Assembly: GCA_013334575.1 (NCBI GenBank)
Contig: JAAXXG010000002.1
Location: forward strand, 69,377 to 133,376
Direction of reading: 5' to 3'
From: Candidatus Moraniibacteriota bacterium
Lineage (GTDB): Bacteria > Patescibacteriota > Minisyncoccia > Moranbacterales > UBA1568
Length of the DNA: 64,000 nt
Below the pieces are notes generated by a model. That model did not search any database. It saw only the letters and a program-made list of their open reading frames with translations, and was not told the origin of the DNA. The first letter of the stretch is position 1; each line of letters begins with the position of its first letter. Both the position numbers and the translations under genes were made by a program. Shown here piece by piece: positions 1 to 64,000 of this stretch.

Positions 1-409
1 CTCCTTCGATCGATACTTCCTGCTCATGGCCCTGTCGGGAATATCGCTCGGCATCTGCCTTACCGCCGAACGCGCCCTTCAGAAGATGACAGGGTTCTCG
101 GCTGGCACGCTCCTCTCGTGGTGGTCACAGAGCGCCTTCCTCGGGCTGACAACGCTCGCATACCGGGAAAAGGGTCCGTATTCCGCCATCGATATCTCCG
201 TGACCGGCATTCTCCGATTCCTGCAATCCCTTTCCTGGGTCATCCTCATCTTCGTCGTCGGAAATCTCAGTATCGTCTCGAGCATTACCACGTTCAAGGT
301 GGTGATCGTCTTCGTCTTCGCAGCCCTCTTTCTCGGCGAGCGGGACGACATTCGGAGAAAAATCATCGGCAGCCTCGTCGCCGTCGCCGGACTCCTGATG
401 ATGAAATAG
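1..409 (+). CDS. DMT/EamA-like transporter, C-terminal part (5' end outside window)
   Basis: ORF 26..409 is open to the window edge. Hydrophobic helices and an EamA-type C-terminus VVIVFVFAALFLGERDDIRRKIIGSLVAVAGLL. Confidence 0.45.
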   Translation, partial: SFDRYFLLMALSGISLGICLTAERALQKMTGFSAGTLLSWWSQSAFLGLTTLAYREKGPYSAIDISVTGILRFLQSLSWVILIFVVGNLSIVSSITTFKVVIVFVFAALFLGERDDIRRKIIGSLVAVAGLLMMK

Positions 410-423
410 GTCCGACAACCAGG

Positions 424-1542
424 TCACCTACCGATAATACAGTCGAGGGTCTCGCGAGCGCAGCGGTCCCAGGAAAATCCACGCACACGCTCGTACCCCT
501 TCGCCCGCAGGTCGTCACGGACCGACGCGTCGCCCCAGAGGAGCGAAAGTTTGCCGGCGATATCGTCCTCATCATGCGGATCGGCATAGAGCGCCGCCTC
601 GCCACCGACCTCCGGCAGGCTCGAGACGTTGCCGAGCAGGACCGGCGTTCCGGATGCCATGGCCTCGAGCGCAGGAAGCCCGAACCCCTCGTACAGGGAC
701 GGGAACGCGAACAGACGGGCATTCCGATACCATGTCGGCAATTCCGAAAACGGCACCTTTCCGGTCCGCACGATATCGCCGGAGAACGGACTCCGGTCCA
801 TTCTGGTTACGATGGAATCGGACAGCCAGGCGCGCTCACCGACGATCACCAGCTTCATCTCCGGATGATGCAGTTTCGCCTTCTCGAAGGCGCCGACAAG
901 CCGGATCAGGTTCTTCCGAGGCTGGATCGCACCGACATAGAGCGCATAGGAACCGGGTTCGAGCCCGTAGCGGGACAAGATCGCGTCCCGCTCGGATCGG
1001 GGCGGTTCGGCCTCGAAAAAACCGGCATTGACCCCGTGATGAACGACATGGATCCTGGTCTCGGAAAGATCCGGAAACGAGACGAGCAGGTCCCGCTTCG
1101 TCGCTTCGGAGACCGCGATGATCCGGGTCGCCTTCCGCACCGTCGCCCCGAGCAGCAGGTTGAGCTTCGCGCGGGAAGCCGCCGGGAACGTTCCCGGAAA
1201 ATGCCGAAAGGCGAGGTCGTGTACGGTCGCGACGATCTCGACTCCATCCGGGGTCGCGATCGGCACGGCCTGCAGCGGTATGAATACCCGATCGGGACGC
1301 AGACGGAACAGAGCCTTCGCGAACGCGGTCTGCATCCACATCCGATCACCCGGAAACGTCCGGATATCGTAGTTCGGAAAGAAAGGCGGCGTCAGCTCCG
1401 GATTGAATGCCTCGCGATGGCAGACGAGAAACATATCGTCCGGCGCGAGCGCGCCGAACCGCTTCAGCAGTTCCAGGAGATAGACCCGAGTCCCATCCAC
1501 CCGCGAGGCGTCCAGATCGGCAGCCTGTACCGCGATACGCAT
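424..1542 (-). CDS. glycosyltransferase family 1 (GT4-like)
   Basis: Only the C-terminal ~373 aa of the 734-aa ORF look real, starting [10 protein letters not shown] at rc ATG 1540-1542. GT1 C-domain motifs [23 protein letters not shown] are present. The upstream part of the ORF is Arg-rich compositional read-through. Confidence 0.75.
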
Positions 1543-1547
1543 ACGTG

Positions 1548-2258
1548 TCAGGAGATAAGAGTCCCGTCGAACGCTCCGCCCGAAAGGTACCGGGAAACGT
1601 TCCCGAGATCGGCACCCGAAAGGATCGCGACTTCCATCCGTTCCTCTTCCGCGAGCCGGGAGGCGATCGGATCGAACGGCGCGCTCATGCCCGGACTCCA
1701 GCGGTCGCCGACAAGCGCACGGAATTCCGCCCAGGTCATCCGTTCGTACCGCTTCGCGTCCGGATGTTCCCGTGGGTCCCGGTCGTATACGTGATCTATG
1801 TTCGAAAGGTTCACGATACGGCGCACGCCGAGATACTTCCCGAGCAGGGTCGCGTCGTAGTCGGTGGAGAATCCCGGCCGCCAGCCGGCCGCGACGAGAA
1901 CCGGATCCTTGGCGACATAGAAGTCCTCGAGATCGTGCGGATTGGTGTTGATGCGAGGATACGCGTGATCGCGAAGGATCGTCCGGAGCAGGTGCGCGTT
2001 GAGCCGCGTCGCGTGGATACCCATCCAATCGCGATCCTCGTCCGTGACCGGGAACGCTTCGGCCGCGGCATCGATATACGATCGTGCCGTCCGTCCGCCT
2101 CCGGTAACGATGATGAACCGCTTGCCGGCGGCCACCTCGTCGTCGATGAAGGACCGGAACGATTTCAGGAACTCGCGATCGATGCCGTCCGGCACGATAA
2201 GCGATCCGCCCAACGATATGATGACGCGGTCCGATTCCTGCATACTCGTACGGTTCAA
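1548..2258 (-). CDS. pyrH: UMP kinase
   Basis: Amino-acid kinase fold with IISLGGSLI and VTGGGRTARSY motifs. 236 aa. Stop abuts the GT gene. Confidence 0.8.
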   Translation of the reverse strand: MNRTSMQESDRVIISLGGSLIVPDGIDREFLKSFRSFIDDEVAAGKRFIIVTGGGRTARSYIDAAAEAFPVTDEDRDWMGIHATRLNAHLLRTILRDHAYPRINTNPHDLEDFYVAKDPVLVAAGWRPGFSTDYDATLLGKYLGVRRIVNLSNIDHVYDRDPREHPDAKRYERMTWAEFRALVGDRWSPGMSAPFDPIASRLAEEERMEVAILSGADLGNVSRYLSGGAFDGTLIS

Positions 2259-3506
2259 TTACGCCTTCTGGGCCAGGTACGACGGAAGATCCGAAAGCGG
2301 GACGTCGACAGCCGAGTCTTCCGTCCGGCGCTTCACCTCGGCCGTGCCGGATTCCGCGGCACGCTTCCCGATGACGACACGGTACGGGATACCGAGAAGA
2401 TCGCTCTCCGCGAACTTCTCGCCCGCTCGCAGGTCGCGATCGTCGTAGAGGACCTCGATTCCCGCTTCCGAGAAGGCGCGATAGGTCTCGTCGGCGAGGT
2501 CGTCCGCCCCGAGGGAAAGCAGGTGCACCCGGAAGGGTGCGACCGACCCCGGCCACACGAGCCCCTTTTCGTCGGCGAACAGTTCGGCTATGACTCCCAT
2601 CAGGCGACTGATCCCGATGCCGTAGCACCCCATGACGATCGACTGATTCTCCCCCTTCTCGTCGTTGAACGACACTCCCAGCGCGTCGGTATATTTCGAT
2701 TCCAGATGGAACGTATTTCCGACTTCGACCGCCTTTTTCGGGACGAGAGCGCTCCGGTCGAGTCCGAGTTTCTCGAGGTTCTCGTCCGTCAGTATCTCCT
2801 CGTTCACGGCAATTCCCTTCGATTCGTCGAGATAGATGACGTCCTCCCCGACCTCGGTCAGGGTCTGGAACTCGTCGCTGAACCGCGAAGTGAAGATCCC
2901 TCCGTCGGCATGCGTGCGGTACGTGATATCGCCGAGACCGAGCCGCCCGTAGACCCTGAAATAGGCCTCGACGATCCTTTCGTATTCGCGCTCGTGCTGT
3001 TCCTGGTCCCGACTGAACGAATACATGTCCTTCATCAGGAACTCGCGCCCCCGAAGCAGCCCGCTCTTCGCCCGCAGTTCGTTCCTGAACTTGTTCTGGA
3101 TCTGATAGACGGAAAAAGGAAAATCCCTGTATGAGCTGACGTACTCGCCTATCGCATCGACGATCGGTTCCTCGTGGGTCAGTCCGACACCGAGTTCGGC
3201 GCCGCTTACCAGTCTCGTTTTGAACCAGTTATCGACTTTGGAATCGTCCCACCGGTCGGTCTTCTCCCAGATATCCTTCGGCTGCAGCGTCGTCATCATC
3301 AGTTCCTGTCCGCCGACGGCGTTCATTTCCTCGCGCACGATCGCCTTGATCTTCTCGAGGACGCGCAACCCGAGCGGCAGGTACGCATATACCCCCGCCA
3401 TCTCCTTATGGATGAATCCAGCCCGGATGAGCAGCTGCGCGTTCCGGCTTTCCTCGTCCTTCGGCGTCTCCCGTCTCGCTTTCGTGAACAACTGGCTCTG
3501 TCGCAT
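2259..3506 (-). CDS. proS: prolyl-tRNA synthetase, short bacterial-type form lacking the editing insertion
   Basis: MRQSQLFTKARRETPKDEESRNAQLLIRAGFIHK, then KDMYSFS and GCYGIGISRL motifs. About 416 aa, shorter than the INS-containing ProRS. Confidence 0.85.
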   Translation of the reverse strand: MRQSQLFTKARRETPKDEESRNAQLLIRAGFIHKEMAGVYAYLPLGLRVLEKIKAIVREEMNAVGGQELMMTTLQPKDIWEKTDRWDDSKVDNWFKTRLVSGAELGVGLTHEEPIVDAIGEYVSSYRDFPFSVYQIQNKFRNELRAKSGLLRGREFLMKDMYSFSRDQEQHEREYERIVEAYFRVYGRLGLGDITYRTHADGGIFTSRFSDEFQTLTEVGEDVIYLDESKGIAVNEEILTDENLEKLGLDRSALVPKKAVEVGNTFHLESKYTDALGVSFNDEKGENQSIVMGCYGIGISRLMGVIAELFADEKGLVWPGSVAPFRVHLLSLGADDLADETYRAFSEAGIEVLYDDRDLRAGEKFAESDLLGIPYRVVIGKRAAESGTAEVKRRTEDSAVDVPLSDLPSYLAQKA

Positions 3507-3607
3507 AGTCGAAGCGGTTAGTATCGCGTCCATGATATCCCGGATACGCCGCTCCGTCAAAGCAAAACCGGCCCGACAAGCGGACCGGAATGCGGGACGC
3601 TCGCCCC

Positions 3608-4825
3608 CTAGAACCGGACCGGAATCGCAAGTTCCTTTCCATCCCGAAGAACGAGAAGCGATGCCTCGTCCCCCTTCGAATGCCCGCCGATCGCGACCGA
3701 AAGCGGATTGTCCAGATTGATTTCCTTCCCGTCCACCGCGATAACGATATCCCCGAAACGGAGCCCGGCCTTCGCAGCCGGAGATCCGGCGAGAACCGAA
3801 AGTCCGGTCTTTCCCGACGGCGAATAGATAAGCGCGCCGCGATCGCGGCCGGAAGCCCCATCCCCGACCGCCGAGGCCTTCGTGAGCGTAAGGTAATACG
3901 CGCCAAGCGAGGCGCGATCCGACAGTTTTCCGGCGACGGCAAGCGAAAGAGTGTCTCGGACGACGTTCGAAGGAAGCAGGAAATGCCGTTCCTTCCCGTC
4001 GAAGACGACGCTCCCGAACAGTCCGACCATCTCGCCGCGAAAATTCACCGCCGGACCGCCAAGATAGGGGCTGGGATCCGCTATGTCCGCTTCAAAAACG
4101 CCCTCCCATTTCTCGGACGAGGCCACGGTCTTCCCGGACAGGTTGAACAGCTTGTTCCGGTTCGAAAGCACGCCGATCGAAAACCGGTTCTGATATTCCT
4201 CGTACGCGTTCCCGATGGCGACGAGCTTCTTTCCCGGTGCCGAATCGTCGGAATTCGCGAGTGCGATCGCCGGAAATCCCGTTCCGTCGATACGAAGGAA
4301 CGAGAGGTTCGTCAGACGGTCGTACCCGAGAAACTTCGCTTCGTGATCGGAGCCGTCATAGAGAAGCACATGGAAAGACGATCCGGGATACGGAACCTGA
4401 GCGGACTCCGAGGGGACGTCGTCCCGCTGGGAAGGGTCGCCGTACGTCGCGACGACGCCGTCGTTCGTAAGGATGACACCGGTACGGCTGCGCGACTCAC
4501 GGACGGACGAAGAAGTGCCGTTCGGGAGTGATATGACGATATTGACCACCGCCGTCGCGGGCTGCGAAACGATCGTCTCCACGGAATCGTCTTCGCGGAC
4601 GACCATCTGTTCCTTGCGCTCGATGACCATGGTGCTCCCGGCGACGTCCCGAAACAGCTCCATGCGCGACAGTCCCGGAAACGACGCGACCAGGGACGGC
4701 ACGACGTGTCCGCGAAAATAGACACCGCCCGATCCGCCGATCACGAACACCGAGACGACGAACGCGAGCCATTTCGCGAGCGTCTTCAATTTCTCCTTCC
4801 CGAACATGTTCCGTATCTTTCCCAT
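3608..4825 (-). CDS. HtrA/DegP-like trypsin-fold protein with PDZ domain, predicted catalytically inactive
   Basis: N-terminal TM helix, an S1C-like core (VAIGNAYEE, YDRLTNLSFLRIDG) and a C-terminal PDZ-like part (GLRFGDIVIAVDGKEI). Triad positions read TNDGVV (His>Gly), NLSFLRI (Asp>Asn) and PYLGGP (Ser>Leu). Confidence 0.6.
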   Translation of the reverse strand: MGKIRNMFGKEKLKTLAKWLAFVVSVFVIGGSGGVYFRGHVVPSLVASFPGLSRMELFRDVAGSTMVIERKEQMVVREDDSVETIVSQPATAVVNIVISLPNGTSSSVRESRSRTGVILTNDGVVATYGDPSQRDDVPSESAQVPYPGSSFHVLLYDGSDHEAKFLGYDRLTNLSFLRIDGTGFPAIALANSDDSAPGKKLVAIGNAYEEYQNRFSIGVLSNRNKLFNLSGKTVASSEKWEGVFEADIADPSPYLGGPAVNFRGEMVGLFGSVVFDGKERHFLLPSNVVRDTLSLAVAGKLSDRASLGAYYLTLTKASAVGDGASGRDRGALIYSPSGKTGLSVLAGSPAAKAGLRFGDIVIAVDGKEINLDNPLSVAIGGHSKGDEASLLVLRDGKELAIPVRF

Positions 4826-4909
4826 AGTCGGAGATATTCTCTTATGATCCGTGAAGCACACCATCCGGAATACCATACCGGAAGCGTTCCGGCAAGGGTC
4901 CGATGCCGT

Positions 4910-5725
4910 TCAGACCTGCAGCGTCCACGGCGACGTCGCGAGCAGGAGCGCGATAAGCAGGAACGACAGGCCGAGGTACCAGAGTGTCCGCTTCCGGGAA
5001 ATGTCTCCGGAAAACAGCGAGTTCGCCATGTCCCAAAGGATATAGAACGCCAGCAGCGACGCGGCTCCGGTCACGAGGTACCCGAACGGCCAAAAAGACA
5101 CGATCCAGGCGATTTCGCCGATTCCGAAAGCGATGATCGAGGAATAAAGCGCCACCCGACTCCGGTCTCCGGGAAGCGAAAGGGAGAGCGTCTGATAGGC
5201 AGCGCCGAACGAACCCAGCGCGAACGAGACGACGAGCGATGCGAGCGGGACGGCAAAGTTCAGATAAAACCCGAAGGCTGCCGCGAAAAAGAAGAACAAG
5301 GCGGACAGCATCGAGACCGCGAGAAAGGTCGCCGCGGTACGGTCCTTGGGCGCGAACCGCATACGGTAGAGCCCCAGGAACGCGACGTAATAGACGCCGG
5401 TCGCGATAACGGAGAATGCGAGTTTCTCCGACGGATCGTCGACGAGCGACAGGAGCGACGGGGCCGAGAACGATATAAGCAGCGGAACGAAGCCGTTCCG
5501 ATACCGTTTCGTTATCCTTTTCGCCGATACGAGCGACAGGACCGAGAGGAACAGGATCGAAAAGACGTATCCGACCCAGAACGAATCGTATTCCCGCGCC
5601 GCAACGAACTGCATTCCGAGGAAGAACGCGACCGACCAGAAAAAGACGGTGAAGTGGAAAATCATATCGTTTCGGAGATATCGGTAGCGTAGCAGGGAGC
5701 CATGAAGGAAGCAAGCCGATAACAA
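4910..5725 (-). CDS. polytopic integral membrane protein, unknown function
   Basis: 271-aa ORF with about 7 hydrophobic helices. No recognisable motifs. Confidence 0.45.
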   Translation of the reverse strand: MLSACFLHGSLLRYRYLRNDMIFHFTVFFWSVAFFLGMQFVAAREYDSFWVGYVFSILFLSVLSLVSAKRITKRYRNGFVPLLISFSAPSLLSLVDDPSEKLAFSVIATGVYYVAFLGLYRMRFAPKDRTAATFLAVSMLSALFFFFAAAFGFYLNFAVPLASLVVSFALGSFGAAYQTLSLSLPGDRSRVALYSSIIAFGIGEIAWIVSFWPFGYLVTGAASLLAFYILWDMANSLFSGDISRKRTLWYLGLSFLLIALLLATSPWTLQV

Positions 5726-5834
5726 TAGATCGAATCGAACACGGCAAACAAAACGGCGTCATCAGGGCATAACAAAAGGCTCATGCGACCGAAGTCACAT
5801 GAGCCAACACCTATTCGGTATCTTCTCTTCGTCA

Positions 5835-6662
5835 TCAGGCGAATGCCTTCTTTATCCCCCGCACCTCCCTCAGAAGATCTTTCCTTTCCGGAAGAAATCG
5901 TCGGATAACATTCTCGGCATCGGAAAGATAGAGGTTTTCGATATTCATACGTACCACCTCGATGACGACATCGGGGTGATTCGCGCCCAGAGCTGCGGCC
6001 TGATCGTAATGCCGATCGTACAAGAGCTTCCGTAAGTAGACGCGAATATATGCCTCATTCGGCTCGTCATATTCTCTCGCAAGTTCGATCTTCCGCACCA
6101 AGCCGACTTCCTCGTCACGCAACACCTCCTTTGCCAGCTCACGTTTCTGATCCTCGGTAATCGTGAACTTCGTACTCTTCCGAAGAGGATCCCAGTAAGA
6201 ATCCGCCTGAAGAAGGTTTTTATATATCAGTTTCTCGATATCGATGCGGACTTTCGCATCACTGATATATTTTCCGACCCAGTCGAGTTCCGCCGGTGTT
6301 ACGATCATACGTCTCCGTCTCCGTTCTTCGCAGAAATCCCGGAAGCTTTCGAACATTTCCCCATCATTCGTTAAAGATAGGGCATCGGGGCAAAGCGCAA
6401 TGATACTATCCAGCACCTCCAGCTTTTGAAACTCAAAAGCCCCCTTTCTCGAAACGATATACAGGAACGCTTCCTTGGTCAGTTCCCGAAGTTTGCCTCC
6501 GCTCAGGTCATTCTTAAGTACCTTTAAGCGAATCCACGGGTTACGAACGTTTTCGATCAGTGACATGATTCCCCCTTGCGATTTGAGTCCGTCGACTTGT
6601 TTGTTGGCAAAGAAAAGCCCTTGACGGCTTACTACTTTCATGAGCAGCATTCCCGATGCCAT
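5835..6662 (-). CDS. hypothetical protein
   Basis: 275-aa ORF with coding-like composition. Preceded by an AT-rich intergenic region 6663-6860. Confidence 0.4.
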   Translation of the reverse strand: MASGMLLMKVVSRQGLFFANKQVDGLKSQGGIMSLIENVRNPWIRLKVLKNDLSGGKLRELTKEAFLYIVSRKGAFEFQKLEVLDSIIALCPDALSLTNDGEMFESFRDFCEERRRRRMIVTPAELDWVGKYISDAKVRIDIEKLIYKNLLQADSYWDPLRKSTKFTITEDQKRELAKEVLRDEEVGLVRKIELAREYDEPNEAYIRVYLRKLLYDRHYDQAAALGANHPDVVIEVVRMNIENLYLSDAENVIRRFLPERKDLLREVRGIKKAFA

Positions 6663-6857
6663 AAATTCTGATATCGCAAATACTGCCCAAGAAATAACAG
6701 GACAATCTTAACGAACAAGATAAATATTTTAGCATTATTTATAATTTTAGTCAATTACTTGCACATTCATAGAAAAATCAGGGCTTGTACAAGCCCTGAT
6801 TTTTCAGAAAGCGCATTTCGGAAAAATTGCCGCTGTACACCAACCGACAACAATCAT

Positions 6858-9503
6858 TTATTTATCTGCTGTTTTCTGTCTCTTCTTCGCCGCCCCGAAC
6901 GAGAACCCTTCCTTTCCGGCATCCACCTCGATGCCCGCGGCCGGAACCTTCCCTTCGATGACCTCGAGCGCCAGCGGGTCGAGGATATCGCCCTGAATCA
7001 CGCGTCGCAGCGGCCGCGCCCCATAGAACGGGTCGAACCCCTTCTCGGCAAGACGCTTGCGGGCCGCATCCGTGAACGTGACGGCGATCTCCTTCGCAGC
7101 GAGCCGTTCGGCCACCTTCGCGAGCTCGAGATCCACGATCTTCCGGATGATATCGCGTCCGAGCGGATGGAAGATGACGATCTCATCGATACGGTTGAGG
7201 AACTCCGGACGGAAGGTTTCCCGGAGGCTCGACATCACCTTGGTACGGATCGCCTCCTCGGAAAGCTCCTCCTCTCCCTTCTTCGGTTTCTCCTCGCTGA
7301 ACCCGAGCCGCTCCGCCCTCGTAAGGGTCTCGGACCCGACATTCGACGTCATGATGATGACCGTATTCTTGAACGATACCGTCCGCCCCTTCGCATCGGT
7401 CAGTCGTCCGTCGTCGAGGATCTGCAGCAGGATATTGAACACGTCGGGATGCGCCTTCTCGATCTCGTCGAAGAGGATCACGGCATACGGCCGGCGGCGG
7501 ACCTTCTCGGTGAGCTGCCCGCCCTCGTCGTAACCGACGTATCCCGGCGGCGACCCGATGAGCTTCGCGGTCGAATGGGATTCCATGTACTCGCTCATGT
7601 CCACGCGCACGAGCGCCCGCTCGTCGTCGAACAGGAATCCGGCAAGCGCCTTCGCGAGTTCGGTCTTACCGACGCCCGTCGTGCCCAGAAAGATGAAGGA
7701 GCCGATGGGGCGCCCCTCCTCGGAAAGTCCGGCCCGAGACCGACGAATGGCGTTCGAAACCGCCTGGATCGCCTCGTCCTGCCCCACGACACGTCTCTCG
7801 AGTTCCCGCTCCATATGAACGAGCTTCTTCGCCTCGGTCTCGAGCATCTTGGAGACGGGAACGCCGGTCCACTTGGATACGACCGCCGCGACGTCTTCCT
7901 CGGTGATCTCCTCCTTGAGGATGGAGCCCGCCTGCTGAAGCTTCGTCAGTTTCTTCTCCTCGGCCGCGAGCGCCTTCTGGATCTCGGGAATCTTCCCGTA
8001 CCGGATCTCGGCGACGCGGTCGAGTTCCCCGCGTCGCTCGGCCATATCGGCTTCCGATTTCAGCCGATCGATATCGGCCTTGTGCGCCCGCAGGCCCGCG
8101 ATCAGATTCCGCTCCCCCTTCCACTGGAGCGAGAGCTTACCCGACTTCTCGCGCAGGTCCGCAAGTTCGCGGTCGAGTTCCGCGACCTTCTTCCCGGACT
8201 TCTCGTCCGAGTCCTTTTCGAGAGCGCGCTTCTCGATCTCCATCCGGCGGATGTTCCGTTCAAGCGTATCGAGTTCGGTCGGCAGCGAATCGATCTCCAT
8301 GCGGCGCAGCGATGCGGCCTCGTCCACGAGGTCGATCGCCTTGTCCGGCAGGAACCGATCGGAAATATACCGCCGGGAAAGCCGCACCGCCGCGACGATC
8401 GCGTCGTCCGTAATGCGGACCCCATGATGCAACTCGTACTTCTCCTTGATGCCGCGCAGGATCGCGATCGCGTCCTCCTCGGACGGTTCGGATACGAAGA
8501 CCGGCTGAAACCGCCGCTCGAACGCCGCGTCCTTCTCGATGTATTTCTGGTATTCCTTGAGGGTCGTGGCGCCGATCGTCCGCAGCTTTCCGCGAGCCAA
8601 AGCGGGTTTGAGCATGTTCGACGCGTCGAGCGTGCCCTCGGTCGCGCCCGCTCCGACGAGCGTATGGATCTCGTCGATGAACAGGATGAACCGGTCGGCG
8701 GAGCGTTCCACCTCCTTCAGGACCGCCTTCAGGCGCTCCTCAAACTCGCCGCGGAACTTAGCACCCGCCAGAAGCGCCCCGAGGTCGAGCGAGATGATCT
8801 CGCGGCCCGTGAGATTCTCCGGCACGTCGCCCGAGACGATCCGCTGCGCGAGCCCCTCGGCGATCGCCGTCTTGCCGGTCCCGGCCTCACCGATCAGGAC
8901 CGGATTGTTCTTCGTCCGGCGCGACAGGACCTGCATCACCCGGCGGATCTCCTCGTCGCGGCCGATAACCGGATCGAGTTTCTCCTCGCGAGCGAGCTTG
9001 GTCAGGTTCACCGCATACTTGTCGAGCGCCTGATACGACGCTTCCGGATTGTCGCTCTCGACACGCGCACCGCCGCGTATTCCCGAGAGCGCCCGGAGAA
9101 CCTTGTCCCGGTCGGCACCGGAACGTTCCAATATCTTTTTCGCCTCGCTCTCGACCGACAGGAGTCCGAGCAGCAGGTGCTCGGTCGAGACGAACGAGTC
9201 TCCCATCGCTTTCATCTCCTTCTCGGCCGCATCGAAGGTCTTCGCGAGCGCCGGCGTAAGATAGAGTTGCGGACCGGTCGACCCCTTCGGGAACGCATCG
9301 ATCACCGAAAGCGTCGCGCCCTTGAGCGCGGAGAGGTCCGCTCCGGCCTGCGAGAGCGCGACCGGAACGACCGAATCCTCCTGAAGGAGAAGCGCGTAGA
9401 GCAGGTGCTCCGGACGAAACTCGGCGTTCCCCCGCGAAAGCGCGTTCTCCTGCGCGTTACGCAGCGCCTCCTGGCTCTTCTGCGTGAAATTGCTGATATT
9501 CAT
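6858..9503 (-). CDS. clpB: ATP-dependent chaperone ClpB
   Basis: 881 aa. Clp N-domain, two AAA+ modules ([25 protein letters not shown]) and a long middle coiled-coil typical of ClpB. Confidence 0.9.
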
Positions 9504-9617
9504 AGCCGTGAAGAATCAAGGATTACGAACCGGGAACGAAAGCCTCCATTCCGTATGATTCTCGCTTCCCTTTTTCCCGATCCTTCTTCGGCTCCATTCT
9601 ATACCGAAAAACAAAAA

Positions 9618-9644
9618 TTAGCAATCTCATATAGAGAGTGCTAA
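9618..9644 (-). promoter_or_regulatory. CIRCE-like inverted repeat (HrcA operator) upstream of clpB
   Basis: TTAGCAATC-N9-GAGTGCTAA about 115 bp upstream of the clpB start. One mismatch to the CIRCE consensus TTAGCACTC-N9-GAGTGCTAA. Confidence 0.7.
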
Positions 9645-9850
9645 TCCCGTCAATCCGATCTGCGCGATACATTTTACGGAAATTTACTTTCCCAAGCGAT
9701 TCTTCTGCCTGAATTTCCGCCCCATATCCTCACGTTCTATATTTCCAAAATCGAACGGATGTCTCGTATCGAACGATTCTTGACAGGCGAAGCAGGATGG
9801 CCGAGGATGCGAATGAACGTCTTCGCTCACCTTAAAAACAAGGAGTCCTT

Positions 9851-10300
9851 ATGCTGACACCGGTTAACTTCCAGAATGATCCGCTTCGTCACGCGAAACG
9901 GAGTCTCAGGCTGATTTCCGTTCTGCTTCTCATTCCGATTCTCATTCCAGCCATCTGTTGGATGCTCCCAAAAGGGGCACAGCGTTCCATATCGGCATCC
10001 GCCGATAGATTGGCCTCGTTTCTCGACGGAAATGAGTATCTGATGTATGAAATAACCGCCACTTTCCTGCTTTTCGTTTTCGTTTTCTTCGCCTTACGCA
10101 TCGTCACCGAACTCATCACGACCATCTCCCGCCATTTACTTGAAAGATTCCGCAACGAAACGACCGAGGGCAGGATATTCCGCTTTCATCCCGTACTCAC
10201 GCTCACCTTGACGTTCCTCGCGACCATTTTTTTTCTTTTCACGGAATGGGGGCGGAACTCCATCCTGTTCCTTGCTAACATACTCTTTCTCTCGAACTAG
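9851..10300 (+). CDS. hypothetical small membrane protein
   Basis: AAGGAG about 7 nt upstream of the ATG. 149 aa with 3-4 hydrophobic segments. Confidence 0.4.
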   Translation: MLTPVNFQNDPLRHAKRSLRLISVLLLIPILIPAICWMLPKGAQRSISASADRLASFLDGNEYLMYEITATFLLFVFVFFALRIVTELITTISRHLLERFRNETTEGRIFRFHPVLTLTLTFLATIFFLFTEWGRNSILFLANILFLSN

Positions 10301-10363
10301 CGAGCCGAAAGAACAAAAAAAGGCATGTAACCATGCCTTTTTTTATTTTCGAATCCGTATCCG

Positions 10364-11629
10364 TCACTCCTTCCGCAGGGCTTCCATCGGAGAAAGACGG
10401 GAAGCGCGAACCGCGGGAGAGAGCCCGAACAGGACTCCTACCGCGACCGAGAACCCCGCCCCGAGCAGGAGCGAACGCGGTGTGAGTACAAGCGGAACGG
10501 AAAAGCCCGCGCGACCGAGGGCGAGCGACGACGCCCAGGTGAACGCGACACCGAGTGCGATACCGATAAGACCGCCGAGCCCCGTCACGATGACCGCCTC
10601 GACAAGAAACTGCGACAGGACGTCCCGTGATTTCGCACCGACCGCCTTGCGCAAGCCGATTTCGCCCGTACGCTCGGCAACTGAAACGTACATGACGTTC
10701 ATGATACCGACCCCCCCGACGATGAGCGAGATGGACGTGAGCGCGACCAGGAGGATCGAGATGGTCCCGACCACGTCGCCGAGGGTCTTCTGCGCCTCCT
10801 TGGTCGACGTCACCGCGAAATCGTCCCGCGATGGATCCTCGATATCGTGCTCCTTCCGAAGAAGCCGCGTGATGAGATCCACCGTCTCCTCCTCCCGTCC
10901 CGGGTCCTCCATGCGGACCGAGATCATCTGCACATAGTCGACACCGAGCAGCTTCTTCTGCAACGTCCGAATCGGAACGTATGCCATGGCGTCGAGGTCA
11001 AAGAAGGCGGCCGAGCCGCGTTTCCCGAGCGTGCCGATCACCCGGTACCGCTCTCCGGAAATCGTGACAGACTCCCCGACCGCGTCGCGGTCCCCGAAGA
11101 ACGACCGCTTCACCCCGTATCCGAGGACGATGACCCTGGAAAGGCTCTCATCCTCCTCGGACGAATAGAACCGACCGCTCTCGAGCTTCAGGTTGGAATC
11201 GACGAGCGGCGCACCGGCGCCGGCGCCGAACAGCATGACCCGTTTTCCGACGGAACCATAGGTAGCCCGTTCCTGCGCGATACTGCCGGCGTACGAAGCC
11301 AGGACGTTCGGTAGCCGATCGACCCGTTCCTCGTCGTCGAGCGTCAGCGTGGTTATCTGAATACCCTGCGCAATACCGCCGGAGTTTTCCGTCGAGGTCT
11401 TGCCGGTATTAGGCACCTTGACCTCGATCTGGATCAGGTCCGTCCCAAATGTCTCGACCAGGCCGGTGACATACCCCTTCACCCCGTCGCCGAGCGACAT
11501 GATCACGACTACCGCGAAGACACCGACGACCACGCCAAGCAGTGCGAGCGCGGTCCGCGCCTTGTGCGTACGGATGGTCCGGACCGCGAAGAGCACCGGA
11601 CGGAAAAAGGTGGATCGGAAGAGAGACAT
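10364..11629 (-). CDS. ABC transporter permease, MacB/FtsX family
   Basis: 421 aa. N-terminal TM helix, large extracytoplasmic domain and a C-terminal FtsX-like 3-TM bundle. Paralogous to 14954..16195. Confidence 0.8.
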   Translation of the reverse strand: MSLFRSTFFRPVLFAVRTIRTHKARTALALLGVVVGVFAVVVIMSLGDGVKGYVTGLVETFGTDLIQIEVKVPNTGKTSTENSGGIAQGIQITTLTLDDEERVDRLPNVLASYAGSIAQERATYGSVGKRVMLFGAGAGAPLVDSNLKLESGRFYSSEEDESLSRVIVLGYGVKRSFFGDRDAVGESVTISGERYRVIGTLGKRGSAAFFDLDAMAYVPIRTLQKKLLGVDYVQMISVRMEDPGREEETVDLITRLLRKEHDIEDPSRDDFAVTSTKEAQKTLGDVVGTISILLVALTSISLIVGGVGIMNVMYVSVAERTGEIGLRKAVGAKSRDVLSQFLVEAVIVTGLGGLIGIALGVAFTWASSLALGRAGFSVPLVLTPRSLLLGAGFSVAVGVLFGLSPAVRASRLSPMEALRKE

Positions 11630-11633
11630 GGCT

Positions 11634-12533
11634 TCAGGCGACCGGAGGGATACCCTTCGAGGCGGCGCGACGCCTCAGGAAGAGTATCGTCCGCGAGATG
11701 ATCCGGACGACGACGAGCGTCGCGACGAGCGCGACCGAACCGGCATACATGACCCGCGCCCATCCGTGAACGGAGTCCGTACCGCTCATGAACCCGTGCA
11801 GGACGAACAGCGGATAGGCGGCGAAGCTGGCATAATGGACGATACGCCATGACCGGGCCGGAAGCTTCGAACGGAATTCCGCGGTCAGGATAAGCGCGAC
11901 GACGAGATAGAACGCGATCACCCCGAGCGCGACCGGAATCCGGACATCGAACCCGGCGGAAGAGACGAGCCCCTCCCGGGAGAACAGAAACGGTACGAGC
12001 GCTTCGACCGGGGTCAGTCGGAGGAAGCCGTCGAACATGAGGCTCACGAAGTGGAGCACGACGGCGACCAGTCCGGCAAGCGATATCGATCGATGCAGTT
12101 CGTACGCATCCACACCGGGAATGAGACGGGTAAACGCACGCGACGAAATGATGAGGCCGAACACGACCGAAAGCGTAAGCAATCCGAAGGCGGCCACTCC
12201 CGCAGCACGACCGAAGTACCACGGATATTTCTCCGGCTGCCCGGAGATGCCCGGATCCGAGAAATCGCTCGCGGAAACGGTGCGGACGTCGGCGGACAAG
12301 GGGTCCGTCCCGTCGGTCACCTCCTGACCGTCCGATATGCCGTCCCCGTCCGTGTCGGCGTTCGCCGGGTCCGTGTGATAGATCGATATCTCCCCGTCAT
12401 CCGTCAACCCGTCGATATCGGCATCCTTGACCGCCGCCCGGGCGACGGATGTCAAAGAGAGCGTGATGATGATCGTGGCGACGGCAAGCGAAACGGAAAA
12501 CCGGCTATTTTTCGTCGGTTTCGGCATACACAT
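11634..12533 (-). CDS. exported Ca-binding-repeat protein with C-terminal ferric-reductase-like bis-His membrane domain
   Basis: Signal peptide, then D-x-D-x-DG repeats (DADIDGLTDDGE, DTDGDGISDGQE), then 5 TM helices with H-x14-H (HRSISLAGLVAVVLH) and H-x13-H (HYASFAAYPLFVLH). Confidence 0.5.
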   Translation of the reverse strand: MCMPKPTKNSRFSVSLAVATIIITLSLTSVARAAVKDADIDGLTDDGEISIYHTDPANADTDGDGISDGQEVTDGTDPLSADVRTVSASDFSDPGISGQPEKYPWYFGRAAGVAAFGLLTLSVVFGLIISSRAFTRLIPGVDAYELHRSISLAGLVAVVLHFVSLMFDGFLRLTPVEALVPFLFSREGLVSSAGFDVRIPVALGVIAFYLVVALILTAEFRSKLPARSWRIVHYASFAAYPLFVLHGFMSGTDSVHGWARVMYAGSVALVATLVVVRIISRTILFLRRRAASKGIPPVA

Positions 12534-13467
12534 AGGGTTTCATGAGGTCATTATACATCGTCCGACCGTCATCCGTCACCAGGAACATCGGGAGCGCGTG
12601 TCGCCTCGCGAACGGTTCCGCCTCGGAGGAACCCAGGATACAGAGCGACTTGGCGAACGTCTCCGCGCGGATGACCGACTCCGAGACCACCGTCGCCGAA
12701 ACGATATCCGTCTCCGCGCTCTTCCCCGTCCTCGGATCGATCAGGTGGTGCCGGACCCTCCCGTCGACCGTCGTCCATCGGCGCCGATCGGTTCCGGATG
12801 TCGCCACCGCCCGGTCGGACAGGATGAGTAACGCCGCGGAACCCGACCTGCCGACCGGATCCGCAACGTCGATCGCCCAATACGGATTCCCCTTCTCCGC
12901 GTCTCCGCCGGCAGCAAACATGTCGCCGCCCGCATCGATCAGGAAATCGGTATATCCGCGCTCACGCAGGAGACACGCTGCCCGATCGACCGCATACCCC
13001 TTCGCGATTCCGCCGAAATCGATCCGGACGCCGTCCGGCACGCGGACTTCGCCGTCCTCCCGGAGCACGATATCCCCGAACCGGAACGGCGCGACGGATC
13101 CGCGTTCTCCGAGAATCCCAAAAGCTTCGGTCCCGAAGCTACCGACGTATCCTTCGGACTCGAGCGACGGCAGAATCGCGGGATCGAAGAGTCCTTCCGT
13201 CTCCCGATAATACGAAAAGGAGTCCGCCAGCAAACGTCGGAACTCGGACGACGGGCGACGATTCGATCCGGCATTGAATCTCGACAGTTCGCTTTCCGGA
13301 TCGAATCGTCCGAACCGCCGTTCGACATCCCGGAACGAGACGAACACGTCGGCGAGATCACGAGACATGCGCCTCTCGTCTCGGCTACCGGAAACGAGCC
13401 TCACGAACACGTCGGTCCTCATGATCTCGCCGCGGAGCTCCCTTTCAACGGACCGGTAATCTTCCAT
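12505..13467 (-). CDS. apbE: FAD:protein FMN transferase (ApbE family)
   Basis: DFGGIAKGYAVD motif plus ApbE-like flanks. Start taken at MEDYRSV (rc ATG 13465-13467). The N-terminal extension of the ORF is Arg/Thr-rich read-through. Confidence 0.8.
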   Translation of the reverse strand: MEDYRSVERELRGEIMRTDVFVRLVSGSRDERRMSRDLADVFVSFRDVERRFGRFDPESELSRFNAGSNRRPSSEFRRLLADSFSYYRETEGLFDPAILPSLESEGYVGSFGTEAFGILGERGSVAPFRFGDIVLREDGEVRVPDGVRIDFGGIAKGYAVDRAACLLRERGYTDFLIDAGGDMFAAGGDAEKGNPYWAIDVADPVGRSGSAALLILSDRAVATSGTDRRRWTTVDGRVRHHLIDPRTGKSAETDIVSATVVSESVIRAETFAKSLCILGSSEAEPFARRHALPMFLVTDDGRTMYNDLMKPYVYAETDEK

Positions 13468-13927
13468 ATGCGTCAACGATGCCGTCGTGATCGGCGTCGG
13501 TCCCGTTCTCGGAATAGGCCAGGTCGTCCTCGTCGGGATGCCGATCGAATACGTTCGGGACGGCATCGCCATCGTCGTCCGTGAAGTACTCCCATTGCGG
13601 AACCTTCGGGTCCGGATCGAGCGCATCGACCAGCCGGTCGCCATCGGAATCCGTCCGGTACTCTTCCGGCATCACGAGGACCGTCCTCGTCACCTGTCGC
13701 GTCTCGTATCGCGTCTCCCAGACCGTGACCGTCCCGCCGGATGAGGATCCGTCACCGTCATCTTCCCCGTCATCATCCTCCCCGTCATCTTCGTCGTCCT
13801 CGCCGAGCACATACGCCTGCTGGACGAACCCGGATGGGATACGAAATGACGGCACGAGCACCGAGACGACTGCCGACAGCATCGCGAACGTCGCGATCAA
13901 CAGCATCCGGAACCTCAGTCGTTCCAT
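13445..13927 (-). CDS. membrane-anchored acidic Asp-rich repeat protein (putative Ca-binding)
   Basis: N-terminal TM/signal, then an EDDEDDGEDDDGEDDGDG run and DSDGDRLVD, DDDGDAVPN, DADHDGIVD repeats. Confidence 0.45.
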   Translation of the reverse strand: MERLRFRMLLIATFAMLSAVVSVLVPSFRIPSGFVQQAYVLGEDDEDDGEDDDGEDDGDGSSSGGTVTVWETRYETRQVTRTVLVMPEEYRTDSDGDRLVDALDPDPKVPQWEYFTDDDGDAVPNVFDRHPDEDDLAYSENGTDADHDGIVDAYGRLPVR

Positions 13928-13932
13928 ACGCG

Positions 13933-14346
13933 TCAGGATGATGATTTCGTCGTCCGACTGCTCGACGGCTTCGTCACCGGAACCTGGACCGGTACCGTCT
14001 CGGTGACCGTCTTGGTCGTCGTCTGCCGGCTCTCCTCGACGAGCGCCGGTTGCCTGCCGAGCAGTTCGTCATATCTCGCGCGGGCATCCTCCATGAGGCG
14101 GCGGAGTCCGTCGCGCTCGGAGGCGATCCGACCGAGGTATGCCTCTCTCGCGTCGCCCTGCACGCGCAGTGACGTGAGAAAATCGTCGAGCCTCGCGTCC
14201 CGGGCCTCGAGCCGCTTTTCCTCCTCTCCATGTAACACGGCGAACGTCGCTCCCCCGAGCAGTGCGAGCGATGCCGCCGCGACAACCGACCTGATTTCCC
14301 AGATCCGTTTCATCTCCGTCACGTTAGTACTCGTATCATACCACAA
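13933..14346 (-). CDS. hypothetical membrane-anchored coiled-coil protein
   Basis: TM segment followed by a charged helical region. 137-aa ORF. Confidence 0.35.
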   Translation of the reverse strand: MWYDTSTNVTEMKRIWEIRSVVAAASLALLGGATFAVLHGEEEKRLEARDARLDDFLTSLRVQGDAREAYLGRIASERDGLRRLMEDARARYDELLGRQPALVEESRQTTTKTVTETVPVQVPVTKPSSSRTTKSSS

Positions 14347-14357
14347 AAAAGACCGGA

Positions 14358-14603
14358 CTACGGTCCGGCCTCGATCTCCCGAACACTCCGCACAGCCTCC
14401 TGCCCGGGAGCTTCTTCGGATTCGACGCGCTCCTCGATGCTCTCGTCGTTCATGCCGCTCACGACCGAGACCAAGTCCCTGACCCTGGGATGTTCCATGA
14501 ACGGGCTCGACGGAGCGATAACAAGCGATACGAGAAAGGTCGCCACCAGCATGGCGCGGTATCGTTTCCTGATTCGGTGAAAACCTCGCTTCATACGCCG
14601 CAA
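14358..14603 (-). CDS. hypothetical small protein
   Basis: 81-aa ORF with a basic N-terminus and one hydrophobic helix. Confidence 0.3.
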   Translation of the reverse strand: MRRMKRGFHRIRKRYRAMLVATFLVSLVIAPSSPFMEHPRVRDLVSVVSGMNDESIEERVESEEAPGQEAVRSVREIEAGP

Positions 14604-14615
14604 AACATCATCTTC

Positions 14616-14867
14616 TTACGAGGCACGCGTCGAGCGAGTCGGCGTCGGCACCGACTGAGTCGCCGCTTCGCCCTTCGATACCGTGGTTGCCGTACCGGAC
14701 GAAGCACCGGCACCGGTCGATACGTCCAGAGCCGACGGACGGGACGCCGGTACCGTCGATCCTGTCGACGACTTCACTTCGGTCTTCGAGAAGACCCAGA
14801 GGAAGACTCCGCCGAATATTCCCGCCACAGCGAGTGTCGATATCACGATTATACCGATCCTTTTCAT
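14616..14867 (-). CDS. hypothetical small membrane-anchored Ser/Thr-rich protein
   Basis: MKRIGIIVISTLAVAGIFGGVFLWVF TM helix followed by an S/T/A-rich tail. Confidence 0.35.
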   Translation of the reverse strand: MKRIGIIVISTLAVAGIFGGVFLWVFSKTEVKSSTGSTVPASRPSALDVSTGAGASSGTATTVSKGEAATQSVPTPTRSTRAS

Positions 14868-14953
14868 ACCATTGGTACGTTACCGTTTTTCGGAACCCGT
14901 CGCGGTCTCCCAACCGCTCCACCGGATACTACGGGCGCTCCGAAACCAGGTTT

Positions 14954-16195
14954 TCACTCGTACCGCAGCGCCTCTATAGGCGGAATCCGCGATGCTCGCC
15001 ACGCAGGAAAAAGCCCGAAGACGAATCCGACCGAGAGCGACACGGCGAGTCCAATAAGAACGGACGATACGGGAACGATAAACTCCCACTCATACCCGAG
15101 CCGCGGGATGATGACCGACGCCAGGTAGGCCACAAGGATACCGAACGCGACCCCTGCCGCCCCGCCGAGCCCCGCAATGAACGCCGACTCGATAAGGAAC
15201 TGTGTCATGATGTGACGCGGCCGGGCACCGACCGCCTTGCGCAGGCCGACCTCGCGGATGCGCTGATTCACCGCGATGAGCATCGAGTTCATGATGCCGA
15301 TCCCGCCGACGAGCAGTGAGATGGAGGCGATCGCCGTCAGGAAGTACGTGAGCACGTTCGTGACGTTTCCCAGGACCTCGAGCGCCTGTGCGGTGCTGCG
15401 GACCGAAAAGTCCGACTCTTCGCCATCCTCGAGATCGTGCCGGTCGCGCAGGAGTGTCGCGATGTCCTCCATCGCGCGGTCGATGTGCGACGTGTCGTCG
15501 ATCTTGGCACGGGCGAAGTTGAGGTAGTCGATGCCAAGCAGCGTCTTCTGCGCCGTCGCGAGCGGGACATAGACGAGGTTGTCCGGATTGGAAAACGTGG
15601 ACGACCCGCGAGCCGCCAGCACGCCGACCACGCGGAACGGGATATCCTTGATGACGAGCGTCGATCCGAGCGCGCCGCCGTTCGGAAACAGCTCATCGGC
15701 CCGCGTCGAGCCGAGCACGGCGACACGGGAGAGATCCTCTTCTTCCTCGAGGAAGAAGAATCTCCCCTCGGAGACCTCCATGTTCTCGATCGAGACCGCA
15801 TCCGGCGACACCCCCTGATAACTCGTCACGAAGGACTCCCCGGACGACTCGACCACCGCCGATCCCGAGACGTAGCCGCTCGCGGCGACCAGATCCGGCA
15901 CGTTGGCCTTCTGGCGAAGCGCCTTGAGATCCCCGTTCTTGAGCGTGGTCGTAACGATGCCCATCGCGCTCGCCGGCGGTCCGTTCTCTTCCGACGCGCC
16001 GGGAAGGATGCCGACGAGGTTCGACCCGACCTTCTCGACCTGCGAGAGGATGAGTGCCTGCGCCGAGGCGCCGATCGACATGACGAGGATGACCGCCGCG
16101 ACCCCGATGACGACGCCGAGCACGGTCAGGAAGAACCGCAGTTTGGCGGCACGGAGCGAACGAAGCGCGATCTTGATCGGATCGGAGAATTTCAT
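14954..16195 (-). CDS. ABC transporter permease, MacB/FtsX family
   Basis: 413 aa. Same architecture as 10364..11629. Sits immediately downstream of the ATPase gene. Confidence 0.8.
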   Translation of the reverse strand: MKFSDPIKIALRSLRAAKLRFFLTVLGVVIGVAAVILVMSIGASAQALILSQVEKVGSNLVGILPGASEENGPPASAMGIVTTTLKNGDLKALRQKANVPDLVAASGYVSGSAVVESSGESFVTSYQGVSPDAVSIENMEVSEGRFFFLEEEEDLSRVAVLGSTRADELFPNGGALGSTLVIKDIPFRVVGVLAARGSSTFSNPDNLVYVPLATAQKTLLGIDYLNFARAKIDDTSHIDRAMEDIATLLRDRHDLEDGEESDFSVRSTAQALEVLGNVTNVLTYFLTAIASISLLVGGIGIMNSMLIAVNQRIREVGLRKAVGARPRHIMTQFLIESAFIAGLGGAAGVAFGILVAYLASVIIPRLGYEWEFIVPVSSVLIGLAVSLSVGFVFGLFPAWRASRIPPIEALRYE

Positions 16196-16390
16196 GTATC
16201 AGACAGCGATGAGCAGATAACATTTAACGACAGACTATGAGATTCAACTCGATGAAAAAATATGAATACATCGACTATCAATCCTCGAGACCTTTTCGTC
16301 CGTAATGATACCGATGGCCGGAAAATGGAATAATTACAGGACTTCATTTCGGTGCCCCGTTATCTGTTCATCGATATCTGTTATCTGACC

Positions 16391-17113
16391 TTATTTCAAC
16401 GTCACCTCGCCGTCCCGGGCGATACGGCGGTTCGTAACCGGCTCGTCGCCGACGATGCGCCCGTCCGCGACACGGAGGATGCGCTTGGCATGCTCCGCGG
16501 TCAGCGTCTCGTGCGTCACGAGGATGACCGTCCGCCCCGCATCATTGAGCTGCTGAAGGATCTTCATGACCTGGAGCCCCGACTTCGAATCGAGGTTTCC
16601 AGTCGGCTCGTCCGCGAAGACGATGTCCGGATCGTTCACGAGCGCGCGGGCGATCGCTACACGCTGCTTCTCGCCACCGGAAAGCTGTCCGGAAAAGTAC
16701 TTCGCCCGGTGGGTCATGCCGACTGCCTCGAGTGCCGCCGCGACGCGCTTCCCGTTCCGCTCGGTCGGATCCTCGTCGTAGAGAAGCGGCAACTCGACGT
16801 TCTCCTCGACCGTCGTCTTGGGCAGCAGGTTGAACGCCTGGAACACGAACCCGATCCGTCGGTTCCGGAGTCCCGCGAGCTCGTCGTCGGAAAGCTCGGT
16901 CGCGTTGCGGCCGTCGAGCAGGTAGGTCCCGCAGTCCGACCGTTCGAGCAGTCCCAGGATGTGCATAAGGGTCGACTTGCCCGAGCCCGAGGGTCCCATG
17001 ATCGCGACGAACTCCCCTTTCTCCACGGAGAACGACACGTCATGAAGCACGGAGGTCCGGACACCTTCGTTCTCGTACGTCTTGCAGAGATCCTTCACGG
17101 AGATGAGAGGCAT
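16391..17113 (-). CDS. ABC transporter ATP-binding protein (MacB/LolD-type)
   Basis: Walker [10 protein letters not shown], signature [15 protein letters not shown], Walker [13 protein letters not shown]. 240 aa. Confidence 0.85.
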
Positions 17114-17283
17114 GTCCGAAATAAAGCGTTATCGTTACCATTGTAACACAAATCCTTTCCAATGAACCGGAATGGACCAAGATCTCCGAGTCCGACCGAG
17201 AATCGTGTTTTTTCGATTTCACGAAAAAAACATAGCTCAATAAAGCCATGATTTCAGCCATTATTTCATTTCGACCCTATCCC

Positions 17284-17340
17284 ATTCTCCGCGATATTTC
17301 CGTCGAGGAACCGGGCGGTCGTATTCCTGATGTTCCCACT
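17284..17340 (-). pseudogene. duplicated fragment of the 3' end of nucleotidyltransferase gene 17873..18373
   Basis: About 90% identical to 17884..17940, which encodes the C-terminus EHQEYDRRFLDGYIANL, and carries a 1-nt indel. Lies downstream of the intervening 126-aa ORF. Confidence 0.5.
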
Positions 17341-17392
17341 CAAGCGGTTCTGATTAGCAAAAGATCCGCAAGTGATCTTTTGCTTGCGGATC

Positions 17393-17773
17393 TTATATCA
17401 CCGGAACCGATGGTGACGGATTCGATTCCCGCCACTCCTTAACACACTGCTCCACCGCGTCTTCATGATGCCGAACAGTCACGCTCACGTCTCCGATTTT
17501 CAGTACTTGTATTTTCATTACTTCTAAATATAATTGTCCCCCTTTCTCGACATGAAAAATATTATTTCCTAGCAAGTCGTCGGGTTTTTCCGTACAGATG
17601 ATAGTCGGAACGTCGATTATGCGGAAACACGCTCTTCCTCTAATTTTTCCGACATACGGCCCGATAAGCTCGCCGGATTCCCCTGGCTTGATGACGACAT
17701 CCGGTCCGTATTCGCAATCATGTACTGTCGCGTATGCGATCACGTTAAACGACGTTGCGTTGATAATTTTCAT
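17393..17773 (-). CDS. hypothetical protein (lower-GC ORF between direct repeats)
   Basis: 126-aa ORF, noticeably AT-richer than its flanks. Bounded by the two copies of the nucleotidyltransferase 3'-end repeat. Confidence 0.45.
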   Translation of the reverse strand: MKIINATSFNVIAYATVHDCEYGPDVVIKPGESGELIGPYVGKIRGRACFRIIDVPTIICTEKPDDLLGNNIFHVEKGGQLYLEVMKIQVLKIGDVSVTVRHHEDAVEQCVKEWRESNPSPSVPVI

Positions 17774-17872
17774 CCTACACCTCGGATTTATTTTTTGATG
17801 GATTATGCTGAAAAACTACAACCGATGAGAATACTGCCGTTTGAAAATATTGTCAACATCGGCAATATGTTC

Positions 17873-18373
17873 TCATCCTTTCCTCAAATTGGCGATATAT
17901 CCGTCAAGAAACCGGCGGTCGTATTCCTGATGTTCCCCGTCGAGGTGTTCCTTGTACTCGCGCAGCACCCGAGGGTCCATGAGCATGACAGAGACATTGT
18001 CGATCTCCATCCTCACGTCCGGATATCGGCCGTAGATCTCCCGGTTCCGGATCCACACCGCCCCGCCCTTGTCGCGCATGAGAAGCGTATCGGCGTCGGT
18101 CAGGTCGATGTCCTGTCCGTGATACGAGAGCGAGAGCGTCTCACAGTCCCACTTCTCGGTCAGATAGTGCTTCGGTCCCGCGACGATATACTCCTTCACA
18201 AGCGGGACGATGACCGGAAAAACCTTGCCGGAAATCGAGATGTCGATATCGTTCACCGGACGACCGGAACCGTAGAGCGCGGTCGCGAGTCCCCCGCCGA
18301 TCTGATACGGCACTCCGACCCCGTCGAGCACCCCGACAATCCATTTCATTGCATTGATGGTTTTCGTGATCAC
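17873..18373 (-). CDS. small nucleotidyltransferase, Lnu(A)/ANT-like family
   Basis: GGGLATALYGSGRPVNDIDISI matches the GG-x-G-x(n)-DIDI nucleotidyltransferase motif. 166 aa, similar in size to Lnu(A)-type enzymes (161 aa). Confidence 0.5.
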   Translation of the reverse strand: MITKTINAMKWIVGVLDGVGVPYQIGGGLATALYGSGRPVNDIDISISGKVFPVIVPLVKEYIVAGPKHYLTEKWDCETLSLSYHGQDIDLTDADTLLMRDKGGAVWIRNREIYGRYPDVRMEIDNVSVMLMDPRVLREYKEHLDGEHQEYDRRFLDGYIANLRKG

Positions 18374-18428
18374 ACACGTTCAAATATTATTTACCGATCC
18401 CGTGCCCCGATAAGAACATACCACCTCT

Positions 18429-19181
18429 TCACAAGACAGACACCCTTCCCAACAGCGGTCTCATGTAGTGATCAAACTTTCCCGGTCCGGACACCAGGAA
18501 TTCGCTGACGGACCCCTTCGGCAGATAGATGAGCGATCCGAATTCGGGAACCTCCCCCTTCTCGATCAGTTCCTCTTCAAACCGGGCATAATGCTCGGCA
18601 AATTCCGCCGCAGTCAACCGAAGCTTCAGCAAGAAAATCACCGCGATCGAATGGATGCCCGAATCATAACGAAGATACCCGGCATCAAGCCGCAGAACAG
18701 CCTTTCGGTCCTCGGACTCGATCCCGACTTCCTCCCGAAGCTCCCTCCCGATACCGTGTTTCATGTCGATTGCGTTTTCCCGAACATCTTCGAAGTCCAG
18801 ACCTCCGCCTACGCACTGGATATTTCCGGGATCGGACGTATGCTCGGCCATCCTGCCGAAAACGAGCACGTCATCCGCTGCCTCAATCAGACACGACGTA
18901 TGGATATTCTTGCAGGCGTACTTTTCAGGAAGCCCTACCCTCCTGGTATAGACATAGTGGGCATAATCCGAAAGATCGACAGCCACTCTCACCTCGCCGC
19001 CACGCTCTTCTATGCCCGAGATGGTAAAGACCTCGCCGCGAGTATACCGTTTCCCCTCCGCCATCAGTCCGTTCCAATACTCGTCGACCGCCTTTTGCGT
19101 CTCTGCCGGCAACATGAACCGATTCCCGGTATATGTCACGATCGGCTCGGACTTCAGTTCCAGAAGCGTATCTGACAGCAT
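18429..19181 (-). CDS. NUDIX-like hydrolase
   Basis: Nudix-box-like GGGLDFEDVRENAIDMKHGIGRELREEVGIE with the REx2EE core. Confidence 0.5.
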   Translation of the reverse strand: MLSDTLLELKSEPIVTYTGNRFMLPAETQKAVDEYWNGLMAEGKRYTRGEVFTISGIEERGGEVRVAVDLSDYAHYVYTRRVGLPEKYACKNIHTSCLIEAADDVLVFGRMAEHTSDPGNIQCVGGGLDFEDVRENAIDMKHGIGRELREEVGIESEDRKAVLRLDAGYLRYDSGIHSIAVIFLLKLRLTAAEFAEHYARFEEELIEKGEVPEFGSLIYLPKGSVSEFLVSGPGKFDHYMRPLLGRVSVL

Positions 19182-19201
19182 ATCGATACGGTTAAATAGG
19201 T

Positions 19202-19906
19202 CTAGGAAAGAATATTTGCGACCACTCTTACCATATCCTCGCGAAATGACCCGGTAAAGTCGTGCGTACCGGGAGTCGATATGACACGCATATCCGAAAG
19301 CGGGCGGGGAAGTTCGGCATCACCAAGAATCTCGTCATCCTGTGCCCGGACGAGGTACAGTTCGGTCTTCGCTGAAAATGCCTCATAGAGCGCAGGATGG
19401 TCGAGCGATTCTCGCTCCTTCCAGTACTCGGCTGGAACGATCGTAACCGTTCCGTCGGTGCGGGGCAATCGCGATACGCCATCAAGGTCGATGACCGCGC
19501 CCGGCTTTCCCTTGTAGCGCGCGATCGAACGGCGGATATCCGTCATGAACGGCGGAGCGAGAAATACCGCCTTTCGGATGCCGTCCGAATTCGCAAGCGC
19601 AGCCGTGATACAGCCCTGCGAATGTGCCACGAGGTCAATAACCGCTTCGGGATCCTGATTTCTGATTTCGCCGATCGTCTCGCTCAACCTCCGGACCTGA
19701 TCGCTAAACGGATGAACATGAAGTATCTTCCCGTCCTCGGACAGATCATTGTAGTCGAACATGACCGGAACGTATCCAACCCCGAGACCCTTCGCGATAT
19801 CCGCGAACAGCCCATCTCCGCCGCCATCCTTCCGCACGCCGAATCCGTGAGAAAAGACGACGTATCGGTGCATACCATGTTCAGGTAATTCTGTTTCGTC
19901 GTTCAT
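19202..19906 (-). CDS. alpha/beta-hydrolase fold protein
   Basis: Nucleophile elbow AHSQG (GxSxG). 234 aa. Confidence 0.55.
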   Translation of the reverse strand: MNDETELPEHGMHRYVVFSHGFGVRKDGGGDGLFADIAKGLGVGYVPVMFDYNDLSEDGKILHVHPFSDQVRRLSETIGEIRNQDPEAVIDLVAHSQGCITAALANSDGIRKAVFLAPPFMTDIRRSIARYKGKPGAVIDLDGVSRLPRTDGTVTIVPAEYWKERESLDHPALYEAFSAKTELYLVRAQDDEILGDAELPRPLSDMRVISTPGTHDFTGSFREDMVRVVANILS

Positions 19907-20057
19907 AAGAGTAATAAATACTCGGACCCGGCATCTGTCTTACCGGATTTGACCCGAAATACGTCTACCTCCATCCTGAAGTCAAACCTTTTCCCGCGAG
20001 CGTCAAAATTGATTCAGGATTACAGCGGAAATAGACAGCGCCTCCTTCAAGATTCTC

Positions 20058-20092
20058 ACACCGAAAACCCGCTTGTAAAGCGGGTTTCGCGA
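20058..20092 (-). terminator. intrinsic terminator downstream of 20169..20795
   Basis: Hairpin aaacccgcttgtaaagcgggttt, followed on the minus strand by TTTTCGG. The same stem recurs at 21352. Confidence 0.5.
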
Positions 20093-20168
20093 TTTCATCG
20101 AAAAAATGAGGCTTATATAAGCGACTAAGTAATTAGTTTTCGGATTTCAAATAATAAGGAATACCGAA

Positions 20169-20795
20169 CTAAACATCGTTGATCGATATATCTGCGACCC
20201 CAGACACCGGGTTGCGCCAAAAAAAGATTCTTCTCCGTTCAATTACGAGTATCAGGGTCATATTCACGACCGAAAGGTAAACCGGAAATGCAAGACCGGA
20301 AAAATTCCATGATTCCACGACTGCAAACCCCGTCAAGGCATTCAGCAGACCGGTAAGAAATGCAACAGCGGATTCTGATTCTGGATGACTCCACGACTTC
20401 ATGATCGTAGGTACGGCAGCAAGCAAATCGCTAGCTATCGCAAAAACAATGGCAATATTTGGCTCCTTGGTAATTCCCCATAAAACAAGCGCGAGCAAAG
20501 AAAACAGACCGCATGCATAATCGGACGTTTGTAGTCTCCAGAATCCCTTTCTATTTAAGAACGATGCGAGAAAGACAAGAAATGGAATGAATCCGGACAT
20601 AAATACCGGAACGACTGCGAGACCGACCCCCTTCGCAATCCCCGCTCCCGTTGCAATCATCGGCGCAATCGACCACAAAAGCCACGAAATCCGGTTCGGG
20701 CGAGTTCTCCCCGCCAAAGTTTCTCGGATATACGCGAATCCACCGAACAGATTTATCGCCGCACCCACAAAAACAAGATATGCCATATCGATCAT
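20169..20795 (-). CDS. integral membrane protein, unknown function
   Basis: 208 aa with 5-6 hydrophobic helices. Confidence 0.45.
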   Translation of the reverse strand: MIDMAYLVFVGAAINLFGGFAYIRETLAGRTRPNRISWLLWSIAPMIATGAGIAKGVGLAVVPVFMSGFIPFLVFLASFLNRKGFWRLQTSDYACGLFSLLALVLWGITKEPNIAIVFAIASDLLAAVPTIMKSWSHPESESAVAFLTGLLNALTGFAVVESWNFSGLAFPVYLSVVNMTLILVIERRRIFFWRNPVSGVADISINDV

Positions 20796-21328
20796 AAGCC
20801 AAATAAACGCGTATACCCGAACCGTTTCAGATCGGGAGCGATGTCGTCGTAGGTCTTGCCCGCGAGGAATCCGCCGGCGATGAACTCTTCCTGCGTGACC
20901 TCGGAGAGGCAGAAGTCCGGCATCGGGAACGCATCCTTCTCCGCCTCGGTCTCGAATTCGAAATCGACGAGGACGAGTCCCTCGAGCGCGGCCGCAAACA
21001 CGTCCACCTCCGCCGTGAGCCCCTCGTATCCGTACCGGTAGCGGACCTTATCGACCCGCTTTCCGGGAACGGACGAGAGCGCGGCATACTCTTCCTCCGA
21101 CAGTCTGATCGTCTGTTCCTCCATCCGGGACGAGTCCGCTTCCGTAAGCTGTGTCTTCTTCGTCATCTCGTATCGGTCGCCGTTCTTCCGCAGACGGAGC
21201 ACCGGGTGTCGCGCGATAACCGGCAGATAGATATCGAGCATCTCCTTACTCGGGGCATCGGAAAGCCCCTCCGGCGGCCGCTTCGCGAGATAGGTCCGTT
21301 CGAGTTCGATCATAGGAGGTGCGGTCAC
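20792..21328 (-). CDS. CYTH-domain protein (CyaB/ThTPase-like triphosphate tunnel enzyme)
   Basis: N-terminal ELERTYL (E-x-E-x-K-like) and acidic beta-strand motifs VRYRY, VDVF, LVLVDFEFE. 4-nt overlap with the downstream gene. Confidence 0.6.
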   Translation of the reverse strand: MTAPPMIELERTYLAKRPPEGLSDAPSKEMLDIYLPVIARHPVLRLRKNGDRYEMTKKTQLTEADSSRMEEQTIRLSEEEYAALSSVPGKRVDKVRYRYGYEGLTAEVDVFAAALEGLVLVDFEFETEAEKDAFPMPDFCLSEVTQEEFIAGGFLAGKTYDDIAPDLKRFGYTRLFGL

Positions 21329-21351
21329 ATATGTTCATCCCCATCTTCCCA

Positions 21352-21387
21352 CCGAAAAACCCGCCTGTAAAGCGGGTTTGTTGTTTC
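21352..21387 (-). terminator. intrinsic terminator downstream of 21398..21757
   Basis: Hairpin aaacccgcctgtaaagcgggttt followed by TTTTTCGG on the minus strand. Confidence 0.5.
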
Positions 21388-21397
21388 AGATATTCCC

Positions 21398-21757
21398 CTA
21401 TTCCTCGCGCTTGCCGGTATTCTCAAACGGATCCATCGCTTTCCGGACTTGCTCGACTTCCTTCTCCGCTGCCAACCGGTCGAGTCTCGGTTTCATGATT
21501 TCCTCTTCAAGAGGCGAACCCGGAAACTCGACGGTCTCACGGATTATTTCCTGGTCCGCAGCATCATCCCTTCGTTCCTCCTCGTACTGCTGCTGATATT
21601 TCTCGTCACTTTCCCGCATAAGCGCTTGCAAACGCTCCTCATCCGGGAGCGGTGCCCGATTCGCATTCTTGAACTCGATATCGGCCGCTATCAAAGCGGC
21701 CTCGTCATCCGGATCCGGCTCCTGGACCGGATATGTGAACTTCTCTTTCATATTCAC
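21398..21757 (-). CDS. hypothetical acidic protein
   Basis: 119-aa ORF with high Glu/Asp content. No motifs. Confidence 0.35.
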   Translation of the reverse strand: MNMKEKFTYPVQEPDPDDEAALIAADIEFKNANRAPLPDEERLQALMRESDEKYQQQYEEERRDDAADQEIIRETVEFPGSPLEEEIMKPRLDRLAAEKEVEQVRKAMDPFENTGKREE

Positions 21758-21809
21758 TCTTATCCGATTATGACCATAACTGCACGGGCGAAAACCGAGA
21801 CCAAGCTCC

Positions 21810-22805
21810 CTATTTCACCTTCGCGACGACGACCGATTCCCCTTCGGACAGCCCCGATTTGATCTCGATGGTCCCCTCGTCGCCCTCGATGCCGAGCATC
21901 ACTTCGCGCCGCTCGGACGAGATACCGTCGGGAGACACGTCCACGAACGCCTTGCTTCCCTGCCGGGTAACCGCGCGGAACGGCACCGAAAGCGCGTTCT
22001 CGGCCTTGGCCGTCACGATATCGATGGTCGCGCTCATCCCCTCGCGCAGGCGCGAATCGGCGTCGGCCATCCGGAACCGCGTCACGTAGGAAACGACATC
22101 CTGTACGACGGTAGCCGACGGCTCTATCTCGTAGATCTCGGAACGGAACACGTCGTCTTTGGTAAGCGCGTCAAAGGTGACGTCACCTTCCATCCCGTCA
22201 TGCAGCTTCGTCACGTCGGCTTCCGGAACCCGGGATTCCAGGATGAGGCCTTCACCGGCCGACACCCGACCCACGATGCTTCCCGCGATCGCGGTTTCCC
22301 CCTCGCGCAGGTCGAGCCGGGTCACGACGCCGTCCATCGGCGAGACGATGTCCGCCTCGGCGATCTGCGTTCCCAGGGTGCGAACCTTCTGCCGCGCCTG
22401 CTCGGTCGTCAATTTCTTCGCCTCGCGTTCCTCGGGCTTCAGCGAATCCCACCCGCGCCGGGCGAGCTTCTCGGCTTCGACGGCGATATCGAGCGCGATC
22501 TGCGCGTCGTGCAGCTGCGAGCGCAGTACGGAGGTGTCGAGGGTCGCGACCGTCTGTCCCTTCTTCACCGTATCGCCCCGCGTCACGAGCACCTTCCCGA
22601 CCGTTCCGACCGACGCATACGAAAGGTCGGCGTACGACTTCGGTACGAGCTCGCCGGTCACCGACACGGTCTGCATGACCGTCGCCCGTGAGACGGCTTC
22701 GGTCTCGTACAGACGCTTCGGTGGGCGCGTCATGAACCACGCGACCGTTCCGATCACCGCGACCGCCAAGACCGACAGCCAGACGACTTTCGTTCTTCTC
22801 TTCAT
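21810..22805 (-). CDS. HlyD-family periplasmic adaptor (membrane fusion protein)
   Basis: N-terminal TM, lipoyl/beta-barrel hairpin architecture. Motifs VKKGQTVATLD and VSPMDGVVT. Confidence 0.7.
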   Translation of the reverse strand: MKRRTKVVWLSVLAVAVIGTVAWFMTRPPKRLYETEAVSRATVMQTVSVTGELVPKSYADLSYASVGTVGKVLVTRGDTVKKGQTVATLDTSVLRSQLHDAQIALDIAVEAEKLARRGWDSLKPEEREAKKLTTEQARQKVRTLGTQIAEADIVSPMDGVVTRLDLREGETAIAGSIVGRVSAGEGLILESRVPEADVTKLHDGMEGDVTFDALTKDDVFRSEIYEIEPSATVVQDVVSYVTRFRMADADSRLREGMSATIDIVTAKAENALSVPFRAVTRQGSKAFVDVSPDGISSERREVMLGIEGDEGTIEIKSGLSEGESVVVAKVK

Positions 22806-22826
22806 ACGACCGTTCCGACGTTAGTT

Positions 22827-23265
22827 TCAAAACATGCGCTCCTGCGCCGCCGCGGCGGCCGCACCGTCCATCGCCTTGTTCGCTTCGGCGTCCGCGACCG
22901 TGTTCCGCTCGCGGGGCACGTGCGAGAACTCCACCTGACCGAAATCGAGCATCAGGTTCCACACCTCGAAGAAGAGCGGCTGAAGCTTCCCGTTCTCGAT
23001 CTTGTAGACATGGTTGAGCTGGCGGCACGCGAGCTCCGAATCCATCCGGCAGTCGATCCGGCACTTCTTGGCCCGATCCTTGCCGATGAGCGCCTTTATC
23101 TTGCGCAGACCGGCAGCGATAGCGGCGTATTCGGCTTCGTTGTTCGTCTTCGTGCCCAGGAACTCGCCGAAGCGCTTGTCGAGCGTCTCTATGAAGACAC
23201 CCAGGGCCGCCGGCCCCGGGTTTCCCCTCGATCCCCCGTCCGTATACATGACGATGGTTTCCATA
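22827..23265 (-). CDS. rnhA: ribonuclease H (RNase HI-type)
   Basis: METIVMYTDGGSRGNPGPAALG and NNEAEYAAI motifs. Start at rc ATG 23263-23265. Confidence 0.75.
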
Positions 23266-23281
23266 GAAGAAGTATAGCACA

Positions 23282-24970
23282 TCAGGCGGAACGCCGAAGA
23301 TCGATAAGCTTCAGCTGCACCGTCACGCGGCCGTTCCATTCGTTCTCATCGAGCTGGAAAAGTATGTCGACCGCGTCGCCAGAAACGATGCCGGCAGCCG
23401 TGTCGGCGAGCGAGAACCCGATCGCGTCAACCGTCCTGCCATCGGGAAGAGAGAGGGCAAGTTTCACATGCTTGCCGTCGGAACCGACCGGACGGATCTC
23501 GGCGACCCGGACCCCCTCGAGCAGGAAGACCGGCTCGGGATTCCCTTCGCCGAACGGCGCCAACCGCCGAACCTGTCGGACGAAATCAAGAGTGATGAGC
23601 GGATGCGGCAGACGCAGGTCCGCGGCAGGTCCCGGCTCCGGAAGCGCTCCTCCCATCCGCTCGGCAGCCAGGCGCTCGAGCCGCTCCTCGAGTTCCGGGA
23701 GGTGTTCGTTCCGCACCGTAAGCCCCGCCGCCTGCGAGTGCCCGCCGAACCGCTCCAGGATGTCGGCACACTCTCCGATCGCCTCTATGATATTGAGACC
23801 CGGGACGCTCCGGAGCGATCCACGGCTCGTCTCCTCTCCCTTCGTGAGGACGATGGTCGGACGCCCGAACTCGTTGGCGATACGGCCGGCCACCAGTCCG
23901 ACCACCCCGAAATGGAAATCCTCATGCGCGGCGAACACGAACCTGCGATCCGACCGGGCGAACGCCGTCTCGCGGACCGATTTGGCGATCCCATCGGAAA
24001 CCTTGCGACGCTCGACATTGTACGACTCGAGGATATCCGCGAGTTCCCCGGCCCGGTCGGCATCCTCCTCGACCAGCAGGTCGTGCGCCGCACGTGCATG
24101 CGCCATCCGGCTCGCAGCGTTCAGTCGCGGCGCGACATGGAACGCGATATCACGGGCGACCGGCGCCCTCCCGTCCGGCGCGATACGCGCGCGGGAAATC
24201 ATCTCGCGGAACCCGTTCCGACGGGTCTTGCCGAGCACGATGAGCCCGAAGGTCACGATGACGCGATTTTCGCCGATAAGCGGCATGACGTCGGCCACCG
24301 TTCCGACCGCCGCCACGTCGAGGAACCACTTGAGCTGTCCGTATTCATCCGGAAAGAACTCGAGATACACGGCCTGCAGTACCTTGAAGGCGATCCCGGC
24401 CCCGCAGAGCTCCTTGAAGGGATACGGTTCGCCGGGCAACCGCGGATTGATTATCGCGTACGCGTCGGGAAGGGTTTCCGGGACATGATGATGATCCATG
24501 ATGATCACGTCCATGCCGCGACGGTTCGCATCGGCGACCGCCTCGTGGTCCGTCATCCCGCAGTCGACGACACACACGAGCGTAACACCCTCGGCAGCGA
24601 AGGATTCCAGGGCGCGCAGGCTCAGTCCGTGCCCTTCGGCATGCTTGTCCGGAATATAGGTCGTGACCGGGACGCCAATCTTCGTCAGCGCCTCGCGCAG
24701 GAGAACCGACGACGTGATCCCGTCCGCATCGAAGTCCCCGAAAATGCCGACCTGCTCGCCCGCATCGCGCGCGGAGCGGAGCCTGTCCATGACCCGCCGC
24801 ATCGACCGGAACAGGAAGGGATCATGCAATCCGCGGTCGTAATCCGGCAGAAGGAACGCCTTGCGGTCCTCTTCCGTGACGATGCCGCGCAACGAAAGCA
24901 GCCTCTCGATTATCAATGCCGGGTCCGGAGCGATATCCTCTTCCGTTTTCGGATTCCATACGGACGGCAT
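23282..24970 (-). CDS. recJ: single-stranded-DNA-specific exonuclease RecJ
   Basis: DHH motifs (IFGDFDADGITS, DHH), DHHA1 region and C-terminal OB domain. 562 aa. Confidence 0.85.
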   Translation of the reverse strand: MPSVWNPKTEEDIAPDPALIIERLLSLRGIVTEEDRKAFLLPDYDRGLHDPFLFRSMRRVMDRLRSARDAGEQVGIFGDFDADGITSSVLLREALTKIGVPVTTYIPDKHAEGHGLSLRALESFAAEGVTLVCVVDCGMTDHEAVADANRRGMDVIIMDHHHVPETLPDAYAIINPRLPGEPYPFKELCGAGIAFKVLQAVYLEFFPDEYGQLKWFLDVAAVGTVADVMPLIGENRVIVTFGLIVLGKTRRNGFREMISRARIAPDGRAPVARDIAFHVAPRLNAASRMAHARAAHDLLVEEDADRAGELADILESYNVERRKVSDGIAKSVRETAFARSDRRFVFAAHEDFHFGVVGLVAGRIANEFGRPTIVLTKGEETSRGSLRSVPGLNIIEAIGECADILERFGGHSQAAGLTVRNEHLPELEERLERLAAERMGGALPEPGPAADLRLPHPLITLDFVRQVRRLAPFGEGNPEPVFLLEGVRVAEIRPVGSDGKHVKLALSLPDGRTVDAIGFSLADTAAGIVSGDAVDILFQLDENEWNGRVTVQLKLIDLRRSA

Positions 24971-25045
24971 ACGATGATCGACACGGAATAAGACCGAAGG
25001 CCCCGAGCCCCTCGAGGACCCGGAGCCGGAGACATGAAAACGGGA

Positions 25046-25597
25046 TCAGATACAGACGAGCTCCGCCTCGAACCGGCGAGAGTTCGCATCCTTGAGGGTC
25101 AGCCGAAAGGCAAGCTTCTCGCCGCCTTCGGAACAGAGAAAGTCGCGGTTGAGACCGAGATCCTGCGCGAGCCGTTGCGCGTCGAGCTCGTAAGGATTCG
25201 GGACAACAAGATACTGCGAGTGGGAGAAGAGCGCATTCAGACGGCCCAGGATGTCGCGCGGCGGCGACATGGTCGTCACGAAGAAATCGTTCACCCCGAG
25301 CACCTGTGCGCGGGCGCGGTCCTCCTCGCGGCCCATGTGTGACAGGAAAATGACCGGGATATTCGCGGTCATCACGTTCCGTTTCAGACTCTCCACCAAG
25401 CCGAACCCGTCCATCCGCGGCATGATGATACCGGTAAGGATCACGTCCGGCGTCACCTGACTCACTTTCTCGAGACCATCGAGACCGTCGACCGCCTCGA
25501 TGACATCGAATCCTTCCTGGCGGAGGATTTCCACGAAGAGCGCCCTGGTCTCGGTATCGTCGTCGATCACGAGGACGTTCCGCTTCACATTTTCCAT
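25046..25597 (-). CDS. response regulator receiver-domain protein with uncharacterized C-terminal region
   Basis: CheY-like VLVIDDD ... DVILTGIIMPRMDG. Confidence 0.65.
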   Translation of the reverse strand: MENVKRNVLVIDDDTETRALFVEILRQEGFDVIEAVDGLDGLEKVSQVTPDVILTGIIMPRMDGFGLVESLKRNVMTANIPVIFLSHMGREEDRARAQVLGVNDFFVTTMSPPRDILGRLNALFSHSQYLVVPNPYELDAQRLAQDLGLNRDFLCSEGGEKLAFRLTLKDANSRRFEAELVCI

Positions 25598-25699
25598 AGA
25601 TCGCACGTTACACCACGCATACGTGCCGATTATACCAGGAAAAGAAGGAACCGAAAAACCGGCCCGAAAAGCGGGCCGGCCATATGCGAAGTCCGTATC

Positions 25700-26791
25700 C
25701 TATCCCTTCCGCTCGGTATCCCGGAGCTGTTCCACGAGCTTCCGCTCCTTTCCCGAAAGATGTTTCGGAACGGCGACCGTCACCGTCACGAGATGGTCGC
25801 CCTGTCCGAAGCCGCGGACGTTCCGAAGGCCCTTGCCCCGTATACGGAACACTTCGCCGGGCTGCGTTCCCGCAGGAATCTTCATACGGACCGGCCCCTC
25901 GACCGTCTCGACGGAAACCGTATCGCCAAGCGCTGCCTGCGCGTACGAGATCGGCATCTTCGAAAGCACCGTCTCGCCGCGACGCATCAGCGTCGGATGA
26001 GGCTTTACATGCACCGCGACAAACAGGTCTCCCGACGGAGCGCCCGGCTCACCGGCCGCCCCCTTGCCTGGAACCGAGATCACCTGACCGTCGTCGATAC
26101 CGGCCGGAATCCGTACCGTCACTTCATCCTCGCCCGTCATCCGGCCGGTCCCGTGACATTTCGGACAGTCCTCCTCGAAGCGCTTCCCCTTCCCGTGACA
26201 TTTCGGACACTGTACGACCTGCTCGAAGGTTCCCAGGACGCTGCGGACCGCCTGCCTGATACGGCCGCTGCCACCGCAATCGGAACACGAAACCTCCTTC
26301 GACCCTTTCTTTCCCCCGGTACCCCCGCATTCCGTACATGGGATCGCCTTCCGGATACGAACCGTCTTCTCCGTGCCCGAGACCATCTCCATGAACGGAA
26401 TTTCCACATCGACCTGGATATCGGAACCCGCCCGCGGCCCACGCGAACGTGCCCCGGCAAAGCCTCCGCCGAACAGGTCCGAGAAGATGTCCTCGAAACC
26501 GCCTCCGCCGCCGAACTGGAAATCGCCGAAGTCGAACCCGCCCGCCTGACCGCCGGAAAACCCGCCGAACCCCGTCGGCCCGTCGGCACTCCCGAACTGG
26601 TCGTACCGCTTGCGCTTTTCCGGATCCGAGAGCACGCCGTATGCCTCGTTCGCCTCCTTGAACTTGGCTTCGTCGCCGCCCTGCTTGTCCGGATGGTGCT
26701 TATGCGCGAGCTTTCGGAACGCCTTCTTGATGTCGTCCTGCGACGCATCCTTCGACACGCCGAGAATGGAATAGTAGTCCTTGTTCGCCAT
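25700..26791 (-). CDS. dnaJ: molecular chaperone DnaJ
   Basis: J-domain with HPD (YYSILGV...HHPDK), G/F-rich linker and four CxxCxGxG zinc motifs. Starts MANKDYY. Confidence 0.9.
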
Positions 26792-26834
26792 AGGTTCGAT
26801 CCGTTTCCTTCCACTGTACATGAAAACGAAAAAA

Positions 26835-26861
26835 TTAGCAATCTCTTTAAGAGAGTGCTAA
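26835..26861 (-). promoter_or_regulatory. CIRCE-like inverted repeat (HrcA operator) upstream of dnaJ
   Basis: TTAGCAATC-N9-GAGTGCTAA about 45 bp upstream of the dnaJ start. Same variant arms as the clpB copy. Confidence 0.7.
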
Positions 26862-26882
26862 GAACACTCATCATCACTCTAT

Positions 26883-26911
26883 TTGACAATATCTAATATA
26901 TATAGTATACT
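26883..26911 (+). promoter_or_regulatory. candidate sigma70-type promoter
   Basis: TTGACA-17 nt-TATACT in the AT-rich spacer upstream of ORF 26994..27338. Confidence 0.35.
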
Positions 26912-26993
26912 TATTAACACAATCGATAGCGTAGAAATTTTATAACATAAAAAAGCCGTAGGAATTGCTTCTCCGGCAAAGGAGCTAGGAAAA

Positions 26994-27338
26994 ATGATTG
27001 TTATCAGATCATGGTGCTTGCCGGCACTTGATGAACAAGCGTTGAACGACTTACACGATTCGATCGTTAAGGCCGTAATTTCAACGCCGACCTCTGGGGT
27101 GAAGTCGGAAAAAGACATGCTCAATCTCTTCCCTTCCGACATGATGACTTACGGATTAGGGTGTGAGGTGTACGTCGAAATCATGCATCTCCCGGAAAGG
27201 ATGCTGCCTTTCGAACGCCAGGTACTTGGTAACCTGGTCCGGACCGAGATTTGCAACGCCCTTGAGCGCTCGGGGGAAAAGCCTCCGAACATGCAGCTCT
27301 TTATCCCCGCGACGCATCCCGACGACATCGTCATGTAA
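26994..27338 (+). CDS. hypothetical protein
   Basis: AAAGGAG RBS 8 nt upstream. 114 aa. Followed by a strong terminator. Confidence 0.4.
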   Translation: MIVIRSWCLPALDEQALNDLHDSIVKAVISTPTSGVKSEKDMLNLFPSDMMTYGLGCEVYVEIMHLPERMLPFERQVLGNLVRTEICNALERSGEKPPNMQLFIPATHPDDIVM

Positions 27339-27342
27339 CGTT

Positions 27343-27390
27343 CCCGCTACACAGAGAATCCTCTGCATACGTGTAGCGGGTTTTCTGTTT
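27343..27390 (+). terminator. intrinsic terminator
   Basis: cccgctacac ... gtgtagcggg stem followed by TTTTCTGTTT. Confidence 0.55.
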
Positions 27391-27431
27391 CCCGCGGTTC
27401 CAAGTATCGAAATCAATTCGAAGGATTCGCA

Positions 27432-28493
27432 TCAAAGCCCGTTCTTTGCCTTGTTGGCGACGTGCTCCTCGAAAGTCTCGGCGAAGACCGTCTCGCCGGT
27501 CTCGGGATTATTCAGGAAATACAGGTACCGGTTCGGTGTCGGATCGAGCACGGCCCGGATCGCGGAAAGTCCCGGGTTCGAAATCGGGCCGGGCGGCAGC
27601 CCCTTGTTCGCATAGGTGTTGTACGGCGAATCGACGGCGATATCCTTGAGTGAGTGCTTGACTTTGGTCTCGCCGAGCGCGTACCGGACGGTCGCGTCGC
27701 TCTGAAGCGGCATACCGAGCGCGATCCGACGCAGGAAGAGGTCCGCGACGACCCCGCGGTCCGCATCGGTCCGAACTTCGGTCTCCACGATGCTCGCCAG
27801 CGTAAGCGCCTCGAACCGCTGTTCGGCCGGTTTCCGCTTCAGAAGCGGCTCGACGGTCTTTCCGAACGCGTCGAGCATCTTTCCGATTACGGCATCCGTT
27901 CCCTGTGTCGGATCGAAAAAGTACGTGTCCGGAAACAGGAACCCCTCGAGAGAGGCTCCTGCCGGCGCAACCGAAAGGAACGGATACCGTTCCCGAAGCG
28001 CGGCAGCGGGATGAGCGACCGCCGACAGGAACGATGCTCCGTCGAAACCGGCAGCATCGAGCCTTTCCGCCATCTCCGCGGCCGTGAGTCCTTCCGGAAA
28101 CGTCACCTTCACCCCCTTCTCGACCGTCTCGCCGCGGACGATCTTCCGCGCGATATCGGGAATCGACATCTCGCCCGAGAGCGCATACCGGCCGGCCAGC
28201 AAACGCGTCCGAAGTCCTTCACGGAACACGTGATACAGGAAAGGAAGCTCGGAAGCGATGACGCCGCGCCTTCTGAGATCCGTCGCGAGCACGACGACAC
28301 CCTCCCGTTCGCCGACGGTGACGATGACCGGACCGGACCCACCCCGGGAATCCTCGACCGAACGCGACAGCACGGCCAGTCCGATGCCGATAAATACCGC
28401 GATGCCCACCACGAAAAACACGGTCGCCCGTGCGAGACGTACAAACATATTCCGGCTTTTCGGGGCGGGCGGGTTTGTTTCGGTAGTATCCAT
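27432..28493 (-). CDS. mltG: endolytic murein transglycosylase MltG (YceG family)
   Basis: LEGFLFPDTYFF and GLPPGPISNPG motifs. Start taken at MDTTETNP (rc ATG 28491-28493) to avoid the overlap with pcm. Confidence 0.8.
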   Translation of the reverse strand: MDTTETNPPAPKSRNMFVRLARATVFFVVGIAVFIGIGLAVLSRSVEDSRGGSGPVIVTVGEREGVVVLATDLRRRGVIASELPFLYHVFREGLRTRLLAGRYALSGEMSIPDIARKIVRGETVEKGVKVTFPEGLTAAEMAERLDAAGFDGASFLSAVAHPAAALRERYPFLSVAPAGASLEGFLFPDTYFFDPTQGTDAVIGKMLDAFGKTVEPLLKRKPAEQRFEALTLASIVETEVRTDADRGVVADLFLRRIALGMPLQSDATVRYALGETKVKHSLKDIAVDSPYNTYANKGLPPGPISNPGLSAIRAVLDPTPNRYLYFLNNPETGETVFAETFEEHVANKAKNGL

Positions 28494-28500
28494 ATCCTGT

Positions 28501-29133
28501 TCAGGTCGTCGCGGGCGAGTTCTCGATAAGCGGGACGAATATGAATCCCGCGAACCGCTCGACATAGAAGTCGTCTTTGCCACGCTTCTCGACGTATGCG
28601 AGGGAATTATAGATGGGCATCACCATCTTGCCGCCGATCGTCAACTGTTCCTTGTACGTGTCCGGAATTTCCTCCAACGAGGCGGACACGAGAATCCGGT
28701 CGTACGGAGCGTCCTTCGCATACCCCTGAGACCCGTCGCCAAGCACGCACTTCACCCGCTTGAGCGAGACGAATCCGAACTTGTCGATATTCTTCTTTCC
28801 GAAGTCGTACAGTTCCGGAATCCGCTCCACCGCCACGACGGACCCTTCATCACCGACGACCTCCGCCATAAGCGCCGACGTCCACCCTGAGCCGCTACCG
28901 ATATCCAACACCTTCTGGCCCGGGCGGAGATCAAGCAGTTCGAGCATCATCGCTACCGTCAGCGGTTGCGAGATCGTCTGGCCGTATCCGATCGGAAGCG
29001 GAATGTTCGTATCCGCCTCCGAAACGAACTCCTCGGGAACGAATTCCTCGCGACCGATACGGTTGAACGCGTCGATGAGCGCATCGGACTTGAGATACCC
29101 CTGAGTGATGAGATTGTTGATGAGTCGGCTCAT
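28501..29133 (-). CDS. pcm: protein-L-isoaspartate O-methyltransferase
   Basis: ISQPLTVAMML, SAM-binding VLDIGSGSGW and ILVSAS motifs. Confidence 0.85.
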   Translation of the reverse strand: MSRLINNLITQGYLKSDALIDAFNRIGREEFVPEEFVSEADTNIPLPIGYGQTISQPLTVAMMLELLDLRPGQKVLDIGSGSGWTSALMAEVVGDEGSVVAVERIPELYDFGKKNIDKFGFVSLKRVKCVLGDGSQGYAKDAPYDRILVSASLEEIPDTYKEQLTIGGKMVMPIYNSLAYVEKRGKDDFYVERFAGFIFVPLIENSPATT

Positions 29134-29158
29134 GATCGGAAACGTTCGTGACGGACGG

Positions 29159-29599
29159 CTATTCGCCCATGACCTGGACGACCACGTCGCGCTTGCGCGA
29201 ACCGTCGAACTCGACGGCGAATACGGTCTGCAGGTCGGTTAGCATGAGATGTCCACGCTCGACCGGGATCGTCTCACTCGAACCGAGCAGGAGCGTCTTG
29301 CAGTGCGAGTGACCGTTCGAACGGCCGTCGGATTTCATGCCGCGCTGGAGTTCGAACAGGTCGTGAGAATACTGGTCATCCACCGGAACGACCCGATAGA
29401 GGATGCGCATGAAGTCCTGCAGAAGCAAAGGCTCGTTATGATTGATCACGACGCTCAGCGTCGTATGCGGAGAAAAGACCGTCACGACCCCCTCCCGGAT
29501 CCCGGACTTCGCGAGAATCTCGGATATGCGGTCGGTCAGATTCACGAACTCGATCTGCGTCTTCGTCTCGAATTCGATACGTTCCCGGAAAATCTTCAT
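29159..29599 (-). CDS. YjbQ/UPF0047 family protein
   Basis: MKIFRERIEFETKTQIEFVNLTD ... VVINHNE ... HSHCKTLLLG, typical of the YjbQ fold. Confidence 0.65.
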   Translation of the reverse strand: MKIFRERIEFETKTQIEFVNLTDRISEILAKSGIREGVVTVFSPHTTLSVVINHNEPLLLQDFMRILYRVVPVDDQYSHDLFELQRGMKSDGRSNGHSHCKTLLLGSSETIPVERGHLMLTDLQTVFAVEFDGSRKRDVVVQVMGE

Positions 29600-29648
29600 A
29601 GCTTTTCTGTTTGTCACTTTATCGTACTATCGCGCCGTCACACGGCGC

Positions 29649-29963
29649 CTAGACCGACATGAGTTCGTCCTTGAGGCGGTCCTTCGTCTGGATGCCCATG
29701 AATTCCTTCACGACCTTCCCGCTCTTGAAGATCTTGAGCGTAGGGAGGGACATGACGTCGTATTCGGCCGCCGTATCGGGATTCTCATCGACGTTGAGCG
29801 CACCGACCTTCGCCCCCGTAACCTCCTCGGAAACACCCTTTACGATGGGCTCCATCATCTGACACGGACCACACCACGGAGCGAAGAAATCCACTAGGAT
29901 CGGAACGTCACACTCGAGGACCTCTTTCTTGAAATTCTTGTCCGTCAGATGGATCGCTGCCAT
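29649..29963 (-). CDS. trxA: thioredoxin
   Basis: WCGPC active site and full Trx fold. 104 aa. The rest of the 349-aa ORF is antisense read-through of the exonuclease gene. Confidence 0.85.
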   Translation of the reverse strand: MAAIHLTDKNFKKEVLECDVPILVDFFAPWCGPCQMMEPIVKGVSEEVTGAKVGALNVDENPDTAAEYDVMSLPTLKIFKSGKVVKEFMGIQTKDRLKDELMSV

Positions 29964-30131
29964 ACGAATTGTCTTCAAAATGTTCGAATCTGCCTCGGCT
30001 ACACAAACGCCGATATCATCATCAGTATATCGCCGCCTCGGATGGAGGTCAAAACGGGATCGGCAGACCTTGCCGCCGCAGCCGCCTTCAGCGATACTGG
30101 AAAACAGAAACACCCCCCTAACCATACCGTC

Positions 30132-30662
30132 ATGCCGCTTCACCCGTTCTCCGACGACATCGTCTTCCTCGATGCCGAATTCACGTCGCTTGATCCGTAT
30201 ACGGGAGAGATCCTGTCCGTCGCGCTCGTGAAGCCTGACGGTTCGGAGCTCTACCTCGAGATAGACCGCGACCCCGGAACACTGAGTCCCTGGGTCGCCG
30301 AGCACGTCCTCCCCTTCCTCGACGGGCCGCGTGTCGCGCCGGACGACGCCGTGATAAGGATCAGGGATTTCGTCGGTGCCGACGAGCCGTTTCCCGTCTC
30401 GTTCGTCACCCCGTACGACACCGTCTTCCTCCGCAAACTCGTTCCCGAATCGGCATGGCCGTTCCGACGGTATCCGATCGATTTCGCCGCCCTGCTCTTC
30501 GCGTCCGGCCTCGATCCGGCGAATCTCCTCGAGAACGACCGGATCCTCTCCGAAAAGATCGGGGTCGCGCCGTCGGAACACCGTCGCATGCACCATGCAC
30601 TCAACGACGCGCAGCTCCTCCGCGACGCCTACGGAAAATTCTTCCGATACCTGGCGGACTGA
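30132..30662 (+). CDS. 3'-5' exonuclease, DEDDh (DnaQ-like) family
   Basis: Exo I FLDAEFT, an Exo II-like region and Exo III HHALNDA. Start taken at MPLHPF. Confidence 0.65.
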   Translation: MPLHPFSDDIVFLDAEFTSLDPYTGEILSVALVKPDGSELYLEIDRDPGTLSPWVAEHVLPFLDGPRVAPDDAVIRIRDFVGADEPFPVSFVTPYDTVFLRKLVPESAWPFRRYPIDFAALLFASGLDPANLLENDRILSEKIGVAPSEHRRMHHALNDAQLLRDAYGKFFRYLAD

Positions 30663-30713
30663 ACGAAACCGGCCGATACCGCCGCAATCCCGGAGCAAAA
30701 GAATCCGGCCTTC

Positions 30714-31406
30714 CTATCGCAACAGGTTCCGGTTCACGTTCTCCGGAACCGAATAGAAGACCGGTTTGAAACTCATGCGGTGAATCGGACACGCCCCGAG
30801 ACGACGCAGGGCGTCCATATGCTCCTTGGTCCCGTATCCCTTGTGTTTCGCGAACCCGTACGCCGGATAGAGCGCGTCGTATTCGAGCATCATCCGGTCG
30901 CGTGTCACCTTGGCGACGATCGACGCGGCCGCGATCGACCGTACGCTCGCGTCCCCTCCGACGACCGTCTCCTGCCGCACCGAGAGATTCGGAATCATCT
31001 GATTCCCGTCGACCAGAAGCAGAAGGTCGTCCGTCGCAAGACCGGTTTCCTCCGCTTTCCGCCGAAAGTCGGACAAGGCCTCCTTCATGGCGAGGAACGT
31101 CGCCTCCAGGATATTCATCCGGTCGATCGTCTCGGCGGAAACGATTCCGACCCCCACCACGAAACGGTCCCGTACGAAAGCGAGCGCCTTCTCACGCTGC
31201 TTCTCGGAGAGTTTCTTCGAATCCCGGACGAGTTTCCATTCCTTTTCCGTTTCCGTATCGATCGGAGCGAAGTCCTGTTTCCTGAACGCGGCGACCGCCG
31301 CCACGACCGGCCCGGCCAACGGCCCGCGCCCAGCCTCGTCGATCCCGACGATACAGGTCGCTCCGTCACGCCGTCGACTCCGTTCAAACTCGAATACGCT
31401 TTCCAT
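30714..31406 (-). CDS. rnhB: ribonuclease HII
   Basis: IVGIDEAGRGPLAGPVV catalytic motif. Start MESVFEF at rc ATG 31404-31406. Confidence 0.85.
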   Translation of the reverse strand: MESVFEFERSRRRDGATCIVGIDEAGRGPLAGPVVAAVAAFRKQDFAPIDTETEKEWKLVRDSKKLSEKQREKALAFVRDRFVVGVGIVSAETIDRMNILEATFLAMKEALSDFRRKAEETGLATDDLLLLVDGNQMIPNLSVRQETVVGGDASVRSIAAASIVAKVTRDRMMLEYDALYPAYGFAKHKGYGTKEHMDALRRLGACPIHRMSFKPVFYSVPENVNRNLLR

Positions 31407-31460
31407 ACAGGGAAGATACGATTTCTCACATTCTACCGTCACCAGTTTCCGAATGCGATA

Positions 31461-31489
31461 TTGACATAGTTATTACAATATTTTATAAC
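31461..31489 (+). promoter_or_regulatory. candidate sigma70-type promoter
   Basis: TTGACA-17 nt-TATAAC upstream of 31536..32207. Confidence 0.35.
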
Positions 31490-31535
31490 AGGAATTCACT
31501 CTTTCCCAATCTTTCCCAACCAAAATCATCCGACC

Positions 31536-32207
31536 ATGCCGTTCAAAGAATACCTTATTGACCGGTCACTGCTCCCGGAGCCGTATTCCACGGCACAAAA
31601 AGCGGAAACGTACGATTGCATCGTTCCGCAGGCGTACAGCAGAAACGGCTACCCGAATTCGGCGCTCCACGAGATCCACTGCGAGAGGGTCGAGCACGGA
31701 TCCGATATCGCCATGTTCCAGTGGTTGCAAGAACAAGCCTTCGAACCCGGCCAGCCAAACCGGTTCATCTCGGAGTCCTGTTATCAGGCAGCGGAGCTCC
31801 TCGGCCGGCACGTTCCGGTCATCGGGCAGTGGGAGGTCATGTTCGCCCTCTGGAAAGCGTATCCGCAATGGTACGAGTCCAATACGGACGCTCTGGTCGC
31901 CATCTGGCCGGCGGAATGCGGCAGGCAAAATACCTACGAGCTTCTCCTGGAGGCGAGGGAGGTCTGCAAGACACGAAACGTATCCGTGCCGCTCATCCCC
32001 GCCGCACCGCAGCATACGCCAAGGACGTTCTTCCTCGCGAAGAAGATCTTCGGCACCTCGCCGGCGGTCGTAAAACGGTATCCGGATGAAGATCCGAATC
32101 ATTGGTACGACCCCAAATCGGTCCAATGGCAGACCCGATCGGAGAGGCTCTGGCTCCTCTACGAGTCACTCTCCCGGATCCACCATCACCTGTTCGGATG
32201 GCTCTGA
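31536..32207 (+). CDS. hypothetical protein
   Basis: 223-aa Trp-rich ORF with no recognisable motifs. Followed by a terminator. Confidence 0.4.
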   Translation: MPFKEYLIDRSLLPEPYSTAQKAETYDCIVPQAYSRNGYPNSALHEIHCERVEHGSDIAMFQWLQEQAFEPGQPNRFISESCYQAAELLGRHVPVIGQWEVMFALWKAYPQWYESNTDALVAIWPAECGRQNTYELLLEAREVCKTRNVSVPLIPAAPQHTPRTFFLAKKIFGTSPAVVKRYPDEDPNHWYDPKSVQWQTRSERLWLLYESLSRIHHHLFGWL

Positions 32208-32215
32208 ACCGAAAG

Positions 32216-32251
32216 AAGGCTTGCGAAAACCGCGAGCCTTTCTTTCTTTTT
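32216..32251 (+). terminator. intrinsic terminator
   Basis: aaggcttgcg aaaacc gcgagcctt hairpin followed by TCTTTCTTTTT. Confidence 0.5.
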
Positions 32252-32540
32252 CAGCCGTCTGCTATACTGTCCCCGTAACCCCTTCCCCGCGGAATCCAGG
32301 GCGCAAGCCGGAGCACGGGGGAAGCAAAAACCTATGAACTCCGTCATCCGATCTTATCGAGCGTCTCTTCCCGTCGGGACAGGCGTTTTTTGTTCGCCAA
32401 AACCAAGTAGCGCACCCGCTCCGTCATCACCCCCGGTTTCAAAATTCGAAATTCGCGTCGGTCGTTCAACCTTATAGGCATTCGACCTTCCATTGCTACC
32501 GTTTTCTGTTTACTGTTCCCTGTTGATTGCTGACTGCCTT

Positions 32541-35500
32541 ATGTCCGATTTCGTCCACCTCCACGTCCGGTCGCACTATTCGCTCCTCAACGCCCTCCCG
32601 AAAATCGAGGGGCTCATCGCCGAGGCGAAAAAGTATGGCATGGACGCGCTTGCGCTCACCGACACATCCAACATGTACGGCGCGGTCGAGTTCTACGTGC
32701 GCTGCAAGGACGCCGGCCTAAAGGCGATCATCGGGACCGAGCTGCACGTCGTGAAGGATCATACGAGCCGGACGCCGTCGGCCGACGACCGGCCGCGCAA
32801 CACGATCGTCCTGCTCGCGACGAACGAAACCGGCTATCACAACCTCCTCGAACTCGTCTCGAAGGCGCAGCTCGACGGCTTCTACTACAAGGCCCGCGTC
32901 GACAAGAACCTCCTCAGGCAGCATCACGAGGGGCTCATCGCGCTTTCCGGCAACATGACCGGCGAGATTCCGGCGAACCTCATCTACGACAACTACGAGG
33001 CCGCCAAGGCCGCGGCGATCGACTACCGGGACATCTTCGGGGAGGACAACTTCTTCCTCGAGCTCGGTCCGAACATCGAATACGAGAGTCAGGCGACCGT
33101 CAACGCGGGACTCCGACAGATCCACGAGGAAACCGGCATCCCGCTCGTTGCGGCGAGCGACGTCACCTACCTCCGACCGGAAGACCGCGACACGCACGAC
33201 ATCCTCCTGTGCATCCAGAACAACTGGACCGTCGCGCAGGAGAACCGGCCGCGCATGACACATCTCGACCTCTCTTTCCGCAGTCCCGAGGAGATGGAAA
33301 TCCTCTTCCGCGACTACCCCGATGCGATCGCGAACACGAGGCGCATCGCCGACCGCTGCGACCTGAAGATCAAACTCGGCGAGACGCAGCTTCCGCACTT
33401 CGACGTGCCGGAAGGACTGACCGCCGACTCGTATCTCAGACAGCTTTGCGAGGAGGGACTCGTGAAACGGTACGGGACGACGGACGTGGACCAGACCCAC
33501 CGGCAGCGGCTCGACTACGAACTGGACGTTATCGAGAAGACCGGCTTCGCGTCGTACTTCCTCATCGTCGCCGACTTCGTGAACTGGGCCAAAAAAAACG
33601 GGGTCGTCGTCGGACCGGGCCGTGGTTCGGCCGCCGGTTCGTTCGTCGCGTACCTGACCGAGATCACCAACATCGACCCTATCAAGTACGATCTTCTCTT
33701 CGAGCGGTTCCTCAATCCGGAACGTATCTCGATGCCGGACGTCGACATGGACTTCGCCGACGACCGACGCGACGCGGTGCTCGAATACGTCCGTCAGCGA
33801 TACGGCCGCGACCACGTCGCGCAGATCATCACCTTCGGGACGATGGCCGCCAAGGCCGCCATCCGCGACACCGGCCGGGCACTCGGATTCCCCTACGCCT
33901 TCTGCGACCAGATCTCGAAACTCATCCCGATGTTCACGTCGCTGTCGAAGGCCGTGGAAGAGGTCCCCGACCTCAAGGCGCTTTACGACGGAAACCCGGA
34001 CGCGAGACGCATCATCGACACCGCCAAGAAACTCGAGGGCAACGCGCGCCACGCCTCGGTCCACGCCTGCGGCGTCGTCATCACCAAGGATCCCGTCACC
34101 GCCTACTCGCCGCTCCAGAAGGTCGCGGGCCACGGCGACGCGGCCGTGACGCAGTACGCCTCGCAGTCCAAACTCTCCGCGGTGGAGAAGATCGGCCTTC
34201 TCAAGATGGACTTCCTCGGCCTCAAGAACCTCACGATCATCCAGAACACCGTCCGCATCATCCGCGCACTCGGGAAGTTCCCGGACCTCGCGGAGCGACT
34301 CGGGATCGACCCGGAGAAAGGCTCGGCCGCGGACGTGATGGACCGGATCCCGCTCGACGACGAGGCGACCTACCGGCTGCTCCAGGAAGCCCGCACGACT
34401 GGCGTGTTCCAGCTGGAAAGTAACGGGATGAAACGCTATCTCAAGCAGCTCAAGCCGACCGTCTTCGAAGACATCGTCGCGATGGTCGCCCTCTACCGTC
34501 CGGGGCCGATGGAGTGGATCCCCGACTTCATCGACGGCAAACACGGCCGGAAGGTCGTGGAATACCTGCACCCCAAGCTCGAGCCGATCCTCCGCAACAC
34601 CTACGGGGTCGCCGTCTATCAGGAACAGGTCATGCAGATCGCGCGCGACCTGGCCGGATTCACCCTCGGCGAGGCGGACGTGCTCCGCAAGGCCATGGGA
34701 AAGAAGATCAAGGAGCTCATCGCCGAGCAACGCGAGAAGTTCATCGAGCGCGCCGTACAGGAGGGCGTACAGAAGAAGATCGCCGAACAGGTCTTCGCCT
34801 TCATCGAACCGTTCGCCGGATACGGGTTCAACCGCTCCCACGCCGCCTGCTACGCGCTCGTCGGCTACCAGACCGCCTTCCTCAAGGCACACTACCCCGC
34901 CGAATTCATGGCCGCGCTCCTTACGAGCGACCAGAACGACACCGACCGTATCGCCATCGAGGTCGAGGAAACACGCCAGATCGGCGTCGAGGTACTCCCG
35001 CCGGACGTGAACGAAAGTTTCGAGGACTTCGCCGTCATCAAGGGGGACGACGAGAAGGAACGCATCCGGTTCGGTCTCAACGCCATCAAGAACGTGGGAC
35101 GCCCCGCCGCCGAAGAGATCGTCCGCGTCCGCAAACAAGACGGGCCGTTCGCCTCGATGGAAGACCTGCTCGAACGGGTCCGCGTAAAAGACCTGAACAA
35201 GAAGTCGCTCGAAGCGCTCTCCAAGGTCGGCGCGCTCGACCGGTTCGGAGAGCGGAATCTTCTCCTCGAGAACCTCGACGCGATCATCTCCTTCGCCAAG
35301 AATATCGACAAGATCAAGGACACCCACCAGGACAGCCTCTTCGGCGGGATGACGCTCGAGAAGCCGGTCATACGCTTCACGCCACCCGGACGTCCCGCGA
35401 CGAAGAAGGAACGTCTCTCGTGGGAGAAGCAGCTCATCGGCCTCTACATCACCGACCACCCCGTCTCCGACTACGAAGACTACCTGCGCGAGATAGCCCG

Positions 35501-36098
35501 TCCGGTCCGAGACCTCGAGACGCTGCCTGACGGCGCCCAGGTCCGCATAGGCGGCGTGGTCGCGACGGTCCGCAAGATCCTCTCCAAGAACGGACAGCCG
35601 ATGTTCTTCGTCGGGGTCGAGGACCTCACCGGCCGGATCGAGGTCGTCGTCTTCCCCCGGGTCGCCGCCGAGACCGAATCGCTCTGGGTCGAGGACAGCC
35701 TCGTCATCGTGGACGGGAAGGTGAACCGCAAGGACGGTATGACCAAGGTCATGGCCGATACCGGCAGCCGCCTTGACGAGACGGAGATAGCCCGATACCG
35801 TTCGATCAAGCTCACGAGGAAGCGCCACGAACGCCCGAGGGCGGAATCTTCCGCGACCGGTCAGGAGAAGGCCGCCACGCCTCCGGAACGTCGCTACACG
35901 CTCGTCCTCGACGAGGCATCGGCATCGGAAGCGCTCAACCGTCTCTCCGAGGAGCTCGGCCGACTCCCGAAAGGCGAGGACCGCATCTTCCTCCGAGTCG
36001 CCGGAAAACTGATCCGGACCGCCTACGCCGTAACGCTCGACGACGCGGCAAAGGACCGCCTCGCCCGGATTCCCGGAGCGCGGAGTGCCGAAGGATAG
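32541..36098 (+). CDS. dnaE: DNA polymerase III alpha subunit
   Basis: PHP domain N-terminus (HLHVRSHYSLL), polymerase core and OB fold. 1185 aa from MSDFVHLH. Confidence 0.9.
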   Translation: MSDFVHLHVRSHYSLLNALPKIEGLIAEAKKYGMDALALTDTSNMYGAVEFYVRCKDAGLKAIIGTELHVVKDHTSRTPSADDRPRNTIVLLATNETGYHNLLELVSKAQLDGFYYKARVDKNLLRQHHEGLIALSGNMTGEIPANLIYDNYEAAKAAAIDYRDIFGEDNFFLELGPNIEYESQATVNAGLRQIHEETGIPLVAASDVTYLRPEDRDTHDILLCIQNNWTVAQENRPRMTHLDLSFRSPEEMEILFRDYPDAIANTRRIADRCDLKIKLGETQLPHFDVPEGLTADSYLRQLCEEGLVKRYGTTDVDQTHRQRLDYELDVIEKTGFASYFLIVADFVNWAKKNGVVVGPGRGSAAGSFVAYLTEITNIDPIKYDLLFERFLNPERISMPDVDMDFADDRRDAVLEYVRQRYGRDHVAQIITFGTMAAKAAIRDTGRALGFPYAFCDQISKLIPMFTSLSKAVEEVPDLKALYDGNPDARRIIDTAKKLEGNARHASVHACGVVITKDPVTAYSPLQKVAGHGDAAVTQYASQSKLSAVEKIGLLKMDFLGLKNLTIIQNTVRIIRALGKFPDLAERLGIDPEKGSAADVMDRIPLDDEATYRLLQEARTTGVFQLESNGMKRYLKQLKPTVFEDIVAMVALYRPGPMEWIPDFIDGKHGRKVVEYLHPKLEPILRNTYGVAVYQEQVMQIARDLAGFTLGEADVLRKAMGKKIKELIAEQREKFIERAVQEGVQKKIAEQVFAFIEPFAGYGFNRSHAACYALVGYQTAFLKAHYPAEFMAALLTSDQNDTDRIAIEVEETRQIGVEVLPPDVNESFEDFAVIKGDDEKERIRFGLNAIKNVGRPAAEEIVRVRKQDGPFASMEDLLERVRVKDLNKKSLEALSKVGALDRFGERNLLLENLDAIISFAKNIDKIKDTHQDSLFGGMTLEKPVIRFTPPGRPATKKERLSWEKQLIGLYITDHPVSDYEDYLREIARPVRDLETLPDGAQVRIGGVVATVRKILSKNGQPMFFVGVEDLTGRIEVVVFPRVAAETESLWVEDSLVIVDGKVNRKDGMTKVMADTGSRLDETEIARYRSIKLTRKRHERPRAESSATGQEKAATPPERRYTLVLDEASASEALNRLSEELGRLPKGEDRIFLRVAGKLIRTAYAVTLDDAAKDRLARIPGARSAEG

Positions 36099-36123
36099 GC
36101 CGCCGGAAACGCAAGACGAACCT

Positions 36124-37050
36124 ATGGAAACGATCGTCGTGGTCGGACCGACCGCGTCGGGAAAATCCGACTATGCCATCTCGCTCGCGCGCGAGACCGG
36201 CGGAGAGATCGTCTCCGCCGATTCGCGGCAGGTCTACCGCGGGATGAATATCGGCACCGGGAAGGTTCCCAGAGATACGTTCAATGTAGAGACGGGGCAT
36301 ACCCCGTCTCTACGGAATGACATTTCGTATATCTCCGGCGGTATCCGGCATCACCTTCTCGACGTCGCCTCGCCGAAACGGACCTATACCGTCACGCATT
36401 TCCTCCGTGATGCCAGGGCGGCGATCGACGACATACGGAAACGCGGCAAAACGCCCATCATCTGCGGCGGGACGAACTTCTGGATAGAGGCGCTCGTCTC
36501 CGATACCTCGTTTCCCGCGGTCAGACCCGATCCGCCCCTCCGAAAAACGCTCGGCCGACTCACCGCGCCCGAACTCTTCACGATGCTCGAGGAAAAGGAC
36601 CCCGACCGCGCGAAGACGATCGACCGTCACAATAAGGTCCGGCTCATCCGGGCACTCGAGATCGTCGCGACGCTCGGTAAAGTACCGACAAGCGGAACAA
36701 GGACTCAAGAATCAGGAATGAAGCGGGATGAGAAATTCCGATTCATCGGAGTCGATATCTCACGAGAACAGTTACGTGAAAATATCGTGAGACGACTCGA
36801 TAAGCGGCTCCGGGAAGGGATGGTCGACGAAGTACGACGGCTCCGCGAGGAAGAAGGAATCTCCTGGAAGCGCCTCGAGGGATTTGGACTCGAGTACCGC
36901 TGGTGCGCGCTGTTCCTTCAAGGAAAGATAACGGAAACGGAACTGCGCGACGGTATCACCCGCGACAGCCTCTCCTACGCCAAGCGGCAAATGACGTTTC
37001 TTCGGAAACTGGAACGAAACGGGATACGGATAGAATGGAGGAGAATTTGA
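36124..37050 (+). CDS. miaA: tRNA dimethylallyltransferase
   Basis: P-loop GPTASGKS, DSRQVYRGMNIGTGK and HHLLD motifs. Contains a 28-nt palindromic element in-frame at 36286-36313. Confidence 0.85.
   Translation: METIVVVGPTASGKSDYAISLARETGGEIVSADSRQVYRGMNIGTGKVPRDTFNVETGHTPSLRNDISYISGGIRHHLLDVASPKRTYTVTHFLRDARAAIDDIRKRGKTPIICGGTNFWIEALVSDTSFPAVRPDPPLRKTLGRLTAPELFTMLEEKDPDRAKTIDRHNKVRLIRALEIVATLGKVPTSGTRTQESGMKRDEKFRFIGVDISREQLRENIVRRLDKRLREGMVDEVRRLREEEGISWKRLEGFGLEYRWCALFLQGKITETELRDGITRDSLSYAKRQMTFLRKLERNGIRIEWRRI
36286..36313. repeat. perfect 28-nt palindromic element (REP-like), copy 1, inside the miaA coding sequence
   Basis: gtagagacggggcataccccgtctctac is translated in frame as VETGHTPSL. 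Confidence 0.75.
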
Positions 37051-37063
37051 AATATCGAATTGG

Positions 37064-37100
37064 ACAGTAAAGACGCCTCAGTGGGGCGTCTTTTATGTTT
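37064..37100. terminator. bidirectional terminator / REP-like hairpin between miaA and the RAYT gene
   Basis: aagacgcc tcagtgg ggcgtctt stem followed by TTTATGTTTGATTT. The stem core gacgcc/ggcgtc resembles copy 3 of the palindromic element. Confidence 0.5.
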
Positions 37101-37632
37101 GATTTATCGGATTCTCCTCATCCGTATCCCATTCCCGAGGATTGATACGGATATATTCCTGGATCAACCGTAGAGACTCCTCGTTCCGGATAATATGATC
37201 ATGGAATCGCGATTGCCATGAGAATCCGGATTCGGCATGCGACGCCCGGATTCTTTTCGTACAAACAGATTTGAACGACCCGACAATCGTCGCCAAAGTC
37301 GGTCGTTTTCGTGGTTCACTGTTTTCCGTAGAGACGGGGCATGCCCCGTCTCTACACGGAAGGATCTCGATGATTCCGTGAACATGATTCGGCATTACAA
37401 CAAATTCATCCGTTCGGATATCTCGAAAATGGTCCGGGATACTACCCCAGCAATCCCGGACGATTTCCCCGATTCCGGATAATGTCATCTCCCCGTTTTC
37501 GATATCGCCGAACCAGAGACACCGATCCGCGGCACAGATGGTCACGAAATATGCGCCAGGTTGGGAATAATCATATCCGGGTAAGCGTGATGATCGAATC
37601 CTGTATTTGCCTTTGTAGTTATCCGCTACCAT
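37093..37632 (-). CDS. REP-associated tyrosine transposase (RAYT, IS200/Y1 family)
   Basis: YRIRSSRLPGYDYSQPGAYFVTICAADR; HuH motif VVMPNHVHGIIEI; C-terminal WQSRFHDHIIRNEESLRLIQEYIRINPREW. Flanked by REP-like hairpins. Confidence 0.75.
   Translation of the reverse strand: MVADNYKGKYRIRSSRLPGYDYSQPGAYFVTICAADRCLWFGDIENGEMTLSGIGEIVRDCWGSIPDHFRDIRTDEFVVMPNHVHGIIEILPCRDGACPVSTENSEPRKRPTLATIVGSFKSVCTKRIRASHAESGFSWQSRFHDHIIRNEESLRLIQEYIRINPREWDTDEENPINQT
37327..37354. repeat. 28-nt palindromic element, copy 2, inside the RAYT coding sequence
   Basis: gtagagacggggcatgccccgtctctac, read on the minus strand as CRDGACPVST. Confidence 0.75.
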
Positions 37633-37667
37633 AAACGTACATACATCATATCCGATTCCCTATAACG

Positions 37668-37696
37668 GTAGAGACGCCCCGGCGGGGCGTCTCTAC
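37668..37696. repeat. palindromic element, variant copy 3, upstream of the RAYT gene
   Basis: gtagagacgcccc ggc ggggcgtctctac has the same outer arms with an inverted inner core. Confidence 0.7.
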
Positions 37697-37721
37697 GGGA
37701 AAAGAAACAAATCAGAAAACC

Positions 37722-37795
37722 CTATCCTTTCATCTTCCCCTTCAGGATCTCCGCCACGACCTCCGGGTTGGCCTTCCCCTTCGTTTCCTTTCGGC
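37722..37795 (-). pseudogene. tandem remnant of the gatB 3' end
   Basis: The rc encodes KETKGKANPEVVAEILKGKMKG*, against KETKGKANPQVVSEILRKRLEA* for the true GatB C-terminus a few nt upstream. Confidence 0.5.
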
Positions 37796-37818
37796 CTGAG
37801 GCTGATCCGCGGTCGGAT

Positions 37819-39300
37819 CTACGCCTCCAGTCTTTTCCGGAGTATCTCGGAAACCACCTGCGGATTCGCTTTTCCTTTGGTTTCCTTCATCACCTGGCCG
37901 ATGAGGAACTGAAACGCGTTCTGCTTTCCGGCATGGTAATCCTCGACAGACTTCGCGTTCGCGGCAAGAATCGCGTCGACGATGCCTTCGAGCTCCCCCG
38001 TGTCGCTCACCTGCGCGAGATTGAGCCGGTCGATGATATGCGACGGATCGTTATCCTCGCCCTTGAGCATCTCACCGAGGACCGTCTGAGCTGCGCTCGA
38101 ATTGATTTTTCCATCGGCAATTATCACGATGAATTCCGCATAGTTCTCGGGAGTGATTCCCGACTCACTGATGGTTTTTCCGGATTCGACCAGTCGTTTT
38201 CGCAATTCGGTCACGATATAGTTCGCGGCGAGCCGGATCGCCTTCTCCTCCCCGGCGACCAACTCCTTGGAATCTTTCTTTTCTCCGATCTCGCTCACGA
38301 CCGCTTCGAAATAATCCGCGGTCGGCTTCTCGGCGGTGATCACCGAGACCGCTTCAGACGACAGTCCGTATTGCTTCGCAAACCGTTCTTCCTTGGCTGC
38401 CGGCAGTTCGGGAATGGTCAGACGGAGCGCCTCGATGTCCGCTTCCGAAAATGAGAAAGGCGGGATGTCCGGCTCGGGGAAATAGCGGTAATCGTGCGCA
38501 GACTCCTTCTTGCGCTGCGAAACGGTTTTCTGTCCGTTCTCGTCCCATCCGCGCGTCTCCTGTTCGATCTTCTCGCCCGATTCGAGCGCCTTCGTCTGTC
38601 GGGCGATCTCGTATTCGATCGCCCCGGCAACCGCCTTGAACGAGTTGAGGTTCTTCACCTCGACCTTGGTACCGGACAGCCGGTCCTCACCTTCCGCATA
38701 CAGCGAGATATTCGCCTCGCAGCGCATCTGTCCCTTTTCCATGTCCGCGTCCGAAATGTCGAGATACCGGAGGATCTGCCGAAGCTTCTGGCAGAAGAGC
38801 CGCGCGTCGGCGGCGTTGTCGATATCCGGCTCGGTCACGAGTTCCATGAGCGGCACCCCCGAACGGTTCAGGTCGACCAGGGTATGTTTGGTACCGGCGG
38901 GATGATACAGCTTGCCGGTGTCCTCCTCCATGTGGATCCGGGTGATGCCGACCGTCTTGCCCTCGCGGATCGTGAGCGCCCCCTTCCCGCAGAACGGTTC
39001 GTCGTACTGCGAGATCTGGTAGCCTTTCGGAAGATCGGGATAGAAATAGTTCTTGCGGTCGAACTTCGAGTGCCTGGCGAGTTCGCAGCCGAGCGCGAGT
39101 CCGGCCCGCTGCACCGATTCGATTGCCAGCCGGTTCGGAGTCGGAAGCGCTCCGGGCTGTGCGGTACAGACCGGGCAGATGTGTACGTTCGGTTCGGCCT
39201 CCTGTCCGAGACCGTTCCTGCACGAGCAGAACATCTTGGACTCGGTCCGAAGCTCGACATGGACCTCCATACCGATGACGGGAGTGTATTTCATAATCAT
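37819..39300 (-). CDS. gatB: Asp-tRNA(Asn)/Glu-tRNA(Gln) amidotransferase subunit B
   Basis: MIMKYTPVIGMEVHVEL N-terminus and C-terminal GatB/YqeY tail. The upstream ORF extension is Arg-rich read-through. Confidence 0.9.
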   Translation of the reverse strand: MIMKYTPVIGMEVHVELRTESKMFCSCRNGLGQEAEPNVHICPVCTAQPGALPTPNRLAIESVQRAGLALGCELARHSKFDRKNYFYPDLPKGYQISQYDEPFCGKGALTIREGKTVGITRIHMEEDTGKLYHPAGTKHTLVDLNRSGVPLMELVTEPDIDNAADARLFCQKLRQILRYLDISDADMEKGQMRCEANISLYAEGEDRLSGTKVEVKNLNSFKAVAGAIEYEIARQTKALESGEKIEQETRGWDENGQKTVSQRKKESAHDYRYFPEPDIPPFSFSEADIEALRLTIPELPAAKEERFAKQYGLSSEAVSVITAEKPTADYFEAVVSEIGEKKDSKELVAGEEKAIRLAANYIVTELRKRLVESGKTISESGITPENYAEFIVIIADGKINSSAAQTVLGEMLKGEDNDPSHIIDRLNLAQVSDTGELEGIVDAILAANAKSVEDYHAGKQNAFQFLIGQVMKETKGKANPQVVSEILRKRLEA

Positions 39301-39337
39301 ATGACAGATAGCACTGAACGGATGGCGGGGAACGGAG

Positions 39338-39763
39338 TCACTGCCTCCCCGTACTCCCGAAATGCCCCTCTCCGCGTATCGTAGCATCGAGCTCCGAAAC
39401 CTCGCAAACCTCCGGAAGCGCGATCGGCACGACGAGCATCTGGGCGATCCGCTCTCCCGACGCGACCTCATACGGCTCATCCGAGGTGTTGAGCATGATA
39501 ACCTTCCATTCCCCGCGATAGCCGGAATCGATGACGCCGCCGAGATTCGTGATCCCGTGCTTCGCCGCGAGCCCGGACCGGTCCATGATCAGTCCGACGT
39601 ACCCCTCCGGGATCGCGATGGCGACCCCCGTCGGTACGATGCGCCGCTCTCCGGGACCGAGGGCGGATCCCTCCGTCGCGTACAGGTCGAGACCGGCATC
39701 GCCCGGGTGAGCGCGCATCGGTAACACCGCATCCGGATGGAGTCGTTTTATTTCCAGTTTCAT
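39338..39763 (-). CDS. dut: dUTP diphosphatase
   Basis: MKLEIKRLHPDAVLP ... AGLDLYA ... GVIDSGYRGE motifs. 141 aa. 4-nt overlap with tmk. Confidence 0.85.
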   Translation of the reverse strand: MKLEIKRLHPDAVLPMRAHPGDAGLDLYATEGSALGPGERRIVPTGVAIAIPEGYVGLIMDRSGLAAKHGITNLGGVIDSGYRGEWKVIMLNTSDEPYEVASGERIAQMLVVPIALPEVCEVSELDATIRGEGHFGSTGRQ

Positions 39764-40464
39764 AAGAGTCCTTCCACGACTTCGTATACCTTCTCGGCGA
39801 TGTCCTCGCGCGCGAGGAGTTCCCCCTTCCGGACACATTCGACCTGGTGCCAGTCGTTCCGCCTCCGAACGAGCCGAAGCGCGCTCTCGCGGCTTTTCGC
39901 GAGATACCGCTCGTCCGTCTCCAGGGTATCCTTCCGGCTTCCGCCCCGAAGATACGGTTTTTTTGATACTGCCTCCTTCCCGGCCAGGAGGCGTCGCGAT
40001 ACCTCGGTCGGAACATGCAGATGGATGATCGCATCCGGACGCGGCAATCCGAATACGCCGAATTCCATCCGGTCGAGCCATTCGAGAAATTCGCGCCGTT
40101 TCCGCGGCTCGGATATCTTTCCTCCCTGATGGATCTGATTCGAACTCACGTACCGGTCAAGAATGACGACGCATCCGTCTCGGAGCCATCGTTCGATCGT
40201 CGCCTTGGATTCGAACCGGTCGGCCGCATAAAGGACGGAGGTGATCTTCGGGTCAAGACCCGCGAAATCCCCATGTTCACCGGCGAGGCATTCGCCGATC
40301 AATGCTCCGAACAGGTTCGATTCGTATCGCGGAAAATCGAGCATCCGCACGCGATACCCGTCCTTCCGCAGACGGGACAACAGAAGCGCCGCCTGTGTCG
40401 CCTTTCCGGATCCATCGGAGCCGTCGATCACGATGAGTCGCCCCTTGCCGTGCCGCTTCGCCAT
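39760..40464 (-). CDS. tmk: thymidylate kinase
   Basis: P-loop IVIDGSDGSGKATQ, DRY-like DRYVSSN, and a lid region. Confidence 0.85.
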   Translation of the reverse strand: MAKRHGKGRLIVIDGSDGSGKATQAALLLSRLRKDGYRVRMLDFPRYESNLFGALIGECLAGEHGDFAGLDPKITSVLYAADRFESKATIERWLRDGCVVILDRYVSSNQIHQGGKISEPRKRREFLEWLDRMEFGVFGLPRPDAIIHLHVPTEVSRRLLAGKEAVSKKPYLRGGSRKDTLETDERYLAKSRESALRLVRRRNDWHQVECVRKGELLAREDIAEKVYEVVEGLL

Positions 40465-40478
40465 ATATCCGTTTTCAG

Positions 40479-41078
40479 TTATTCGCCCGACTCCGCATCG
40501 CGAAGCCGTTTCCGATCGGAAGCCTCCTTCCGCATCTCTGCGATCGCGGTATCGACCGCCGCATAGAGCTCCTCGAGCGACCCCTCGTTGCCAATCACGT
40601 ACCGGGCCTGTCCCTTGAGCGCGGGAATACCGACTTCGGTCTCGAGCGAATGGTCACGTTTGAAATCCTCGAAAGTCTTGGTATCGTCGTCGGCGTTCTG
40701 TCGGCGTTTCACGATACGCCCGTACCGCGTCTCCATCGATGCCTCGACATAGATGAGCGAGAACTCGGGAAATCCTTTCACGGCCTCGATGTCGGACTGT
40801 CGACGCACACCGTCGATGACCACGAGCGGATTCGGATCCCGCACCGCGTCCTCGGCGATGGCGTGTGAGAGCAGGTTCTCGCCGAAGGCGCTACGGAGCG
40901 CTCCCGAGACCTTCGTCAGGTTCTCCCGGGTCTGCGCGACATGGATCCGGTTCAGGACATCCCGCAGCGGATCGGAAAACATGAACGTCCTCGCGCCGTA
41001 CTGGTTGGCCAGATAGCGTGCGACCGTATCCTTCCCCGAGGCGATCTCGCCCGCGATCCCGACGATGATCTTTCCCAT
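40479..41078 (-). CDS. deoxynucleoside monophosphate kinase, phage T4 gp1-like
   Basis: P-loop IVGIAGEIASGKDTVARYL. The C-terminal VIGNEGSLEELYAAVDTAI closely parallels T4 dNMP kinase VITNDGSLEELFSKIKNTL. Confidence 0.55.
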   Translation of the reverse strand: MGKIIVGIAGEIASGKDTVARYLANQYGARTFMFSDPLRDVLNRIHVAQTRENLTKVSGALRSAFGENLLSHAIAEDAVRDPNPLVVIDGVRRQSDIEAVKGFPEFSLIYVEASMETRYGRIVKRRQNADDDTKTFEDFKRDHSLETEVGIPALKGQARYVIGNEGSLEELYAAVDTAIAEMRKEASDRKRLRDAESGE

Positions 41079-41099
41079 ATGCGTGATTATTAGCCCTTA

Positions 41100-42404
41100 T
41101 TATTCGTCCGTCGGCTTCTCCGTGATATCCTGTCCGCCACGACGCACGTCCCAATCGTCCCGGTCCCGGTCGATATGGAGCGCGACATCCGGAAACCGCT
41201 CCGAGATCTCGTCCGCCATCCGCCATGCTACGGGCCGAATGGTCGGATGCACCGTCTTGCCGCTGCGCAGTTCGACGAAGTAGACGAGGGCCGGCAGGTC
41301 GAAGGTGAAGCGGCACGGCACGCGATAGCCCATGGCGACGAGATACTGCCGCTCCTCCGGGTGCGCTCCGATCGCCGCGATGGCCGCCGTCTGCCCGGCG
41401 ATAAGTTCCTCGGCCTCCTTCCGCACCGCCTCCGGCAGCTGATCCAGGTACCACGGATGGAACCCGTGTCGCGTCGAAAGGAGCGGCATGTGATGGATAC
41501 CGGCGCGATGCCGCTGTATGTCACGGTACGAACCGTAGTCGAGCAGGAAGTCGAACGTGAAGGTGCCCGCGTCGCGTACGTACTGCGGCAGGTTCGTCTT
41601 TTGCGGACGCTTCGCGAGGATATCGCGATACGACGCGAGCGCCCCGGCCGAAACCGTCGTCGTAGCACGGAAGTCCGGCGGGAAATCCGCCGGGTCGAAA
41701 TAGGTTTCCGGCGCGAGAACGTCCTCCCGATACGCGTCCTGTTCCGGATAGCGCTTGTGCGAGAAGCTGTTCGGATAGCGCTCCGAAAGTCTCGAAAGGA
41801 CCGTCTCGGCCATCTCGCGGACCTCGGAAAGCGGATGATGCCGCAGAAGCGAGAGTTTGTCCCATGCCTGCCGCAGGTTCGTATGCCACGAAAGCTGCGT
41901 CGTGATACCGGCCGGGAGGAAACCGCGGAGGATATCGAACGTGCGCGCCTTGATCGCCTTGTCGTAGAGCTTCTCGTCCTCGTCCGCGCGACGCGGATAC
42001 TTCACCCGCAGGTGATCCTCGACCGCGGGGCCCGATGCGACATAGAACGAAAGCCACCGTTCCTGTATCGCCCGCGAAGCGTCGTTCCCGACCGGATCGA
42101 TCATCGGCTGACGGCTCATGTCGATATAGCGGGTACTCGTCTCCTGGCCGGAGTACAGCGGCCAGTCCTGGATCGCCTTGTCGCAGAGGATGCTCACTCC
42201 CTCGATGAAGATTGTCGTACTCCCGCAGTCCGCGATCGAATGGTGCCCGTAGCCCACGTAGAACCGCTCCATGAACTTCCCCGATCCGGTCTCCGCGACC
42301 TTCGCGGCGTGGATCTCGACACTCTCGGCGCTCCGGGAATAGAGCGCCTGCATCATTGCGGTATCCTCGGGTCCGTACTCGTCATAGAGGAAGATCTTGG
42401 GCAT
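41100..42404 (-). CDS. thyX: FAD-dependent thymidylate synthase ThyX, tandem-duplicated (two Thy1 domains in one chain)
   Basis: N-domain: GHHSIADCGSTTIFIEGVSILCDKAIQDWPLYSGQETSTRY, with RHR replaced by QDW. C-domain: FTFDFLLDYGSYRDIQRHRAGIHHMPLLSTR plus RFTFDLPALVYFVELRSGKTVHP. Each half also has the FxWTxNxRxL region. Confidence 0.6.
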   Translation of the reverse strand: MPKIFLYDEYGPEDTAMMQALYSRSAESVEIHAAKVAETGSGKFMERFYVGYGHHSIADCGSTTIFIEGVSILCDKAIQDWPLYSGQETSTRYIDMSRQPMIDPVGNDASRAIQERWLSFYVASGPAVEDHLRVKYPRRADEDEKLYDKAIKARTFDILRGFLPAGITTQLSWHTNLRQAWDKLSLLRHHPLSEVREMAETVLSRLSERYPNSFSHKRYPEQDAYREDVLAPETYFDPADFPPDFRATTTVSAGALASYRDILAKRPQKTNLPQYVRDAGTFTFDFLLDYGSYRDIQRHRAGIHHMPLLSTRHGFHPWYLDQLPEAVRKEAEELIAGQTAAIAAIGAHPEERQYLVAMGYRVPCRFTFDLPALVYFVELRSGKTVHPTIRPVAWRMADEISERFPDVALHIDRDRDDWDVRRGGQDITEKPTDE

Positions 42405-42557
42405 AGAGGTTCCCGTTAAGATGACGACCCTAGCACCCTATTTTCGCACGAATCACGACGGGTCGCAAACGTCGCCGCGCAACCGAAAAACGGACGAAAG
42501 TCCGAGAAAAGGAAAAAGCGCCCGCGGTTTCGCGAACGCCCCCTTCCGTTTCCGGGC

Positions 42558-42800
42558 TCAGGCCGTATACGGCGTGATTGCAAGGAATGAGAACTGACCG
42601 ATATTCACGCCTGCCTCAGTATTGAGGTGCGCGACTCGATCTCCTCTTTTTCCGGCGGAACTGATATAGGAAACCACAAAAGGACCTTCCGAATGAGCAT
42701 CCTTTTTATGCCCGTAATCAGGATGGTCGGGATTCCACGTCACCAGATCGCCGACTTCGAACATGACCTTCCTCTCACTCAATTTCTCCGTTTGAGACAT
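42558..42800 (-). CDS. hypothetical small protein
   Basis: 80-aa ORF. Weak support only. Confidence 0.3.
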   Translation of the reverse strand: MSQTEKLSERKVMFEVGDLVTWNPDHPDYGHKKDAHSEGPFVVSYISSAGKRGDRVAHLNTEAGVNIGQFSFLAITPYTA

Positions 42801-43185
42801 AATCCCTCCGCTTTTTTAACTTGCCGATATTCCGTTTTCCGATGCGGGAAATTATCGCACGGACATCGGAACCTGTCAATCGCGATCCCTTCCCGTCGTC
42901 CGTCATCCCTTTGTGTATGAGTGCACGTTCCGTCATTGGAGGAGGACCTGATCTGCATTCACGGATTGACTCGGAATGTGTTCCGTGCTATCGTACCGCT
43001 TTGTGGTCTTCTTTCACAATCGCACGGTGTCCGGCCTTCCTCCCGCCGATATGGTGGGCGGGCGGCCGGACATCGTACCGGCATGCGCTTCGGGCTTCCC
43101 GTCGGAAGGGTCGGCATCATAGTGATGCCTGTATCCTGCCGATTTCCGGCATACCGATGGAACGACCGAATAAACAAATGACGTC

Positions 43186-43767
43186 ATGAGAGCCGTAACT
43201 GTAACAAACGAGCGACAGGAACCGAAAATCACGGTCGAGAAAAAGTTCATCATCAAAGAGGTTGACCGCTGTGGAATCCGGTTGTCGCGAGGTAAAAAAG
43301 AGCCCGTTTTCGTCCTGGTCGGAGAGCGTGATGCTTCCATCGTGAGACGGTCGACCGACTCGAAAACATCCTTCTTCGTCGACCGCATCGGACTCTCCCG
43401 CCGAATGACAGATTTCGGAGACTGGCGATACCGGCTTGTCGATGAACGATTCGGCCAGCGATATCCGAACGACTCCGTCCTGATCCGACTTATCATCGAT
43501 TCAGGAACCGATGATAGCTGCAAGATCCATTACGATCCCGCGGTGGAGATGATCAGCGTGCAGACCTACGCCAAAAAGGAATCTGAGCAAATCTTCACCC
43601 GCTCGGAGGCGCTCGCCATTCTCAAACCGGGACAGTCCCTCTTCGCCGAACGGCATGGGAGCGGCATCGACAAACCGTACGGGTGCATCAGAAACCATAA
43701 CGGACGGATCGAGGTCACCTGGAGCGAATCCAAGGACGATCTGCCTGCCCTCTTCTGCACCTACTGA
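43186..43767 (+). CDS. hypothetical protein
   Basis: 193-aa ORF with no motifs recognised. Confidence 0.4.
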   Translation: MRAVTVTNERQEPKITVEKKFIIKEVDRCGIRLSRGKKEPVFVLVGERDASIVRRSTDSKTSFFVDRIGLSRRMTDFGDWRYRLVDERFGQRYPNDSVLIRLIIDSGTDDSCKIHYDPAVEMISVQTYAKKESEQIFTRSEALAILKPGQSLFAERHGSGIDKPYGCIRNHNGRIEVTWSESKDDLPALFCTY

Positions 43768-43914
43768 TCCGGCAACCGATTATCCGAAACCCTTCGTCAG
43801 CGCACGGAGGGTTTCAATTTTCAATACCTTCCAACCCGTTACGAACCAGAGCGTCTTTTTTTTCCGCTTTGACGTCTCGGGATAAAACCTGCAACACCGC
43901 CCGAATCGTCACGA

Positions 43915-44015
43915 GACGACAGCGGGAAGGTTTTTTCGTTTCAAGCCCCTCCTTTCCGATTTCATCAAAAAAATGAGGCTCATATAAGCCTCATTATTTG
44001 ATCGTTTCGGATTTC
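43915..44015. repeat. intergenic repeat element A (about 100 nt, terminator-containing)
   Basis: Near-identical to B at 44677..44774. Contains a hairpin aatgaggctcatataagcctcatt with an A-run before and a T-rich run after, acting as a bidirectional terminator. Confidence 0.7.
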
Positions 44016-44132
44016 TGACAAAATGAAAGCGTTTGCCTCAGGCAACACCCGGAATTTTGACAGCACCGAAAGAACCCTATAACATGCCAAAAAAAGCCCT
44101 TTCCCATCAACCGAACGATTCCCGGAGGCAAC

Positions 44133-44624
44133 ATGCGAACGCAACGAAGCTATTATCTCGCCGCATTTCTTGGCGCGCTATATGCGCCGATTCTCGGGAC
44201 GGTCTACCCGGACGCCTTGTCGATCGAAGTACCGCTTAGTGTATCCGTAACAGTTGCGGCCGTCTTTATACTGGTCTTCTCCACGCTCCTTCGAAGAAAC
44301 GGTTTCCGCTCCGCGCTTGGGGTAGCGGGTTACCAACTGGCATACCTGACAACTCTACTGTCGCTCGCGGTACAATATCTTAAACATGGAACCGGAGCAG
44401 TCGCTCCCGCCTTCTTCGGAACATTCGCCCATTCTTCCGTTACTGTTCTTTCCTCGATTCAAGACGAGAAATTCCTACTGGTATTTATCTGGACGGCTGT
44501 CGCCATGAACAATGCCATGGTGTACCTTCATCCGCCAATCCACGTATTGTGGACCGTCGCCCTCATGTTCTACGTCCTCTACGGACTGTCCGAGGAGCCC
44601 GAGACGATCGCTCCGGAATCGTAG
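44133..44624 (+). CDS. small integral membrane protein
   Basis: 163 aa with 5 hydrophobic helices. Flanked by repeats A and B. Confidence 0.45.
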   Translation: MRTQRSYYLAAFLGALYAPILGTVYPDALSIEVPLSVSVTVAAVFILVFSTLLRRNGFRSALGVAGYQLAYLTTLLSLAVQYLKHGTGAVAPAFFGTFAHSSVTVLSSIQDEKFLLVFIWTAVAMNNAMVYLHPPIHVLWTVALMFYVLYGLSEEPETIAPES

Positions 44625-44676
44625 GGCCTGTGCCGAATCAAGAATGAAGCCTCCCCGCTCGAATCATCGCAAGATG

Positions 44677-44774
44677 ACGACGGGGAGGTTTTTTCGTTTC
44701 AAACCCCTCCTTTCCGATTTCATCAAAAAAATGAGGCTCATATAAGCCTCATTATTTGATCGTTTCGGATTTCG
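44677..44774. repeat. intergenic repeat element B
   Basis: Same element as A, with an additional upstream stem cctccccg ... cggggagg followed by TTTTTT. Confidence 0.7.
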
Positions 44775-44864
44775 GGCAAAATCTGAACCTATGAACGTCC
44801 CTCGTGATCCGGTAAGAAAGAAGCCCGTGTTCTTGGAACACGGGCCTCGAAAAGAACATACCTG

Positions 44865-46029
44865 TCAGAGGTTCGTCATGATGGCCTCCCCCATCGCCTC
44901 GGTACCGAGAATCATATCGCGGTTATCAACCAGCCTCGCCAAATCCGCGGTACGATATCCCGCCAAAAGCGTCTTCTCCACCGCCTTCTCGATAGCCCCC
45001 GCACCAACCTTCGCTCCGATATGACGAAGCATCATCGCAGCCGTCAGGATCCGACCGATAGGATTCACCTTATCCTTCCCCTTAAGGTCGCAGGCCGTTC
45101 CCGCTCCGCTCTCGAACATTGCGGAACCGGTTTCCGGATTCACGGCGGAACTGCACATCATACCAAGACTTCCCAGCATGCCAGCAGCGCCGTCGGAGAG
45201 AATGTCGCCGTGTTCGTTTCCGCACATGATGACTCCCGCAAGCTTCATCGGCATGCCGAGCAGTGCGTTCGCCGCATCGACATACAGATGGGAAAGCGGG
45301 ACATCGGGGAATTCTGCCTTTCCGATCTCGGTCGCCATTTTCCGCCACAGTACGTAGCGAGCCATCACGTTCGTCTTATCGATCGAGATGACCGGAAGAC
45401 CGCGCTCCCGGGCATACCAAAACACGGCACGCATGTACTTCAGGAGCGTCTCGCGACGATAATAGGCAAGTTCAACGACCGCCTCCTCATCCCCGACGAC
45501 TTCCTTCTTCAACTTGATCATCAACTGGTCCCGCACTCCGCAACCGATATGATCATACAGATCCGAAGTGCCAAAGTAACTGTCCTCGAGCAGCATCCGG
45601 ACGAAAACCTGTACTATACCATCCGATGGGATATTTTCCGGCCGCACGAGACACAGATGATCCAGCGACTTGTGATAGACGACCGGCCGGAAGTTGAGCA
45701 ACAAGCCCATTTCCTTGCGCAGGGCAAGTAATGCCCGTGCTTCCGGCATCATCTCCGGATGTTTCACGCCGAGCGTCTTATCAATCTCAGTATCCCCCAC
45801 TCCTCCGAAGAAGAGTGTCCCGATCTCCACTGCTCGTTTCAACGACTCGGCAGGAAGCGTATCGCCGAATTCCCTGAAGGCGTTCCACCCCATCGGCGTT
45901 TTTTCGAAGACGATCTCGATACCGTCCTTTTTCGCGGCTTCGATGGCGACCGCACATGCGGCCGCCATCATTTCCGGAGCCGCCCCGTCGCCCGTCACGA
46001 GCGCGATTCGAACTTCCCTTCCTTCTTTC
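44865..46029 (-). CDS. isocitrate/3-isopropylmalate dehydrogenase family (LeuB-like)
   Basis: IALVTGDGAAPEMM, a GSLGMMCSSAV region and a dehydrogenase C-terminus. Start assigned to TTG at 46027-46029, preceded by AAAGGAGGG, to avoid a 115-nt overlap with the upstream gene. Confidence 0.7.
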
Positions 46030-46051
46030 AAGAGTCCCTCCTTTTGTTGAT

Positions 46052-48019
46052 TTACAGCTTTCCTTCCGCCTGCAATCCGGCGGCTGTCTCGAACATGAAC
46101 GGGATGACTCCGCCTTTCCTGAGCAGCTCCTTCTGCAGCCAGGTAAGCTTGAACGGAATCTCCCACATGTCCTCACCCGCCGTACCGACGCGGACCACAC
46201 CCTCGTCCGGAAGCACTTCGACCGTGTCCGGTCGCCTCTCACGCAGGTCATTCATGACCTCGTCCGGGAGTTCGACACACAGCAGGCCGTTCGCAAACAT
46301 GCTGGCACTGAAAATACGTGCGAAGCTCGACGCGATAACGCATGTGATTCCAGCCTCGAAAAGGGACCAAGGAGCATGTTCACGCGACGAACCGCAACCG
46401 AAGTTCTTACCAGCGACCAGTACGCTCGACCGGAACAGCCGTTCCTGTTCCTCCCCGGTCAGGTCGACCCCTTCAAGACAGTGCTGTCCAAGCCCGGTTT
46501 TCACGGACGTCGTCAGGTACTTCGCCGGGATGATGACATCCGTATCGACATTGTCCCCTCTCTTCCCCTGGAGATACAAGACTTTCCCCGAGAACTCCGG
46601 CTTGACCGTGATGCGCGTGGCCCGATGCAGTACGCCGTAGTCCGGCCGACTCAACTCGGTCACCCCATCCCAGTCTGTGAGATTGAGCGGATGACCTTCT
46701 TCGGACATGCTCGCGATATCGTCGAGCACACGTCCACACAGCTCCGGACTCGGCACCGCGACGCTTCCCGTCATGGCCGACAACGCCGCCACCGCCGGAG
46801 AACAGAGATGCACCATACCGCCCTTACCCATCCTTCCCTTGAAGTTCCGGTTACTGGTCGAAATGCACACCTCTCCGGGAGCGAGGACGCCTCCGCTCAT
46901 ACCCAGGCACGGTCCGCACGTCGCTGACATGACGACGCATCCCGCGGCCATGAATACATCGATGAGACCCTCATACAAAGCTCGCCGATAGATATGCTGC
47001 GTCGCCGGAATAACGATACACCGCGTACCGTCAGCGATCCTGCCGCCGAAATCACGCATGATGCCGGCCGCGATGCGCAGGTCTTCCAGGCGTCCGTTCG
47101 TGCAGGATCCGATGAACACCTGCTGAAACGGCATACCCTCCAGATCGGACGCTGGCACGACATCGGCCGGGGTATACTCCACCGTGATGAGCGGCTGCCT
47201 GTCAGTCACGTCGATCGTGATGACCTGATTATACTCGGCATTCGGGTCGCTGTTCCACGCCAGCAATTCCTCTTCCTCATATCCCGCCGACTCGATGAGC
47301 GGCCGCAGATATTCGATGGTCTTGTCGTCCACCGCCACCATACCGGATGTCGCCCCGGCCTCGACCACCATGTTCGTCATGGTCATCCTCGCCTCCATGC
47401 TGAGCGCCTCCACGACCGGCCCGCCGAATTCGATGACCGCATTCGTCGCGCCGGCAACTCCCATCACCTCGATCAGCATCAGGATGAGGTCCTTGGCGAA
47501 CACGTTCGCCGGGAGTGTCCCGACATACTCGACGCGGATCACCCGCTGAGGCTGACAGAACCAGAGCTCGGTCGAAACGGCCGCCATCATCTCCGAAGTC
47601 CCGACTCCCGCGGTAAGCGCACCGAACGCGCCACCGGTACAGGTATGACTGTCACCCATGACGGCAATCTGCCCCGGGAACAGCCACCCGCTCTCGGGAA
47701 AAAGCGCGTGACAAACGCCCCCCTGCCCCGCATCGCGGAATTCGATGCCGTGTTCCTTACACCATTTTCGCAGCGTATCGGCCTGAAACGCCGTCGCCTC
47801 GTCGTTGGACGGGCAGACGTGGTCGATCGTCGCTTTTATCCTGTTCGGATCGAATACCACGTCACAGCCGCGGGCCTTCATGTCCACGATACCAGGAGGC
47901 GTCGTGATTTCATGACAGAAGACCTGATCCACTTTCAGCACCATGGTCCCGTCCGGAAGCGTTTTCAGCAAATGCGCATCGACGATTTTCTGATACGCCG
48001 TTTTTCCTCGTTTCTGCAT
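46052..48019 (-). CDS. aconitase-family hydro-lyase, fused large+small subunit (LeuC/LeuD-like)
   Basis: 655 aa. Fe-S cluster cysteines in GSCTNGR and TCGPCLG contexts, and a LeuD-like swivel domain at the C-terminus. Confidence 0.8.
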   Translation of the reverse strand: MQKRGKTAYQKIVDAHLLKTLPDGTMVLKVDQVFCHEITTPPGIVDMKARGCDVVFDPNRIKATIDHVCPSNDEATAFQADTLRKWCKEHGIEFRDAGQGGVCHALFPESGWLFPGQIAVMGDSHTCTGGAFGALTAGVGTSEMMAAVSTELWFCQPQRVIRVEYVGTLPANVFAKDLILMLIEVMGVAGATNAVIEFGGPVVEALSMEARMTMTNMVVEAGATSGMVAVDDKTIEYLRPLIESAGYEEEELLAWNSDPNAEYNQVITIDVTDRQPLITVEYTPADVVPASDLEGMPFQQVFIGSCTNGRLEDLRIAAGIMRDFGGRIADGTRCIVIPATQHIYRRALYEGLIDVFMAAGCVVMSATCGPCLGMSGGVLAPGEVCISTSNRNFKGRMGKGGMVHLCSPAVAALSAMTGSVAVPSPELCGRVLDDIASMSEEGHPLNLTDWDGVTELSRPDYGVLHRATRITVKPEFSGKVLYLQGKRGDNVDTDVIIPAKYLTTSVKTGLGQHCLEGVDLTGEEQERLFRSSVLVAGKNFGCGSSREHAPWSLFEAGITCVIASSFARIFSASMFANGLLCVELPDEVMNDLRERRPDTVEVLPDEGVVRVGTAGEDMWEIPFKLTWLQKELLRKGGVIPFMFETAAGLQAEGKL

Positions 48020-48182
48020 GTTCGTCCCCTGTTTTCGTTGAGTGAATATACTATTTGTTAAACAAAACGGATCCTACAGTGCAGGATCTCGTGCCATTCC
48101 GATATACCAGGAAACGACTCGTATAGCAAGCGGATAATGACATTTACGACTTCAAACCGTCTTTTGGCCACAATCTTCCCAG

Positions 48183-48238
48183 TTTCACCAAAAAAATGAG
48201 GCTCATATAAGCCTCGTTATTTGATCGTTTCCGATTTC
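48183..48238. repeat. intergenic repeat element C (core of the A/B family)
   Basis: tttcaccaaaaaaatgaggctcatataagcctcgttatttgatcgtttccgatttc. Confidence 0.65.
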
Positions 48239-48284
48239 GGGCAGAACCGGGCAGATTCTGGAAACGTTACATAATCTGACGACC

Positions 48285-48401
48285 GCATTATTTTGTAACG
48301 TTTTCTGAGCGATGGATGGAAACGACTTGGTAGATGATTGTGTCGATCGCGGTCACGGTCAGCACCGGCATATCGTCTTCCGTCGCACGGATGAGGTTCA
48401 T
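48285..48401 (-). pseudogene. detached 5' fragment of the GNAT acetyltransferase gene (copy X)
   Basis: rc encodes MNLIRATEDDMPVLTVTAID ...; the first ~50 nt match the start of 50113..50574. Confidence 0.5.
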
Positions 48402-48556
48402 AGCGACCCAGCTCTTCAGGATCGTATCAGGCCCCTTTTCCGATTCCAGATAGCGTTTCGTTCCGTCAATTATTTTTTTCCACGCGAGCGGAATGTTTTT
48501 TTATCTAAAAAAAGCAGGTCCCACATTCGTGAGACCTGCTAAATACTCTCCTTTCA

Positions 48557-50008
48557 TCAGAAATTGCCGCCTCCGCCTGCGCCTGCGGTTTCACCTCCGC
48601 CAAAGGAGATGCCGCTGTCCGGGGTTGAACTCGAATAAATCGGACTCGGACTATATGGCGAAGAAGGACTCGCGACATATGGGTGGCCACCCTCATCGGA
48701 CCGGCTTGACCTGTGCGATACGCCGGACGAAGCATGACTTCCTGACGGCCGTGCGGAGAACGACCGCTGCGGCACGTATATCGACTTCGGAGCAATCTCG
48801 TCGACTGCGGATTTCCTGATCGACCGTGCTTCGTCGTTCAGCAGTTCAAGCAGCAGCGCCGCCTGTAAGAAGTCGAACTGCTTCGGACTCGGCTCTCTCA
48901 ACAGATCCCGACGGAGACTTTCATACGCCTGCCGCTGATCTTCACAGCGATCGCGAAGACGCTGTGAGACACCTGGCTTTCGGACCGCGTCTTCGGCCCG
49001 ATTGATGGCGACACCCGCAGCATCAAGCTTCGCATCGATACCGGATACCGTCTGACGAGCTCCGCGATATACCCTCATCAGCCCGGACAGTTGTGCGATA
49101 AGAGAAACGGCTGCATATCTCGCACCGCTCCAGCCGGTCTCATCAGAACGCTCACCGATACCGGACAACAATCCGTTGAATTTCGATGCTATGTCCGCAG
49201 CCTTCTGACGGGCTTCCATAATGGCAGCATCGGTGACGTACTGACCGGCATTGTCGAGTTGCCGGTTGAAAGAGTCCATCTCCCGATTGAAATCAGCCTT
49301 GAGTTGCTCCACCGCCGCACGACGGCTCCTGGCCCTGCGAGACCGAGCGAACAGATACCGGATTCCGACCCCGATTCCGACTATAGCGAGTACGACGAGA
49401 AACGCCAACAACACGTCTTCGGCTTTCGCATCTGATTGAGCTTTGCCGGTCGCTTCAACCCGCTCTATGCTCTGCTGATGTTCCGTGGAGATCTTCGGCC
49501 CGAGGACCGTCATGATGTCCCGCGACATCTGTTCAAGCGCCGGACCGATATCACCAGCTCGCAGACTACTCGCCAGCAACGGCTTCGCACGGTTGAAGAT
49601 TCTCCCGCATTCGGCATCCGTCAACTCCGTTTCAACCCCCTTTCCGGTCGTAATCCTGACTTTCCGAGGATTGGTGCAGACCGTTATCAGGACACCGTAG
49701 TCGTCACCTTTCTGTCCGATGCCGGTCTCGTGAAAGACGTCGACTGAATACTGCTCGATCGTCGCCCTTCCCGCAAAGTCCTTCGTCGTAAGCACGACGA
49801 TCTGGACCTTCGAATCCTTCTCATACCCCGAGAGAAGCTGATTCAAGTCCGACTTTGACGATTCGGAAATGATACCGGCGAGGTCCGTAATGCGCTCCGT
49901 GAGTTTCGGAAGTTCTTCACCGTTCCCTTCAGCCGCGAATGCCGTTCGGCACCCGTGAGAGAGAAGGAGCAGCAAGAACACCGCCAGAACTTTCATGATT
50001 TTCCTCAT
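48557..50008 (-). CDS. TPM-domain (TLP18.3/Psb32/YgcG-like) membrane protein with Gly-rich C-terminus
   Basis: Signal peptide, TPM-like KVQIVVLTTKDF ... DDYGVLITV ... RKVRITTGKGVE, a TM helix, a long charged linker and a GGGETAGAGGGGNF tail. Confidence 0.6.
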   Translation of the reverse strand: MRKIMKVLAVFLLLLLSHGCRTAFAAEGNGEELPKLTERITDLAGIISESSKSDLNQLLSGYEKDSKVQIVVLTTKDFAGRATIEQYSVDVFHETGIGQKGDDYGVLITVCTNPRKVRITTGKGVETELTDAECGRIFNRAKPLLASSLRAGDIGPALEQMSRDIMTVLGPKISTEHQQSIERVEATGKAQSDAKAEDVLLAFLVVLAIVGIGVGIRYLFARSRRARSRRAAVEQLKADFNREMDSFNRQLDNAGQYVTDAAIMEARQKAADIASKFNGLLSGIGERSDETGWSGARYAAVSLIAQLSGLMRVYRGARQTVSGIDAKLDAAGVAINRAEDAVRKPGVSQRLRDRCEDQRQAYESLRRDLLREPSPKQFDFLQAALLLELLNDEARSIRKSAVDEIAPKSIYVPQRSFSARPSGSHASSGVSHRSSRSDEGGHPYVASPSSPYSPSPIYSSSTPDSGISFGGGETAGAGGGGNF

Positions 50009-50112
50009 GCTAGACTCCGTGTTTTCGTTGTAGGATGCTATTCACTTATAAAAAATACTTCGGTATACGATAATACAGAATATGAATTCTGTCAAACCAA
50101 TCTCTCACTTTC

Positions 50113-50574
50113 TTATATAGAATCGTCTCTTTCTTTCGTGTCACACTCCCTCGTCATGATGATCCGAGGCTGTCCGTCGCCGTAGAGATTATCCTCCCGA
50201 CCGGAAGCGACGAAGCCGAGCGACTCATAGAGCTTCACGGCGTGATTGTCCGGGTGAACGTCGAGGCTCACGCGGTCGAATTCCCGCAATTCCTCGAGCA
50301 GCATTCCCATAGCCTTTCGGGCCAATCCCCTCCGTTGGAACTCGGGCGCGATAATAAGTCCGCTCACGTAGGCATAATCGGTATCCTTCACCCGGTAGGA
50401 GATATCCCCGACGATCACTCCGTCCTCCTCGATCAGATAGACAGTCTCGTCGCGGATCCACTGCCGCATCTCCTCGTCGGTGAAACCCCAGTTGTAGACA
50501 ATCAGATCCCTCGCGGTCTCCTCGATCGCGGTCAGTACCGGCATATCGTCTTCCGTCGCACGGATGAGTTTCAT
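50113..50574 (-). CDS. GNAT family N-acetyltransferase
   Basis: MKLIRATEDDMPVL start, acetyl-CoA motif RRGLARKAMGMLLEEL. 153 aa. Confidence 0.75.
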   Translation of the reverse strand: MKLIRATEDDMPVLTAIEETARDLIVYNWGFTDEEMRQWIRDETVYLIEEDGVIVGDISYRVKDTDYAYVSGLIIAPEFQRRGLARKAMGMLLEELREFDRVSLDVHPDNHAVKLYESLGFVASGREDNLYGDGQPRIIMTRECDTKERDDSI

Positions 50575-50745
50575 AAGATCACATATCATTCATGATCGTA
50601 TTCCTCTCCTGTTTTGATAGACTATCAACAAAAATATCGCCTTTCCAAGCCATAAAATGACACTTGATTTATCTAAGATTTTATGATATCATAAAACGTT
50701 GTGCCTTCATAATCTATAAGCATACTCTCGAGGAGGAGAGTCATC

Positions 50746-51192
50746 ATGCCAAAACTTCTCAAATACGGGCTTTCAACCCTGGGCGTCTGTGGCATTTTTG
50801 CGATTATCATCGTAGCGATGCTTAGCCGCGGGACTTTCGGTCATCTCGTGCCACTATCGGACGAGGATCTGAAAACGATTACCGAGGTGACTACGCAGGA
50901 TTCGAATTCATCCATCGCGTTCCGTTCCCATTCGGAAATACTACGGTGCGGCCCGCTTTCGCTTCGAAAAACAAGCCGCATCTCGGCATTCGTTTTTCGT
51001 GGAGAACCTATCTCGGCGCGCAAGACCGTCATGTACGGTTCACTCCGGTTCGGCAACCAAGCAGACGAAATGATGCCCCCGCTCCGAATACCAGACGGTG
51101 CGAACTCAATGTACTGGTATGAATGCGGCAACACCACCGTATCCCTTGGATCCATACCGGATCCGCATATCGGAATCGGATTCAATTTCTGA
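50746..51192 (+). CDS. hypothetical membrane-anchored protein
   Basis: GAGGAGG RBS, N-terminal TM helix, 148 aa, followed by a terminator. Confidence 0.4.
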   Translation: MPKLLKYGLSTLGVCGIFAIIIVAMLSRGTFGHLVPLSDEDLKTITEVTTQDSNSSIAFRSHSEILRCGPLSLRKTSRISAFVFRGEPISARKTVMYGSLRFGNQADEMMPPLRIPDGANSMYWYECGNTTVSLGSIPDPHIGIGFNF

Positions 51193-51196
51193 AAAA

Positions 51197-51240
51197 AAAC
51201 GGCCGACACGTCATAACGAGTGTCAGCCGTTTTTTCATTC
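51197..51240. terminator. bidirectional intrinsic terminator
   Basis: A-run, then the cggccgacac ... gtgtcagccg stem with one mismatch, then a T-run. Confidence 0.5.
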
Positions 51241-51292
51241 CCTTGTAACACCGAACAACCGCGTAACGCTTCAACATCCGAAACGACCCTAT

Positions 51293-51390
51293 GCGATCAT
51301 GACCATTGCATTGAATTTGCCGTCCTTCTCGGTCTCCTCGATCGCAGTCAGCACCGGCATATCGTCTTCCGTCGCGCGGATCAAGTTCAT
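51293..51390 (-). pseudogene. detached 5' fragment of the GNAT acetyltransferase gene (copy Z)
   Basis: rc encodes MNLIRATEDDMPVLTAIEETEKDG... then a stop after 32 codons. About 90% identical over ~60 nt to the start of 50113..50574. Confidence 0.5.
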
Positions 51391-51394
51391 AGGA

Positions 51395-51850
51395 CTATAA
51401 GGAATCGCTCGTCTTGTGGAACGGCTTCCCGGTTTCGAGGAATGAAAAGATTCCCGCCTTGAGGGAATCGGGAAGAATGTGATGCTCGCGAAGCGAATCC
51501 GCAGATACGACCGCGAACTCGAGATGATCCTCCTGCGATCCGAGAGATATTCCCGTCGGAACCCGGACCTCGAAGACGAAATTCACCTCGTGCTGACTCG
51601 ACGTCTCCGATATCGGAAATGCGTTTTCGCAGACACCGACGAGATCGCCGATCAGATAGTCTCCCTCTCCGAGTTCCTCGACGAGTTCGCGGGCGAGCGC
51701 CGATCGTGCGGATTCCCCGTCTTCCACGTGTCCCCCTGGCAGAAAATTCCAATCCTTGCCCTTCAATCGACAAAGGATCACGTCTTCGCCTTGCCGAAGC
51801 AGCGCCCGCGAAATGAAATGTATATGCGATTCAGGAGCTTCGTAGGTCAT
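51395..51850 (-). CDS. NUDIX hydrolase
   Basis: Canonical Nudix box GGHVEDGESARSALARELVEELGE. Confidence 0.75.
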   Translation of the reverse strand: MTYEAPESHIHFISRALLRQGEDVILCRLKGKDWNFLPGGHVEDGESARSALARELVEELGEGDYLIGDLVGVCENAFPISETSSQHEVNFVFEVRVPTGISLGSQEDHLEFAVVSADSLREHHILPDSLKAGIFSFLETGKPFHKTSDSL

Positions 51851-51859
51851 ATATAATCA

Positions 51860-52411
51860 TTATTCAGATAGCTTACGAAATATATCCTCATTAAGCAATT
51901 CTTCAGATGTTTTATTTATTTCGTTTAGATATGAACGCAATGTTTTTAAATCTAGTTTAATAAAATCCCCATATACCCCATCTTTATCGACGCCAATTTT
52001 CGTCAATACGACAAAGTCATTGCCCATTTCCAACCAACGAGCGTGTATAGCCTTATTCCTTATTACGGCCGCTTCTTTTAATCTCAAATGTAATGATGCA
52101 TACAAAGAAGACAACTCCGGTTTTCCAACATGTTTGCACATGGGAACAAAAAAATCTCTAAACAAATCGACTTTTTGTGAAAAAGTTAGTTTCGCAATAA
52201 CCGTGTAGCCTAAATCACTGGACCTAGAATGAATAAAACTAGTTAGCACATCATCAAGAACACTCTCAAGATAATTAAAGTCCAATATAATTTCCCCAAG
52301 TATCAGCTTTATTTGCTTCAATTTCGCAGCTGATATCGTTGTATCGAAATCATGATTAAAACTCCCATCATCGAGATATATTTTCATATAATTATTTTGG
52401 TTTCGCTCCAT
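51860..52411 (-). CDS. hypothetical protein in an AT-rich island, possible HEPN-like domain
   Basis: GC drops sharply over 51860-52440. R-x4-H motif in AAVIRNKAIHARW. 183 aa. Confidence 0.4.
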   Translation of the reverse strand: MERNQNNYMKIYLDDGSFNHDFDTTISAAKLKQIKLILGEIILDFNYLESVLDDVLTSFIHSRSSDLGYTVIAKLTFSQKVDLFRDFFVPMCKHVGKPELSSLYASLHLRLKEAAVIRNKAIHARWLEMGNDFVVLTKIGVDKDGVYGDFIKLDLKTLRSYLNEINKTSEELLNEDIFRKLSE

Positions 52412-52440
52412 GAAAAAAAGAGGGTCTACTCGCCTCTCTT

Positions 52441-53043
52441 TTATATCGCCTTCACATAACGCTCCGCGACGCTTCGGAAGTCCTCCGTTCCATCGATCAG
52501 CACCGACTTGATCCCAAAACTTCGACCGACCTCGACGTTCTCTTCCTCATCGTCGAAAAAGATGACCTCTTCAGGAGAAAGGTCCAGTTTCTCCAGGATA
52601 ACTTCGAAAAATCGGGGGTCGGACTTCGAGAGTCCCGACTCGAACGAATAAAAGAAACCGTCGAGCTCATGCCCTATCCCGAGGTTCTTCTCTATATATT
52701 CGGCACGATATTTTTCCTGGTCCGTGGCCAAATAGCATTTCAAACCTCTCTCCCGCAGGTCTCTGACCACATCCAAGACATCCGAATCAACGACGCTTTG
52801 GGAAAACCAAAATTCAAGAAAACTCTCGACATCACCCTCCCACTTCCACTGTTTCAGAAACGGCACCAGTTCTTCTTTCAGATCCGCAGTCGCCTTCTGA
52901 CAATCCCTGAACCGCGTCTTAAAGAACGGAATGACCATCTCGGCTGAAACACCGTACTGTTCGTGAAGAATATCGCTGAAATAACGCTGTTTCTTGATCA
53001 GAAGACCGTCGGCGTCCAGTAGTATGGCCTTGATGTCGTTCAT
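52441..53043 (-). CDS. HAD-superfamily hydrolase
   Basis: Motif I LLDADGLL, motif II-like CYLATD, motif IV FFDDEEENV. Confidence 0.7.
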   Translation of the reverse strand: MNDIKAILLDADGLLIKKQRYFSDILHEQYGVSAEMVIPFFKTRFRDCQKATADLKEELVPFLKQWKWEGDVESFLEFWFSQSVVDSDVLDVVRDLRERGLKCYLATDQEKYRAEYIEKNLGIGHELDGFFYSFESGLSKSDPRFFEVILEKLDLSPEEVIFFDDEEENVEVGRSFGIKSVLIDGTEDFRSVAERYVKAI

Positions 53044-53061
53044 AGAGGTTTCCGTTTAACT

Positions 53062-53703
53062 CTATCCTTCAGACCGCACAGATCTACTTGCCTCTTTTTT
53101 GGTCGTTTTCTTGGTTGTCTTGGCCGTGGACTTCTTGCCTTTGGCGAAGTTGAGATACATCTTGGACGCGACGGGCTTCTTGTCGCCGTAGTACTTGGAA
53201 TTGAGCCCCTCCGAGCCGTAGGGCTTCTCGCAGGGCGAGGAGAGCTCCTCGAAGGCGACCTGGCCGATTGCCATCTTGTAGTGAAGCTTGATCGGGAGGC
53301 GCCCCGCGTTGAAAAGCTCGAGGGTGAGCTTGAGCGAATTGCCCGGGTCGAGAAATCCCGCGGTCGTATGGATGATGAGCCCCAGGCGGCCGAGCGAGCT
53401 CTTGCCCTCGAGCCGGCAGGCGTAGCGGTCCGAGACGCCGGTCTCCTCGTAGATGAGGCCGAGCGCGAACTCGCCGGGATGCAGGATGAACGGCTCGTCC
53501 GGCCGGATTTCCATCGGCTTCATAAGGCCCTGCGTGGGGGCCTTGGGATCGATGACGAAGTTGTGTGTCGTATCGAAGACCAGGAAGTGTCGGTCGAGGT
53601 GGACGTCCACGCTCGCCGGCTGGACGTGCTTGCGGTTGAACGGCTTAATGGTGATGTCGCCCTTGCGAAGGGCCTTCACGATGTCGCGGTCGGAAAGGAT
53701 CAT
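53062..53703 (-). CDS. dcd: dCTP deaminase with Lys/Thr-rich C-terminal tail
   Basis: MILSDRDI ... PASVDVHL ... jelly-roll dUTPase-like core, plus a KKSTAKTTKKTTKKEASRS tail. Confidence 0.8.
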   Translation of the reverse strand: MILSDRDIVKALRKGDITIKPFNRKHVQPASVDVHLDRHFLVFDTTHNFVIDPKAPTQGLMKPMEIRPDEPFILHPGEFALGLIYEETGVSDRYACRLEGKSSLGRLGLIIHTTAGFLDPGNSLKLTLELFNAGRLPIKLHYKMAIGQVAFEELSSPCEKPYGSEGLNSKYYGDKKPVASKMYLNFAKGKKSTAKTTKKTTKKEASRSVRSEG

Positions 53704-53927
53704 AGGAGTCTTCGGTTATGGGGATCTGCCGACTCCCTCCGGCACCCATTGTACGGGAAAGGCCGATAAAAAGGAACCTTGGCAGAATTCCATCCCCGTG
53801 TCATCCCGAGCGCAGTCGAGGGATCCACGGATATATCAGGACCAGAGTCGATTCTCCTGGCAGATTCCTCCACTCGAAGACTCTCCGGCATTCGCCGGAC
53901 TCCGGGTCGGAATGACAAGACAAAAAA

Positions 53928-53993
53928 ACAGGCCCCGAGAAGGGCCTGCTTCTGCATTTCGTGCTGTCGGAAACTAGGAGAGCTTCACCGTGA
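53928..53993 (-). repeat. 66-nt direct repeat: duplicate of the rplA 3' end plus its terminator hairpin
   Basis: About 92% identical to 54751..54816. Includes rc ...VKLS* and the aggccc ... gggcct hairpin with a T-run. Confidence 0.65.
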
Positions 53994-54111
53994 CTCACCG
54001 AGTCCGGCAGGAACATAGGCCGGAAGACGCGTTTCTTCCGCGTGTCGGAGTCATAAAATGAAAGAGGAGAACCGATACCGGTTCTCCTCATTCTTGACGG
54101 AATGAATGATG

Positions 54112-54540
54112 TCAGGAGATGTTCCCCCGAATCCCATATACCGCTCGCGTGATGCTCAAGAGAATAAGGAACGCGAGCGCCAGCAGCACCGAGTGGGCCG
54201 TCATCGCCCCTCTCCAGTCAGTGAAGGAGTAGACGCCTGAAATCGCACAAGCGATCAATCCAAACGCCATGTTCGCCGTAAACAGGATGACGAGTCCGGT
54301 TAAAACCTGCGGTACCGAAATGGTCCTTGATGACTCGGGTAGGACCACATACCCGGCGAGCGCAAAGACGAAACATACACCCGCGTACTGAACGAGTGGC
54401 CGATGAAACAACGGCAACCCGATCCCATGCATCCACAGCAGGAAAGCCGTGATAGTCAGTGCTGCAAAAAACGCGGACAGAAAGAAAAACATCCCCGAAA
54501 GCCTTACTCTTTGTGGTAAGACGAACGCAAAATGATTCAT
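54112..54540 (-). CDS. small integral membrane protein
   Basis: AAGGGGG RBS. 4 hydrophobic helices. Lies between the two rplA-3'-end repeats. Confidence 0.45.
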   Translation of the reverse strand: MNHFAFVLPQRVRLSGMFFFLSAFFAALTITAFLLWMHGIGLPLFHRPLVQYAGVCFVFALAGYVVLPESSRTISVPQVLTGLVILFTANMAFGLIACAISGVYSFTDWRGAMTAHSVLLALAFLILLSITRAVYGIRGNIS

Positions 54541-54750
54541 GGTATCCCCCTTTAGCACTTCGTGCCTTAATTTATAGAGTTATTAAACACGAAATGACTC
54601 TAGCATTAAATCCATATAATGTCAAGTCTCTTCACATCAACACAGAAGTCATCTTCTTGTCGTCCAAGCGAGGGCAGGGCCTTTCCGTGCCGAGTAGAAG
54701 ATTCCCGCCTTCGCGGGAATGACCGATAGAGAAGGCTCGACGATACGAAA

Positions 54751-54816
54751 ACAGGCCCCGGGAAGGGCCTGTTTCGGCATTTCGTGCCGTCAGAAACTAG
54801 GAGAGCTTCACCGTGA
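54751..54816 (-). repeat. 66-nt direct repeat (true rplA 3' end and terminator)
   Basis: Overlaps the last codons and stop of rplA. Hairpin aggcccttcccggggcct followed by GTTTTCG. Confidence 0.65.
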
Positions 54817-55489
54817 TGCCCGGGCCCATGGTGGAGCAGAGCGTGATCGAGCGGATGAACTTCCCCTTGAGCGCCTCCGGCTTGGCCTTCTGGACCGCAT
54901 CGCGGAAGGCCTCGAAGTTGGCCGCGAGCTCCTCGGCCGAGAAGGAGAGCTTGCCGATCACCTGATGGACGTTCCCCGAGTCGTCGTTCTTGAAACTCGC
55001 CTTCTTTCCCTTGGAGAGCATCTCCACGGTCTCGGCGATCTTGGTCGTGACGGTCTCGTTCTTCGGGCTGGGCATGAGTCCCTTGGGACCGAGGATCTTG
55101 GCGACCTGCGCGAGCTTGGGCATCATATCGGGCGTCGCGAGCAGAAGGTCGAACGCCGACCCCGGCACCACCTTCCCCTCCTTGATCTGCGCGACGAGTT
55201 CCTCGCCGCCGACCAGGACCGCTCCGGCGTCCTGCGCCTCCTTTGCCTTGTCGACGGTCACCACGGCGACACGCTTCACCCGGCCGGTGCCGGAGGGAAG
55301 GACGACCGTGGCGCGGACCGCCTCGTCGGACTTCTTGGCGTTGATCGAGAGCTTCATGTGCGCCTCGACGGACTCGTCGAACTTCGCGACGGCATTCTCT
55401 TTGAGGAACGCGATCGCATCGGCAAGCGCGTACTCCTCCTTGTCGACCACCTTGCCCGCCGCCTGGCGGTACTTCTTCCCGTGCTTCAT
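54797..55489 (-). CDS. rplA: 50S ribosomal protein L1
   Basis: MKHGKKYRQA ... VVLPSGTG ... GKLSFSAEEL are typical L1 features. Confidence 0.9.
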   Translation of the reverse strand: MKHGKKYRQAAGKVVDKEEYALADAIAFLKENAVAKFDESVEAHMKLSINAKKSDEAVRATVVLPSGTGRVKRVAVVTVDKAKEAQDAGAVLVGGEELVAQIKEGKVVPGSAFDLLLATPDMMPKLAQVAKILGPKGLMPSPKNETVTTKIAETVEMLSKGKKASFKNDDSGNVHQVIGKLSFSAEELAANFEAFRDAVQKAKPEALKGKFIRSITLCSTMGPGITVKLS

Positions 55490-55556
55490 ATGCTTGTCTT
55501 TCGTGGTGATAGCGACCGGATTTTCGCCCGTGTCTCCCACAAATGGATTATATCGC

Positions 55557-55982
55557 CTAGCCCTCCACCTTGATCCCCATCGAGCGGGCGGTGCCGGCCA
55601 CGATCTTGGCCGCCGCGTCCACGTCGTTGGCGTTCAGGTCCTCCATCTTCTGCTCGCCGATCTCGCGGACCTGCGCCATCGTAACGGTGCCGACCTTGTC
55701 CTTGAGCGGGTTCGCCGCGCCCTTCTCCACCTTGGCCGCCTTCTTCAGAAGCTCGGCTGCCGGAGGGGTCTTGAGCACGAAATCGAAAGTGCGGTCCTCG
55801 TACACGGTGATTTCCGCCGGGATGATGTCGCCCATCCGGTCCTTGGTCTGCTCGTTGAACTGCATGCAGAACCCCTGGATATTGAGTCCGTGCTGACCGA
55901 GCGCCGGACCGACCGGCGGAGCCGGGTTCGCCTTCCCGCCCGGGATCTGGAGCTTGATGACCGTCTTGATCGTCTTTGCCAT
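55557..55982 (-). CDS. rplK: 50S ribosomal protein L11
   Basis: [32 protein letters not shown]. Confidence 0.9.
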
Positions 55983-56025
55983 ATGCGTTCGAAAATGATT
56001 GCCGTACCGATCCCTCCATCCATCC

Positions 56026-56571
56026 CTACGCCTTCTTCACCTGGAGGAAGTCGAGTTCCACCGGCGTCTCGCGTCCGAAGAGGGACACGAACACCTTGAG
56101 TTTCCCCTTCTCCTCGTCCACCTCCTCGACCTTGCCGTCGAAATTCTTGAACGGCCCGTCGGTCACCTTGACCACGTCGCCCTTGCGTACGTCCACCTTA
56201 TACTTCGGCTCCGAAACGCCCATGCGCTTCTTGAGGCCCTCGATCTCCTTGGGGTCGATCGGGGTCGGCGTGGTACCGAGACCGATGAAGCCGGTGACGT
56301 TCGGAGTGTTGCGGACCACGTACCACGACGCGTCGGTAACGACCATGTCGACGAGCACGTAGCCGGGATAGATGCGTTCCTCGACGGTGACGCGCTTCCC
56401 GCCCTTGATCTTGATCTTCTTCTCCTTCGGAACGAGGATGTCGAAGATGAAGTCCTGCATGTCCATCGACTCGATGCGCTGGCGCAGGTTGCGGGCGACA
56501 TTGTCCTCGTATCCGGAATACGTGTGGAGGACGTACCAGGCCCGGCCGTGATGCTGTGACTGCTTCGCCAT
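56026..56571 (-). CDS. nusG: transcription termination/antitermination factor NusG
   Basis: NGN domain [11 protein letters not shown] and [14 protein letters not shown]. Confidence 0.9.
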
Positions 56572-56589
56572 AGGATTGGACGTTAGTGC

Positions 56590-56775
56590 CTAGAAGAGGA
56601 AACGTTTCGCAAGGGATTCGAACACGAAGTCGAGCGAACCGAGGAAGACCGCCGTCGCGGCCGAGATACCAAGGACGATCAGCGTATCCCGAATCATGCG
56701 CTCCTTGGTGGGCCAGACCACCCGGAGCAGCTCCGCCCTCGCCTCCTTGAGGAATTCGACGATCTTCTGCATACG
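56590..56775 (-). CDS. secE: preprotein translocase subunit SecE
   Basis: 61 aa with a single C-terminal TM helix. KEARAELLRVVWPTKE motif. Conserved secE-nusG-rplK-rplA order. Confidence 0.7.
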   Translation of the reverse strand, partial: RMQKIVEFLKEARAELLRVVWPTKERMIRDTLIVLGISAATAVFLGSLDFVFESLAKRFLF

Positions 56776-56866
56776 GTTTTCCCGGTCTAAAAAAAGCCCC
56801 AGACAGGCTTCGTATGGGGCAAGCATACCAAAGCCGAATCTTCCTGTCAACCCGCCGCCGCCAAGC

Positions 56867-57613
56867 CTAGGCGACGGACGAATACTCGTCCTTTTTCGAA
56901 TCGGCATCACCTTCCCCGACCTCGTCGGCGATCCGAAGAATCGATTTTGCCGCCTCGGCGACTTGCTTGAGCGAACCGTCCCCGCCTTGCGACCGCGCTT
57001 CAAGGATCTTCCCGAGCTGTTCGCGAACCAGGCTCCATCTCATCTCGAAACCGGATTCCGGCAGATCGTCGAGTTTCGGGATATCCCGTTCGCCGAGGAC
57101 CCGGAGAACGGCTATCATCGCGCGAGCGACTTTGAAATACGACTGTGGTCCGACGGATTCTGCGCGCATGGCGATCGCTTCCGCTTCCCCGACGGCCGAT
57201 CCGAATATCGCCATCCGTTCGGCATCCTGCGCGAGATGATACATGTCCACAACCATCCCCCCGAGACGCACCCTGTCGGACTCGGCCGCCTTGTCGGCCG
57301 CGATCCGCTCCCATTCGGCGGCGATATCCCACTTCATCTTTTCCAGCCTGTCGTTGACCTCCTGCGAATAAGCGGGGTCGAGAAGCCTTCCGGGAAACCC
57401 GTCGTCATGACGGGGCGTCAGTTCGGAGAGCGGAGGGAGGCCGAGAACGCGCATCAGGCGCACGAGCGGCGCATGAAGACACCCGGCATTCCGGACATCC
57501 TGATCAGACAGCTCTCCTACGACCCCGAAGACCGCCTCCCGGTCCGGATTCCAGACAGACGGAACGGCAGTGCGTCCCTCGAAACCGATATTCTCTCGAC
57601 TCATACGGTTCAT
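56867..57613 (-). CDS. hypothetical protein
   Basis: 248-aa ORF with coding-like composition and no motifs. Confidence 0.35.
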   Translation of the reverse strand: MNRMSRENIGFEGRTAVPSVWNPDREAVFGVVGELSDQDVRNAGCLHAPLVRLMRVLGLPPLSELTPRHDDGFPGRLLDPAYSQEVNDRLEKMKWDIAAEWERIAADKAAESDRVRLGGMVVDMYHLAQDAERMAIFGSAVGEAEAIAMRAESVGPQSYFKVARAMIAVLRVLGERDIPKLDDLPESGFEMRWSLVREQLGKILEARSQGGDGSLKQVAEAAKSILRIADEVGEGDADSKKDEYSSVA

Positions 57614-57621
57614 CCGGTCGT

Positions 57622-58152
57622 TTACAGCAGTTCCAGCTCCTTGAAGAAACTCTCGTAGAAGGCAAGGAGCTCGTCGGTCTCCTCTTTCGGGAGGGTGAAG
57701 TCCGGTTCGCGGATGATGCGGTTCCGGACCTTGTGCGCCTCCTGCAACCGCTCGGCGGACAGAAGCTGTCCCGGCATGATGAGCGAGAGCCGCTCGCCGA
57801 TGTTGCCGCCTTCGTAGCCGATTTCCCCGAGCATCTCGTCGGCAAGCGCATCCGCCTCGAGAATCGCAGCCTTGTAGTATGACGGGTTGTCACTCTGGGT
57901 CCGCGCCTTGATAGCCTCCCACCGCTTAAGAAACTTCATCGGCTGGATGAGCGGGCGACGGCCGCCGAAACGCTGTTTCTGGATACTGGCACGAAAATCG
58001 TGCAGGAGAAGCAGCATCACCAAGTCGGCGAACGTGACGACGGTGTATATGCCGAGAAAAAGCTTCGCGAGAAAGAAGAACGCCGAATGCTGCAATCCGT
58101 GCCAGAAGAGGACGGCTATACCGACGAGCGTTGGAATGATATCGGTCGACAT
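57622..58152 (-). CDS. hypothetical membrane protein
   Basis: Start taken at MSTDIIPTLVGIAVLFW. Two TM helices. The upstream part of the ORF overlaps the gatA frame. Confidence 0.4.
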   Translation of the reverse strand: MSTDIIPTLVGIAVLFWHGLQHSAFFFLAKLFLGIYTVVTFADLVMLLLLHDFRASIQKQRFGGRRPLIQPMKFLKRWEAIKARTQSDNPSYYKAAILEADALADEMLGEIGYEGGNIGERLSLIMPGQLLSAERLQEAHKVRNRIIREPDFTLPKEETDELLAFYESFFKELELL

Positions 58153-58165
58153 CCCGGTGTATGCG

Positions 58166-59623
58166 TTATCGTTCCCCGGCGGAGGCCCGTTCGTAGGCGT
58201 CGGCTGCCCGAAGCATCGTTTCCTCGTCGAACCACTTGGCCATGAGCTGTCCGCCGAGCGGGAGCTCCTTTCCGTCCTCGGTGACCGTTCCCATGGGGAA
58301 CGAGACCGCCGGAATGCCGGCAAGGTTGGCCGTCACGGTATAGACGTCGGAGAGGTACATCTTGAGCGGGTCGTCCCCCTTCGCCCCGAACCGGAACGCC
58401 GGTTCCGGCGAAGTCGGCGAGAACACGAGGTCGACGTCGCGGAACGCCTCGGAGAAATCGCGACGGATAAGCGAACGGACCCGCTGCGCCTTCTTGTAGT
58501 AGGCGTCGTAGTAGCCGGCGGACAAGGCATAGGTTCCGAGCATCACGCGGCGTTTCACCTCGGGACCGAAGCCGTACGCGCGCGAATCGAGATAGGTCTC
58601 GAGAAGCGAGTCGGATTCCTTGAACCGATCCGATCCGTCATCGACGGACATACCGTAGCGGATGCCGTCGAACCGTGCGAGATTGGAACTCACCTCGGAC
58701 GGCATGATGATGTAGTAGACCGGAAGCGCATATTTCGCATGTGGAAGAGAGATCTCGCGTACCTCGGCACCGAGGGACCGGAAGCGTTCGACGGCCGTCT
58801 CGAAGACGGAACGGACGCGCGGATCGAGATCTTCCGAGAGGTATTCCTTCGGGATACCGATGCGGAGTCCGCGGATATCGCCGGAGAGAAAATCCTCGAA
58901 CCGCTTGCCGTCACTCTCGGCGGTGGTCACGTCCGCGGGATCGTATCCGTAGATTTCGGAAAGGACTATCGCCGCGTCTTCGACGGATTTCGCGAACGGT
59001 CCGATCTGGTCGAGAGAGGACGCCATGGCGATAAGCCCGTAGCGGGACACGCGGCCGTAGGTCGGCTTAAGCCCCACGACACCACAGAAGGATGCCGGCT
59101 GTCGGATGGAGCCGCCCGTATCGCTCCCGAGCGCGAATACCGCCAGATCCGCCGCGACCGCCGCGGCCGAACCGCCGGAAGATCCGCCGGGCACGCGCTC
59201 CGGATCGATGGGATTCCTGGTCTGCCGATAAGCGCTCGATTCGGTGGACGACCCCATCGCGAACTCGTCGAGGTTCGTCTTCCCGAGAACGACCGAACCG
59301 GCCTCAAGAAGGCGGGACACCGCGGTCGCATCGTACGGGGCGATATAGCCGTCGAGGATCTTCGAACCGGCCGTCGTCCGTGTTCCGGTGCGGCACATGT
59401 TGTCCTTGATGGCACACGGGATTCCTTCCAGGAGACCGATATCCTCGCCGCGAGCAATCTTCCCGTCGACGATCCGAGCCGACGCGAGCGCCTGTTCCCC
59501 AAGCACCGTCAGGTAGGCACCAAGCTCGCCGTCACGCTCGGCGATGCGTGAAAGGTACGCCTCGGCGAGTCCGGTCGCGGTAACCTCGCCATTCTTCAGC
59601 TGTTCGTGGATCGATCGGATCAT
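58166..59623 (-). CDS. gatA: Glu-tRNA(Gln)/Asp-tRNA(Asn) amidotransferase subunit A
   Basis: Amidase signature GGSSGGSAAAVA and Ser-cisSer-Lys region. 485 aa. Confidence 0.9.
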   Translation of the reverse strand: MIRSIHEQLKNGEVTATGLAEAYLSRIAERDGELGAYLTVLGEQALASARIVDGKIARGEDIGLLEGIPCAIKDNMCRTGTRTTAGSKILDGYIAPYDATAVSRLLEAGSVVLGKTNLDEFAMGSSTESSAYRQTRNPIDPERVPGGSSGGSAAAVAADLAVFALGSDTGGSIRQPASFCGVVGLKPTYGRVSRYGLIAMASSLDQIGPFAKSVEDAAIVLSEIYGYDPADVTTAESDGKRFEDFLSGDIRGLRIGIPKEYLSEDLDPRVRSVFETAVERFRSLGAEVREISLPHAKYALPVYYIIMPSEVSSNLARFDGIRYGMSVDDGSDRFKESDSLLETYLDSRAYGFGPEVKRRVMLGTYALSAGYYDAYYKKAQRVRSLIRRDFSEAFRDVDLVFSPTSPEPAFRFGAKGDDPLKMYLSDVYTVTANLAGIPAVSFPMGTVTEDGKELPLGGQLMAKWFDEETMLRAADAYERASAGER

Positions 59624-59652
59624 GGGAGCGCGTCTTGCCGGATAAATCTCGG

Positions 59653-59940
59653 TCAGAATACCGAACGGACCTTCACGTACCCGTCCTTCACGGACGGGAC
59701 GTTCTTCATGATATCGTCGCGACCGACGGAACCGAACGGCTCCGCGCGGTCCTCACGGGTATCGTTCTCCTTCACGGGAACACCCTCCTCGTCCGCCCCG
59801 TCCGACAGATCAAGCGCCTCGAGTTCCCGGAAGAAATCGAGGACCGATGAAAGATCCTTCCGATACCGCTCAATTTCCGCATCGGTAAGTCCGATCCGGG
59901 CAAGGAGCGCGATCCGTTTCACTTCGTCCGTCGAAAGCAT
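59653..59940 (-). CDS. gatC: amidotransferase subunit C
   Basis: MLSTDEVKRIALLARIGLTDAEIERY. About 95 aa. Confidence 0.8.
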   Translation of the reverse strand: MLSTDEVKRIALLARIGLTDAEIERYRKDLSSVLDFFRELEALDLSDGADEEGVPVKENDTREDRAEPFGSVGRDDIMKNVPSVKDGYVKVRSVF

Positions 59941-59975
59941 GTGGGTAGTCTCAGAAAAAGAGGGGGGGGGAACCA

Positions 59976-62060
<2,085 letters not shown>

Positions 62061-62083
62061 TCATACCGGGTTGTCACCGCCGA

Positions 62084-62704
62084 TCAGATCGAGCCGGCGG
62101 CATAATCGTAATCGCGCAACGAGACCGTGGATTGCAGACTCGTTCCGAGCGAGGAAGTCGGTGATTTCTTCACCGAAACAAAGACGGTCACCCGACCGAC
62201 CGAACCGCCCGGAGGATACTCCGTCGGATTCCTGGACGGGGTAGCTTCGAAATGTCCCGTCACCGACGAACCGCTTGAGGCGGTAAGGTTCTGCCACGAA
62301 CAGGAGGGGCTGCCGCACGCGTTCAGAATCCCGGACGTACACTGCGTCTTGACGCTGGTAATCGGCCCGCTTACGGACATCCAACGAGCCTGGATCGCCC
62401 CGGTTCCCGCATCGAACCGGTATCCGAAACAACGGCTGGTCGAATGATCGAAAAAGGTCATGGACTGCGAGGCGGCTTCGATAACCGTACTCGTCCGCAG
62501 GTATTTCGAAAGCGAGTTTACGGCGTACTGCGCCGACTCTATGTCGCGCTGGATTTCGCGAGAATTCCCGAACATGGAAAAAGCCGAGGAGGAAATAGCC
62601 GAGACTCCGGCAGATATCACCGCAAAAATTCCGATAGATACGATAAGCTCCACGAGGGAGAATCCCCGCATCTTCCGTTTCCTGGTTCCGCGCTTCGGTT
62701 TCAT
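62084..62704 (-). CDS. type IV pilin-like protein (prepilin N-terminal cleavage/methylation domain)
   Basis: Basic leader MKPKRGTRKRKMRG, then FSLVELIVSIGIFAVISAG. Confidence 0.6.
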   Translation of the reverse strand: MKPKRGTRKRKMRGFSLVELIVSIGIFAVISAGVSAISSSAFSMFGNSREIQRDIESAQYAVNSLSKYLRTSTVIEAASQSMTFFDHSTSRCFGYRFDAGTGAIQARWMSVSGPITSVKTQCTSGILNACGSPSCSWQNLTASSGSSVTGHFEATPSRNPTEYPPGGSVGRVTVFVSVKKSPTSSLGTSLQSTVSLRDYDYAAGSI

Positions 62705-62727
62705 ACTTTTCTTCGGACGGGATAATC

Positions 62728-63309
62728 CTACGGCCCCCATGGCGTAAGCGTCGACTCCGCGTAGACACAGCCGTTTCCGGCGCGACAATTCGCCCGGATA
62801 TCGGCCGCGTTCGCCGTATTGGAATACGACCCCCAATATACCGCACTGACACAGGTCACCTGTTCCTGCTGAGTGCCGCTCGAATAGGAAAGATATATCC
62901 TCCGTTTGAAACGCCCGCTGGTTCCGGTATGGATATAGTGCCCGCCGGACTCCGCCAGATCGAACGAAGACTGTCCGCAGGATATCTTGGTCGCCGGCGT
63001 ACTGAGCGCGGAGCTGGTAACGTCGATCCGGCAGTTGCTCGCGCTCCAGGGAGCGGACGACGTCGGCAGCCACGCGGTCAGGCTCCGATTTCCGGCCAGG
63101 ACGTTGTTATCCTTCACGTTCTTCAGGAGTTCAATTCCTTCCTGCGCGAGTTCGGATGCGGCGACGGTGTCCCGACTCCGTAACGAGGCATTGAATGCCT
63201 TCGTCGCCGATAACAGCACCGGAAGGATGCCGATAGTAAGAACGGCCACCGAAAGAAGTACTTCAAGGAGCGAGAAGCCTTTCAGATGTTTCGGTCTTGG
63301 ATTCCTCAT
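62728..63309 (-). CDS. type IV pilin-like protein
   Basis: MRNPRPKHLKG, then FSLLEVLLSVAVLTIGIL. Confidence 0.6.
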   Translation of the reverse strand: MRNPRPKHLKGFSLLEVLLSVAVLTIGILPVLLSATKAFNASLRSRDTVAASELAQEGIELLKNVKDNNVLAGNRSLTAWLPTSSAPWSASNCRIDVTSSALSTPATKISCGQSSFDLAESGGHYIHTGTSGRFKRRIYLSYSSGTQQEQVTCVSAVYWGSYSNTANAADIRANCRAGNGCVYAESTLTPWGP

Positions 63310-63328
63310 GTCTTTCTGCTTTTCCTCC

Positions 63329-63781
63329 TTAGCAACCCGAGCCGATCGGACGCTCCTCGACCCTCCCGAGCGGGTAGACGCAGACATGAGCCGTCACACC
63401 GCCTTTCGTGAGCGAGAAATCGACGGATCCGGAAACGAGTTCGACGCCTCCGGAATTTATCGGCTCTCCCTGCGGGACACGGAACGCCACCGCTTGAGAT
63501 GCCGATAAGACGACTCCGTCCGGCAAGTTCACCGCTCCCGACTGGAACGGAACGCAGGGAATCGACGAGCACGAGGAGATATTCTTTCCCGTGACAGCAT
63601 CGTTCTGCGCCTGCCGTAGGGCGGCGGCAACGACACGTTCACCCCCTTCGACCGCGCGACGCGCCTTGAACGGAACGAGGGAAGCCAGGGATGCCGTCGT
63701 AACGATGGCAATGAGTGCCGTCGTGATCATTATCTCGATAAGCGTGAACCCCGCTTCCGTTCGCTTCCGTTTCTTGCGCAT
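63329..63781 (-). CDS. type IV pilin-like protein
   Basis: MRKKRKRTEAG, then FTLIEIMITTALIAIV. Confidence 0.6.
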   Translation of the reverse strand: MRKKRKRTEAGFTLIEIMITTALIAIVTTASLASLVPFKARRAVEGGERVVAAALRQAQNDAVTGKNISSCSSIPCVPFQSGAVNLPDGVVLSASQAVAFRVPQGEPINSGGVELVSGSVDFSLTKGGVTAHVCVYPLGRVEERPIGSGC

Positions 63782-63788
63782 ATCAGCA

Positions 63789-64000
63789 TCACATGAGACC
63801 GACGAACAGTTCTTGAACCATTGTACCAAAGAAGAGCATGAAAATCACGCTTGCCACCAAAAACGGCGCAAACGGCAACTGACTCTTAAGTCCCTTCCGA
63901 CCCGAAACCATGAGTACGATTCCGACGATCGCCCCGGTTCCGAACGCGATCGTCAGAGTCGGCAAAAGAAGACGCCAGCCGACGACGAGCCCGAGCACGA
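63789..64000 (-). CDS. prepilin peptidase (A24 family), C-terminal fragment; gene continues beyond the window
   Basis: Hydrophobic C-terminus LPFAPFLVASVIFMLFFG typical of PilD-type peptidases. The ORF is open at the window edge. Confidence 0.45.
   Translation of the reverse strand, partial: VLGLVVGWRLLLPTLTIAFGTGAIVGIVLMVSGRKGLKSQLPFAPFLVASVIFMLFFGTMVQELFVGLM

Follow-up and report, generated by a model that had tools for sequence, protein, structure and literature searches.

Bacterial chromosomes can gain DNA through insertions that leave long target duplications of variable length (46 to about 420 bp) and that carry no mobility genes (PMC2853133; PMC3457768). Naturally competent species account for most cases, and some of the resulting repeats extend over gene 3′ ends (PMC2853133; PMC3457768). 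The inserts are mainly restriction-modification systems, mostly in Proteobacteria, and cleavage of DNA by these systems themselves has been suggested as the cause (Nobusato 2000, Gene 259:99; Furuta 2010, PMC2853133). The PeSL cassettes of T4-type phages are gained, lost and turned into mini-circles by homologous recombination, with no dedicated recombinase (Arbiol 2010, PMC2839356). In streptococci, IMEs integrate at the 3′ ends of rplL, rpsI, rpmE and rpmG, and CIMEs are att-flanked relics (Guedon 2017, PMC5704250). Finally, target duplications of 19-26 bp have been given for IS1630 (cited in PMC2853133).

The locus described here lies between rplA and dcd in Candidatus Moraniibacteriota, and it fits the known insertion with long target duplication rather than a new kind of mobile element. 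It was studied within one 64-kb stretch of DNA, called the window below, and all genes at the locus are on the minus strand (Table 1). The inserted DNA is poorer in GC than the flanking genes, which have about 60-65%, and it forms a complete predicted transcription unit with a promoter, a Shine-Dalgarno-like sequence, an ORF and a terminator. The first-pass annotation of this DNA had proposed a protein with four transmembrane segments behind a strong Shine-Dalgarno sequence; in effect, the product has four hydrophobic helices, and purine-rich AAAGGGGGA stands 5 nt upstream of the cargo ATG. No mobility gene was found in or beside the insert, which has a single ORF and rplA and dcd as its neighbours. 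Terminal inverted repeats were not detected in any of the five cassettes of this type compared, where the best end-to-end match was 9-16 nt, at chance level.

Table 1. Features of the rplA-dcd locus (positions in the window)
Feature	Position	Strand	Remarks
dcd, dCTP deaminase	53062..53703	-	Pfam DCD E = 4.9e-39; adjoins rplA in relatives
Ancestral rplA-dcd spacer	53704..53924	-	Two further REP-like hairpins, at ~53890-53916 and ~53800-53826
Distal repeat copy	53925..53993	-	Detached rplA 3′ end and terminator with 7-T run; runs into the ancestral rplA-dcd spacer
Inserted DNA, 754 bp	53994..54747	-	GC 51%; missing at the rplA-dcd junction of related species
Intrinsic terminator of the cargo gene	54064..54089	-	11-bp GC-rich stem and T-rich tail; -23.4 kcal/mol, z = -6.2
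Cargo gene, 142-aa four-helix membrane protein	54112..54540	-	Near-orphan
Cargo promoter, predicted, sigma-70-like	54597..54625	-	TTGACA, 17 nt, TAGAGT, with TG
REP-like hairpin GTCATTCCCGCGAAGGCGGGAAT	54700..54727	-	Near the rplA-side end of the insert; -13.7 kcal/mol
Proximal repeat copy	54748..54816	-	Last 20 nt of rplA and stop, spacer, terminator hairpin, TTTT
rplA, ribosomal protein L1, 230 aa	54797..55489	-	Pfam Ribosomal_L1 E = 7.8e-50; secE-nusG-rplK-rplA synteny

The insert is enclosed by two direct repeats of 69 nt that align without gaps, are identical at 64 of 69 positions (92.8%) and lie 823 nt apart from start to start. A repeat of about 92% identity had been noticed before (53928..53993 and 54751..54816), and it proves to be real and slightly longer. 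The copies match each other with a blastn E value of 1.7e-20 within the window, and no third copy exists in these 64 kb. No tRNA was found in the window, nor any Rfam family at gathering score; the repeat, with its two copies in 64 kb, is not a tRNA, an att-type sequence or a dispersed repeat. The statement that the upstream copy is the one attached to rplA holds in gene orientation only, as the genes are on the minus strand and the attached copy has the higher coordinates.

In a gapped local alignment, the homology begins 20 nt ahead of the rplA stop, at TCACGG, and runs to the end of CCTGTTTT, which is the T-run of the terminator. Each copy contains the final 20 nt of rplA including the stop (minus strand), the spacer and an intact terminator hairpin. 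A stem of 11-13 bp is predicted in both (-25 and -23.5 kcal/mol, z about -3), and the two mismatches between the hairpins are placed in the loop or change A-U to G.U. Altogether, the copies differ by five mismatches (T/C, G/A, C/A, A/G and C/T), four of them outside the coding part. This divergence of 7% may be due either to the age of the duplication or to a donor that had diverged. A diversity-generating retroelement with its TR/VR pair was considered and rejected, as the mismatches are not adenine-specific and are mostly non-coding, and no RT domain occurs in the scanned ORFs.

The junction of rplA and dcd in relatives provides the comparison that identifies the insert. Among related Moraniibacteriota, more than 20 species have dcd immediately after rplA, with a single terminator between them and without a homologue of the cargo. 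The spacer between both genes measures 212-387 nt in the six closest relatives, and 212-282 nt in four of these six. In the window it measures 1094 nt, which becomes 271 nt after subtraction of 823 nt (one repeat plus the insert), inside the range of those four relatives. Thus, the empty site in relatives bears out the proposal of an insertion at the extreme 3′ end or terminator of rplA that carries one small ORF and leaves the end of rplA intact. The species with an empty site are colinear and have one terminator, and their RplA is at most 86% identical, too diverged for a base-by-base alignment of the 69 nt. Exact-protein look-ups recovered no conspecific empty site, and neither did an exact search of the DNA of JGI metagenomes for the rplA end; consequently, the origin of both copies from one resident target and the import of one copy with the insert are inseparable. 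The same limit applies to the idea that the target terminus was regenerated, of which the intact rplA end and terminator stand, and for which a duplicated target is a better account than a replacement end borne by the element, the two not being formally separable.

A different possibility is that the rplA end and its terminator were first duplicated in tandem on the spot, with unrelated later events (an insertion precisely between both copies, or substitution through recombination with a diverged donor), or that the repeat is an assembly artefact. Short-read assembly may fail or go wrong at repeats, and one contig (L003) ends within rplA. Nevertheless, the structure is present in four assemblies, namely two MAGs (including GCA_013336155.1) and the Logan assemblies of two runs (SRR11449211 and SRR11449212). 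As these four agree, the copies differ at five positions and have different flanks, and SNPs private to one strain occur in the proximal copy alone, the mis-assembly of a single terminator, raised as a concern in the first-pass annotation, is excluded. The two-step origin, for its part, requires that DNA entered precisely where the tandem copies meet, and that this was repeated at four loci. Nor is the insert a de novo product of duplication, as it does not come from the DNA beside it and distant homologues of its gene exist elsewhere. Taken as a whole, a tandem duplication or an artefact is highly improbable.

The boundaries of the repeat and the variation between strains bear on a further alternative, namely a Campbell-type integration. 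Here, a small circle with the cassette plus an rplA end and terminator would cross over with the chromosome, and the copies would be hybrids of donor and recipient; such a circle could be released in a related strain when the same two repeats recombine. The right boundary of the repeat is precisely where the terminator T-run ends, which would be natural if the homology was borne by the donor, whereas a random stagger would need selection to produce it, and a donor that had diverged would account for the 7% difference between the copies. Over the final ~250 nt of rplA, strains A and B are distinguished by 8 sites, of which 4 fall in the proximal copy, and no difference follows in the next ~6 kb downstream; this pattern suggests a recombination endpoint inside the repeat. 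Moreover, the segment 44016-48175 is missing from a sister strain, where the ~70-nt repeat found on either side of it in the window is present once, an indel at the level of strains that also speaks for exchange of this kind. The base pattern of that single copy suits an undivided ancestral target slightly better than the product of a deletion, and this gain or loss between strains also counts for an insertion with target duplication.

A repeat of 69 nt is long enough for RecA-type recombination, which likewise counts for a circle that crosses over. By contrast, the DNA taken up in transformation is linear and single-stranded, which counts against it. Such an integration would also account for the spread of the cassette but not for its origin, since an earlier event must place the cassette beside an rplA end. 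A donor with the cassette was not found in the searches made, the cargo being a near-orphan, and a separate pre-formed circle would be needed for every other locus, given its unrelated repeats. Although mini-circles are documented for the PeSL cassettes of T4-type phages (PMC2839356), a Campbell-type integration is judged rather unlikely as the explanation of this locus.

The same architecture is found elsewhere in the window. As the first-pass annotation had remarked, it is seen at 17.3 kb, where an ORF (17393-17773) lies between ~70-nt copies of the 3′ end of a host gene (17873-18373), and it is also present at 44 kb and at 50.5-51.4 kb. The repeats of these cassettes are unrelated in sequence from locus to locus and range from about 45 to 160 nt, and no end motif is shared by the six cassettes compared. 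Other low-GC genes of the window (51860-52411, 20169-20795 and 42558-42800) have no flanking repeats. A repeat family, D1, is located at 20085, 43952, 44710 and 48175. Nested repeats at L029 fall in a region without clear ORFs and are uninterpretable.

The position at the end of rplA calls for the comparison with an integrated element that has decayed. In this case, a tyrosine-recombinase element would have used the rplA 3′ end as attB, supplied a replacement end for the gene and afterwards shed its integrase, so that attL and attR remain around one cargo gene as a CIME-like relic. Elements of this class are recognised by direct repeats containing the 3′ end of their target gene, streptococcal IMEs are known to integrate at ribosomal protein gene ends, and att-flanked relics are known (PMC5704250). 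The same rplA-dcd junction has also been hit independently in L011, by an insertion with a different cargo. Nevertheless, no integrase was found in the insert, beside it or among the scanned ORFs of the 64-kb window, and the junction is no longer than about 930 nt among the relatives with dcd after rplA, so no integrase-sized element is present there. The repeats of four cassettes are unrelated and of different lengths, which leaves no common att core, and a clean unit of promoter, gene and terminator in 754 bp is atypical of the decay of a multi-kb element. A relic of this type appears improbable, more so than a circle.

The first-pass annotation had also suggested that an integrase or recombinase encoded elsewhere could act on these cassettes in trans. 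An element mobilised in this manner is not supported: the insert encodes no such enzyme, the repeats of the cassettes are unrelated, and there are no terminal inverted repeats or common end motifs. The sole recombinase-like gene among the scanned or annotated ORFs of the window is an IS200/RAYT-like Y1 transposase (37093-37632), a type that is not known to make target duplications.

The searches gave no indication of a function for the cargo protein. Its database entry is called from Met17 and has 126 aa. There was no match in Pfam, PADLOC or PHROG, and a word-based search returned only the protein itself; an exhaustive HMMER search of about 15 billion proteins retrieved two distant relatives with 37% identity, and the family alignment found nothing in metagenome and viral contigs. 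AlphaFold predicts a four-helix bundle of a generic kind (pLDDT 78), without a significant match in the PDB. The cargo proteins at 17.4 kb and 44.1 kb are orphans as well, and no family shared among the four cargo proteins was detected. The cassettes of the two homologues have a promoter at the equivalent position. One of them (L091) is flanked by members of a repeat family of at least 4 copies, without a match in Rfam, and not by a unique duplicated target; thus, it offers no independent proof of target duplication. The other (L086) has no flanking repeat above chance.

In view of the empty site in relatives, the agreement among assemblies and the anatomy of the repeat, the locus probably represents the capture of a foreign, self-contained unit at the rplA terminator, with duplication of 69 bp of target. 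The repeats are longer than the 30 bp and the insert, at 754 bp and with no mobility gene, is shorter than the 20 kb used by Furuta to delimit such insertions. We infer a route in which foreign DNA would be captured without a recombinase and the target duplicated in the process. For instance, two staggered nicks ~69 nt apart might be opened, exogenous DNA joined between them and the gaps filled in. Alternatively, replication could switch template at the terminator hairpin, copy foreign DNA and re-enter the chromosome 69 nt upstream. Pilin (N_methyl) and prepilin-peptidase (A24) domains occur among the proteins of this genome, and we assume these to have a role in DNA uptake.

The position of the duplicated segment is central to this capture with target duplication. 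The copy on the rplA side would preserve L1 and its termination, and the copy on the dcd side would preserve the terminator that insulates dcd from the newcomer. Because the duplicate spans the last codons of rplA, the stop and the terminator, the insertion is neutral to both essential neighbours, and this neutrality would explain why such events survive at the ends of genes. Once formed, the direct repeats would permit loss of the unit, formation of circles and re-integration by ordinary homologous recombination.

A wider reading is conceivable, although it is put forward here as a speculation more likely wrong than right. In Moraniibacteriota, and perhaps in CPR bacteria widely, orphan genes would be captured systematically and without a recombinase at terminators and gene ends, with duplications of 45-160 bp; serial hits would build arrays (as in D1 at 44-48 kb and in L091), and circles would re-enter relatives. 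If true, this would amount to a gene-capture platform that is functionally integron-like but has no integrase. How the streamlined genomes of CPR bacteria gain lineage-specific orphans beside essential operons is poorly understood, and the rplA-dcd locus is a clean example, as the duplicated target makes plain how both genes escape damage. The architecture recurs several times within 64 kb, and it varies between two strains that occur together. If systematic, it would provide a testable model of the turnover of accessory genes in uncultured bacteria. For annotation, it suggests the rule that detached gene ends together with duplicated terminators mark recent gene gain.

Several known systems share part of this organization. 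Phage morons (Hendrix/Juhala, via PMC2839356) are also autonomous units of promoter, gene and terminator with deviating composition, placed between undisturbed genes; they usually carry orphans, and their insertion mechanism is undefined (PMC2839356). They differ in that they are found in phage or prophage genomes and are not marked by long target duplications, whereas the present unit is in the core chromosome; the housekeeping context (secE-nusG-rplK-rplA and dcd) and the failure to match PHROG or viral contigs led us to reject a phage location. The PeSL cassettes resemble the locus in having orphan genes between direct repeats that contain a terminator stem-loop (PMC2839356). However, PeSL is a conserved linker family of many copies, and the rplA repeat is unique, was duplicated locally and takes in part of the rplA coding sequence; with two copies only and no promoter, it was not accepted as a PeSL-like linker. 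The D1 family of the window and the repeat array of L091 are PeSL-like, and D1 at 44-48 kb does show the multi-copy family feature.

With CIMEs and IMEs, the locus shares repeats that hold the 3′ end of a ribosomal protein gene, an intact target gene and the existence of relics that lack an integrase. Their repeats, by contrast, are att sites of tyrosine recombinases, common to all elements of one specificity, and no integrase, relaxase or related full-length element was seen here. Elements of the IS1634/IS1630 type are ~1.5-2 kb long, with a DDE transposase, terminal inverted repeats and long variable target duplications. They illustrate that staggered cleavage can yield long variable target duplications in bacteria, but the insert at rplA has neither a transposase gene nor terminal inverted repeats. 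A transposon or MITE was rejected on the lack of inverted terminal repeats and of common end motifs, with duplications of about 45 to 160 nt. Integron attC sites were rejected as well, as inspection revealed no RYYYAAC...GTTRRRY cores, the repeat holds rplA coding sequence and the scanned ORFs include no intI.

The closest correspondence is with the insertions described by Furuta 2010 and Nobusato 2000. There as here, an insert of a few hundred bp to a few kb with deviating GC is flanked by variable repeats of more than 30 bp, which sometimes overlap the 3′ end of a neighbour, and there is no integrase, transposase or inverted repeat. In those cases, the repeat is a single copy in genomes without the insert; here, the empty site is seen in other species and not in a conspecific strain. 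The present cargo, unlike restriction-modification systems, encodes no nuclease, which argues for a host-encoded or replication-based mechanism. Thus, with an orphan membrane-protein gene as cargo, a CPR bacterium as host and several events within 64 kb, the locus broadens the class of insertions with long target duplication, so far described mainly around restriction-modification genes.

At the rplA-dcd junction, all genes lie on the minus strand, in the order secE, nusG, rplK, rplA, terminator, insert, duplicated rplA end with its terminator, spacer and dcd. The first-pass annotation had described a small membrane-protein gene between direct repeats of the rplA 3′ end and its terminator. This architecture was seen correctly, although the repeats are slightly wider: the two copies comprise 69 nt, are identical at 64 positions without gaps (blastn E = 1.7e-20 within the window) and, in gapped local alignment of the two neighbourhoods, show no homology beyond these limits. 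The homology begins at TCACGG, 20 nt ahead of the rplA stop codon, and ends with the terminator, after CCTGTTTT. Each copy folds as a GC-rich stem of 11-13 bp followed by a U-run. Three of the five mismatches fall in the spacer; of the other two, one affects the loop of the hairpin and the other replaces an A-U pair with G.U. No third copy occurs in the 64-kb window, and neither a tRNA nor an Rfam family was found anywhere in it. Three REP-like hairpins, of the GTCATTCC...GGAATGAC / GTCATCCC...GGGATC type, are clustered directly downstream of the two terminators; in the rest of the window, their end motif has only one further partial match in a hairpin context.

Coordinates of the features at the rplA-dcd junction, elsewhere in the window and at the loci compared
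Feature	Position	Strand	Description
nusG	56026-56571	-	
rplK	55557-55982	-	
rplA	54797-55489	-	
Proximal repeat copy	54748-54816		Attached to rplA
Insert	53994-54747		754 bp between the copies
Cargo promoter	54625-54597		Predicted; TTGACA-17-TAGAGT, upstream TG
Cargo ORF	54540-54112	-	142 aa, four hydrophobic helices
Cargo terminator	54089-54064		Strong
Distal repeat copy	53925-53993		Followed by 221-nt spacer to dcd
dcd	53703-53062	-	
REP-like hairpins	53800-53916, 54700-54727		Three
Partial REP match	~36314		Adjoins hairpin near Y1 gene
Y1 transposase gene	37093-37632	-	Pfam Y1_Tnp, E = 5e-5; GC3 0.51
Y1 gene with hairpin repeats	37064-37692		28-nt repeats
Similar hairpin	about 36290-36320		~800 nt from Y1 gene
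17.3-kb cassette	17223-17950		In both strains
Its ORF	17393-17773		126 aa, orphan, own terminator
Its host gene	17873-18373		
GNAT 5′-end copies	48319-48427, 50507-50602, 51323-51415		One real, two detached relics
ORF between GNAT copies	50746-51192		148 aa, N-terminal hydrophobic helix
43.9-44.8 kb cassette ORF	44133-44624		163 aa, membrane; between two D1 copies
Further D1 copies	48175, 20085		The latter more distant
Segment absent from strain B	44016-48175		4.16 kb, in region 43952-48246
Low-GC orphan gene	51860-52411		183 aa; 33-37% GC, GC3 0.30
Pilin-like gene region	62000-63705		
L011 insertion region	6690-7617		Contains insertion of about 700 nt
L011 ORF	6885-7391		168 aa, N-terminal hydrophobic segment
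L091 repeat copies	5756-5867, 6535-6633, 8557-8678, 10487-10609		
L051 upstream repeats	846-934, 1538-1627		
L037 upstream repeats	5210-5303, 7376-7467		
L036 upstream repeats	4111-4303, 4502-4694		

The insert has a GC content of 51%, versus about 60-65% in rplA and dcd. It appears to be a complete expression unit, with a promoter, a purine-rich ribosome-binding sequence, the ORF and a terminator of its own. Public annotation starts the encoded protein at Met17, giving 126 aa. Nevertheless, the 142-aa form (ATG at 54540; start region 54492-54540) is favoured because the alignments with both known homologues begin at residue 5-12. Among 5.8 billion clusters, a word-indexed search returned only the protein itself, while exhaustive HMMER against 1.84 billion representatives recovered two relatives at 37% identity; Pfam, PADLOC and PHROG gave no match. 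AlphaFold predicts an unremarkable four-helix bundle (pLDDT 78), for which the PDB offers no significant neighbour. By these searches the protein is almost an orphan, assignable only as a predicted small integral membrane protein.

The source of the window is a MAG of Candidatus Moraniibacteriota (Parcubacteria, CPR), here strain A, which matches Logan assembly SRR11449211; the closely related strain B (GCA_013336155.1) matches SRR11449212. Both repeat copies and the cassette are present in all four assemblies, five positions and the flanks distinguish one copy from the other, and of the two copies only the rplA-attached one has SNPs private to strain B. Together these observations exclude a collapsed or duplicated terminator as an artefact, and with it the mis-assembly that the first-pass annotation had named as an alternative. 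A two-step duplication or an artefact is very improbable, well behind both target-duplicating capture and entry of a homologous circle. Comparison of the junction across relatives, which had also been proposed, drew on 80 loci surrounding RplA homologues of GTDB species representatives. Of the Moraniibacteriota species, more than 20 have dcd immediately after rplA. The six closest relatives (RplA 78-86% identical) have a spacer of 212-387 nt with a single terminator, AAAACGGACCCTTTCCAGGGTCCGTTTTTT, and no cargo homologue. The spacer of 1094 nt in the window, minus the 823 nt of one repeat plus the insert, leaves 271 nt, within the 212-282 nt seen in four of the six. Thus, rather than sharing the arrangement, the relatives show an empty site.

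No integrase or recombinase was found in the insert, beside it or among the scanned ORFs of the window, so an integrase-bearing element was rejected; the suggested search for a recombinase acting in trans turned up only one mobility gene among these ORFs, an IS200/RAYT-like Y1 transposase. REP-like hairpin repeats, ACRGTARAGACGCC...GGCGTCT, lie on either side of it, so that it resembles a RAYT accompanied by its REPs. Transposases of this class are not known to make target duplications. An integrase relic, in which the recombinase gene would have been lost, is improbable and ranks below the two explanations that follow. Other element types were also discarded: a transposon or MITE, as inverted repeats are absent and the duplications are long and variable; an integron cassette, as inspection revealed no attC-like cores and the scanned ORFs include no intI; and a diversity-generating retroelement, as the mismatches between the 69-nt copies are not adenine-specific.

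The most probable explanation of the locus is that foreign DNA was captured independently of a recombinase and that 69 bp of the target were duplicated in the process. The duplication would explain why the insertion survived: the rplA-side copy would retain the L1 C-terminus, stop codon and terminator, and the dcd-side copy would keep a terminator ahead of the ancestral spacer and dcd. Either filled-in staggered nicks or template switching during replication at the hairpin could have produced the duplication.

The strains also bear on a second explanation. They differ at eight positions in the last ~250 nt of rplA (window 54790-55040), four of them in the proximal repeat and one a K/R change, and are then 100% identical for ~6 kb, down to about 48.7 kb, which looks like a recombination endpoint inside the proximal repeat. 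Campbell-type entry of a circle that came from a related donor and bore a homologous rplA end would account for this pattern, for the 7% divergence between the copies and for the repeat boundary at the terminator end, but it leaves the origin of the first such structure unexplained and is considered rather unlikely. Elsewhere, the strains are 99-100% identical except in a region of pilin-like (N_methyl) genes adjoining a prepilin peptidase, where identity is only about 72%; this is apparently a hypervariable surface locus.

This architecture recurs elsewhere in the window. The similar architecture claimed at 17.3 kb was borne out: an orphan ORF is bracketed by two ~70-nt copies, ~85% identical, of the 3′ end of the host gene. 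Likewise, an ORF has the real 5′ end of a GNAT gene on one side and a detached relic of it on the other; copies of this 5′ end also bracket a GNAT-TPM gene pair. A further membrane ORF lies between two intergenic copies (128-160 nt, 91-96% identical) of D1, a terminator-containing repeat family. The D1-bounded segment with this ORF, a 655-aa gene and a gene of the isocitrate/isopropylmalate dehydrogenase family is absent from strain B. That strain carries one D1 copy of roughly 70 nt, a sequence that occurs three times in the window region, with the left flank of the 48.2-kb copy and the right flank of the 43.9-kb copy. Gain and loss in the population thus affect whole repeat-bounded segments. 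At the three variable bases in the core of strain B's copy, an undivided ancestral target fits slightly better than a single-crossover deletion product. The cassette inserts in the window measure 525-754 bp, with 44-53% GC, and have no terminal inverted repeats and no common motif longer than chance; their small proteins, whose alignment had been suggested as a way to find shared features, are unrelated orphans. An AT-richer orphan gene lies 29 and 9 nt from its neighbours, a HAD hydrolase and a NUDIX gene. As flanking repeats are missing there, target duplication does not accompany every entry of foreign genes into the region.

Other genomes offer partial parallels. In another Moraniibacteriota MAG (L011), the rplA-dcd junction carries an independent insertion, whose ORF, unrelated to the cargo, has its own TTGACA/TAGAAT promoter and terminator; terminator-derived sequence lies on both sides, and the flanking similarity has decayed. 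On a 391-kb metagenomic scaffold (L091), a cargo homologue lies between direct repeats (71 nt at 96%, up to about 95 nt) 783 nt apart. A wider scan placed these in a family of at least four GC-rich copies of about 130 nt within 5 kb, so the locus was dropped as an independent target duplication. Every copy follows its own accessory gene (the cargo homologue, Fic and others) and precedes a terminator; Rfam yielded no match for the repeat, and covariation does not support a structure for it. Repeated insertion at a single site near a terminator could produce this pattern, but it could equally be a dispersed repeat or linker repeats for homologous shuffling; since several origins fit, it is suggestive, short of proof. 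The other cargo homologue (L086) has no flanking repeat above chance. In more distant relatives (L051, L037, L036), direct repeats of 90-190 nt lie directly upstream of nusG, rplK, secE or unrelated genes and extend into the first codons; these may be duplicated leader or promoter modules.

Insertions with long target duplication were defined by Nobusato et al. (2000) and Furuta et al. (2010, PMC2853133). In this class, the direct repeats measure 46 to about 420 bp and are represented by a single copy in insert-free genomes, mobility genes are absent, insert GC departs from that of the host and the repeat sometimes includes the final bases of an adjacent gene; most cases come from naturally competent species (PMC2853133). 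Lim et al. proposed an alternative route by tandem duplication and homologous recombination (PMC3457768). The rplA-dcd locus agrees with the class in the length and uniqueness of its repeat, in the size of the insert and in lacking mobility genes, while its empty site is seen in other species only and not base for base. Elements integrated at the 3′ ends of genes for ribosomal proteins, with CIMEs as their att-flanked relics (PMC5704250), provide the closest site-specific alternative, but these need a recombinase and a common att core, neither of which was seen at this locus. Similar to the D1 and L091 arrays are the PeSL cassettes known from T4-type phages; these cassettes form mini-circles via homologous recombination between terminator-containing repeats (PMC2839356). 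Functionally, the unit corresponds to a 'moron' in Hendrix's sense, but one sited in the core chromosome. The locus is a real and well-supported insertion, best filed as a member of a known, rarely recognised and mechanistically unexplained class, within which it is set apart by its CPR genome and its orphan, non-nuclease cargo.
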